Positions 1-64,000 of a stretch of 64,000 nt of DNA are shown in pieces. Each line of letters opens with the position of its first letter. The stretch's first letter is position 1. Source of the stretch: Eledone cirrhosa (Eukaryota); assembly GCA_964016885.1 (NCBI GenBank), contig OZ024742.1, positions 83,390,001-83,454,000 of the forward strand. Reading direction: 5' to 3'. The notes under the pieces were generated by a model. It saw only the letters and a program-made list of their open reading frames with translations. It was not told the DNA's origin and did not search any database. The translations under genes and the position numbers were made by a program.

Positions 1-376
1 ACTATTAACTCATAATGATAAATTGTTGCAACTTCTCTTAATATCACTTTAACTACACCGAATTCATTTGTCATATATTTAAATGAAATTAATGATTTAT
101 GGCAGCAATCAGTTTTAAACGCAATAATAATCATCACATTTCTGAACCTGTGAGTTGACAGGTGATTATCTTTCTAGTTTTTTTGCTTTTTTTATCTTAA
201 TATTCGAGTAAATTACAACCCAGACAATTCAAAAAATACCAAACTATCGATGAAAATTGTCCATATATATGTGAGCACCTTGACAAGCCGATAAGCTCAA
301 GGTCCGAGTGCAATTTAGTTGCACGTTGACTGCAAACCAATCGGCTAAACTGTCTATTTGCTCTTCACACCTAAAA

Positions 377-539
<163 letters not shown>

Positions 540-743
540 TTGGTAGGATACCAGGTGGACCACAACGGACCAGAGTACTCAATACGTAGGGTAGTAGAGT
601 GGTTAATCGGAAAAGAATCAGTTAGTTCGGATCTAGCTGTCGAAACGGCAGGAGCTCAGCAATCAGGGTCCTGGGTTTTTTCCTATATATATATATGTGT
701 ATGTGTATGTATAAATATATATATATATGTATGTGTATATACA

Positions 744-815
<72 letters not shown>

Positions 816-819
<4 letters not shown>

Positions 820-2679
820 TTGAAGACTAAAATACAAAGAGGGCTCGATAAGGATAAATATATATCAAATTCTATTAAGGATTCTAATGCCGTGCACGTC
901 CATTCCGACAAAACTGGCAACCTATATCAAGTGGAGCGCAGTACTTACCACCAACTACTGCATAATGCTGTAACTAAGGATTACCGTAAAACTTAAAACT
1001 AATCGGTGCGTCATTAATGAAATCGACGATGCTGGGTTTAAAATCACCTCTGATTTCAACATCTTGGACCCCATTTCTCCCCACCTTACCCTGAAGGATC
1101 ACAAATCCAATTTTCCGAACAACCCCTCCATTCGGCTTATTAACCCGACGAAGTCCGATTTAGGTAGACTTAGTAAAAGGATTCTTGATAGAATTATACC
1201 TGAAATTAGAAGTTTGGCGCCTATTGCAGTGTGGAACAATTCTTTCGCGGTGATTGATTGGTTCAACGGCATATGCAACAAGTAACATTGCCGTTTTATC
1301 CAATTCGACATCAATAATTACTACTCCTCCATCATTTACCACTTCTCCTTAGAGCTATCAATTTGGCTAAAACACTCACAGTGGTTAAGGATTTCGAAGT
1401 TGATGTCATCCTCAATGCCCGTAAGTCGGTGATTAATTTCGACGACTCTATTTGGATTAAAAAATCTAATAGTACCCTATTCGACGTTAGTATGGGCGCC
1501 AGCGATTCTGCCGAGGTTACTGATTTTATCGGCCTTTTCCTTCTTTTCTCTATCAAGGACGAATTCCCCAACGTGGGCGGTGGTTTGTACCGTGATGATG
1601 GTCTTTTGACTATGACTAAGTGCGGCCACGTGCTTGCGACAGGTTCAGAAAAGAACTCACAGCCTTCTTTAAAGGCTTCAACTTCTCTATACAGGTTGAG
1701 GCCAACCTCTGGGTCGTTAATTACCTCGACGTTATCCTCAATTTAACGACTGGCTTGTATTACCCGTATAGAAAGCCAAATGATACGCTTAATTACATAA
1801 GTAAGCATTCTAACCATCCTGCCAGCATAACCAAGAACCTGGTAAGAAACGTTTCTCTGAGGCTTTCCCGTCTATCTACTAACGAGCATACTTTCAACGA
1901 CCATTCCACATATTACGATGAAGCTCTTGCTCGGAGTGGATTTGTCGATAAGGTAGCATATACAGAGTACGAGAATAGACCTAGAAGAAATAGATCCCGA
2001 CGCATTATATGGTATAACCCACCATATAGTATGGAGGTGGCTACACCATTAGCTAAGATCTTTCTATCCCTTATTACGAAGCATTTTCCCCCTACACATA
2101 AATATAGTACAATTTTTAATAGAAATACTATTAAAATTTCTTACTCTACGACTCCTAACCTTGAACATCACATCACAGCTTCAAATTTATCTAAACTACC
2201 TAGCCGTAGGAACATGTGCAACCCTGTAGTTGGTACTAACTGTAATTGTAGGAATCGGGTTGATTGCCCCTATCCGGGAAATGCCTCTCTAGTAACATTG
2301 TCTACAAATGTAAGGTTGAAACACCCACGTCCCGTAGGGCCTACATAGGGTTAACCGCCAATAGATTCAAGCAGCGTCTTTACATGCATACCCATTCTTT
2401 TCGTTACCTCTAAGAAGGAATATGACGTCACTTTCAGCTTATATCTGGAGTCTAAAAGACAACCATACCCAATATAAGTTACACTGGGAGATCCTAGCTA
2501 GGTCTAGATCGTATAACGGAAATAAAAGACCATGTGACCTCTGCGCCGCTGAGGCACTGGAAATACTCTACGTCACAGACCACATCTTAAACAAAAAATC
2601 TGAGGCAATTTCGGCTTGTAAACATAAATTGCACAAAACTTTCCTGTATTACAGCCCCACATTATACCCTAACGGATAA
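816..2679 (+). pseudogene. PLE RT + GIY-YIG endonuclease, frameshifted
   Basis: ORF pieces 1064-1285, 1363-1746, 1620-2348 and 2422-2679 join into one PLE polyprotein. Confidence 0.88.
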
Positions 2680-3257
2680 TACGATCTATACGCGGATATT
2701 TTACGTCTGGATGTGGTAGCTAAGTATATGTTATGTTTATACCATTACTTATTTGCATAGGTAAGTATATATTACCTGTATGTTTTGTGAAGGTACTTAT
2801 ACTTTCTCGTACGTATATTTGCTTGTATATGTTATGGCGTATATTTTATATATTCTGGTACATATGCTTTTGGTTATGTGTATACGTGAGTTTAGCGTCT
2901 GTGTGAGTATGCGGGTACGTACGTATGTAGGGTGTGTGTATATGTGTACATCGTGTTTTGGTTGACGTACGTCTCCGAACATATGTGTATTTACATGTAG
3001 GTATGTGTGTGCGCTTGTTATATACGTATTTATTTATTTATATACGTTTATTTAACTATTTGTATACACGCACTCACACACACACATATTTATATGTGCG
3101 TGTATTTGTATACCTATGGCGAGTGTTTTCGCTTATGCTTGTGTATGTACGTATAAGGATGCGTGTATGTATTTATTTAATTTCAATTACCTCTGTATTT
3201 TATTTACTTTATTCTTAACTCTGAAGCCGAGAATCATTCGGTTTCCTAGTTAGAATT

Positions 3258-3529
3258 TTAGTCTACGACTTCAGTTATACCATTTACGTGGTTTTGTCTT
3301 TGCGTGCAATTGTTCTCCACGTCCCACATATGACGTATTATCTTCGTTTTTTTTCGTTCATTGCCAGAAAACGTCTCTATGAACCACCTAAGAGAATATT
3401 AGTCTACGAATTCTTTAATGCCATAAACGTGGTTTTGTCTTTGCGTGTAATTGTTTTTCACCGCTCCAAATAATGACGTATTATATTCGTTTTTTCCCGT
3501 TCTTTGCCAGGGAACGTTTCCACGAACCA
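3258..3529 (+). repeat. Two diverged ~140-bp tandem units in the PLE 3' UTR
   Basis: tagtctacga...acgtggttttgtctttgcgtg...gaacca occurs at ~3258 and ~3399. Confidence 0.85.
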
Positions 3530-3676
3530 AAGTATCGTCGTCCTGTCTTCCTCCGGTTGCAACGTCGTTTTTGAAATATTCACTTCTGCGTTCACAGATT
3601 GACTTTGTTAGTTTCAGAAGATCCCGTTAAGTGTGAAAGCAGCGCTTCTTTGCTTAAACTTTAATCTGTTATTTTA

Positions 3677-4256
<580 letters not shown>

Positions 4257-4259
<3 letters not shown>

Positions 4260-4555
4260 ATTCCGGGTTGAATCGGAGGTAACCACAGAGAAACTTAAAA
4301 ATAAGGAGTGGCACCTCATCCTGAACTTGTTTTTAGAATTCTTTCTGCCTTTGTCACTCTAAATATAAATTATAGCCTTAAAGAATTAGCTTTTAATTAA
4401 TTCCTTTTTCTATCAACCAATGACCTACTCACTTCCCTCTCCTACCACTTGAAGAGGCCTATAAATACCATACTTATTTGTTGATACCCAGATTCCTGAT
4501 GATTTCTAAAGAATGAAACAGTTCTAGTCCTGTAGAATCTCATCTATATTAAAAC

Positions 4556-4557
<2 letters not shown>
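4257..4557 (+). mobile_element. Non-coding HHR-bearing pLTR-like element (family A)
   Basis: Homologous to 51640-52003, 53161-53720 (-) and 63660-64000; CCAAT and TATAAA upstream of the HHR; begins with an inverted copy of the family 3' tail; (TA)n on both sides. Confidence 0.8.
4490..4540 (+). ncRNA. Type I hammerhead ribozyme, intact core
   Basis: agattc CTGATGA t-ttc-taaa-gaa-t GAAA cag-ttctagtc-ctg TA gaatct. Confidence 0.88.
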
Positions 4558-4588
<31 letters not shown>

Positions 4589-4625
4589 TATACATATTTT
4601 TATTTATATATATATAAGTATGTTT

Positions 4626-5410
4626 GTGCGAATGATTTTAAGCATTGTTTCTATGTGTTGGTATTTTAACGATAGTTATAGCTCTGACTTACCCAAAGTA
4701 TTGAGCCCTCTGCCACACATTTCGAAGATTGTGTTTCGTGATTTAGTGGGCTGAGATTTCGATTCTCGATTATTTATTTGTATTTATCTCCAGTCTTTAG
4801 CTATTGACCAGTTAATTTTATTGATTTTTTAGTTAATCTTATTGACTGATGAATAGCTCTTGTTAATTTTGACACGTCTGTTGAGAACTCTAATTCGATA
4901 TGTGATATTTTGTATTTTTACATAAATATACACTTTACTGAATTCATTCGCTTATTATAGGGTTCCCTCCCTTGCTGACTCCATGTGCGTTTAGTAACGG
5001 GATGGGAGTCTCTATATTTCTGAACGTAATGCCTGTTGAGAAAGCAGCTTCCTCGTTCATCTCTTTACCAGCAGTCAGATATAATTTTTATGTGGGCCGA
5101 CGGTAATTGATTATGGAACTGCAGAAACCCATAAAGCTAGATATTAACATCTTTCTAGCGGGTCCGGGTAAGATTTTACATTCATTTAATTTATTAATTT
5201 ATTAATTTATTATTTGTTTGACCCGAATTTTCCTGTACGTTTTTTCGGCTGTGCGAATGATTTTAAGCATTGTCCCTATGTGTTGGTATTTTAACGATAG
5301 TTATAGCTCTGATTTACCCAAACTATTGAGCCCTCTGCCACACATTTCGAAGATTGTGTTTCGTGATTTCGTGGGCTGAGATTTCGATTCTCGATTATTT
5401 ATTTGTATTT
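4626..5410 (+). repeat. ~625-bp unit with ~160-bp terminal direct repeats
   Basis: 4626-4785 is nearly identical to 5251-5410; TA-rich flanks. Confidence 0.85.
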
Positions 5411-5523
5411 TTATTTTTATTTGTATTTATTTGTTTTTATTTGTATATATAAGTATGTATAAATTTATATATATGTGTGTCTCTATAAATGTGCGTGTAT
5501 ATTGATTATATATATACATATAC

Positions 5524-5800
<277 letters not shown>

Positions 5801-6323
5801 ACTGTATATATCTATATATATATGTCCGTGTGTGTGGGGGGGGGTCACCCCTGGCGCATTCCTTTTTCCCCCTGGTTGAGTTACTTCAGGTATCGCAATA
5901 CACCTCCTATCCTTCACGTGAAAATTATCATGTGCTGTCCCTCACACATATTTTCTTGTTGGCTAAAACCAGCCGAAAGTTTCATCGGTGAGCGTCCCTT
6001 TTTCTGCATCTGTTTGTCTCCAGGTCTTACTGGCCCTTTTCACTGTTTATTGTATGGTTTAAATGACGTACATCTATGTTGTATGTCTATATACCTAAAT
6101 TTGTATTTTCTTTTTGTCTCTTCATCTTAATATTCTAAGGAGAGTGTTTTATTATTTTGTCAGACAGTATGACACCAGATGGCCCCAGCAGTACCGCCGG
6201 TAGAGATCGGAACTGTGTTCCTCATTCTCGCCCGTCGATGACAATGGACTATTTATTTTATTTTATTGCCAATATTTCAATATCATCCATGGCATGTTTT
6301 TCCGTCTTTCCTGATTTAAGTTG

Positions 6324-6426
<103 letters not shown>

Positions 6427-6983
6427 ATTACCTTGTTGTTCCAAGTACAAAGCTAGGAATCGATAAAATAATTATACGCAATATCAAATTCGATCAAATG
6501 TACACACCTCGTTTACCGACAAACAGTGACCTTATGCCTTTCCAGTCATAATAAAGCCCCAAAAAACCTTTTAAAAAATAAAATGAGAAGAAATTCATTA
6601 TCTTTGACGCCAGACCGATAAAAAAAATTAACGAGCATAATAAATTTAATGCTCTGAAAATTTATTGCTTTCGTTTGAAGAATAAGTGAAAAGTAAATTT
6701 TGAAAAAAAATCTCCCATCCCCCCAAGAAAGAAGTAGTACAGAAATATAATTACAAAAGAATCAAATAAGGGTTAAAATAAAAACAAAATAAACCTCTTT
6801 AAAAAAATATAAAAGTGTAGATCTATAAAAGATATTAAGAAGTGAAAAACGTTCTAATGAAGTGTCATTGATTTTTGTTTTGTGTCGGAAATTGTTTCCA
6901 AAGATGTTGAATGTTTGAATGTATGGCGTGATTCATTTATGTTCCCGTCCTTTCCTCTCTCTCTCTCTCTTCCTATATATAAC

Positions 6984-7027
<44 letters not shown>

Positions 7028-7049
7028 CTATATATACTTAAACACACAC

Positions 7050-7080
<31 letters not shown>

Positions 7081-8029
7081 TGTGTATATATATACTTATA
7101 TATATATATATGTGTGTGTGTGTATGTGTGCGTGTGTATAATGTACTTTTGTCTGTGCCTGTATGTGTCCATGCAGTGGATTTTGCAACATAGGTAGAGC
7201 AACGGGTATATGTTATGACTATTTGCACACAGTTCAATTCTCATGAAAGTCCACTTTGCTACATTATCCGGTGCTGGTCGAAAAGAAATTTCAAGCTCAG
7301 AACTGGCGCAGACGTTTCTCCTTCTAGTTTTCATATCCTGTATTATTTATATAACCATGTATTGGTTGAGAGGATGTCTGTATCTCCTTGTGATGACATC
7401 ATTCCATACATCCTTTAACAAAAACAAGCATAGTACATACTGAATGGCGAGTAAGGCCTTAAATATCGTTGTCTGTATTTAGGTGAACAAAATATGTGTG
7501 TGTTTGAAAACATATATTTACATAATCTATTTTTAGAACGATTGAGCGACAGGAAGTTTTTGAATTTGAGAGTTAGAAGCATCAACTTTGTTTGACTATG
7601 AAAAGTTGACTAATGAGTTGGATATATTTACCCCGGAGGGATTTCAACCTGTTTCTTCCACGAATTTTGGTTAAAACTAGCACACCTATTAAAAGATGGT
7701 AGGATTTTATTTGAGTGTCAATTGATACAATTTGTAGTTGACTGTGGCGACAATTATATGTTCACCTGCTGTATATATATTGTATGGGTGTTGTATATTT
7801 TGCTTGTATGTCTGTGCTTTTGCTGATCAATCGGTGTCCACCGATTGGACAAATTTATAATCACTCATTTAATTAGGTCCACCGACAGACTTTTCTGATA
7901 TAACCTTGGTTATTAGGTTCTGTCAGGGATATATATTCCCTATGAGTGTTTTGAGGATTCCAGTCGGTTTGCTTCTTTTTTATATATATGTATTTACGTC
8001 TGAAAGGGCGGTGTATTGTCAGTATCGGT

Positions 8030-8200
8030 GGAGCGTCGGACAACATGCTTTGTGGCATATAGTTATGTCCCTTTACGTTCTGAGTTCAAACCCCAACGAT
8101 AAAATCGATAAAATTTAGTACCAGTAACGCTCTGGGTTCTACCCAATCAACTTTCCTCTCTCCAAAATGTTGACCTTATGCCTAAATCAGAAACCATTTT
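8030..8200 (+). mobile_element. SINE fragment (octopus-type family)
   Basis: tttacgttctgagttcaaa...gataaaatttagtaccagt...tgcctaaatcagaaacc, shared with other copies in the window. Confidence 0.65.
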
Positions 8201-10799
8201 ATATTTACGTATGCTGCGTGTATATTGAGCTATATAGTAATGTATAATGTATAATTGTATGGATTTTCCTCTCCCTCACGTTTTCTCTATCCTTCTCTAT
8301 CAATCTATATCTCATTCAATTACTCCCGCCCTCACCTTTAGTGTATGTGTCTGTGTCTGCTCTAATATAATTATACTGTTGTGTGAGGTAGTTGTTTGTC
8401 GTTTTAAACTTGTTTTTGTTTGTAATAATGAAACGTATTAGAGTCCGTATGTGCTACTGCTAGTTTGTTGATGACTGGATTATGTTTGGAGTAATTATAC
8501 AATTGTGTTAGCAGAAACATGAGAACAGATGCATATGAGGGTATATGCAAGTTTTGCCAAGATGGTGGAAGATAATATAAGTATGAGTAGTTGAGAAGAC
8601 CGATCCATTTGGGACATTTCATATTCCAAATGTGTTATTCCATTATATTACAAGCTCAAAGCAACCTAGGACATAATTTGCTCACAAGCTATATATGTCG
8701 TTCTTAAGCAGACGTTTAATACGTTTGCGTAGACATAAAAGGGGGAATGTTTATGGGAGCTCTGGTGTGTGTAATATGTTTTTCTTGTTGCAGCTATTAT
8801 GTTTTTTGTAAAGTTTGCGTGTAGTTTGATAGTTGTGTTTAATACTCTGAATACTTATGGGAGAAATGTAAAAGTGATATATGGTTTGTTAATGGGATTA
8901 GCGAATTAGATTTGTTTGTTAGTTTTCTGAGGTGTTACCTCCATTGACCTTAACCTTATGAATTTGCCTCATTTCCAGATTTTGAAAATTGTAACTGAAT
9001 TATTTTTTTTAACTCTTAAATTGCCACTTAATGATCAGACCTACACAAAAAGACACTCTACCTATTTTTCATCCTGTATTTCTTATATCTAAAATAGTAG
9101 TGGCGTATCCTAAGGGAACTTTATCAGTTCTGAGACGTTTAGTGAATATGTTGGTGATTGTATTCACTCCTTTAGGAACTGGTTGTTTTAGTGTATTTGC
9201 CGTTTATTTGGTCATATGACGTGTTAATTTTAGCTATTCCATAACGATTATAAGAAAAGAGTCAGAAGTGACTTCTATGTGACAATGGCATATTCTGCAA
9301 ATCGTGTTCACAACTTTTAGTATTTTCTGTTTTGACACGTAATCCTTAAAATTAGTTTGCTTGTCATTCCAGTTATTTAAAGGAAATGTTTCAAATGTGA
9401 ATCAAACTTACATCGTAAATCAAGAAACACTGATGGACATGAGATCTACTTGCATACGGAGCACATGGATATTGCTATTATTATTACAAATATATTTTCA
9501 ATTGGTTCAAGATTTGAAGACAATGAGAATATGCTGTATCGAATTGCTCGGTTTTGCGCTTACAATTAATAGTAGTGTAAATGAACTAAAATTGCTTTTA
9601 TTTACAAATGAAATTAGATAGCGAGCATACCTCCCTGAGCAGTTATATTAATTAATGGTTCGTTTTAGACAGTTGATAAATATTTAGTAAATCATTTCAA
9701 AGAATGAATTTCTATTATTTCGCAATAGCTTAAAGGAGCCAGTAATTGAATTTTGACTGAGAAAACCAAAATAAAAACAAGCACACCAAAACAGTTATGT
9801 ATTCTCTCATGCTTCGTTTATCCATCTCAAGGCAAATAAATATATAAATGAACACAATAAATTAGCAAAGAGAGAATAAACAAAATGCCAATAGCATGAG
9901 TGAACATTTTTCTACTGTTGCATAAAGTGTGATAGATTTATTTTCTCTCCTATAAACTACGGAAAACTTCTGGCTGATAAAAAGCAAAATGCTTTAGGTG
10001 TTAAATGAACCAGCTCTGTGCAGCATGGAGACAATATTATTTTATTAAAATTATTAATTAGTTTGTTTCATTTGCTTTCATTGTTCTACATACAGAAACA
10101 AGCATTAATGTTATTATTAAAATAAAGTACCAGTAATGCACTGGGTAATTGCTGGCCTTGTGCCTAAAGTAGAAACAATTAATGTTATTATTGCTTTGCA
10201 ATGTAAAATCTTCTAGGGCCTGTCGGATACCAACAAGGACCTTATTCAGACAATATCTTCCCAAGTATATGTGCAAGGGCCATAACGGGATCCTTTTCTA
10301 GAGCAGTATGTTATTTGATGTCTATCTTCTTAAGATATCTTCCCAAAGCTGCGTAGACAATGGAGGTTTTCTGGTGCTGTTAAGTGTTATTCACTACGTT
10401 TTTACTTTTTAATATATTCCGTCATTATTTCAATTTCTTTCAAGTCTATATTGTGATCTTCTGGGATGGAAACCTCAATAATCTAGCATTCAAATTGGCA
10501 ATGTAATGTTTATCCAAATACCGTAACTTTTTCTCCACACAGAAACTAGTTCCAAAACTCTTCTTTACCCTCTTATGATTTATTAGGATGTAATTATTGT
10601 CTCTCATTCTCTATATATTATGTAATATCTATTAATCCCCTTCATCCAGCCGTGGGTTTCATGTGAAGCCTTTTTGCATATGTTTGTTGATTTAATGCCG
10701 TTTGCAAGGTCGTTATTTTTATTGTTCTACAGTCTCATCAAACTCAGCATTAGTCAACTTAAGGATCCCATCACTGTACCTATCAAAGATACAACCCAG

Positions 10800-12590
10800 G
10801 TGCTTACAACAAGAATTGAGTTGCCTCCAAAGAATTATGAGTTAACGAGAAGTTTATTTTCTGCACATATGCTGTTAACTTTTTACATTGTTTTGCAATA
10901 TATCTGGCTGATACCGGGATCCAATACACGGACAATGAACGAGTGGATTTTGTTTCCTTCCGATCATCTTGGACAAGCTTGGCTGACGACACTTCTATGA
11001 CTGTACTGTTGTTCCTGAATGAACTATGCTCCTCGGTTGCACTGCTATGTCAGAGGTTTCTGGAAATTATCTTTTGGCCATAGGCTGAAAATCCACCGGA
11101 AAGAAATAGGATGTAGATGTTTCTTGAGACCTATAGACTTCCCGCGAACGCTGTCCATTTCACCCGCCACTAATCCTCCAAAGAACGCCGGAGAGGAACT
11201 TCCATCAACCACGTTGCCAGACTGCTAGAGGGGTTTGTACGCTTCTCTGCATTCCGGTTGCAAAATAAACACCATTGGTCTTCGCTTGGCCGAAAACTGC
11301 TGCTGTGACAAAGATAGAAGCAGGGGAAAGATGCGTCTGGTAAAAGCCGAGCTCACTTGTTCACCGTCAAGGTAATAGTGGAGAGGTCACAGCCTCAGTG
11401 CATGTCTGCTCTTTATCATCCTCGGCACGTGCGGTAGTTTCAATCCTGATACCGTGCTGTACTCACGTAAAGTAGATCTAATCACCACGATTTGCTTGAT
11501 TTTGACATTATTACGGTGTCATTGTACGCATCCTGTGTCGCACCGGATAGATCCTGGACGACTCTAGTTTCTGCAGTTGTGGTTCTAGAGTGAAAACATA
11601 TAGAAGAAACGAGAGGTGATAAACGTAAGAGATATAGTGTATGATACTGAAAGATTCCGATACGTGGCCATTTGATCTGCCCACCGAAAAGTTGTCGCTG
11701 TACAATGTAGTAAACCAGCGCCACATGATTGAACCGAAACCGGCTGCAGTGAGAGTAGACGTCAAGTACTAATAGTTAACCTTATCTCAATTATCCAGGG
11801 TTCTACAGTTCTATAGATGATTTAACGGATAAGGTAGATGTTGTCGGTGTCGGAGATGTATCTTCCACAATGTAACAAGCTTCAACCCCTGCAGTAATAT
11901 TTTACCAAAAGTGTAAACACAATATGATCCCACTTTCTCGACTCCTATCTCAGAAGCCCTCATACTTTTCCTATTATAGAACTGGGAATTTTCTTGTTTT
12001 GTTGATATGTGCGTTAACGTCTGCCAGGAGGTCACCCAACAAATATGATATATAAGTTCGCATCTAGTTACACTTTATAAGTGAAAAGACCATCCAGCCC
12101 AGTCGATTTGTCACTGAAATTAACCTTTCGTATTTCACTGACTGTAATCAGGCTGCCACACTCCACCTCTTTTGCCAGAGTCGTGGAAGGCCGTCGATGT
12201 ACGCTCTGATGTCAATCATTGGATTGATGTAGTCATTTTCTTTAATGTTTCTGTGTTTATGTATGTAGTTCGTTAATGTTTGCATCTATGGCCGTGTAGC
12301 TAAAGATGTTTTTCTTTGTTCGGTTTGCCTTTATACTCGTATTGCTGGTTCCGTTGTGTTTGTGGATGTGTGTTAGATTATATTTGGTTATGTTTTAATG
12401 TTTGTACTGTTGTGGTGTCTGCTGTGTTTTCTGTGGTGGTGTTTGTTGTAGTAGTGGCGGGGTCGTTGTTTCTGTTTTGTTTTAAGCCAAGAAGTAGTTG
12501 TTTTGTTTCTACAATTATTTCCTTATTGTTGTTGTAGTCCTCGTGATGGTGACGGTGGCGGTGATCTGACTGACAGTTAAATGGAAAAAA
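10800..12590 (-). mobile_element. Heavily decayed, internally deleted Tx1-type LINE
   Basis: Minus-strand peptides STLTAAGFGSIMWRWF, RHALRL, DNFQK and YIDGLPRL match ORF2 of 36077-41810; ACA-rich ORF1-like end. Confidence 0.75.
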
Positions 12591-14270
12591 CATCAGTTAT
12601 ATTTGAAAATGAAATCTACCTCGTGGATGTTACTTCTAGATGATAAACAGCTTTAGCTGTTACCTTCAGCGGACGTAGCAGGCGGAAAGTTTGCCTCTAT
12701 TTTTGGCTAAAAACATGGGTGTATATGATATCTAAATTACATATATTGCCGCGAAGGAGTGGAAACAAGGGGGAACTAATACATTTTCTTTGCGCATGAT
12801 TAGTTTAGCCATGGGATATAAAACTAATCACGCTAGTATTGTTTTCGTTATTCGGAGTATTACTTCTATTACACTTAGTGTAGTACACTAACTTCGTGAT
12901 AACAAAAAGCCTTTCATTCCTTTGAATCACTTAAATGTAAAATCTTTGTCCTTATGACCAGCAAGCTACCCACCCGACCAACCAACTTACCAAGATGACT
13001 TTTCGGGAAAGGAATCACCCCACTCCCACTCCCACTCCTTTTATCCACTGTATTCTTCACTCGGTATGTGGAAGTCAGCCACCTACCTCCGCCACCGTCC
13101 TCCTATAGCTTCTCTTGTAACGATGTTGCTTTATTGTTTGTATGTTTCCAAATGAAATCAGAATGTTTGGCCTCGCTAACACAGGCGGTCGATCTTAATT
13201 GACGAAGTTGTCTTTTGATTTCCTAATGAACATATTCAGTGATGCTTGCCAGAACGACCAAGAACCACGACCAGACCCATAACCAGAAGCAAAAGCCACC
13301 AATCGATTCCAGTTATTTCGGGTTCCCCGTCGCCTTTACAATTCCTCTATTTATTGACTGCCAAACAAAAAAGAACCAGAAAGTCGTTAAACATAATATT
13401 ATGGAGTGTCGCAGTGGGGACGATGGAATCTAAAGTAGCTGCATCGATAGTGGTAGGGATGCAATTTAGTGTAGAAGAGATAGTAAGTGACAGTACTAGT
13501 AACAGTAGTGGTACAGACATCTGTTAATGCGGTAGAATAAGTAGAAATAGTGATAGTAGAAAGGTTACAAATAACTGGTGTCATTGATATTGCTTAGTCA
13601 CAGACTGATTGAGCAAGCCTACTATGATACAAAGGCATTTTTATTCATGTAGAATTTCTATATCTGTGTCTCATTTTATTTTTAAAATGTGGGATGAGGT
13701 TGAAAGAGATTTAGCATATAATTCTAGCTAGTTAACTGAGTATGTCGAGGCATTCTATTTGTTAAATTGATATGCCGACAATGTAAGACTTCGGTAGTGG
13801 TGGAACTGAGAAAGATTGGAAAATGATTATATAAACATATGATTATTGGTGGTGGAGGAAACGATAATTAGTGTGGCTAAGTGTAAGAAAAAGAAATACA
13901 GACTCATCCATAAGATACACAAGACTGGGTGAATATTAACATTCAATACACTGCTAATAGAAATATAATCTGTACCGCTCCCTCTCTTCTTTTCCTTCTC
14001 TGTCTATGTGTGTCTATGTATGTCTGTATGTATAAATATATATATATATACGGATTAACAAATAATAGTTAAATGCAGTCCACTTAGGTGAAGTCCAGTT
14101 ATGGTATTCCAGGTAGTGGATGATATTAACGCTTGGCTTGGTTTGACTCAACAAGGCGTTTTCATAGTGATGCTGCGGGTATGCTGTAATTCCTATGTTG
14201 TAAACACTTGGAGTAATAATAAATCAGGAAAGAAGGTTTACATGGTTTGCTATACAAAAACGTTTTTAAT

Positions 14271-14387
14271 CACATAGCTTACATTTGTTTCACTGAGCTG
14301 GTATGTCTAGAGATCGCTATCCGCCTAATTTTGCGTCACTCGATCGCCAATACAGAATTATAACCAGTCAGATCTTCGGAGCATGCG
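14271..14387 (-). ncRNA. Hammerhead ribozyme with long stem II, one core substitution
   Basis: cgcatgct CCGAAGA t-ctgactggt...accagctcag-t GAAA caaatg TA agctatgtg. Confidence 0.65.
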
Positions 14388-14741
14388 AGAATGAAGAAAA
14401 TACACAGGCAAGAAAATAAAAGAAAATATGGAGTAGTTATGGCATTCAATTAGAACAATAACAACAACAATTATTACAACAATGCTATCAATAAACTATT
14501 TAAGGAGACCCTGACATTACTTAGGTGGGGGGTATATAATGTATCTAATGTTACGGCGTGAAAACCAGCTGTCATAAGGCAAAAAATATCGTAGTGTGTA
14601 TCAATTTTAAATTATAAAGATAAGCTAGTTTTTACAGTCTTTCTCTTCATCTTCAACAGTATACATGAGTGGGACCACTGTCAAAGCTCAATAGTTGTAG
14701 AGTTAATACAGAGGTTAACGAATTAATATACGCATATATCT

Positions 14742-14786
<45 letters not shown>

Positions 14787-15134
14787 TATATATATATAAA
14801 TATAAATATATATACACATATATGTGTACATAGACACATACATACACATTAATATACACTCGTACAAAAATATACATACATGCAAAGAGAAAAGCGTGCT
14901 AATTGTAATATGGCAAAAAGAAGGTAAAGTAACATTGTAGTAGTGAAATGAGAAAAACTAGGATCTAGGATCAAATGATTGCAGCAGCTGAGAAGGAGTA
15001 TGATTGTTGGTAGATCAGGTATTTACAGACAATTGTGTGGTATAGACTTGTGAAGGAAATAGTATACTTAATGAATATATATTTTTTGTGGGTAGTAGGT
15101 ATCCTAATTTAAAGCTATGTTATGTTGGTTCGAT

Positions 15135-16287
15135 TCACGGAGGTTTGAATCTTATGAATTTAGTGGCTATTCTATGTCTGCAGAAGATAGATCTTTCTAA
15201 CTTATTATTAAGTAGACTTTTAACATTTCTAAGGATATACAATAGCTCAAGATCACACAGCCCGCAATAGGACATCCCTGTACTATAGGTTTTAGCAGCC
15301 GACAACTTCGACCAGTTGATAGTGTAGCTAACGTTGCTGTCCTTCAATTCCCATATTTTTCTGGCGAGGGTGGTGAAACCCATAAGAGCTCGGTTTTTCA
15401 TCGAGTGCCTGTGCACATACCATCTTTTCTTAAAAGAACCCGCGGTGGATCCTATGTAATTCCAAGTGGAGTTACCCGAGATGACAGTGCACATGTACAC
15501 TAGGCTCGAATCGAGACATCTGTTCGCCAATGGGCACCTATCTGGGAGGTGACAGTTGCAGTTTGAGGCGCTATTATGTGCAGCTTTTACATTCCTATTT
15601 AGTACCCTGTTATAAGTGGGTTGTGATATATGCCCAATGGGGTTTTGCTGCTGCGCGTTTGTATGCGCTTGTGGTTGTGATGTTGTGATGAGTTTGTGCT
15701 TATGTATAGGTGCAATTGATTTACTAGAGATATTTCTGCGGTTGATCTTGTGTATGTGTGATTCCATGTTAGCTGCTGTTGAGAAAGAGAGTTTTATAGT
15801 AGATCTATTGAGTATTTTGTGATATCTATGCGAGATAGGGAAGTGTTTATCTATTAGTTTAAAGAATATAGAGGGCAGTCTAGTTTTTATAGAGGAGTTG
15901 AATATTGGGTTGAACCATAGGTATTTTCTTTGTCTGTTTCTTCTATTGTTTCTAGGGTTTACGTTATTAGTGTTTTGGCCGTTTACTCTAGGTGTTACAT
16001 GTCTAACCCTATGTCTAGTCAAGCTATTCCTATTATTATGTGAGCGGTTGGAGTAGAAATTACTAGGATTGTTTATGTTGTCCTTATTCCCTATATACTG
16101 TAGTTTATCTTTATGACCGGCCCTACTTAATGCTGCATTATAATAGTCAGCATGCTCGTTAAAGATTTCTAGGTTTGAGGATAGGCGGGATATTCGGAGG
16201 GATATACTACGTGCTATGGATTTAATTATGGATTTGGGGTGATTTGAGTTGTAACTAATGTAGGCAAGATTTTCATTATTTTTGTGG

Positions 16288-16290
<3 letters not shown>
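15135..16290 (-). pseudogene. PLE RT thumb + Cys linker + GIY-YIG endonuclease (open frame, 5'-truncated)
   Basis: ORF 15135-16397 after removing its microsatellite-derived N-terminus. Confidence 0.88.
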
Positions 16291-16381
<91 letters not shown>

Positions 16382-16393
16382 TGAGACATACAG

Positions 16394-16425
<32 letters not shown>

Positions 16426-17017
16426 CATATGCAAACATACTTATATAAACATATATTATATGTGGTATGTTTAGTAGTTGCAGGCTGTTCAAGACCATGT
16501 TTTGTAAGTCAGTAGGAGTGTGGGATGAGGTAAGTCAGAGTAGAAATGATGTAAGAGATAAGACTAAATTCATCTAAAAGAAAGCAAAATAAAATAAACG
16601 AAATAAAACTTGTTTAAAGCGGAATACGTTTTATATTTTATTGTTCATTTATCTGAAGGTAGACATATACTAATACTCAAACATAACAAAATACAAAATT
16701 GTGCACTGTTGCAGACATAAGCACGCACCCCCCCCCCACACACACACACACACCTACATACACACACACACATACACATACACACACACACACACTCACA
16801 AACACACACACACACCGATACACAAACAAACACACAAAAACAGCCTCTAGCCCTAATAATTACCAAAATGTTTAACCTGGTCTTATCAACAATCAAACTT
16901 AATGAGTAACCCAGGCATTCACTTCTCCTCGATCACTCCTTCCGTTCTTCCATCTTCTCTTTTTCATCATCCTTACGCCTGGTCTTACACTTTTCTTTCT
17001 TTACATGATCCAGTTTG

Positions 17018-17123
<106 letters not shown>

Positions 17124-17186
17124 TTGCCTCTGTATGTGCATCTCTCTCTCTCACCAACTTTCTTTCCCCAAATCTCTCTCCCCAAC

Positions 17187-17233
<47 letters not shown>

Positions 17234-17255
17234 CTCTCTCTCTCTCCCTCTCTCT

Positions 17256-17299
<44 letters not shown>

Positions 17300-17694
17300 T
17301 TCTATCTATGTATCGATATATTTATTTCGCATAAGCTCATCATATATTGAGTTTCCTAATTTTGTGATTATTTTACCTACAAACACTTGTATCGCTGTCC
17401 AAGGTCAGACAAGAACCATTACTAATGGCAGAAACCAAAATATGAAAACAGACAAATGAAAAACAAAAACACACAAAAATGATACTATATATAATATTTA
17501 AAGTTACATTTCAGTTCAATCCGCTACTGTTGTTATTAATCTACGATAGTATATTGAGTTCTAATACAGTTATCTAATGATTAATGCTGCTATTCTAGAA
17601 ATGATTCTTTCTATATTCATTGTTAGAAGAAAAGAAATACATTATTATCTCTTACAATATTCTTGTCCCACTATAGTGGTAATAATTTAGATAA

Positions 17695-17835
17695 TAATTG
17701 TTTCCACTATTGGCACAAGGCCAGTAATTATCTCAGTGCATTACTGGTACTTTATTTTATCGAGCCCGTAAGGATGAAAGGCAAAGTTAACTTCGGTGGG
17801 ATTTGAACTCAGATCATAAAGGGACGCAACTAATA
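17695..17835 (-). mobile_element. SINE (octopus-type family)
   Basis: actggtactttattttatcga...gtaaggatgaaaggcaaagttaac...gatttgaactcag; repeated at ~25955, ~34850 and ~35730. Confidence 0.8.
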
Positions 17836-17856
17836 ATAGTAATAAAAATCGTATTA

Positions 17857-17890
<34 letters not shown>

Positions 17891-17891
<1 letters not shown>

Positions 17892-19604
17892 AGTTCTTTG
17901 AGTCTCAGTCATTGATGTTAGTTAACTGGAAAGTTAGTTGAAATGAATATCATGCCACTACCTGCAGCCGCAGATATTCAGGACGTATCGGAGGGTTCTT
18001 GTGTTCCCAGCAAGCATGCCTTTTGAAGTGTTCCAAAAAGCGGGGCGGGGCCAATTTTCTTTAACCATCCCTGGAAACTTTTTGAGATAGTCCCTAGTGC
18101 GCCTATGACAATCGGGATAACTTTGACTTAATGGCAGTTCCAAATCGTTTTTACCTCCCACTTTAAGTCCTGGTATCGGTTAATTTTCTCCCTCTCCTTC
18201 TCTTGCACTCTCGTGTCGAATGGGCAGTCCACATCCACAATCAGGCACGATCTTTTTTCCTCGTCCAAAACCACCAGGTCAGGTCTATTGTGTTCCAGTT
18301 TCTTGTCCGTCTGTATCCTAAAATCCCATAGCACCTTCACCTGATCGTTTTCTATCAGCGACTCTGGATTGTGCTGATACCACTTCTCAGAATGTGCTAA
18401 ATTGTTTACTTTGTTCCATGTCTGTGGATCTCTGAATTCCGTTTTCTCAAAGAAGGTACTATGAAGGGATTGTTCATGAAGGCTGCTCTATCCCCTCGTT
18501 GTTATTTCATCCTTGGACATCCCTGGTCTATTGTCCTCTCCTTCAGTACAATTCTGAGCATTGGCTCCTTACTATCAGTCACGTATTTGTGTAGGTTGTT
18601 TTTCTCCATCTGAACACAGTCCTCTATGCTGATAAGACCTCTTCCACCTTCAGATCTCCTTAAGTAGAGTCTATCGACATTACTCCTCTTGTGGAACATG
18701 TTGTAGATAGTCAATAGCTTCCTAGTCTTCCTATCCATTTATTTTTGTTCAGCAACATTCCATCTCAGAATTCCCACATTGTACCTAATAATAGACACAG
18801 CTCGGGAATTTACTGCACTTATGGCATTCATACTGTTCAGATGTGACTTTAATATGCTCTTTACTCTCCGAATGTATTCAGATCTTATCAACTCCTTCAT
18901 TTTTTGTTCTTGATGTCATCAGCCTCCAGAATATCCAAATAGTTGTATCCTTCTACAGTGTCAATTTCCTTTATCATCTCACCTGTTGGTACCTGGATTC
19001 CGTTGCTTCTGCTCAATTTGCCCCTCTTCATCACAAGGACTCCACACTTACTAATACCAAATTGCATACACATATCATTGCTGAAAATACGGACAGTGTC
19101 AACAAGCACATCCAACTCCTTCTCACTTTTCCCGAAGAGCTTAAGATCGTCCATGAAGAGGAGGTGATTGATGGTAAGCTCTCCCTTTCCCAACTTGTAT
19201 CCTGCTCTCACTTTTCGCAGTATAATGCTCACTGGCATCAGAGCAAGGACAAACGACAGAGGGGACAGACTATCTCCCTGGAAGATACCTCTCTTCATCT
19301 TCACGCCTCCCAAGGATTCTCCAGCTGATGTTAACTCTGTTTTCCAGGACTTCATACTCTTGCTCAACAACTGCCTGATGTTATCTGCCACCTTGAAGAT
19401 CACTAGGCTTTTGGTGATCCAAGAATGAGGCACCATGTCAAATGCCTTTTTGTAGTCTATCCATCCCATGGCAAGACCAGTGTGTCTCCTCTTGCAATTC
19501 CTCACTACCATCTTATCAATAGGTAACTGGTCCTTTGTACCACGGGACTTCTCTCGGCATCCTTTCTGTTCGTCCGGTAACAAGTTGTTTGTGTGGAGGT
19601 GATG
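17891..19604 (-). mobile_element. 5'-truncated, decayed copy of the adjacent R4/Dong-type LINE
   Basis: Highly similar to 19636-21595; frameshifts; zinc-knuckle region deleted; (TAA)n on both sides. Confidence 0.9.
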
Positions 19605-19635
19605 TATTATTATTATTATTATTGTTATTGTTATT

Positions 19636-22600
19636 CCTTGAATCTCAGTCATTGATGTTGGTTAACTGCAAAGTCCGTTGGATTGAATATCAATCCACTA
19701 CCTGCAGCCTCAGATATTCAGGACGTATCGGAGGGTTCTTGCTGTTCCAAGCAAGCATGCCTTTTGAAGCGTTCCAAAAAGCGTGAAGGGGCCGATTTTC
19801 TTTAACCATCCCTGGAAACCTTTGGAGATAGTCCCCAGTGCGCCTATGACAATCGGGATCACTTTGACTTCATGGCAGTTCCAGATCCTTTTCACCTGCC
19901 ACTTTAGATCCTGGTATCGGTTAATTTTCTCCCTCTCCTTCTCTTGCACTCTCGTGTCGAACGGGCAGGCCACATCCACAATCAGGCACGATCTTTTTTC
20001 TTTGTCCACAACCACCAGGTCAGGTCTATTGTGTTCCAGTTTTTTGTCCGTCTGTATCCTAAAATCCCACAGCACCTTCACCTGACTGTTCTCCATCACC
20101 GCCTCTGGCCTATGCTCATACCATTTCTCAGAATGTGGTAGATTGTTTACTTTGCACAGGTGCCAGTGGATCACCCTGCCCATCACATCGTGTCTCCAGC
20201 CCTTATAGTGGGTCTGGGCTAGGTGTTTACACTCGGACACAATGTGAGCCACAGTCTCCTCTCTCTCTCCACAGATCCTGCACAGTGGGCTAGCCTCCTC
20301 CTTGTAGATATGGTGCTTCAACCACTTCCTTTTGAGGGCCTGCTCCTGCGCAGCCATTAGCATTCCTTCTGTAGCCTTTTTGAGGTCTCCTCTTCTCAAC
20401 CAGTTCCATGTCTGTGGATCTCTAAATTCAGTTTTCTCAAAGAAGGTACTATGAAGGGATTTTCCCTTAAGGCTGCTCTTCCTCCTTGATGTTATTTCCT
20501 CCTTGGACATCCCCTGGCCTACTGTCCCCTCCTTCAGTACAGTTCTGAGCATTGGCTCCTTACTATAGGTCACGTATTTGTATAGGTTGTTTTTCTCCAT
20601 CTGAACACAGTCCTCTATGCTGATAAGACCTCTTCCACCCTCAGATCTCCTTAGGTAGAGTCTATCGACATCACTCCTCTTGTGGAACATGTTGTAGATA
20701 GTCAATAGCTTCCTAGTCTTCCTATCCATTTCTTTTTGTTCAGCAACATTCCATCTCAGAATTCCCGCACTGTACCTAATAATAGACACAGCTCGGGAAT
20801 TTACTGCGCTTATGGCATTTCTGCTGTTCAGATGTGACTTCAATACGCTCCTTACTCTTCGAATGTATTCAGTTCTTAACAATTCCTTCATTTTTTTGTT
20901 CTTTATGCCATCAGCCTCCAGAACGCCCAAATACTTGTATCCTTCCTCAGAGTCAATTTCCTTTATCATCTCACCTGTTGGTATCTGGATCCCGTTACTT
21001 CTGCTCAACCTACCCCTCTTCATCACAATGACTCCACATTTACCAATACCAAACTGCATACATATATCACTGCTGAAAATACGGACAGTGTCAACAAGCA
21101 CATCCAACTCCTCACTTTTCCCGAAGAGCTTAAGATCGTCCATGAAGAGGAGGTGATTGATGGTAAGCTCTCCCCTTCCCAACTTGTATCCTGCTCTCAC
21201 TTTTCGCAGCATAATGGTCAAGGGCATCAGGGCAAGGACAAACAACAGAGGGGACAGGCTATCTCCCTGGAAGATACCTCTCTTGATCTTCACGCTTCCC
21301 AAGGATACTCCAGTTGATGTCAACTCTGTCTCCCAGGACCCCATACTCCTGCCCAGCAACTGTCTGATGTTATCTGCCACCCTGAAGACCTCCAGGCGTT
21401 TGGTGATCCAGGAATGAGGCACCATGTCAAATGCCTTTCTGTAGTCTATCCATCCCATGGCAAGATCAGTGTGTCTCCTCCTGCAATTCCCCATTACCAT
21501 CTTATCAATAAGCAACTGGTCCTTTGTACCACGTGACTTCTTTCGGCATCCTTTCTGTTCGTCCGGCAACAAGTTGTTTGTGTGGAGGTGATGGTAGATT
21601 TCCTCAGACACAATGCTCGTCAACAGTTTCCACATTACGGGCAGACATGTGATAGGTCTATAGTTGGTAACATCATTACCCTTGATTCGGTCTTTCATTA
21701 TCAGAACTGTGGTACCTTTTGTCAACCACTCTGGCACCTCACCCGACACCAAGCAGTCATTGAACATGGCCGTCAGCTTCGGGTGGAGGGATGTTAAATG
21801 TTTAATCCAATACCCCTGCACATCTGGGCCTGGTGATTTCCAGTTGGTTAGTTTTTTGGCTTGCCCCTTAAGAGTTTCAACTGTGATACTCAAATCAGTC
21901 TGTTGTTGTGCCTTCTCACCGATCTCCCTCTGTACTGTCTCAATCCACCCTGCCTGGGCATTGTGTCTAACATCCTGCTCCCATATTCCTCTCCAGAATG
22001 TTTTAGCTTGTTCCGCCCCAGGGATCAAGTCGTTGCCTCTTTCTTTCCCCTCAAGCTGTCCAAACAGCATCTTCTGGTTGTTGTCGAACATGCGGTTCTG
22101 TTTATACTGACTGACTCTGTTCTCGTATCGCCTGATTTTGGCACTCTTTGCTACAATGCGTTGCTTCAATTCCTCTATGATAATATTTAGCTTTTTACTC
22201 CTAGTTTTGTATTTTATTTCCAGTCTATTTTTAGTGCCTATGTTTTTTAGTGTCCCATTCAGTAGTGACTCAAGCTTTCCTATGTCATTTCTCATTTCCC
22301 CGATTTGCCCACTCAGTCGCTTCTTCCACCACGGCTCTGCTCTTTCTTGTCTGTTGTTTCCTCTCGCTTTTATACCAAGTAGTTTCCTCACCGTATTTGC
22401 TGTTGCTTTGAGGATATTGTTGCACTGGTGGAGACTCCTCGCCTCAAGGTATGGGATGACTTTGTTTACCTTAGCTGTTGTTTCTTTTAACTTTTTCCTG
22501 TCTACAAATCTTAGGTTCATAGGTCTCCCACTATCATTGTTCAATTCATCTACCACTAGATTTAGGATGTCAACCGAATCTTGTCCTAGCCCGTCAGCAT

Positions 22601-23230
22601 TCATCTCCTCAGTGGCCGTATCTCTGTTCCAGGTATTATTTATCTCAGTATTCAGATCATTGTCTGTTTCGGGTGGTTCCTCCGTTCTCAGGACCTCCTC
22701 ACCTTCATTTCCCACCGGCTCGCCTGTCTGGCATACTACACCCGCCATCTCCAAGCCATTCTCTCTGCTCAGTTCCTCCAGTTCCAGCTCGCTTATCCAC
22801 CCATTAGTTCTTATTACCCGAGCCTGCCCGGCCAATTTTTGTTCATCTAATTTAAATAAACCAATCTCGTTCCAGATGTTATGCATCCGTCTCCTGTAGC
22901 CCCTCTCCTTGGGTTTACTTTTCAGGTAGCATTGCATAACAGTTCTATTCAATTCTTTCGTCCAGTTGGTTCTGGCCCCTTTCCTTCTTCTTCTTCCTCC
23001 AACATCAGCAGTATTTGGTTGACAGTCAGGTTCCTGCTGCTGAGCCAGGGGGCACCTGTTGGGTGAGAGTCTGTCACATGACGTTCTAGTCTCCATTTCA
23101 CCGTTATTCGAACTGTTTATGTTCGATATTTAAACACTCTTATCGAGGATTGGCGAATGTATGTTTACATAGCCATCTGTGGATCCGCCATCCCACTTGG
23201 CCCTTGTGTGGCATTATCACCACGCTGTAT
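19636..23230 (-). mobile_element. Near full-length R4/Dong-type RLE non-LTR retrotransposon
   Basis: Single long ORF, short 3' UTR running into (AAT)n. Confidence 0.9.
19710..23096 (-). CDS. RT - CCHC knuckle - restriction-like endonuclease polyprotein (1128 aa)
   Basis: NYRPITCL, DYRKAFD, GIFQGDSLSP, LFMDD, CRICGEREETVAHIVSEC, RHD, RPDLVVVD...IVDVACP...EK. Confidence 0.93.
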   Translation of the reverse strand: METRTSCDRLSPNRCPLAQQQEPDCQPNTADVGGRRRRKGARTNWTKELNRTVMQCYLKSKPKERGYRRRMHNIWNEIGLFKLDEQKLAGQARVIRTNGWISELELEELSRENGLEMAGVVCQTGEPVGNEGEEVLRTEEPPETDNDLNTEINNTWNRDTATEEMNADGLGQDSVDILNLVVDELNNDSGRPMNLRFVDRKKLKETTAKVNKVIPYLEARSLHQCNNILKATANTVRKLLGIKARGNNRQERAEPWWKKRLSGQIGEMRNDIGKLESLLNGTLKNIGTKNRLEIKYKTRSKKLNIIIEELKQRIVAKSAKIRRYENRVSQYKQNRMFDNNQKMLFGQLEGKERGNDLIPGAEQAKTFWRGIWEQDVRHNAQAGWIETVQREIGEKAQQQTDLSITVETLKGQAKKLTNWKSPGPDVQGYWIKHLTSLHPKLTAMFNDCLVSGEVPEWLTKGTTVLIMKDRIKGNDVTNYRPITCLPVMWKLLTSIVSEEIYHHLHTNNLLPDEQKGCRKKSRGTKDQLLIDKMVMGNCRRRHTDLAMGWIDYRKAFDMVPHSWITKRLEVFRVADNIRQLLGRSMGSWETELTSTGVSLGSVKIKRGIFQGDSLSPLLFVLALMPLTIMLRKVRAGYKLGRGELTINHLLFMDDLKLFGKSEELDVLVDTVRIFSSDICMQFGIGKCGVIVMKRGRLSRSNGIQIPTGEMIKEIDSEEGYKYLGVLEADGIKNKKMKELLRTEYIRRVRSVLKSHLNSRNAISAVNSRAVSIIRYSAGILRWNVAEQKEMDRKTRKLLTIYNMFHKRSDVDRLYLRRSEGGRGLISIEDCVQMEKNNLYKYVTYSKEPMLRTVLKEGTVGQGMSKEEITSRRKSSLKGKSLHSTFFEKTEFRDPQTWNWLRRGDLKKATEGMLMAAQEQALKRKWLKHHIYKEEASPLCRICGEREETVAHIVSECKHLAQTHYKGWRHDVMGRVIHWHLCKVNNLPHSEKWYEHRPEAVMENSQVKVLWDFRIQTDKKLEHNRPDLVVVDKEKRSCLIVDVACPFDTRVQEKEREKINRYQDLKWQVKRIWNCHEVKVIPIVIGALGTISKGFQGWLKKIGPFTLFGTLQKACLLGTARTLRYVLNI

Positions 23231-24177
23231 ACGAACACACATAAACAAACAAACACACGGGCAGAAAGGGCCCCAAAAATGAATAAGCATAAGTTTCATT
23301 GTAATGTAGTATTCGAATGTCTGACTTAGTTTTTGTTTTTTAAGTTTTACTTTTCCCCCCTCTTCTCTGTCCGTCCGCCTGCTTCTCTCTTCATTCTTAT
23401 TTTCTTTACGTTTTTGGGGTTTCTTTTTTTGTTTTTGTTTTTGTTTTTCTCTGTTTGTTTTTCTCGTTTTTTGCTGTTGTTGCTGTGCTGCTTTGGTTTT
23501 GTTGTTTGTTTTTTCTTTTTTCTTTTGAGTCTATCTATATATTTTGATGGCTTCCTCTTTGTTAGTAGTAGGGATTCTATAATGTGGGAGTAGTACAGCC
23601 AGCAGGGAGAAGTGGGAGAGGGCGGCGTTGGCGATACTGAGACAGTGGTGGTGGTGATGTCGATACCGAGGCAGTGGTGGCGGTGATGCGACCGTATTAC
23701 TGTAGTGATGGTGCTGTAGCGGTGGCAGCAGCAGTGAAGGAGTCAAGGGGTGGTGGCGGCGGTGATGGGATAGTGGTGGTAATGATGGCCGTAGTGAGCG
23801 GTGGCGGTGAAGGTGAAAATGCTGTTGTGTTTAGTGTACACAGATGATGGGGTGGGTGGTGTATCTAGTTTCTGGTGTTGGTGAGTTTAGCTGTCCTATA
23901 TAGTGTAGCCAGAGGAGAGGAGGGGGGGGGGTTTTCTTCTTCCATTTATAGCCATTTTTGGGGGGGGATATACAGTGTACAATACAAAGTTGAATATTTG
24001 AATATTTGAGCCTTATAACAATATATTTGGGGTCCGAATTTTTTGGGGCTCAAGCCGGGTGCTTTTCGTAGCATTTGTACTAAGAGTTGTTATTTCACAA
24101 ATGATTTAAATATGTTAAAAATTCAAAACTTACGGGAGCGATTTCATGACCTCCGTCACCTCGTGCGTCTTCTTCCC

Positions 24178-24238
<61 letters not shown>

Positions 24239-24721
24239 ATTACTCTTCGTCTTCTCATTTATTCTTTCATGTATATGAACATGGGCTGGGCTGTATACAA
24301 ACAAATTATTCGAACAAAGTTTAAACAGGTTGTGGAAATTGAAACATATACTAAGCTCACATGTATTGAGTGCTCATTCAGTTCATAGCTGACTGTTTTA
24401 TGTATGTATAAATACATATAAATGTAATCTGAGTTCTTCGAATATTGATAATAATATTCGATTCGTTTGCAATTACGCAAACAGCCTCTTTTTTAAAGCC
24501 ATGTCATTAGAATGAGCCTCTCATTCTTGCTCTTGTTTTGGCATGCAAACAGAACTGCCGGCACTTCATCAGTGCAGTTCACTGTTCACTTGCCAACTGT
24601 CAGAGCTAGTGAAAATATATGGTATTTTCTCAAATATACAGTGACTGATCGGCCTGGTTTGTATATTAGCAGATGGGCTGATCAGTTAGCTCTGCATATT
24701 AGCAGATCCACTGCTCAGCCA

Positions 24722-24990
24722 GATTTGCCTATCAGCAGATAAGCCAGTTAGTTTCCTGTATATGAGAGATTAATGGCTGGCTTTGCCATATTCAAATAAT
24801 AAAAAAATACATATATATATATATATATAAATATATGTGTGTGTGTGTGTGTGTGTATTTTTATTCATTTGAATATAGCAAAGTCGGCCATTAATCACTC
24901 ATATACAGGAAACTGACTGGCCTAGTCTGCTGATATGCAAATATAGCCGTTTCTAAACAAAGCCTGCTTTACGTCTCCTTATTTGCATAT
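24722..24990. repeat. Inverted repeat around a microsatellite, joined to the family B 3' end
   Basis: ~24722-24810 pairs with ~24855-24945; 24945-24990 matches the reverse complement of 26205-26255. Confidence 0.7.
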
Positions 24991-25234
24991 GCATATATAT
25001 ATACATATATATATGTATATATATATACATATATATACACATATGCTTATATATGTATATATGTATATATACATATGCACATATATATATATACATATGC
25101 ACATATATATATATACATATGCATATATATATATATATATACATATATAGATATAGATATATACACACATATAAATATATACACACGCACAGGCACACAC
25201 ACGCACACACACATATTTATATCTATACACACAC

Positions 25235-25268
<34 letters not shown>

Positions 25269-25463
25269 CTGTATAGATATAGATATGTGTGTGCGTGTGT
25301 GTATGTGTGTGCCTGTGCGTGTGTATATATTTATATGTGTGTATATATATATGTATATATGTATATATATATGTGTATGTATATATATATATATATATAT
25401 ATGCATATGTATATATATATACATATATAAGCATATACGTTCAACAATCTGGCAGGAAGGTAT

Positions 25464-25506
25464 ACGTTGCTGACGATAGCTAATAAGCTTGAAACTAGTA
25501 CAGCGT
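25464..25506 (+). ncRNA. Minimal type I hammerhead ribozyme, intact core
   Basis: acgttg CTGACGA t-agct-aata-agct-t GAAA ctag TA cagcgt; palindromic stem III. Confidence 0.88.
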
Positions 25507-25713
25507 TCCTTTGTCAGTGTTGAACAAACGAGCAACGATGGTTGCTGGACACTACGGCTTAATACGGGATGTTTGTTTACAAACACACCGAGCATTATAA
25601 TAAATGTTCGGTGAATCCATACGTACATATATATATATGTGTGCATGTATGTATATATATATACATACTACTGTACGTCTGTATACATATATGTATGTAC
25701 GTGTATATACTTA

Positions 25714-25762
<49 letters not shown>

Positions 25763-25812
25763 ATTTTATTCAAAATATTAACAAATGAGAGATATTTACA
25801 TAATCAAAATAT

Positions 25813-25880
25813 ATGCTTTACTATATATATTTCAAAGGTACTGTGTTGTTTTTTCAGTACGTCTTCATCAGATAAAACAT
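25813..25880 (-). ncRNA. Type I hammerhead ribozyme, intact core
   Basis: atgttttat CTGATGA agacgtactg-loop-cagtaccttt GAAA tatata TA gtaaagcat. Confidence 0.85.
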
Positions 25881-25954
25881 CTGATTTTATATATGACATA
25901 CCGCTCCGGTCTTGATTATACAATTCCAAAAGCATATAATTTGATTATGTGAAT

Positions 25955-26045
25955 ACCCAGTACATTACTGGTACTTTATTTTATCGACCCCGTAAGGATG
26001 AAAGGCAAAGTTAACCTCGGCGGGATTTGAACTCAGACTGTAAAT
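25955..26045 (-). mobile_element. SINE fragment (octopus-type family)
   Basis: Same core as 17695-17835. Confidence 0.8.
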
Positions 26046-26088
26046 CAACGAACCATATTAATGTTTGGTTATATATATGTATATATAA

Positions 26089-26177
<89 letters not shown>

Positions 26178-26199
26178 TATATATGCATATGCAAATATA

Positions 26200-26450
26200 T
26201 ATATGCATATGCAAATAAGGAGACGTAAAGCATGTTTTGTTTACAAACGGCTAGCGAATTTAAAAATTAGGTAGTCACATGTGCTCACGCCGTATATGAC
26301 TAAATAGAATTAGTCAGTTAGTTGGGATTTTATAAAACCCTATCAATGGAAAAAAAGGATGAGTATTGACGTTCGTCGAACACAGACCCACCTGCGAACC
26401 AAAGACGTGGGTTCGTGTCCCATGTACGTCAATATTCACCCTTAATTTCA
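26200..26450 (-). mobile_element. Family B SINE-like element with fold-back at its head
   Basis: Matches the reverse complement of 33405-33585; local palindrome ~26355-26445. Confidence 0.7.
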
Positions 26451-26579
26451 ATTTATTGTTGTATGTGGTCTATATTCTTGATGTGACGAATGCGAACATA
26501 GTTGTGTTCTGTTCTTGAGCTGGTCCTTTCTTCTATCCTGAAGTGTTAACCCTTCATGGATTTTCAATAAGCATATCAT

Positions 26580-27440
26580 TGCCTATCGCTCCTGTCTTTC
26601 CTTCCGGGATTAAGGTTTTAGATTTTTCAGCTGCTCCCAGTAGCTCATCTCTTTAATTGAGGCAATCCACTTCGTGTATCTTCTTTGAATTGCTTCAACT
26701 TCTGCAGTGAATTCGACACTGTGCGACGACCAGAGCTGAGAGCAATATTTCAGTCGGTGGCGGACGAAAGTCCTCCAGAGGACTAACATGGTTTCCGAGT
26801 CTCTTGTCCTGAATGTCATCAGAATCCAACCCACCAGTCGTAACTGCTCATCACCAACATGTTGGTGAAGTGTGCATGAATTAATGCATCATTTCTCATG
26901 TCAATACTCATGTCCCGTATTGATTTTTACTCGATTCCTCAATGTTCAGTGTTTCTTTGTTTTGGTGCTCCTATGTTTGTGGATTGATAGCGGGGCGCTT
27001 GAAACTTCCTTGCATTGATTTGTATATTGTTGTCTTCAGCCCATTCATAAATGGTATCTAAATCTTGTTGTATGAGAGTAGCATCAATCGGTTTCTTGTT
27101 TGCCTGCGTTACTTTTGTTTCATCAACATAACTTGTGAGAGTTGGGGTGGGGGCTATCTATATTACAGTAGGAGCCCCAAGACTGTTCCCTGTGTCACGC
27201 TTTTTATTGACGTTTCCTTTGAGAGGGCTGCATTGGCTGCAACAGACTTGCGTCTGTCTTTTAAGAAGTCATGAAGTTATTCAGTTTCCCAGCTATGCCA
27301 AAGCTACGTAGTTTGTGACATATCATTCCATGGCCAACCTTCACAGAAGGCTTTCATATCCATCCAATCAGTATCACTTTGAGGCTCGGCTGCTTTTGAT
27401 GACCAGCAATCATCCGTCATTTTCTTTAAGACCCATTGAA
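26580..27440 (-). pseudogene. CR1/L2-group LINE RT fragment
   Basis: GWILMTFRTR...FVRHRLKYCSQLW...EAIQRRYTK...SYWEQLKNL. Confidence 0.8.
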
Positions 27441-27589
27441 ACGTTTGTTTACAGTCAAACTATAATTTTTTTCACGGAAGAGTTTTGTCGGCAATCCATA
27501 TTTTATGAGAGGGGCACACTATATTATTGATTAATTATTAGTATACTTCAATTATTGATTAATTATTTATTATTTTCATTGAATCAATC

Positions 27590-28630
27590 TTAATGTCTAC
27601 GCTTTGGCAGACCTAGAGCTTTAAGTGAAGAAGAATATGTTACTTCCTTGAGAATTTTCAATGATTCTTCAATATTTTCTAAAATTTCAACTCGTTCAAC
27701 CCGCATGTCGAGCCGTTGAAAGAACCTAAGTTTACTTTCAGTATCAAGTGAGCGAACATTTATTCGTTTCATAAATATTACATTATGCCCTCTATGCTTT
27801 GCCTGAACGTAAAATGTTCCTTTACAAAATGAGTGATCGGATAATCAACATGTATGGAAAGAGCGAGTATGACGAATGCCACGTTGATGATATTTTTTGT
27901 TAAAACAAAGGCCATCAAATGCCATTCTTTTGGACCATGGATGTATCCAAGTGGTTTGGAACATGTTTTGTTTTGATAAAAAGGCCAAGTTTATTACGAA
28001 AAGAGAAAAAGCGACGCACATTGCTATCCATGCTATTCTTGTTACTAGTGCCACGAGAACCAAGAACATTTAGTCAGGACTCATAATCTGACAAAACTCT
28101 GCATAGCAACTGATTACGGTTAGGGTAGTAGTATCAGCAAGTTTGAGTTTCAATACTATCAACCGATCACTCACCTCCTGTGTTAAAGAAATCAATATAT
28201 TTGCTATGTTAGTTCTAATAGCAAATCCAACAAAACAAAGAGCCTGTTGCATCTTCTTTTTACTATGACAGAATTAGTGTGCAGCCCTCCCCTTACTCCC
28301 CAAGCTGTCCATAATCTGTTTTCTTTCCTAATAAGTCTGCGCTATTCTGAAGGGTTCGAATTTTCCAAGAACCAAAGTTATTAGGATTTTTTTATGTCTT
28401 TATCTGTGTCAGTGTTTCGCCTACATAGTGAACCACAGTAAAATGACAAGTCTTTAGAGGCATGCAATTTTTATGGCTTTTTCTCTAAGCAAACCTGCTT
28501 TGTTACCCAGCATAGGGTACGAGCAGCACAATTGTCCAAAGGATTTGTGCTGAACGGTTATCTCTACAGAGTACCAATGAAGCACTATCAGTGGTATCCG
28601 TTACCTGTCCCGGTTGCTTGGACAATGACG
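27590..28630 (-). pseudogene. RTE-like LINE AP-endonuclease region, decayed
   Basis: VGFAI...VSDRLIVLKL...TVISCYA; TTWIHPWSK. Confidence 0.7.
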
Positions 28631-28796
28631 TCTACCAATCCTCAAAATCCCCACCTTCCCCAACTACCAGAAACCACAAGTACCACCGTATTACTATGAT
28701 AGTTGGCTTTCCTGGTACTAATGTATTGAGTACATTACTTACTGTGGCTACCCCCGATTGAACCCAGAACTCACACACACACACACACACACACAC

Positions 28797-28892
<96 letters not shown>

Positions 28893-28949
28893 GACGTAAA
28901 ATAAGAACATTTTAAAAATTTAAAATTAACTTACTTACTAAAATTTTCG

Positions 28950-29029
28950 CTCCAACTAATTAGTTTCTGTAAGGGAGTAAATATAGTTACGTAACGCAAC
29001 TATAGAGAAGTCCTTACGTCATCAGGGAG
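28950..29029 (-). ncRNA. Hammerhead ribozyme, intact core, extended stem II
   Basis: Reverse complement of 30035-30114. Confidence 0.82.
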
Positions 29030-30034
29030 TCTATTCTCAGCTAAGTTCCCAGGCAATGCGCAGACACTAGGAACCCATATGAAAATAATAATTCAGTGGA
29101 TGGAATAAAGCTAGCGGGGACTAAATTCCAGGGCACTGAAAAATTCACTGCCTACTTGGTCAGTGGCAAATTCTAAAGAATCTATCACGTCACACTGAGG
29201 TTAATCAGTGAGGAGTGTGGGGGTATTATGACAAGAGCCTAACTACTACCATGAACCATAGCAGTAAATTTTGGCAAGTTTTGCTCAACAAATAATTTGG
29301 AGATAAATATAGAGAATTAGTATATCTACCAACATATGTATACAGATGTATACCCATGCTAACAAATATATATGTTATGTCTTAGTACCTTTGTGGTTCT
29401 ATGCAGGGGGATGCAGAACAAATATATGAAAGACGTAAAATAAGAAAATTTTAAAAATTAAAAATTAACTTACTTACTAAAATTTTCACTCCAACTAATT
29501 AGTTTCTGTAAGGGAGTAAATATAGTTGCGTTACGTAACTATATTTACTCCCTTACAGAAACTAATTAGTTGGAGTGAAAATTTTAGTAAGTAAGTTAAT
29601 TTTAAAATTTTAAAATTTTCTTATTTTACGTCTTTCATATAATTCTTCTTCATCCCCCTGCATAGAACCACAAAGGTACTAAGACATAACATATATATTT
29701 GCTAGCATGGGTATACATCTGTATACATATGTTGGTAGATATACTAATTCTCTATATTTATCTCCAAATTATTTGTTGAGCAAAACTTGCCAAAATTTAC
29801 TGCTATGGTTCATGATAGTAGTTAGGCTCTTGTCATAATACCCCCACACTCCTCACTGATTAACCTCAGTGTGACGTGATAGATTCTTTAGAATTTGCCA
29901 CTGACCAAGTAGGCAGTGAATTTTTCAGTGCCCTGGAATTTAGTCCCCGCTAGCTTTATTCCATCCACTGAATTATTATTTTCATATGGGTTCCTAGTGT
30001 CTGCGCATTGCCTGGGAACTTAGCTGAGAATAGA

Positions 30035-30114
30035 CTCCCTGATGACGTAAGGACTTCTCTATAGTTGCGTTACGTAACTATATTTACTCCCTTACAGAAA
30101 CTAATTAGTTGGAG
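30035..30114 (+). ncRNA. Hammerhead ribozyme, intact core, extended stem II
   Basis: ctcc CTGATGA c-gtaagg...tatagttgcg-tta-cgtaactata...ccttac-a GAAA ctaattag TT ggag. Confidence 0.82.
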
Positions 30115-30287
30115 CGAAAATTTTAGTAAGTAAGTTAATTTTTAATTTTTAAAATTTTCTTATTTTACGCCTTTCATATAATTGTTCTGCATCCCCCTGC
30201 ATAGAACCACAAAGGTACTAAGACATAACATATATATTTGCTAGCATGGGTATACATCTGTATACATATGTTGGTAGATATACTAAT

Positions 30288-30343
<56 letters not shown>

Positions 30344-31366
30344 GGGGGGGTGCATGTGACAGAAAATTCATTGACACGTACTATAGCAATATATGTGTTG
30401 AATAACTATTAAATTTAAAGCAAGAATGTGTATATAGTTATGATGATGCCCAGAGGCGGAACAATTGTTACTGAGCTAGAAGTAAATGAATTACCAATTA
30501 AAGAACTTAATTCCTCTTTTTTATGTATAATTAATAGGTATAGAAAAGCTGGTGAAAATGGATACTGATAGTTTTAGGTGACGTACGTCAGTTGAGATGT
30601 TGGGACTGTATTCCACTTGTATAGAATCATGCAGAGAGACGATAAAAAAATCGAAATAAATAAATTATTACACAATATTAAAAATAAAACAATGAAAGCT
30701 TTTATATATTTCTGTGGGTCATTGTATACGTCATGTATAAAACAAAGCCTGATTAACAAAGACCCACTTCCTTTTTTTCTCTACAGTTGCTGCTGAAATA
30801 TTATTTGCTCCTTTGAAATATGGTGTTATCTATATTGCGTTTTACACCTAAGACTCCGCACTAATAACGTTTCAAAGCTTTCTATACCAAACGACATCAT
30901 CCTGTAACTTTCTTCCGTGTTATTAACAGGAGTCAACATATAAACGTTCAAGATGAAAATGAAGCGATCTATCCAATCACAATGAACATGTGAATAGCCC
31001 AAATCCCTTCCTTTAATTAAGTAAAAAAGAGATTAATGTATCATTCCTGCCAAGATCAAATTTTACAGGGTTGATAAATAAAGCACCAATAATGCAGTGG
31101 GGTCGATTTAATCAACGTAACCCTCACTCCAACATTGTTGGCCTTGTGCCTAAATGAGAGAGTATTATGTTGCTAGTTTCAGTGATTAGATCACGGGCGT
31201 GCTGGAGCAGCGCCCTATTTTAGTAGATTATATTACACTAAACATATATGCACAAATCTATTACTTATTTTATCGATCTCATTTTTGTCGAACCGACAAG
31301 TTACAAGAGTGTAACAGTGGTGAAGACACAAACATAATCAAAGATGCGGTCAGACGGGAGGACACT

Positions 31367-31400
<34 letters not shown>

Positions 31401-32421
31401 CATATATATTATATTATATTATATTATATTGATACATGGACTTTAAGGTGGTTGAAAGTCAGTTGAGTATTCCCACTTTTCAAACAAATATTGTTCGAGG
31501 AAGACAAACCTTGTAACGTCCTAAATGTCTCATTCAGACAAAGATAACATTTCTTGGTACCGTTGCTGTAAGAACATGATCTTTGAAGTCCATTCAAAGA
31601 GATCTTATGACGGACTCCTTTCTCCTTTAATTACCGGGCTGTATCTAGATTCTTGAAGGAGTGGAGATTCTTGAAGGAGTGGAGATGCGCGTAAAACCCT
31701 TGCTTAAAACGATATTGCACCATATATACGATGGGTTCTGGAGTTTCCATCTGTCAAATGCCGCTCACAAGTTATTCGTCATCCCGTATATATAGGGTGC
31801 CATACAACGCGATTAAATGCAGAATCGCATATTTATGTGTGATTAGAGATATATTTGTATTTGATGAAACATATTCAAGTATATACTCATGAATAATTCA
31901 AACGTCTTTGTATAGATGGTATAAATTTTACCATCCATTCCACTGGAGATTATAAATATCCCTCAGTAGTGTAGTGGGGTCAAAACAATTTCAGTTTATT
32001 ATGCCCAAAACATTTCCCCTGCTATGTTTGGCTAAATGCCTAGTGAAAAGAAATCATTATTTGTGTGGAGAATGGGAAATGAAGATTGAAAACGAGAACA
32101 ATTTTGTGGATAGTTGCCAAATAGTTGTATTGTGAAGAACTCCAAACAAAACTATATCAAAGAAATTGATTTCAAATTGGGCAACAGATCATCTAATTTG
32201 GGATATAAGTCACGGACTCTCATGAATAAAATAAAATTAAATCATCTATAACTTTTAGGTTTTTATTACCGTACTTGCTTCTCTAAGCTAAACCAATTGT
32301 TTCAAGAAAATGTCACATTTCATTTCTATTTACTTCAAGATATTTCCTTTATTCTAAGGGCATAGACATAACGTCAACAGACATAGATTATTTCATTTTC
32401 TAAGAAAGTTACCTCGGATAC

Positions 32422-32532
<111 letters not shown>

Positions 32533-32636
32533 GGGTGCATGTGTTTGTGTGTTGTTTACTTTAAATAATTGACGAGAGTTTCTCTCAATGTCTTGCCGAA
32601 ATCTCGATGTCAGTGTTCGGTGACACATCATATTGC

Positions 32637-32722
<86 letters not shown>

Positions 32723-33159
32723 GGGCGGTTGAACTGCGGGGCAAGGGAGTCATGTCGCCCTCCCACCTCCTCAATAATTATATGTTTCTCCCAAAATTAC
32801 CAAAACACATCCATTTGTATATGCGCTACAATCTATCTACATGTTATGTTTATTGTATATTGAAGTTTATCGCATATCGCATGTCTTGGTTGTTATTTGA
32901 TAATATATTATGTTAACCTTCATAGTAAATATTTTTGTCATGTCATAACTTTTTCTCCACATTTCACTATTTTCCAATTGTTAGTATGTGTATTCAGAGA
33001 CAGATTCCATGGGTCGTTTTGCTATAATACCTTTATAATTATAATACATTTATAATTATTGAAAGCTGTAAATGTAATATGGTCTGCTTGGGCTCAAATT
33101 ACATTTTCTGGCCATTTTAGAATGCAAAGATCTAAACTAATCACTAGTTAGACCAATTG

Positions 33160-33585
33160 ATAAACAGGGAGACACAAAGCAGGCTTTGTTTACAAACGGC
33201 TAGAGAATTTGAAAATTAGATAATAACATGTGCTTACGCTGTATTTGACTACATAGAATTAGTTTGTTATTCTGCTTTGTGTTTCCTTATTTATATACAT
33301 ATATATATACCTGCTATGGTTACATAGCTTCTGGTTGAATGGAAGGAGACATGGGCGGCCTGTTGGTGTAATGTTAGCACATTGGTGCGGCAAACCAGTC
33401 ATATGGGTTTGTGTCCCATTTACGTCAATAGTCATCCTTTTTTTCGATTCAGAGTGTTTTTAAAATCCCAACTAACAGACTAATTCTATGTAGTCAAATA
33501 CGGTGTGAGCACATGTTACTACCTAATTTTCAAATTCGCTAGCAGTTTGTAAACAAAGTCTGTTTTGTGTCTCCTTATTTATATA
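33160..33585 (+). mobile_element. Family B tRNA-head SINE-like element preceded by an inverted copy of its 3' end
   Basis: A-box-like tggtgtaatgttagc and B-box-like gggtttgtgtccc (gggttcgtgtccc in the 26408 copy); inverted repeat 33160-33270/33470-33582. Confidence 0.65.
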
Positions 33586-34849
33586 TATACTGTATATATT
33601 TATATATTTCAATGAGGTAACATGTGTTTATGGCAGCATATGGACCGAATTCCCGAAGATCATGTAAATCATTAATACAGTGAACCATTCTTCAAATATC
33701 GTCTTTTACCTCATTTCTATTTAACCATAAACATTTTATAACGAAGCATAGGTCGACATATTTATTGTCTGTCAAACATAAGAGTGGACGCTACAGATTA
33801 TCGACTGTTTGCAACGATTCATTGTTAGTGTATAGCTGTAAGTTTAAGTGTTGTTAGTGTATGTGTGTGTGTTTGCTCATCAATGTGAGCATGAGTGTAT
33901 GTTTATTTTAAAATCTCATTATGTGTAGTAAGCATGAATATATATATGTATGTATTGCGTATTTCTATGCTTCTACTTCACCACAGTCGTTATGAACATC
34001 ACAGCTACCAATATCACCATCACTACCACTAGTTTGATCAGCATTGCACACATCTATTGAGAGATTTACGAGCTAAAGGCCAAAAGTGACAAATTACATT
34101 TTCGCCTACTAATAATTCTCCTACTACTCTCCGTAGTGCTAAGATACTTACGAAACTTCTAAGTACTGACTTCGCGTCTTTCTTGCAAATTGTTCTTTCT
34201 ATTGTGTTTACTGTCTATTTAATCCATAACACATTTCATGTCCATCCATCGCACTGAACATTCCTCCCCCACTCCCCAGCAATTTATACTGAGGAACTTT
34301 TATTACCGAGTGAAGAGGAGGTGACACTGACTAATTAAATGATTCACAATAGGTAGTTTCGTCTTTCTAATTTTAGTTCAAATCCCAGTGTAGTAAACTC
34401 AGTATATTGACCTCAATTCAGATTTCCTTAGTCCGTCTCGTGTAAAAAGAAAACAAATAAATTGAACTGATGTCAGTGTAAAGAAGCCAATTCTGACATT
34501 CATATAATGATATTATGTTTACATTGGTCTTTCTATTACTGATGTTATATGTCGGTTGCAACACACAGAACATACAGATAAAGAAATAAATAACACAGGA
34601 TTTAATCAGAAGGTCTATCGCCTCAGCAAATATAACATTTTGTTACTCCAACACAACAGCATGTAGACGTTATCAGCTACATAACCCAAGATATTAACCC
34701 CCGAGAAAACATTGTGACAAAAGCTATATTATAGTTCCCATTTCAATAGCTTTCAGAAAGATATAACAATAAACTGAAGAAAACAGTAACTTTCGAAGTC
34801 AAAATTATAATGGTGCATTAGGTAGGTTTCTGAGTTAGACACGAAGCCA

Positions 34850-35030
34850 ATAATTTGGTGGGAAGGGAAAATCGATTAAATTGACCCCGGTGAATTACTG
34901 TTACTTTATTTTATCGACCTCGTAAGGATGAAAGGCAAAGCTAACGTCGGTAGGATTTGAACTCAGAACGAAAATACCGTAACTCTATGCCACAAAGCAT
35001 GTTGTCCGACGATCTACCAAACCACCGTTG
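34850..35030 (-). mobile_element. SINE (octopus-type family)
   Basis: Same core as 17695-17835. Confidence 0.8.
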
Positions 35031-35729
35031 AAGTAAATATATAAAATTACAAATTCGTAGATATACAAAGTTTACATTTTTAAGTAATTCTAAAGTGTGC
35101 GCGCGCGTATGTGTGTACAAAATACACTGATGATCCTCTTGACATGCACTTGCCAAGCAATTTTAGTTGTAGAATGCAGTTGCCTTATTTCGCTTGGTCT
35201 TTGATAACACTATCTACTTGACTATAACCAATTTTGAAAGTAATTGAAATAGAAAGGTAATACAGACGAAATTACTCCAGTAGTTTACTAGAATAATAAT
35301 TATCGAAACCAAAGCGAGAAAATGTTAGTCCAATAACATATATAATTGTAAAAAGCAGCCCTAAACCCAACGTTGTATATATTTCATAGTCATTCTACAG
35401 AATGTGTAAAACATCAAGCAAAGTATAAAATAAAAACTGCTTTAAATATTTGCCTGGATTTCTGTAGTTTACCTAGGTAAAATATTTATTTAGTACTAGG
35501 CCTTGATGTTTCATGAAATCTGCAATTACCTTCCAATTCTATACAACACCTGAATTTCATGCAATATCGGTAACGGTAATATAAATAATTTATATTAAGT
35601 GTGTGAGCGTTTCATATATATTTATATATTTAGGATTGTAACATCCATTTACTGTAGGTTCACGAGAGTGAGCATTCGATGCGTAGTTTCCAGTAGGTAT
35701 ATTAGTGTTGTACTAAGCAGAGTGTAAAA

Positions 35730-35870
35730 CTAATAATTGTTTCTGCCTTTGGCACAAGGCCAGCAATTATTCCAGTGCATTACTGGTGCTTTATTTTATT
35801 GAGCCCGTAAGGATGAAAGGCAAAGTTAACCTCGGCGATTTGGGACTCAGATTGTAAAGGGCCGTAAATA
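35730..35870 (-). mobile_element. SINE (octopus-type family)
   Basis: Same core and tail as 17695-17835. Confidence 0.8.
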
Positions 35871-36293
35871 ATAATAAAAACGACGATTCCAGACTCTGTG
35901 TGCCTGACTGTCGTACACGACGCAAAGAGCTTTGTTGTGGTAACCTGTCTTGCTAGAAATGACAGCGAAATTAAATCTTAACTTCTACCACACACACACA
36001 AATTGAGTTGTATTTGTTTATATATTACACTTTCTGTCGCTATGTATTCCTATCTATCTATCTATCTATCTATCTCTGGGATGGACACACGCGTATAACT
36101 TGCTGAGTAAGTTCTGTTTAAATTTCTATAGAAATTCTTGTCTGTTAACTTTAATTTTTGTACCATTTTGTAGAGGGACTGCCAGGTCAAACTTTGATCT
36201 GGTCAGTCTCTCAAAATATTCTACGCCTTTAGGCGAAATAGTTAAACCAAAAAAAAAAGTTTTTTCTTGTTGAAAAGTCAATATTTTTTTTAA

Positions 36294-37610
36294 ATGGCCG
36301 AAGCTTCTTCACCAAAATTCGAAGGAGGAAAGGGGAAGATAAACTTACAGCTTCCCCCTGCCATTGTCACAGTAGCAGAGGTCAAGAAGAAAGGTCAGCC
36401 AGAGGAAGAATTTTCTCCACCTGTTAACCGACAACTTGACGTCGCCATGGCAACAACCCAAAGAACCAGCGGCACCAGCAACAGCAACAACAACAACAAT
36501 GCGACGGACGAAAACAACACCAATAACAATAACAACAACAACAAGACCAATAACGGTGACAACAACAACAATGATAACAACAACACCACCAACGACAACA
36601 ACAACACAAACAAACAAAATTTCTCCTTCGCCGAGACAACAAGGAAAACCCTCGACTATCTGCCAGTAGATATAACCAAAGCGAAGGAGCTACTGGCAGA
36701 TGCGAAAAAATATATAGTGTACGGAGAAAATGGTTCATTCACAATCCATTCCCCACCGGAACTAAAAAGCCAGAGACTCCTAAACACGGTCATGTTTAGG
36801 ACAATCTCGAACAAAAGTAAAAAGCCAGCTCAACCATCACAGAGTGAGATAGAGCTGGTTTTAAAAGACGTCATGAAGGACATCACCTTCATTCAGAAGA
36901 CTCTCTACGGGAGTCTATCCATTCTCATGAAGGACAGGGACACAGCAGTGAAACTGTCCATCAAACCAATCACATCCACCGCATACACCTTCTACCCTAC
37001 GTACATGGGTAGAAGAACACAAAAAATAAAAATCCACACCATCCTGCCGATTATGGACATATGGTGGGTTTTGACAGGTTTCCTGGACCTGGAGGATGAC
37101 ATGCTGGTGTCCATGGGAAAGGCATCGGGTGACGCGTTCAGTGGAACGAGCCTCGAACTTGTAGTTCAAATGAGGCCCGAAAGGATCGCCCAGATCCCTG
37201 AACGCGTCATACTGGATGATCTATCCTTCATCAACATTACCGTTGAGGGTAGACGGCCCTCGTGTTACCTCTGCGGAACCAGAGGTCACCTGAGGGCTGT
37301 CTGTCCCCAACTTAATAAGAAAACCCCAATCCTGCCTACACCACCAACAACTGCACAACCAACACAATCACCACAACTACCACTACAAAAACAACCACCA
37401 CAGCTCAAACCAAAACAAAACAATGTCCAACCCATCCCCTCCACTCAAAAAACAAAAACAATTTCCAAAACACCCGCACCGCAAACACAACCCGAAAATA
37501 TACCCCTCCCCTCCAACGCGGAGATGACCCTAGTTCGTCGTCAGACGAGGAGGAGCACTTCCACACAATCAAAAGAAAAAAAAGAAAACACACCTCAGAC
37601 ACACAAATGA
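36294..37610 (+). CDS. LINE ORF1 protein with CCHC zinc knuckle (probably prematurely terminated)
   Basis: VEGRRPSCYLCGTRGHLRAVCP; Asn-rich and Pro/Gln/Thr-rich tracts. Confidence 0.8.
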   Translation: MAEASSPKFEGGKGKINLQLPPAIVTVAEVKKKGQPEEEFSPPVNRQLDVAMATTQRTSGTSNSNNNNNATDENNTNNNNNNNKTNNGDNNNNDNNNTTNDNNNTNKQNFSFAETTRKTLDYLPVDITKAKELLADAKKYIVYGENGSFTIHSPPELKSQRLLNTVMFRTISNKSKKPAQPSQSEIELVLKDVMKDITFIQKTLYGSLSILMKDRDTAVKLSIKPITSTAYTFYPTYMGRRTQKIKIHTILPIMDIWWVLTGFLDLEDDMLVSMGKASGDAFSGTSLELVVQMRPERIAQIPERVILDDLSFINITVEGRRPSCYLCGTRGHLRAVCPQLNKKTPILPTPPTTAQPTQSPQLPLQKQPPQLKPKQNNVQPIPSTQKTKTISKTPAPQTQPENIPLPSNAEMTLVRRQTRRSTSTQSKEKKENTPQTHK

Positions 37611-38107
37611 AAACAACCCCTCCCCAAAACATGACACTGACACCAACACAAAAGAGCTCACAACAACAGCAAATAAAAAACACCACACAAAAATAAAAAC
37701 ATGCATACACATACATAAACACAAGAAACAAAAACTGTTAAACATTGTGTACAACAACAATCTAATAAAAACACAAGGGCCTAACTTCACCCAGGCAGGG
37801 GATTTCCCCCACCTCAAAATGATTAAGGCCCCACAGGACACCTATAAAACTTTAATAAACAATTTTAAAGAGGACGTGGATCCCCCCTGCGTCGGGCCCA
37901 TTAACCCCGTCCTCCTAAAAAAACTACCCCACCCCCTCCACAAACACCCACACAACTACAAGCTCCCCAACCACACAACACACTGATGCCCCTACACTTC
38001 CACAAACAACCACCCCAGCCAACAACCCATCCCCCACCCTAATGGAAATTGTGCAGCCCGATACCCGGGACGCAGAGAGGTAAGTGCCTTTTCTCTTCAC
38101 CACCAAC

Positions 38108-41100
38108 ATGGCTATGCTAAGAGTAGGCTGTTTAAATGCGCGTGGCCTGGGCTCAACTTGGAAGCAAGCAATGCTTCTAAATGACCTCAGGTCACAACGT
38201 ATAGATGTGATGGTTATTTGCGAGGCCCGGATCAGAAACGTGCGACAGCTGGCCCCCACCTTTGATGACTTTGAGATGCACGCATCTCTCTGTCAGCCCG
38301 GAGGTGGGGGTGGAGGAGTTGTCGTTCTGCTGCAAAAACATCTGGGTCTCGCAACACAGATGGTACATTTGGACCCAGAGGGTCGACTAGTGGTTCTGAA
38401 CCTTGGCAGTGGTAAAGGCGGAGCGTTTAGGTTGGTAGCCGCCTACGGCCCTTTCGGGTCAATGCGGCCGGACTTCTTCCATCGTCTGGAGACTTTTCTA
38501 GGGACGTCCCGCTCCTTGCTATTAGTGGGGGACTGGAATGGGATCCTAGATGCACGCTGGGACTACGTAGGGGCCTGCCCCGATAGAGAGGGGTGTAATA
38601 GCCTCAAAGGGTTAATCGGTCGATTTGACCTGGCCGATAGATATCGACTAGATTTTCCGACTGCGCCAACCTGGACTTGGGCAAATCGTAGCGGATCATC
38701 TAGGTCGTACCTAGATAGGTTCTTAGTTAGAATTAAGGATAAGGACTTTTTAAGTTGTCCAAAAATGCGCATGGTTGGCTATTCAGACCACAAATTAGTG
38801 ACCTGCATGGTCAACCTTGACAGAACTCATAGACAGGGACCCGGTTACTGGAAGCTCAACTTGTCCTTACCGGCAAGTAAGGCTTACAGGAACCGGATTA
38901 GCACTTTAGTTAAGGAGCGGTTGACGGGCGCCATCGTCAACAGCAGGTGGTGGGGATCTCTCAAAAGAGAGATTAGAGTAGTCTCTATAGAATTTAGTAA
39001 GGAGTTAGCCTCAAATAGAAATAGGAAGGAAAGGGAGTTGGTAGATAGTGTAGAAGAGGCAATTAGAAGCGGCGACGTGGCCAGAGTGCTAGAGTCGAGA
39101 ACGGCCCTGGGCCAGTTCTTCGACGCGAAACACGAAGGCTGCATCGTCCGAAGCAAAATACGTGCTCTGGGAAACGAGGGGACCAAAGCTGTTAGCTGGG
39201 CCCGCGTGACAAGCCAAAAGAGGGAGCAGAACCACTATCCGGTCTTTGCGAGACCAGGATGGACGGGTGATCCTTGAACCTAAGCAGATGTGGGAGGCTT
39301 TTCAAAAGCACTTTGCCGGATTGTTCGGAAGGGGCGGGGGGCCGGTTGGGGACGTGGACTTCGGTCCATACCTCGACGGCCTGCCGCGTCTCTCGGACAG
39401 GGAGGCGAAGTCCTGCGAGGAGCCGATTTCAGCCGCTGAGATAGAGGACGTGCTGAGCCAATGCGGCAAACGCAAATCCCCGATTCTCGATGGTCTTCCA
39501 TACGAACTATATCTAGCTATGCCGGACTTGTTCCCCGAACTCCTCGAGGCGGTCTACTGCAACTGGCAACAGAACGGGAGAATTCCCTGTGCTGTGACCA
39601 AGGGCGTAGTCACGCTAGTGAGGAAGGACGAGAACAAGGGGGACGATATAAATAATTTCAGGCCCATAACTCTGCTAAATACAGAGTTACAGATTTTGGC
39701 CAAGGTGCTAGCAAAGAGGTTGGCGCTTGTCGTGGGCAACCTGGTGGGAGATGCGCAGACATGTGCTATCCCGTCCAGGTCCATCCACGATAACCTCCAC
39801 CTCATGCGATACATCATAGAGAGGGTTGGGAACGAACCCGGCTTTGGTGGGGCCCTGATCAACTTGGATCAATCTAAGGCATTCGATAGGGTCGACCATG
39901 GTTACCTGGATGCGGTGCTAGCGGCGGCAGGCTTCGGACCCGTTTTCAGGGGCTGGATCAATGCCATGCACAGCAGCCGCATCTGCTCTAGGGTCAAGGT
40001 GAACGGCTACCTCTCGGAGCCGTTCGAAATCGCGCGGTCCATCCGACAGGGGTGCCCTCTCTCCTCCCTTCTGTATGTAATGACTCTAGAGCCACTGATG
40101 CGGAAGTTGGAGTTGTTGCAGGGCATCCCGTTGGAACCGGGATTGCGGAAAGCGGTGTCAGCCTACGCCGATGACGCAACAGTAATGGTGTCGACGGCCT
40201 CGGAAATCAGGGCGATCGGCACCTTACTGGAGGAGTACGAAAGGTTTACAGGGGCTAAGCTGAACAGGGGCTAAGTCGATCGGTCTGCAACTCGGCACGT
40301 GGAGGGGCAGATCGATGCCCTCCGACGGCGTCGTCGGGCGCTGGACGGAGGGCCCGGTGAAGTTGCTCGGGGTCTGGTTCGGACCAGACCTCCAGGTGGA
40401 GAAGAACTGGGGTGAGGTGACGAACAGGGTGTTTGCACTGACCCAGAAGTGGGCCGAGTGCAAACTGTCCCTGAAAGGACGGGCGGAGGTGGCGAACACT
40501 TATATAGCGTCCGTCATCTACTACCGCCTGACCGTTGTGCCTTGCCCAAGGGAAACGCTCGCCAAAATGGAGCGCGCACTCTTCCAATTCCTTTGGAAGA
40601 AGCGGGCTCCTATGGTGAGGAGATCCATCTGCTGTCAACACCCTTCTAAAGGAGGGCTGGGGATGCCGTGGCTAATGATACGTAAACACGCATTAAGGCT
40701 ACGGCACCTTCAGGTATTCCTCTCCGGTCAACCGGTGTGGGCCCCGTTTGTGAGGCGAGCCTTTCCCAGACTCGTCTCACTCACCGAGCTGCAATCCTGG
40801 GTCAAGCAAAGACCGAGAAAACTGGGCGCCTGGCACACCGAGTGTGCCCAGGCACTCACGGCTCTCTGGCAGGCGGACCCGGCTGTCAGTGGAGAATCCA
40901 CCTCGTCATTCTATAGAGGGCTGGTGGTTAGCAGGTGCGACGACGCCCTCGGAGAAGCCCTAGGCATGGAGGAAGACGAACTGGCCAACCTATTCGGTAG
41001 GACATTCAGCCCGGGACCCATGGATAACTTCCAGAGGTCCCTGGCCTGGCAATGCTACAGAAGGGCTCTGCCCGTTCTAGAAAGGCTCTACAGACACGGG

Positions 41101-41546
41101 CGCCCGGGTAGGGACCCATCGAAAAAGATCTGTCCCAGATGCGTGTGCGACGAGGAAACCGTTGCACACGCATTGGTACACTGCTCGGGCATTGCCGATC
41201 TGTGGGGTTATGTCGAACAACTGCTGTCAAGGGTGGGACCATCCGGTTGACCACCGAGTCTATTGTAACGATCAAGCCGCCTCCCCTCTTCAAAAACGAA
41301 GGAGAGGCGGTGTTTCTGTGCGTAATAGCCATGGCGAAAGAGGTTGTATGGTGGACGCGTCTGAAAGGACTGAGGTCAGACACCTTTCTCTCTGGCCAAC
41401 AACTGGTCCGTTTCTTCCGATATCATTTCGGAAGAAGGATCAGGATGGAGAGTGAGGTGCTGCACCCCAGCCGTTTCTATGAAAGATGGGTGAAAGTGGC
41501 GAGTATGGCCCGTGTGAATGGGCCTTCACTCTACATCAGACTATAG
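38108..41546 (+). pseudogene. Tx1 ORF2 (APE endonuclease + RT + C-terminal Cys motif), disrupted
   Basis: LNARG, GDWN, SYLDR, YSDH, DQSKAFD, IRQGCPLS, YADD, CPRC...HALVHC over four ORF pieces. Confidence 0.92.
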
Positions 41547-42006
41547 GTGAGGAAGATGAAAGACCAAGGGAGCACCCCTTCTCTGTGCTCCTGAGGAGAA
41601 GGGTTGCACACTTTTTTCGGGGGGGTGTGCGACCCCCCAAGGCGCCTCCTCTCTATTGAGGACTTTGTTATAAATTTTATTTTTTGTTATATTTTATTTT
41701 ATTTTTATATATTGTTATTGCCTCCTCCTTATTGAGGACGCCTTGTTTTGTAAACTCCCCCCATTGTACTTGTCCCACTTTTGATGCCCTGGTGGCAAAT
41801 AAAAGAAACATATCTATCTATCTATCAACGTTGTGGTAACTGGCTTTGCTAGAAATGAAAGCGAAACAAAACAATAGCTTCTACAACACAGACACATCTT
41901 GATTTGTACTTATCTATATTTTACTCTTCCTGTCTCTATGTATCCCTATCTATCTATCACCAAGTACAGCAAGCATTCCCCAATGGAGAATCAACTGGAT
42001 TGTCTA

Positions 42007-42046
<40 letters not shown>

Positions 42047-42049
<3 letters not shown>

Positions 42050-42390
42050 AAGATCGGAATTAGAGTATTCCGCAGTTCACAGTAATAATATTAGCTCGAA
42101 GTGGAACAGAGAATTTTCATCTGAGCTCAAATACAAATATATTACACAGAGAGAAGTGTATTACACAGTGAGATGTGTGTAAAGAATTATTACATGTGAG
42201 TTTAACCGTTACTGTATGGAGAACAATACCTACAGGTTAGCAATTAAATAGAAAAAAACAAAGTCAGAATCAAATCTCTGAAGTAGAGTTTTAAACCTTA
42301 TAACTATAAGCTTGCTGATACGAATTTAGAATAAATCTTTACACACATCTCATTCTGTAACACACTTCTCTCTGTGTAATATATTTGTAT
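42047..42390. mobile_element. Short fold-back element between (TA)n tracts
   Basis: Inverted repeat 42131-42190/42331-42390 with a left one-sided extension. Confidence 0.7.
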
Positions 42391-42400
42391 ATATATATAT

Positions 42401-42846
42401 AAAAGATCTATTTAAATTGTTGGGATACAACAAGCAAATATTTTTATAACTGATATAAAGCTCTCACAAATAATTGGAGTAAAAATACGATATTAACAAA
42501 TGGAAACTATATTTATAAAACCTTATGTATTACATTATACATATTCTAAGGACACCAAGTTAAATTATGGTGTGCTTTCATGAGATAAAATATAATATAG
42601 AGCAGTTTTATAAATAAATATTGACATACCCTTAAAGAATTCAACCATTACTGTTGGAAGCTATCCGGGAGCTTCCAACAGTAAAGGTTGCATTCTTTAA
42701 GAGTGTGTCAATATTTATTTATAAAACTGCTCTATATTATATTTTATCTGATGAAAGCACACCATAGTTTAACTTGGTGTCCTTGAAATATGTATAATGA
42801 AATAAATATGGTTTTATAAATATAGTTTCCATTTTTTAATATCGTG
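42401..42846. mobile_element. ~360-bp palindromic HHR element plus left extension
   Basis: Arms 42486-42662/42670-42846; HHR intact on the right arm and mutated on the left (42528-42592, -). Confidence 0.88.
42740..42804 (+). ncRNA. Type I hammerhead ribozyme, intact core
   Basis: tattttat CTGATGA aagcacacca-loop-tggtgtcctt GAAA tatgta TA atgaaata. Confidence 0.85.
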
Positions 42847-42877
<31 letters not shown>

Positions 42878-42995
42878 CAATGAAAATATAAATCTATGAA
42901 AAAAAGAGTTAGTTGATTTGTGATCAACTGATTCTTACATATATAACAGAAGCCAAGCACTCAACGCTATAAATTTATCCGGTGTATTATTATTA

Positions 42996-43036
<41 letters not shown>

Positions 43037-46000
43037 GGTCTGTTCGGACGTCTTTTTGGCACGCTCCCAGTAAGTCGCTTTATTTGCCTGTTAAAATTAT
43101 TTGTTGTTAAATATTTCTTGTTGTGTAAGGGATATAAACCCTTATACTTTGCCCTGTGAAGGGGAAAGTATAATATTTGGGCCGTTTTGCCCAAATATTT
43201 GAACTTTTTTTACATGTTAAAAAATTTACGGAGAAAAAAAAACATGGCTGATACCAATGATCGTCGAGGGCAGAAGGCCTAGGTGTGTCGTTTGTGGTGA
43301 AGTAACCCACCTAAGGGCTTTCTGCCCTCAGGCTAAAAGGTTGAAGCCACCTCTCTTACCCACCCCAGTGACTCAACCATCAACACCACCACCAGCAGAA
43401 ATAGCAGCAACAACTGTAGCAGCAACAACAGAAGTAACTTAAACAGCAACAACCCCAGCAACAGTAGCAAAACCAAAACCACCACCACCCAACGCGCCAG
43501 AACTAGCACCAGCGCCTACACCATCCACCACGCCACAACCAAAACCAACGCCTGTGGAGGATTTTCCACTCCCCGACCTATCGCCACTGGAGACAGATTG
43601 TGACGAAGAGGAGTGGGAAACGGTATCAAGAAAAAAGAAAGAAAGAAAAAGAAACCAAAAAACAAAAAATCCTCTTCCTTCCCCCTCCAAAAACAAAATA
43701 CAGAGGGAAACAAATAAACTCTCAAACAAAAATGTTAGGACAGCTATGCCACCATCCACACCAGCATCACCAACCCCATCACCACATACACCAACACCAT
43801 CACCATCATTAACCTCAACACCACCATCACCAACACCACAAAAGTCACCAAAAAGCGAAACAGAAACAAACCCACAACAAACGCAAACAAAACAAAACAA
43901 CCATAACGATACACACTACACAGCATTAAATTTGAACAACAACCAATTATTACACTACATCCAACACAACACCAGCATCACAGAAAAAGACTACACAACA
44001 AACCAAAAGTTCACACCACCTCCACACATACAAATCACTCGCATCACACAGAAAACGTACACGACACTAAAACAAAAATTCCCCAAAGACATCGGAGACT
44101 TCCGACAAACACTCTCCAGGAGGATTTATAAGGACATCCTTCCGGAGGAGGCCAGAAGCAGTGAAAAGGATGGAGAAACCATCCTTCCTGTATGAGAAGT
44201 AAGGTAAGTGGTGTTTTCCCATCTTTTCCACTCCATTTCAACATGACCTCACTCAGAATAGGCAGCATAAATGCGCGTGGCTTTGGGTCGTCATGGAATC
44301 AGGGTCACCTGCTCAACGACCTCAGCTCACTAAACATAGATGTAGTGGCAATCAGCGAGACCAGAATCTCCGAAGCACGGGCCTTCGCACCCATTTTCGG
44401 CGGCTACGATGTGTACGCATCTCCCAGCCGTCCAGGATCGGGGGGAGGAGTTGCTGTGCTTTTTCGGAGAGGTTTGGATCTCACCATACGGGCCATCTTC
44501 CTGTACCCAGAAGGTAAGTTGGTAGTGCTGGACGTGACAAGCGGAGAGGGGCAAGCTTTTAGGCTAGTGGCCCTCTATGCCCCGACAGGAGCAGGGCGGC
44601 CTGATTTCTTCCGGCGTCTGGAGACCTTTCTTAGAACGTCCCGCTCTTTAGTGTTAGTGGGCGAATGGAACGGGATCTTAGATGCACGCTGGGACTGTGT
44701 GTGATTAGCGGATAGGGGAGGAGGGTGCTTGAGCCTCACCAACCTGCACAGGCGTTTTGAACTCTCTGACAGGTACCGATTGGATTTCCCGAATGTGCCA
44801 ATGTGGACTTGGACAAACCGCATTGGGTCATCCAGATCATATCTAGATAGAGTATTTTGTAGGGAAATAGATAGGTCTAGAATAGGCTGTCCATAATTCA
44901 AGATAGTCAGCTACACGGACCACGAATTCGTGATTTGTGTGCTTGACTTAGATAGGCTTCATAGACTAGGACCCAGCTACTGGAAGCTAAATGCGTCCTT
45001 ACCAGCGCGCAAGGCCTACAGAGATCGAATTAGCGAACTAGTTAAGCGGGCGTTGACGGGGGCCATCGTGAACAACAAGTGGTGGTTTGCTCTGAAAAGA
45101 GCGATTAGAATAGAGTCCATTAGGATTAGTAAGGCTTTAGCAATAGAGAAAAATAGAGCAGAGAGAGAACTAGTTAGAAAATTAGACGAGGCGTTTAGCA
45201 AAGGCATCGCGACCGACGTACTAGCGGCGAAATTGGCCCTTGACCAATTCTTCAATGCAAAGCATGAAGGCTGCGTTATCAGAGCTAGGGTGGTGCGTGC
45301 TCTCAGACACGAGGGGACAAAAGCCGTTCAATGGACCTGAGTGGCGGAGGCGCGTCGTAGCAACAAAGCTACGATCCGGTCTTTGGTGGACCACGACGGG
45401 CGCATGCTACTCGATCCCAGGCTAATGTGTGAAGCTTTTCAGCGACACTTCGCTCAGATGTTCGGGGGAAGCGGCGGGCCGGGTCGAGCGATGGACTTTA
45501 GTGTCTACCTCGACGGATACCGCGGCTCTCGGCCACTAAGGCGCGTAGTGTTGCGAAAAGCCGATAACAGCCGCTGAAGTACGGGAGACAATGACTGGCT
45601 GACAAGGGGTAAATCGCCTGGTTTGGATGGTCTGCCCTATGAACTTTACGTACAGATGCGAGACTTGTTCGAAGGCCTCTTGGCGTACGTTTACTGCAAA
45701 TGACAACCGAACAGGAGAATTCCCAGCTCTGTGAGCCGAGGAGCGGTGGCGATGCTGAGAAAGGATCCGAACAAGGGGGATAACATAGATAATTTCAGGC
45801 CCATAACTCTGCTAAACAGAGTTCAAGATTTTGGCCGAGGTGCTAGCAAAGAGGTTGGCGCTTATCGTTGGTGGTCTGGTGGGAGAGGCGCAGACATGCG
45901 CCATTCCCGACAGATCCATCCACGACAACCTCCACCTCATGCGATACATCGTAGAGAGGGTAGCTAGGGAACCTGGCACGGGTGGGTCCTTCATCAATTT

Positions 46001-47587
46001 AGATCAGTCGAAAGCTTTCGATAGGGTCGACCATCGTTACCTAGCGACAGTCCTGAGGGCGGCTGGCTTTGGGCCCGTCTTCAGTGGCTGGATCGCTGCC
46101 ATGCACAGCGACATCTGCTCTGTGGTGAGAGTGAACGGTCACCTTTCGGAACCGTTCAACATCATGCGCTCGGTCCGCCAAGGATGTCCCCTCTTGTCCC
46201 TCTTGTACGTATTGACTCTCGAGCCATTACTGCACAAACTGGAGACGTTGAGGGGCGTCCGCGCGAACTGATGATGTCACCGTAGTGGTGTCGAACGCTA
46301 AACACATCGAGGCGATCGGCACTACACTAAGAGAATACGAAGCGGTGACAGGAGCAATGATCAACCAGGAAAAGTCAGTGGGCCTGCAGCTCGGCACCTG
46401 GAGAGGAAGGTCCTTGCCGTCCAACAGCGTCGTCGGACGCTGGACGGACGGACTGGTTAAATTGCTAGGGGTCTGGTTCGGTCCGGACCTCCAGACGGAC
46501 AAAATCTGGGACGAGATGACGAGTAGGGTGGCTTCTCTCACCCAGAAATGGGCGGAGAGGAAGCTATCACTGAAAGGTCGAGCGGAGGTGGCTAACGCGT
46601 ACATCGAGTCCGTCATCTACTACCGCCTGACCGTCGTACCTTGTCCTAAACACCGCCTGACTGCGCTGGAGCGTTTGCTCTTTCGCCTTTGGTGGAAACT
46701 CAACCTTGGCGTTCTATAGAGGATTAGTGGAGGGGAAGAGCGACGACGTACTTGGGGAAACTCTAGGCGTCGACGAAAATCAACTAGCCAATCTCTTAGG
46801 AAGAACTTTCGGGCCGGGGACTATGGACAACTTCCAGAAAGCCCTGGCCTGGCAGTGCTACCGAGGAGCTTTGCCAGTTCCGGATAAACTCTACAGGCAT
46901 GGAGGTGCCGTCAGTCGGGCATGTCCGAGATGCGCGCAGGGCGACGAAACCGTTCTGCACGCACTCGTCCAGTGTCCGAGCATTGCTGACTTGTGGGTTT
47001 ATGTCGAACACCTGCTATCGCGTGTAGGACGGATCCATATATCAGCTGAGTCCATCGTGAGGATTGCCCCGCCCTCTTCCTTTAGCCAGGAAGGGCAGGC
47101 AGTTTTCTATCTGTCTGGTGGCCATGGCGAAAGAGATAGTATGGTGGACACGTTTGAAAGGGCTGAAGACGAGCACTTACCTCTTCGGTGATGCCCTGAT
47201 TAACTTTTTCAAATTTCAATTGAAAAGGAAAATCAGGATAGAGAGGGAAGTGCTCTCTTTCCAGCATTTTGTTGAAAGATGGGTGAGAGAAGCAAGAATG
47301 GCCTGAGTGAATGAGCAAACTCTGAGTATGTGTCTGTAAATTAAAGGTGGAAAACTGGGAGAGGGCACTTGCCCTGGCGGTCAGGTTCACTGTGGTTTTT
47401 TAATGGGCTTTCTCCACGAATATCCCTCGGAAGTCTCCCTCGTATTGGGAAATTTTCATTGTTATTTTTTGTTACATCCTCTGTTTTTGTTTTTACACGC
47501 AGAAATGCCCATTTTGTACCGTCCTGTATTGTCCTGTACTGTCCTTAATGTCTACTTTATGAAAACCCTTGTGGTTAATAAAGAAAG
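43037..47587 (+). mobile_element. Second Tx1-type LINE family, decayed with internal deletions, inserted in (TAT)n
   Basis: ORF1 knuckle CVVCGEVTHLRAFCP; ORF2 pieces ~44243-47338 homologous to 38108-41546; (TAT)n at both junctions. Confidence 0.9.
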
Positions 47588-48149
47588 TATTATTATTATT
47601 ATTATATATATATGTGTGTGTGTGTCTGTGTGTGTATATCTCTATATATATATCGTGTGCGAATGTTATTATCTCACAATGATATATTTGATTGTTCGGT
47701 TTCCTTAAATTCAATTTAAGTTAAAAGTAATTAATATATATGCCATGAAACTTTGCATAATCTACGCCTATAATTAAGGCGTAGATTATGCATTTAAGTC
47801 TTTTCGCATCATTACGAGCAATTTCCTAAGCATTACTTGAGTTATCTTTCAAAGGCTTCATTGGTTACATCGTTTCGGCTTTTGTTCCTTCTGCTCTTAT
47901 TTCTTTTCATCAGGATCTTATTTTCTACTTTATTTCTTTTAGGTCAACAAGAGCTATTGAATGTCAAATTATCTTTGATTGTTGAATATAATTGACCTTG
48001 AATTGGAGAGCTATCAAGTTTGAATTGTCAATGAATTCGCATTTTATCTCTCAAATGAGACTGACAAACAGAGATATAGTATATAGGTTTCTCAATTAGA
48101 AGTATTCATCAAAATATATCCCCTCTCTCACACCAGCTATAATCTAGAC

Positions 48150-49430
48150 ATGCAGCAGCACATGTGCTGATAGCCAGTATCTTATTCCTACCACTTAAAT
48201 TCGCCTTTAACACCAATTTCAGTCTCCGTTTTTATTTCTTTGATAATAGTTCTTTTATTACCTTCTCTTTCATTTGGTTTGTTTCCTGGATGCCTAAGTT
48301 CTTATGCCTGTTGTCGTCAATTTCCTTCATAATTTGTCCTTCTGGTAATACAATTCCTTCCGCCTTATCAATTCTACCTCGCTTCAGTGGGAGCACCGCA
48401 CACTGTTTTATGCCAAATTTCATTCCTGTGTCTGTAGTGTATGTATGAACTGCCTGTACAAGTGAATCAAGATGTTCATAGGGTTTCCCATAAATTTTAG
48501 GTCATCCATGAACAGCAGGTGATTTACCTTAAAGTCACGTAACCAGACTGTGATCTTCTCAATACCAAGGAAAGTGTAACCATGCACAATACAGAGAGCA
48601 AAGAGTAATGACTATCTCCTTAAAATATCTCTCTCTTGATTTTCACAACTCCCAAAGTCTGTTTACATGATGTTAAATCAGCTATCCAACCATCCATATG
48701 TTCCCCAAAAACTGTCTAACGTTAGCTACAATACCAAATATTTCCAAACATTCTACTATCCAGCTATTTCGCACCATCTCATAAGCCTTTCGGTAAAATA
48801 TCCAGCCATGGCAACGTTTGTGTGTCCCCTGTTACTATATTTAAGGATCGCATTATCAATCAACAATTCATACTTAGTTCGCCTGCTTCTTCTCCTACAT
48901 CCCTTCTGCTCTGCAAGTAGTGTCTCCTCCAGGTATTCATACATTGCTCAGCAATGACACCTGTCATACGTTTCCACATAAGAGGGAGGTAAGAGATAGT
49001 TCTAAAGTTGTCAAATGCATTTCCATTGCTGAGGTCCTTCAAACACAAGATCATTCTCCCAAAGGTAAGCCTTTCCGGTAACCTCTCTTCTCCATTCAAG
49101 AACTTATTCAATTGCTCAGCAATTATCCCATGAAGGCTCCTCAGCTTTTTCAACCAGAACAATTGAACAACGTCTCTGCCGGGAGCTTTCCAATTCGGTA
49201 TATTTCTACACTGGATAGTTACCATATCGTTATCTCCAATTCTCCCTGTTGGTTATCCTCAATGTCATTTTTCATGTTAATCAGCCACTCGAAACTTCTA
49301 TTGTGCTCGTTTCTTACATTCCAGATATCACACAAAACTTGTTACATTCAACCGCATCGAGAATGACGTCTTCCTAATCTTTCCATTTATTCTCCTGATT
49401 TTGTACTTCCCTGTTTTGTTTCCCCTTTCC
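48150..49430 (-). pseudogene. Decayed R4-type RT fragment
   Basis: PNWKAPGRD...[30 protein letters not shown]. Confidence 0.8.
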
Positions 49431-49437
49431 CCTTTTA

Positions 49438-50730
49438 ATGAAATTAAATGACACCTTGCCAGGACACGTAAACAGCTCTGAGGAGGTGATGGAGCGCCTG
49501 TATCAAATGGATCCCGACACCAGAAAGGCTAACAGATGTGCCTTCAGCCTTGATGTAGTCGCTCTTTATACCTCGGTCCCGGCACTCCCGGCCGTTGATA
49601 TACTGATGGAACGCGTCCAATCTGCCGACCTACACTGCTTCGGGCTCACCACCACTGACATCACATACTTCGGATTTCTCGGCCAAACATACCAGCAAAC
49701 CTCGGGACTGCCCATGGGCTCAAGCCTGTCGGGTGTGCGAGCGATCTCATACATGGACAGCCTCGAGCGCCTGGAACTTAACACCTGCCACCCCAACGCC
49801 GTCGCCCTTTTCTCAAGGTACGTGGACGATATCCTCATCCTCACATCTTCCCAGGAGATGGCGAACATAATCTATGAGACGTTCAACAACACGGACGAAA
49901 ACATTGGTTTCAGTGTTGAACACCCCATCGACGACGGGTCACTTGCTCTCCTCGACTTCCGAATGAACATCACGGAACAGGGAGGGGTCCACACAAACTT
50001 CTACCGCAAGGCAGCCTGCAGGGACATGTTCGTCCACTACAAGTCCGCCCTCTCTAACAATGCTAAAAGAGGGTACGTCACGAACAAGATCACGCGAATT
50101 AAAAACAGATGCAGCGATCCCGCGAGTGGTGTCACCAATACCAAGAGATTCCTCAAAGTGCTGGAGACGAACGGGTATCCTGCCTCACTCACAAACAGAA
50201 TAAGAGACACCAGACGCAAGAGGCAGAGAAACACCCAAGGCAAGTGTTTCCTTAAAATACCACACCTGGGCGAGAATTCCACCAACGCTATCCGCAGGGC
50301 TATACGGAGGGAGGGCCTCGACATCCACCTGGCCCACTCGGACCCCTCCCTGTAAAGATGCCTCTCCAGGAAACCCGGGAAATCGACTGACGCGTGCTCC
50401 CTCAGAAACTGCCAGATGCGCCATACGAACTGTTGCCTATGCACATACGTCGTGTAGAAGATAGAATGTGATAAGTGCAACCACTACTATATAGGTAGCA
50501 CAATCCGGCCGCTACACATCAGGATCAAGGAGCACATCAACACCAGGGCCTCGTCTTTCCGGAAACACATAACCAAATGCGGAAACAAAGACGGAAGGCC
50601 CATTGTCACAGTGCTAGCGACAGAACATAACGTCGGCACGTTACGAATCAAGGAAGCACTTTGGATCAAACGCCTAGGGCGACAAATAAATAACCGATCC
50701 GAGAGAAGCGAAATGAGGTGGTTGGTTTAA
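49438..50730 (+). pseudogene. PLE RT + GIY-YIG with stops
   Basis: ORF 49438-50355 and its in-frame continuation past stop codons. Confidence 0.85.
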
Positions 50731-51540
50731 ACAAACGGGGCAACAACACACGCACACGCACACAAACAAACGAGACAACAACACACGCATACACACACAC
50801 ACTCACACACACACACACACACACACACAGTAGCATTCACCAAACAGGCAGACGAAATGAGTTGGTTTAAACAAACGAGACAACAACACATGCACACATA
50901 CACACACACACAGAAGCATTCACCAAACAGGCAGACGAAATGAGTTGGTTTCAACAAACGAGACAACAACACACGCACACATACACAAGCGAGACAACAA
51001 CACACGCACACACACACACACACACACAGTAGCATTCACCAAACAGGCAGGGAATACCACCACCACACGAATACACTATACAACACTGCTAATACAGAAA
51101 CCAGCACAGACAGATAATACAATGGATTGACAGCTAACGCCACTCCACTCCCACAATTAAAAGAATTATTTCGGCCGTCGACCTCTGCTTGACCGAACTC
51201 ATTTCGCGCGCGCGCGCTCTGCTGAATACCTCAGATATTCAAAACAACGAACAGCAGAGGATACGTATTGCTCCTCTCCGACAGATAACCTTTCACTCCC
51301 CCCGGACCCCCCCCCCCAGTTGATGGATGTGAATCCGAAATATAGGGACAATTAAATCTCTCCCAAGGTAACTCTATCTCGTGTTATTATTTTTATTTTT
51401 TACGCTCTTTCCTACGTTCTTCTACACACTATACATTTCATTCTACATTCACTTACATCGCTCTCTTCACCACCGGATCTTGTTACCCGGAGAAGTACCC
51501 ATCTGCATTGTTGAGGCTTCCAAAACGACCAAAAGAAAAT
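49438..51540 (+). mobile_element. 5'-truncated Penelope-like element with Cys-rich linker
   Basis: SLDVVALYTSVP, GLPMGSSLS, RYVDDI, LLD, YRK; downstream YIGST...RIKEH GIY-YIG; 3' tandem repeats 50710-51050; degenerate minimal HHR 51313-51347. Confidence 0.88.
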
Positions 51541-51639
51541 ATATCATATTTATATATATAAGTATAAGAGTGTGTGTTTGTGCGAGTGTGTGGGAGTGAG
51601 GGCTGATATGTGTCCGTGTGTGAGTGTGTTTGTAGACAC

Positions 51640-52003
51640 CTGACCATAGCCATTGTTAGCTTAAGTGAACCTTAAAAATCAGGAGTGGAACCCCCAGTTT
51701 CAATTTATCTGTAGAATTCTTTCTGCCTATGTTACTCTAAATATAGTTCTTAAACAATTCCCTTTTCTTTAAACCCATCAACCAATGTCCTCCACCCATC
51801 CCATTCACCACCCTCTCCTACCACCAGAAAATATATAAATACAACCATATCACTTGGACAGTCGGCTTCCCGATAATTTCTCCCGAATGAAACAGTTCCA
51901 GTCCTTTAGAAGCCTTTTCTATATTAAATATAATATTTATACTCTGCTTTTATTGAGTACCTTACTTATTGTGGTTACCTTCGATTAAACCCGGGATAAA
52001 CTT
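51640..52003 (+). mobile_element. Family A copy with degenerate HHR (51864-51914) and complete 3' tail
   Basis: ggcttc CCGATAA ...GAAA cagttccagtcctt TA gaagcc; tail gtggttaccttcgattaaacccgggataa. Confidence 0.8.
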
Positions 52004-52031
52004 ATATATATATATATATATGCAAATAGAG

Positions 52032-52104
52032 ATTCCTTCTTATGAACGATATCAGATGTTTCTGTTAGAATCATTTAACTCCGTGAAACCTTTGGTAATG
52101 GAAT
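52032..52104 (+). ncRNA. Hammerhead ribozyme, one core substitution
   Basis: attcctt CTTATGA acg...cgt GAAA cc-ttt-gg TA atggaat. Confidence 0.6.
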
Positions 52105-52141
52105 AATTATATTGTGCTATTTATTACATAAACAAATAAAA

Positions 52142-52208
<67 letters not shown>

Positions 52209-52250
52209 TTAAAACAATGAAATAAAACTTCAAGTCATTAGGAATATACT

Positions 52251-52392
52251 TCACTGCTTTACGATCGTTTCTAGGTGATAATAATACATCGTACGCATAT
52301 TTCGTTATCGATCTATGTAAGGTTAGTTACAAAATATCAAATAAGGATTATATTTACCTACGTGTATATCGTCAGCCGTTTTCTGAAAATTG
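52251..52392 (-). ncRNA. Degenerate relative of the multibranch HHR at 54169-54306
   Basis: Shares cctaGAAAcgatcgTA and interior layout; core decayed to CAGAAAA. Confidence 0.5.
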
Positions 52393-53085
52393 TATTCAAA
52401 ATCAATAGTAAATTGAGTTCTATGACCTTATTTGGAGGTAGTTGAAGAACAAACCAATCAAATGGTGTTTGGCCATATGATGTTAAGACGAAATATAACT
52501 CACTTTAGTTAAGGTCATGATATTTTGAAAGGAATGGTTGAGTGGTGTTAAAAATAGAATTACTATGAAGAACCTATGAAGAAAAGGGATTGTTGTATTG
52601 ATGGTGGAGTGAAGTTTAAAAATGGATGTAAAAATTATGTTGAGTTGTGTTGTATGGAGTTTTTAGGTGAATATAAATAAAGAAATATAAAATATACGGA
52701 AATAACTAGGATAAATATAGATAGGTAAAGTAATGGTGATAACTAGGAAGGATAGTATATTAAAAGAGGAAAATTATAATAAGATAATAAAATACAATAA
52801 TATAATAATATAATATAATGTAATATAATATAGTGCATTGTGGTACATTGTATATAGTATAGTATAGCGTATGATTTATCATAAAATATAAAATAGTAAA
52901 TATTTTCAAGTGGGTCCATGTATAAGTAATCAATCCCAGATAAGTGCATGTTGACATATATGACTCTGTTTTTCTTTTTTATGTTTTATTGTTTTCCGGG
53001 ATTTATTTTAACCGACAACATTTTCAACATATGGATTACATTGAGTTCTTCATGCGGACTAGACCACACAACTAACCGTGGATAT

Positions 53086-53160
<75 letters not shown>

Positions 53161-53165
<5 letters not shown>

Positions 53166-53720
53166 GAGCTTCTACATGACTAGAACTGTTTCATTCGTGA
53201 GAAATCAGCAGGAAGCTGGCTGTCCAAGTAGTGGTATTTATATCTTTTCTTTTCTGGTGGTAGGAGAGTGTGGGGATTGGGATGAAGGATTTAAAGAAAA
53301 TTGAGTTCATTAAAAGCTAATTCTTTAAAGCTATAGTATTAACGAAGGCAGAAAGAATACTGTAAACAAAATAAAATTTGGAATACCAATCCTAGTTTAT
53401 CACTTAGACTAACAATACCTTTAAGACAGGTGTCTACAGGATGGGTGGGTTTCAATGGTTTAAAGAAAAGGGAAATTCTTTAGAAGTTAATTATTTAAGG
53501 CTGAAATAAGGGTGACAAAGGCAGAAAGGGTTCCATCAACAGATTCAAGTGTTGGGGTGATTCCCCTTTTGTGCAGTTTCTCTTAATATATATTCCAGGT
53601 GTCGACAAGCACATTCACACACGCGCCCACTTACACACGTACGCACGCGTACACACAGGCAGGCACAAGAAACATACATAATGGTTCATACACACATACA
53701 TAAATACAAATATATACACA
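53161..53720 (-). mobile_element. Family A copy, HHR 53167-53217 with core CTGCTGA
   Basis: agcttc CTGCTGA tttctcacgaat GAAA cagttctagtcatg TA gaagct; 53375-53720 is mirrored at 63660-64000. Confidence 0.8.
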
Positions 53721-53787
53721 TACATATATATATGTACATATATGTGTACATATATGTGTCAACATATATATGTGAACAATATATGTG

Positions 53788-54019
53788 TACACAACAGTTA
53801 GTTCACCATACCGACAACAATTGTTTCACTCTACGGATCCTCAGCTCGTAATGGACATGGTTGTAACCATGTCCATTACGAGCTGAGGATCCGCTAAGGT
53901 GAAACAATTGTTCTCCGTATGGTGAACTAACTGTTGTGTAACCACTTCTACCTAACTCGTCCCATTGACCATTGACTGAGTGATCTACCACTACGGATAT
54001 TACCTTCCAGTGTTCTACC

Positions 54020-54022
<3 letters not shown>
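53788..54022. mobile_element. ~153-bp palindrome of two outward-facing HHRs plus right extension
   Basis: Arms 53788-53862/53865-53940; extension to the (TA)n at 54022. Confidence 0.88.
53877..53919 (+). ncRNA. Minimal hammerhead ribozyme, intact core (second copy 53809-53850 on minus strand)
   Basis: tacgag CTGAGGA t-cc-gctaa-gg-t GAAA caattg TT ctccgta. Confidence 0.8.
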
Positions 54023-54113
<91 letters not shown>

Positions 54114-54168
54114 TAAATTAATAAAAAAATGAATAAAAATAAAGAACAAGTTCCTTATATTAAAAAAT

Positions 54169-54306
54169 TCATCATTTTACGATCGTTTCTAGGATATATA
54201 TGTGTGTTGGCATGTATATCATATATATCTATGTAAAAATATTTTACAAACTATCAGAAGGAATATATATACCTTCACATATGTATGCTGTCTTCAGAAA
54301 TAATGA
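54169..54306 (-). ncRNA. Hammerhead ribozyme with ~100-nt multibranched stem II
   Basis: tcattattt CTGAAGA cag[three hairpins]cta GAAA cgatcg TA aaatgatga; 9-bp stem I. Confidence 0.72.
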
Positions 54307-54828
54307 TATTTGTTTATTGAAAAAAAACAACCAAGATTTAATATAATAGGTCTGTTTGGGAACAGGTTTTGAATTGACCAATAGAAAAGTAGTAAGAGGT
54401 CAAGTTGTTAGAATAGTAGTAGTAGAAATTTAATTTAGGGTTAGAAGAATGCAGACTTAAGTTTTGAATGGAAAAATACTTTGAATGAAAATAGATATAA
54501 ACGTGCCGACACATACACATACATATACGCACACATGCATTGCACACTGATGGGCACATACATATTTGTACACAAGTATACCAATACGGCAGGGCCTAAT
54601 GGATTCCCCTTGCAGTACGTACAATCTGGACACTCACACACACCTCGGTGTTATGACAATACTATATATCATTTCACACCTTTTATTATTACTGTTTTTG
54701 GTGTTCTCTTGGGAGAATCGTTTTTGCTGAAAATATCGAATAATGTACACCATTTTTACCAGTATCACAAAAATACTGGTCCACCCACACATTCACACAC
54801 ACACATACACACATATACACACACACAT

Positions 54829-54901
<73 letters not shown>

Positions 54902-54959
54902 TACACACGCGTACACTAACATACAAAGAGACATATACACACACACTTCTCCGTATAAG

Positions 54960-55057
54960 ACAAGAGCTGAAATATATCTTTCAACATGTTAAAATATCCC
55001 CCCACACACGTACAGATACATTCCTACTGACCGATCCCTCTACCACAAATTATTCTG

Positions 55058-55107
<50 letters not shown>

Positions 55108-55637
55108 TTGTCTTAATAGGCACCTGAACTGTTGACCTTTCAACATGATTGCAATTCACACACACATCCCTACTGACCATTATCACAACAATGAACCTCT
55201 TTACTACACACACACACACACATATTTGTCTTAAAAGACTTATTTTTCAGTGACTTCTCAATCAGGCGAAAAAGGACACTTATCGACAAACCTACATTTG
55301 GCGCAAAATAATTTTTAACATTCACGTGACCTCTACCGACCAATCAAAATTGTTTTGACCACAAGAATTTTTTGCAACATGAATTGGCGCGAAACTTATA
55401 CCTCTGGAGCCACTTTTTTCACATAAAAGAGGTAGAATTTCCAAAACTGATCAGATTAGAGCAAACATCACGGGCGCTCTATCTCAAAACTATTTTTGAA
55501 AAGCATTAGAAATGCGCAACCGGTAAAAACTTAAAACTAAAACTGAATACAAACCAATACTTATTACTAATTTTTACTTATTCCTAATTAAACTATTTTT
55601 TACTGTGAACAATTTGTCAGCATTTTCTTTTCCTTTT

Positions 55638-55640
<3 letters not shown>
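54960..55640 (+). mobile_element. Solo pLTR related to the Neptune-like pLTR, with U3-A8 HHR 55493-55528
   Basis: Colinear similarity to 63180-63372; ttt TTGAAAA gcatt-aga-aatgc GCAA ccgg TA aaa; left boundary uncertain. Confidence 0.7.
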
Positions 55641-55682
<42 letters not shown>

Positions 55683-55684
55683 TA

Positions 55685-56571
55685 CGAGGTGTGTCAGAAA
55701 CGTTCCAAGACTGATGTCACAAAAGATTTATGTCAAACCCAAAATTCACACTAACAGTTTTCTCCTTCAAAGTAATCCCCCTGGAGTATGTAACTGTAAT
55801 CTTAGCTCTCTGCAGCGATCAAAACTTTTTCTTCATAATTTTATATACATGTCCTCTGTTTCAGGTCGTCAAGCAATGAGCACAGAGCAACGAACAAACT
55901 TGAAGTTTCTGGTACGGTTGGGGAAAACTCCGTCAGAAGGACTAGGATTGCTGCAGCAAGTGTACGAAGATGAGGCGATGTCACACTCACGTGTTTTTGT
56001 GTGGTGCAAGATGACCCCAGGAGCTGAAGGCCCTCAACAACCAGGACTGAGATCAACGTTGAGAGCGTTAGGCAGATGCTGCGTAGCGATCGTCGGCTGA
56101 CTGTTCGACTGATGGCAAATGAGCTGGGCATGAATCGGGACAGCGTCTGGAAGATTCTCACTGAAGATTTGGACATGCGGAAAGTCTGCGCGAAGATGGT
56201 GCCAAAACTGCTGAACGATGACCAGAAGAGGTGACGCATGAAAGTGTGCCAGGACATCTTCGAGCGTCTTGAAAACGAACCAGACTTGCTAGGGACAGCC
56301 ATCACCGGTGCTGAGTCGTGGATCTTCGAGTACGACCCGGAGGGGAAACGTTTTGAAAATGTGGATGACATCAAAAAGGCCGTGACGTCAGAACTGCGGA
56401 GGATCCCGGAAGAATCCTTCCAGGAGTGCATTCAAGCGTGGCAGAAAAGAATGGAAAAATGCATTAGACTCCAGGGGGGATTACTTTGAAGGAGAAAACT
56501 TATAGCGTGAAGTTTGGGTTTGAAATAATTCTTTTGTGACATCAGTCCTGGAACTTTTCTGACACACCTCG
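55685..56571 (+). mobile_element. Internally deleted mariner (Tc1/mariner) transposon
   Basis: ~42-bp TIRs cgaggtgtgtcagaaa.../...tttctgacacacctcg; left TA; EQRTNLKF HTH, ITGAESWIFEYDPE, C-terminal WQKRMEKCI. Confidence 0.92.
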
Positions 56572-56686
56572 TGTTTATATATATATATACACACACACGC
56601 TCTCATGCATACACACGCATACACACATTCATGCGTACACATATATACATACATATATACACACGTACGCACATATATATATACAT

Positions 56687-56773
<87 letters not shown>

Positions 56774-56809
56774 TATATATATAAACACATTTACATACAT
56801 AGACACATA

Positions 56810-57365
56810 AACATGGTGGCTGCCAACTCGTTTTCGAGTACGGCCAGTACTTTACATCCATGTAGGAGAACCCCTACCGATGCGCTGAACGAGTGTTACT
56901 TTTTAGTCCAGCCAACGGCTTGAAAACTCTGGTACAAACACTAACTTGTGATAATTATTGACACATAGTGCTGGGCCCATGGTACCATGTGACGATAAGT
57001 GCAGAGAGATCTCCAGATATAAAGCAATGCCTGTGTCGTGAAGCTTTTATAGCGAGCAAAGGCACTGCACAAAGCCAGTCCCACTCTCTTAACCAAGATG
57101 ATATTTACCAAAAAGAAGAATTCAACATCATTGGATATCATCAGGGTTGCAGGTGTTATATCAGAGTTTTCCATCTCCTAGAATTCTGCCTTGACAAAGG
57201 CTAAGGGGTCACCTCTCCCGGTGATTTTGGATGGCCATTGACTCTTAAGGGCTCCTTTGCCCTTTGACAGGTTTTGATTTTAGTCCTGCAGGATGTCCAA
57301 AGTCACCCTCCTCACCAAAAAACCTTGGTGGGGTTGCCAGTTTAGTCGCCAACGACCCGACCATG
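56810..57365 (-). mobile_element. Possible RTE-like 5' UTR fragment
   Basis: GC-richer island with ggcgactaaactggcaacccc and ggaaaactctga motifs recalled from RTE UTRs; no ORF. Confidence 0.35.
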
Positions 57366-57410
57366 AGACAAGTTGTACACATATACATACATACATACAT
57401 ACATACACAC

Positions 57411-57449
<39 letters not shown>

Positions 57450-57455
57450 TATATT

Positions 57456-58114
57456 TTGAGAATAAACTCTCAGTCGTTTACAATAATTAAGCTCCAGGAA
57501 GGGTCTCTTCCGAGCAGTTAATACATTTAAAGTGTACGATAAACACGAAATGTGTTTACATTGCAACAGACAAAGTTAGCTATTAATGAAATAAACTAAT
57601 AAAAGTGAATACAATTTGTCTGTCTCGATATAATAATGTATTGCTCCTTTATTGTATGAGCTGATCCTTAATCCTGCATAAGCGGCTGTTATTTCTAGCA
57701 CCGTGAATGTGGGATAGCTAGTTTTGGCCTGCCTACCCACGTGTAGTCAGTCCTGCAAAATGTTTGATGTGTGATAGACTAATCTTACTGGATTCCTGTT
57801 GATAAGCACAGAAGATTTGGGTATTTCACTCTTTTATTTCTATTCCATTTCGATTCTCTTTATTTTTCAATTCACATTCCACCGTTGCGAAACTTATTTG
57901 GGTTTCGAGGTTCAAATTCGTCTACAGAACAGGTTTGAATTTTGAAATTTAAATATGTCCAGGAATCATGGCTGTTGCCAATATAATATTGTCTTTATTG
58001 ACTTATATCGAGACAGACAAATTGTATTCACTTTTATTAGTTTATTTCATTAATAGCTAACTTTGTCTGTTGCAATGTAAACACATTTCGTGGTTATCGT
58101 ACACTTTAAATGTA
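57456..58114 (+). mobile_element. HHR element preceded by an inverted copy of its 3' end
   Basis: Inverted repeat 57521-57633/58004-58114; internal HHR; ends in (TA)n. Confidence 0.82.
57791..57967 (+). ncRNA. U3-A8 variant hammerhead with extended stems II and III
   Basis: gattcctg TTGATAA gca...tgc GAAA cttattt[long G-U-rich hairpin]aaatatg TC caggaatc. Confidence 0.72.
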
Positions 58115-58200
58115 TATATATATATATAAAGAAAAAGAGATGAAATCGAAAATGCAACTGGAGTCTTATTTTTTTTTTAAATATATATATTTATTTGGTT

Positions 58201-58238
58201 CCTTTACCGGTTTCGCAGTTCTTCTGCTTTTCAAAAGG
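58201..58238 (-). ncRNA. Minimal U3-A8 hammerhead in the 3' pLTR
   Basis: cctt TTGAAAA gcag-aagaa-ctgc GAAA ccgg TA aagg. Confidence 0.82.
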
Positions 58239-59102
58239 TGAGTTGGGATGGAGGGTCTGTGGTTTTTCTCACATCTGGTTGGTCTCTGAATGTTACTTGT
58301 TTTATATGGAAAAAGTGGCTCGAAATGCCAGGTTTTTCGAGAAGTAGTTTGATTGGTTTGTCAATAATTATAATAAATTTCGCGCCAGTTCGCGTTACAA
58401 TAGTTCTTCAAATAAGAGGAGGGGTTGTCACAGGTTGTTTTTCCATATATGAGTGTTTGAATTTCTTTTTACTTGAAAAAAGGGGCTCACGAAGGCTTTT
58501 TTTTTGGTTGGTTATAAATGAAATTATTGCTGTCACGTGAACAAGTTTTCATTAAATTTTCGTGCCCTTATTTGGAAATCCATTCTGTAGCCTTTTTAGA
58601 GAATTTTATAAGTGAAAGATAATGGTCAAGAGAAATGGATGGGATAATTGTTCTGGTTCAGTGAATATGGTTAGTTCGCTGGGGTGTCAGAATTCAGATT
58701 TTCTATTGAATAAAGACAGTAAAGATATGTATGTTTATTTGTGTGCTTGTGTGTATGTGCGTGTGTGCGTTGTTTGTGTGTGTGTTTGAATTTCTTTACT
58801 TTAAAAAAAGGTGGCTCACGAAGGCTTTTTTTTAATAAACGTGATTTGATTGGTTATAAATGAAATTTGGCTGTCACGTGAACAAGTTTTCATTACATTT
58901 TTGCGCCCTTATTTGGAAATCTATTCTGTAGCCTTTATAGAGAATGTTATGACAAGGAATCTCCTAAAAAATAGTGGAAAGATAGTGGTCAAGAGAAATA
59001 GGATTGGGAAAATTGTTCTGGTTCGGTGAATATGGTTAGTTCGCTGGGGTGTCAGAGTTCAGATTTTCTATTGAAGTAAAGATATGTATGTTTATATTGT
59101 GC

Positions 59103-59191
<89 letters not shown>

Positions 59192-59469
59192 CGCGTGTGT
59201 GTGTGTATTGGAAGATGATTCTATTAGTAGAAATGGGGGAGGGAGTTGTGTGTGTGTGTATGTATGGGTGTTATGTGTGTGTGTAGGAAAATGATTCCTT
59301 TAGTAGGAATAATTTTGAATGAACATATTTTCCTTACTTATTCGTATTTGTTCTGTTGTATTGTCAGTGCAAACGTATGTTAAGGTTTATTTAGTTCGGG
59401 TTTTTATTTTCTAAAGTAGGTGTTATGTGTGTGTGTGTATGTCATATTATGGTGTTGACATAATGTATA

Positions 59470-62400
59470 TTAAACCATATTTAATGCTGGTCTATATTTT
59501 TGTATAAACATATTTTCCTTATTTATTCGTATTTGTTCTGTTGTATTGTTAGCGCAAAGGTAAAATGGGAAGACTTGGAATTTGGGTGTCTTATTAATTG
59601 CGCAAATGTCTAGATATGCACTTAGTGGTATCTGTCTCGTGGTTGGATCTCGTAATTGTTGGCGATGAACTGTCATTCTGTTTCTGAGTGTGAGTTTAGT
59701 TTGTCCTATATAATCTTCATTGCATCCTTTACATTTAATGGCATAAATTAGATTTTTTGATGAGCAAGTGAAGTGATCTTTTACAGTAAAATTTTGTCCT
59801 GATTTAAATGTATACGTGTTGCCTTCAATGAGGTGAGTGCACGTCCCACAATTAGAGCGACCACATTTTTTGATACTTGGTTGTGGGTTTGTGGTAGGTA
59901 ATTTGGCATTGGTGAGTAATGTTTTCAGTGATTTTGGTTGTCTTTTGCTTTTGATTATTTTGTGTGTTTCAAGGGCTTTTTTCATTCTTGGGTTTTGTTT
60001 TAGTAGTGGGATGTTCTTGTGAATAGTGTTGTAAGCTTCCGCATTTCTTGGGTTGTGTGTTGAGATATATGATAGAATATTGGACGTACTTGAATTTGTT
60101 TCTGTTTCCGTAATTCATCAATGCCTATTCCATTATTTATTAGTAATAGTGGGTACTCTCTCTCGAGTAGAATTTCCTTTAATTCTTGAAGTCTTTTATT
60201 TCGCGTTTCATAATTGGAGACAATTGTGCAAATTCTTCTTGCTAGGTTAAAAGGAATGTTCGTCTTCGTGTGCTTTGGATGGTTGGAGGTAAATAGCAGA
60301 TATTGTTTGGAATCTGTTGGTTTGTAGTGTATGTCAGTTTCGATATTTATGTCTTTTTTTAAGATTAAGATGTCCAGAAATGGGAGTTGATCTTGGCTGT
60401 ATTCCATTGTGAATTGGATGTGGTTATTGATGCCGTTTATTAAGTTTTTGAAATCCTTCAGTTGGTCGAGTGTGTGGGACCAAAGAATGAGGCAATCATC
60501 CAAGTAGCGTTTCCAATTCTCTGATAAATATTTGTGGAAGTTCAATCCGTATTTTGATTTGAACTGTTCATATATCTGGACTTCTAAGTATGCCATGACT
60601 AAGTTGGCATAAGTTGGAGCGGCTTTTGTACCCATCGCAGTCTCCGATATTTGCTTGTAAGTATTGCCTTCGAAATCAAAAAAGTTGTTCTGTAAGATGA
60701 ATTTTAATCCCTCGGTGATGAAGCTTTTTTCTATTCTGTCAGGTATCTCATTGGGATATTTCTCTAACCAGAATCCTATTGCTTCTAGTCCGTATTGGTG
60801 TGGGATCGTTGTGTAGAGATTCACTACATCAAAAGACACAATAATAGTGTCGTTGTTGACATGTTTGGGGAGGTGGTTTAAGAGGTCCAGATCGTCTCTT
60901 ACAAGGCTTGGTATGTGTTTCAGAATTGGTTTCAGTAGTATGTCTATAAAGTTGCTCAGTCTGGGTGTTTCACATTGTGGGCCCGCTACAATTGGTCTTA
61001 ATTTAAGGTTTGTGGGGTATTGTGTGTTCACACAGGCTGAGGTGGATTGTTTATAGGCATCGTTGATTATTTTACACTTGTGTATCTTCGGAAATCCGTA
61101 AAGGTTGCTGGTTTTGTATTCAAAATTTGTTAAATAATCGCGTTCCTTTTAGTTAGGTCTTCCTGGTATCGATAAATCAGTGTGTTTAATCTGGTTATTA
61201 TTTTTGATTGCTGGTAGTTTTTTATTCTTTCATAGTAATTAGTATTTTGTAAGAGAGAGAACATAGAATGTTTATATTTTTCAGCCTCCATAATGACAAC
61301 ACACTTCCCTTGTCCGCTTCCTTAATTATAATGTCCGTATTGTTTTTTAGTTCGTGGATAATCTCCCATTCCCTTCTACTCGTGTGGAAGGTAGCTATGT
61401 GGTCACAAAATTTGTCCAGAACACTGTTTCTACCTTTTGTTGGGTTGTAGTTGCTTTTATTCCGTACAATTGATTCGTCGTTATTCTCCTTGTCAAAGAA
61501 TTCCTCTGTGAGACGTAATTTTCTACAGAAGTGTGAGATATCGTCATTTATCTCATTGGGGTTAGAGTATTGTGGTGTTGGTGTGAATTTCAGTCCTTTG
61601 GAGAGAATTTTTACTTGTTACGCTGAGAGGTTTGTATTTGAAAGGTTAATTATTTTCGGTTTTTCAAAATCGGTTTGTGCCACCGGGTGTCGTGAGTCCT
61701 GTAGCCTTGGTCTAAAAAATGATTTTTCTGGAATGTTTTTTCAATGGTATTATTATATCTAATGGTATTTCCCCTGTTGTTGTGTGGTCTTGTATAGAAG
61801 TTTCGGACGTATTGAGGTTCGGTTTGTTGATAGTCTGGGTTGTAGATTTTGTTCCTTTGTGTGGGTTTGGATCTACGGTTTTGGAACAGGCTCTGTGTGG
61901 GCAGGGGTCTACGGTTTTGGAATAGGTTTTGTGTGGGTTGTGATCTGCGGATCAGGTCCTGCCTTGTGTTCGGGGATCTTTGGTTTTTGTTAGTAGGGTT
62001 ATAGTTTTGTCTATGGTTTCTGGGATTATCGTTATAGTTTTGCTGGGGGTATGTTGGACGTTTTGTTACTTTTTTTGTTATTTGTTGTGCATGTGGTGTG
62101 TGAGTTTTAGTTTGTTTTAAAAATGGGTTACCTGTATGTTGTTCATTTTTGAAGTCCATTTCGTAGTTGTTGAAGAAGGTGGCGTTTTTTTCCTATCGCT
62201 AGAGGGATGTTAGTTCTTCATCCTCACAGTTTTCTTTCCAAAGTTTTAGGGGTTTTTTGTAGAGTAGGCCTTCAGAGTGCTTTGGGATTTCTGTGTCCAT
62301 CTGTTGGTCGAGTGACTTGAATTTTTCTTCGTTGGAGTTGGCTCTTAATCGCAACAGTTCTATTTCTGTTTTAAATTTTTTCAACGCCATCTTTTCCCTA

Positions 62401-62510
62401 AGTCTTTGTTGGTTTTCTGGTTCATTCGGGATGGGTTTTATTTGGAGTTTTTGGGGGAGGATGATTGGGGTAGAGTTTAGCCACTTTTCATATATGTCTG
62501 CCTTGCAATT
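59470..62510 (-). pseudogene. Neptune-like PLE polyprotein, frameshifted
   Basis: LRPIV, SFDVVNLYT, TAMGTKAAP, RYLDD, LPFLD, SNHP, GIY-YIG in ORFs 60000-61031 and 59470-59985; N-terminal pieces up to ~62510. Confidence 0.92.
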
Positions 62511-62717
62511 ATTTTTTAGGAGATTCCTTGTCATAACATTCTCTATAAAGGCTACAGAATAGATTTCCAAATAAGGGCGCAAAAATGTAATGAAAACTTG
62601 TTCACGTGACAGCCAAATTTCATTCATAACCAATCAAATCACGTTTATTAAAAAAAAGCCTTCGTGAGCCACCTTTTTTTAAGTAAAGAACTTCAAATAC
62701 ACACACACACAACACAC

Positions 62718-62801
<84 letters not shown>

Positions 62802-63334
62802 GCACACACAAGCACACAAATAAACATACATATCTTTACTGTCTTTATTCAGTAGAAAATCTGAATTCTGACACCCCAGCGAACTAACCATATTCACTGA
62901 ACCAGAACAATTCTCCCATCCATTTCTCTTGACCATTATATTTCACTTATCATAAAATTCTCTAAAAAGGCTACAGAATGGATTTCCAAATAAGGGCACG
63001 AAAATTTAATGAAAACTTGTTCACGTGACAGCAATAATTTCATTTATAACCAACCAGAAAAAAAGCCATCGTGAGCCCCTTTTTTCAAGTAAAAAAGAAA
63101 TTCAAACACTCATATGGAAAAATAACCTGTGACAACCCCTCCCCCCCCCACCCCTCTTATTTGAAGAACTATTGTAACGCGAACTGGCCCGAAATTTATT
63201 ATAATTATTGACAAACCAATCAAAATTACTACTCGAAAAACCTGGCATTTCGAGCCACTTTTTCCATATAAAACAAGTAACATTCAGAGACCAACCAGAT
63301 GTGAGAAAAACCACAGACCCTCCATCTCAACTCA

Positions 63335-63372
63335 CCTTTTGAAAAGCAGAAGAACTGCGAAACCGGTAAAGG
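63335..63372 (+). ncRNA. Minimal U3-A8 hammerhead in the inverted pLTR
   Basis: Identical to the reverse complement of 58201-58238. Confidence 0.82.
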
Positions 63373-63503
63373 AACCAAATAAATATATATATTTTTTAAA
63401 AAAATAAGACTCCAGTTGCATTTTCGATTTCATCTCTTTTTCTTTATACTTTCACTCGTGTAGGACACCTCGGTTATTTTTCAATTTGTAAAAAAAACCT
63501 CAC

Positions 63504-63641
<138 letters not shown>

Positions 63642-63659
63642 CTGTATATATACATATAC

Positions 63660-64000
63660 CCGTATGTATATATATGTTTATATGTTTGTATATATGTATG
63701 TGTGTATGTACCATTATGTATGTTTGTTGTGCGTCTGCCTGCCTGTGTGTGCGTGCATGTATGTGTGTGTACGTGTGTAAGTGGGCGCGTGTGTGAATGT
63801 GCTTGTCGACACCTGGAATATATATTAAGAGAAACTTCACAATAAGGAGAATCTCGCCAACACTTGAATCTGTTGATCGAACCCTTTCTGCCTTTGTCAA
63901 CCTTATTTCAGCCTTAAAGAATTTCCCTTTTCTTTAAACCAATGAACCCCACCCATCCTGTAGTCTAAGTGATAAACTTGTATTTGTATTCCAAATTATA
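63660..64000 (+). mobile_element. Family A copy cut by the window edge
   Basis: Similar to the reverse complement of 53375-53720. Confidence 0.8.

Follow-up and report, generated by a model that had tools for sequence, protein, structure and literature searches.

A two-armed palindromic insertion in Eledone cirrhosa and the retrozyme-like family to which it belongs

A palindrome in the genome of Eledone cirrhosa, built of inverted copies of a 539-nt unit with a predicted hammerhead, has its axis on a hairpin of the ribozyme itself. Does ribozyme structure set the geometry of such insertions, as an earlier note on this DNA had claimed, or is that geometry set elsewhere? We compared the locus, which lies in a stretch of 64,000 nt (the window, by which we mean the whole stretch analysed), with other copies of the unit in the genome. 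The single locus is ordinary within its family: the main geometry, overlooked in the earlier note, is a pair of fixed outer ends, one per arm, and this is the inverted-copy-plus-tail footprint of Penelope-like elements (PLEs).

Architecture of the palindrome and its predicted ribozyme

The palindrome is real and far beyond chance (Table 1). Its inverted-repeat arms (28884-29531 and 29533-30180) are 648 nt each and 98% complementary, with 11 differences when compared in register. The earlier reading of about 1.2 monomers on the minus strand joined to about 1.4 on the plus strand, with a period of 539, was accurate: the minus arm measures 660 nt (1.2 units), the plus arm, which ends at 30292, measures about 772 nt (1.4 units), and the period is present in both. 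The inversion centre likewise lies where it had been placed, on the apical hairpin of stem II. Base 29532 falls inside the loop of an axis segment that is identical in sequence to the hairpin at 30060-30082, and the arms overlap by this 23-nt element. Unit numbering starts here at the base after GUU, with position 1 at 29572. From unit position 489, the minus arm passes through one full unit to position 70 and enters (TA)45, and the plus arm passes through one unit to position 182 and enters (CT)9(TA)n. The flanks to the left and right of the insertion are unrelated and have no mirror symmetry.

A fold-back during library preparation or assembly could produce a structure of this kind. When a 117-nt axis stretch was compared with contigs of two sequence sets (X1 and X3) and raw reads of another sample (X21), all of which contain the 539-nt family, none of the pieces listed crossed the axis, and a weakly matching RNA run (X17) contributed no piece; short-word assemblies of a repeated palindrome would not yield an axis-crossing piece anyway. 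Against an artefact stand the 11 arm differences, the different unique flanks, the position of the ends on fixed sites and the recurrence of the layout genome-wide. An artefact is therefore unlikely to account for the window palindrome, and we give it almost no weight. The arms differ by 1.7% compared to 3.2% in 24 other pairs, which makes the earlier description of the insertion as young a fair one, yet conversion inside the palindrome could also reduce arm divergence.

Table 1. Features of the palindromic insertion, in window coordinates; unit positions count from the predicted cut site
Feature	Positions	Strand	Remarks
(TA)n target, left side	28799..28888		Joins minus arm via CATATA at unit position 70
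Short-ended arm, unit 489 through full 539-nt unit to 70	28884..29543	-	
Complete predicted type I hammerhead, minus arm	28938..29041	-	CUGAUGA core starts 29025; predicted cut 28954/28953; mirrors plus-arm copy
Axis, 23-nt stem II apical hairpin common to both arms (unit 489-511)	29521..29543		Centre 29532
Long-ended (tailed) arm, unit 489 through full unit to 182	29521..30292	+	
One full 539-nt unit, cut site to cut site	29572..30110	+	
Unit 5-20, inner-arm-end hotspot of 539-nt family	29576..29591	+	AAAATTTT palindrome at unit 7-14; overlies 3' strand of predicted distal stem I
Complete predicted type I hammerhead	30023..30126	+	Distal stem I; stem I ACUCC/GGAGU; CUGAUGA 30039-30045; GAAA 30097-30100; GUU 30108-30110
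Stem II with nested hairpin 30060-30082; palindromic stem III ACUAAUUAGU	inside 30023..30126	+	
112-nt tail, unit 71-182, outer end of one arm only	30181..30292	+	
(CT)9 run at the 182 end, expanded from CTCT of the unit	30289..30306	+	
(TA)n target, right side	30306..30334		

The predicted hammerhead has CUGAUGA at unit 468-474, GAAA at 526-529 and GUU at 537-539, in type I order; stem I pairs 463-467 with 1-5, and stem III is short and palindromic. The type I core, stem I and stem III are kept in three subfamilies (approximately 94, 85 and 83% identical to the window copy), with GUU as the cut triplet and GUA in a minority. Two pairs of stem II show compensatory changes (477-523: TA 172, AT 45, CG 5; 480-520: GC 170, TA 45), and this covariation amounts to a few subfamily-level events. 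A fold constrained to the hammerhead has an energy of -25.2 kcal/mol compared to -27.7 for the best fold, a cost of 2.5 kcal/mol, and adds a distal stem I extending to unit position 16. Beside the core, C475-A525 (10.1-11.1) is a non-canonical combination in 220 passes, with a G-C pair one step outward, and this conserved mismatch could impair cleavage. No Rfam hammerhead model matched the window element at the gathering score or at E values up to 10; the Rfam E-value matches in the window are hairpin models attracted by the palindrome and not hammerheads. Identification as a type I hammerhead thus rests on motif, fold and covariation, and activity is predicted only. Among Xenopus retrozymes, eight of nine failed to cleave in vitro (bioRxiv 10.64898/2026.07.22.740005).

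Each arm of the window copy carries one complete hammerhead and a second that is halved by the axis. With one complete ribozyme per arm, this copy would not release unit-length RNA itself. Two consecutive complete hammerheads, by which Li 2026 recognizes an "active" copy, are absent here and occur as tandem full units at other loci. Natural variants exist in 29 copies (L223-L251) in which stem II is shortened and the core intact; as leads to an autonomous partner they were set aside, since they resemble deletions within the 539-nt family. Just 3' of the ribozyme, the segment 29587-29663 (unit 16-92) contains repeated GTAAGT, a pyrimidine tract and TAG, and by eye resembles an intron.

Fixed outer ends across the family

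The 3.0-Gb genome contains 3,020 candidate places of the 539-nt unit, including arrays of more than six units. By exact-pattern count, 1,741 ends at position 70 run into (TA)n and 249 ends at position 182 run into (CT)n. The 539-nt element contains no open reading frame (ORF) of at least 150 amino acids. These counts support the view that the window element belongs to a non-coding, retrozyme-like family of more than 1,700 insertions with a predicted hammerhead, and bear out the earlier identification of a retrozyme-like element: the tandem units are non-coding, have one hammerhead each and are present in many copies.

We analysed 192 loci, comprising the 30 best full-unit matches, 2 hairpin-join matches, 90 of the 1,741 position-70 ends and 70 of the 249 position-182 ends; the 90 and 70 end-selected loci were the first listed on two contigs, and some of the 192 are redundant. 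They contained 140 head-to-head pairs, counted by outer end. One end at 70 and the other at 168-196 was found in 111 pairs, compared to one 70/70 pair and two 182/182 pairs; another 22 had one other end, and four were cut by the locus edge. Thus 111 of 114 clean pairs carry one end at 70 and one at approximately 182, although most loci had been picked by one of these ends. In the set picked by neither end (L003-L030), all 13 pairs were 70/182. The 112-nt tail is present on only one end in 111 of the 114 clean pairs. CT runs of at least four units were found at terminal 182-ends, in 6 of 42 where the locus had been selected through its position-70 end and in 14 of 21 in the full-unit set, compared to none of 64 internal passes, and this confinement to terminal ends suggests stuttering at initiation. 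Any target-site duplication would be hidden in (TA)n. Some insertions were duplicated locally after arrival, in direct or inverted orientation (L089/L090, L122/L123, L158, L172, L174).

The same layout recurs in a second retrozyme family (L270, L282-L401) with a 493-nt unit, a canonical GUC hammerhead and fixed ends at 189 and 274. Across 120 loci of this family, 58 of 60 clean pairs have one of each fixed end, with 18 other pairs set aside.

Retrozyme circles and their proposed mobilization by PLEs have been described (Cervera and de la Pena 2020, PMC7229834; Li, Clavereau and Pollet 2026, bioRxiv 10.64898/2026.07.22.740005). Like metazoan non-LTR retrozymes, the 539-nt family is built of AT-rich, non-coding tandem units, each with a single predicted type I hammerhead, at high copy number and with PLEs in the same genome. 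The unit falls inside the 51-972 bp range of Li 2026 (bioRxiv 10.64898/2026.07.22.740005) and is longer than the 170-400 nt retrozyme RNAs of PMC7229834. It differs from known retrozymes in its long predicted stem II with a nested hairpin and in the conserved C-A beside the core. The family also exists mostly as dispersed two-armed insertions with fixed ends, a layout that is not described in the portions of PMC7229834 and bioRxiv 10.64898/2026.07.22.740005 available to us; the word "inverted" is absent from PMC7229834. More broadly, a literature search, with most subscription journals outside its scope, found no two-armed retrozyme insertions, PLE twin priming or cephalopod retrozyme.

Insertions of EN+ PLEs have an inverted 5'-truncated copy, a one-sided tail and a (TA)n bias (Craig et al. 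2021, PMC8557442). The 539-nt family shares with them the inverted 5'-truncated head-to-head copy, the tail on one end and partial tandems, as well as microsatellite targets, palindromes at some inverted junctions and a hammerhead in the repeat (PMC8557442, PMC3846280). It differs from EN+ PLEs in lacking an ORF, in having a tail of 112 rather than 30-40 nt, and in showing no homology to the one PLE family tested. For the Poseidon PLE of the anole in vitro, two reverse transcriptase (RT) start sites bound the tail, and both target strands are cut and extended (Frangieh et al. 2024, PMC11167929). That element and the 539-nt family are alike in their two internal starts 3' of the hammerhead bounding the tail and in an AT-rich target, whereas the anole enzyme starts without target homology and uses the same starts on both strands, compared to TA homology at each end and different starts per arm here (PMC11167929). 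LINE-1 twin priming (Ostertag and Kazazian 2001, via PMC10760644) provides a further parallel, with two primings per target and cDNAs joined by microhomology, but L1 primes at its poly(A) tail and a variable internal site, whereas both sites are fixed in the 539-nt family and its arms exceed one unit (PMC10760644).

Inner joins, the hairpin and the cut site

The inner arm ends are spread across the whole 539-nt unit, and most inner joins have an overlap of 0-5 nt between the arms. The earlier note had proposed that a single cDNA snaps back on the ribozyme hairpin and copies itself, the hairpin thereby setting the palindrome. Because a copy made by fold-back has to fit within its template, the 35 of 107 pairs in which neither arm nests in the other speak against snap-back as the general mechanism; this set excludes the window copy, L032 and two duplicates. 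Under random pairing, 44 plus or minus 4 such pairs are expected, and the lengths of the two arms show no correlation. Both target ends were likely primed. Nested pairs (72 of 107, compared to approximately 63 by chance) are somewhat commoner than random, and this excess leaves room for fold-back in some copies.

The positions of the joins bear on the same proposal. Among 109 sampled 70/182 pairs, joins are symmetric within 3 nt in 10, two of which represent one duplicated locus, compared to 3.9 by shuffling; the other 99 are asymmetric. Six of the 10 symmetric joins sit on AAAATTTT at unit 7-14 and none on the stem II hairpin, and both inner ends lie near that hairpin in only one of the 109 pairs. 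Across the genome, 44 places carry a perfect 28-nt palindrome on AAAATTTT, a sequence that lies immediately 3' of the cut site. The exact pattern for a hairpin-centred join finds the window copy and one off-centre copy, and a degenerate pattern finds seven places: these two, L406, L402, L404, L405 and L407, the last of which is not a family member. L406 is symmetric in the hairpin tip, and L402, L404 and L405 have short fold-back tracts at the hairpin followed by another join. Two symmetric copies and three short tracts at the hairpin thus compare with 44 AAAATTTT palindromes, a ratio that is only indicative because the patterns were not equally stringent. At L004, L022, L029, L061, L099, L124, L402, L404 and L405, short inverted pieces (20-85 nt) lie between the arms or at an arm's inner end, and some of them look like a brief snap-back before the final join.

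Arm ends at 484-511, around the hairpin, number 24 of 268, a 1.7-fold enrichment per base at risk (p 0.013, uncorrected). The claim that the ribozyme hairpin sets insertion geometry is therefore unsupported as a rule: joins are scattered, none of the 109 is symmetric on the hairpin, and end enrichment there is slight at 1.7-fold. As a family rule the hairpin axis is rejected, and the hairpin-centred join is a rare outcome at a minor join site of the 539-nt family. What speaks for snap-back is the exact 23-nt coincidence and an in-register private variant in the window copy, the symmetry of L406 and the tracts in L402, L404 and L405, the excess of symmetric joins, and the self-priming proposed for PLE junction palindromes (PMC3846280). 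It leaves the fixed end at 70 unexplained, in addition to the non-nesting pairs and asymmetric joins. We consider it improbable overall; refuted as the family rule, it may still apply to the inner join of the window copy. The predominance of asymmetric joins also argues against self-priming as the general route that had been proposed for PLEs (Arkhipova et al. 2013, PMC3846280); the family weighs against it as the general source of PLE head-to-head repeats and shows its rare occurrence.

DNA hairpins are able to seed inverted duplications. An insertion with one arm could have been turned into the palindrome at the DNA level, through fold-back during replication or through repair at the hairpin, and short inverted pieces at some joins fit such an origin. 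The flanks, however, are unrelated and not mirrored, the duplicated arm would need to end on the second fixed site of the family, and the layout recurs at more than 100 loci, which together make this origin very improbable.

The strongest concentration of inner ends lies just 3' of GUU. Positions 5-20, an interval picked after the data were seen, contain 51 of 268 arm ends (4.6-fold; 3.7-fold without the 7/7 loci), in all three subfamilies, and there is no enrichment at 1-4 (3 of 268) or in the equally AT-rich 21-45. Pure run-off at a cleaved end does not explain this peak, as positions 1-4 hold only three of the 268 ends and trimming or a stall would be needed. Microhomology as sole cause is likewise unsupported: inverted 4-mers are as plentiful at positions 21-45, where there is no peak, and joins in the hotspot do not have longer overlaps (p 0.10). 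Nor is the peak a general hammerhead effect. In the 493-nt family, 7 of 195 ends lie at 1-20 (0.95-fold), and because this second family has no peak at the cut site, the peak is family-specific; candidate causes are trimming of a cleaved 5' end, stalling at stem I or some local cause.

Template, enzyme and proposed mechanism

Shared variants provide information on the template. Per site, they amount to 0.0156 between the arms of a pair, 0.0189 between tandem units of an arm and 0.0034 between insertions (61 pairs, 82 arms), and variant sharing is 4.7 times as frequent between the two arms of an insertion as between arms from different insertions. In the 24 of 90 pairs with enough sites, inter-arm divergence is 0.0323 for the same pass and 0.0319 for different passes. 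The GUU site is crossed by 193 of 272 arms, twice by 44, with no excess of indels at the crossing (15 of 1,844 columns, compared to 1.8% overall). These patterns are consistent with a homogeneous, repeatedly copied unit, which a circle would explain and which a transcript of a young tandem array would explain as well. The earlier suggestion of a circular or rolling template of approximately 539 nt is consistent with this genomic pattern.

In the window copy, the two arms depart from the subfamily majority at 10 shared sites. One of these, a private variant at position 5, is present in the outer unit of both arms and in neither inner unit; of 107 four-way sites, no other behaves this way. The pattern is not expected if the two cDNAs were made independently from one circle. 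Snap-back of the 182-primed cDNA, with its sense extension pairing with a short 70-primed cDNA, a linear template with two variants or conversion within the palindrome could each explain it, and one site cannot decide among them.

Our best explanation, which we regard as probably correct, is that an abundant non-coding hammerhead repeat is copied into (TA)n by a PLE enzyme priming on both ends of the break. Tandem loci would be transcribed, the predicted ribozyme would cut at GUU, and unit-length RNA would be closed into a 539-nt circle. A PLE RT-endonuclease would cut the (TA)n target; one DNA end would prime at position 70 and the other at approximately 182, each via a few bases of TA homology, with priming at the 182 end sometimes stuttering on CT. 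Each cDNA would extend around the unit over a variable distance before being joined head to head with the other through 0-5 nt of homology. In the window copy, the join would have been made at the 23-nt hairpin of stem II: the two cDNA ends would have annealed there, or the 182-primed cDNA would have snapped back and its sense extension paired with the 70-primed cDNA; we regard these two routes as about equally probable. Points against this explanation include the 112-nt tail compared to PLE tails of 30-40 nt, ends that match TA compared to none in the anole PLE, the conserved C475-A525 mismatch, the private variant of the window copy, and long arrays in which subsets of units have variants in common.

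A variant of two-ended PLE priming replaces the circle by a linear template: an RNA of several units, transcribed from a tandem locus and cleaved in part by the ribozyme. It would account for the in-register private variant in the window copy, and for the occurrence in long arrays of variants common to subsets of units. If some templates ended at the cut, arm ends would be expected to accumulate just 3' of GUU, as they do, and the anole PLE worked mainly on uncut RNA in vitro (PMC11167929). Against it, divergence does not differ between same-pass and different-pass comparisons, tandem units share variants as arms do, and circles have been demonstrated for coral, mussel and axolotl retrozymes (PMC7229834). 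We consider the linear template unlikely, though it keeps an appreciable share of the probability.

Returning to the circular template, we tentatively offer a fuller version, a possibility to which we assign well under an even chance. One PLE enzyme pair would use two fixed starts, one per strand, on a small circular RNA, and the ribozyme would shape the inner join in two ways: the cDNA would often end 3' of the cut, at a cleaved template or a stem I stall, and would rarely snap back on the stem II hairpin and then pair with the opposite cDNA. If true, this would be genomic evidence for a retrozyme hammerhead acting on the template during retrotransposition. The origin of PLE inverted ends and tails, circles as the template of reverse transcription, and the role of the hammerhead are stated as open in the parts of the literature we consulted. 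From the 539-nt family we would predict that synthesis starts at 70 on one strand and at 182 on the other, that the circle measures 539 nt and is closed at GUU, and that stops fall at 5-20.

We found no autonomous PLE with the terminal sequence of the 539-nt unit in the window PLE family, the 192 loci or the shortened ribozymes. The 539-nt element itself has no ORF with RT and GIY-YIG, and none of the arms at the 192 loci runs into a PLE ORF. The window does contain a broken PLE at 59473-61148 on the minus strand, in which RT is followed by a CX4CX2C linker and GIY-YIG, the layout of Neptune and Nematis (PMC8557442); the region of this element (58300-62900, minus) has tandem repeats at its ends. 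Its family has 23,339 candidates in the genome, many with open frames of 775 codons. In 30 copies of this family, the first 900 nt downstream of the ORF contain no hammerhead, and the 3' region has no real similarity to the 539-nt unit. Likewise, 30 canonical hammerhead loci had no match to two PLE proteins. A second RT frame in the window (49399-50355, plus) is 23% identical to the PLE RT (E 4e-11) and likely represents a distant PLE family.

The window around the palindrome is rich in microsatellites and retrotransposon relics. By eye, possible short exons flank the insertion at 28511-28718 and 30788-30852; a Pfam search of two possible exon frames to its left gave nothing above the cut-off. 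A weak tRNA match (32.5 bits) at 33357-33427 on the plus strand is possibly the head of a SINE, and LINE-type relics with RT, AP endonuclease or zf-RVT domains are present at 18897-23129 (minus), 38084-41250 (plus) and 44165-47191 (plus).
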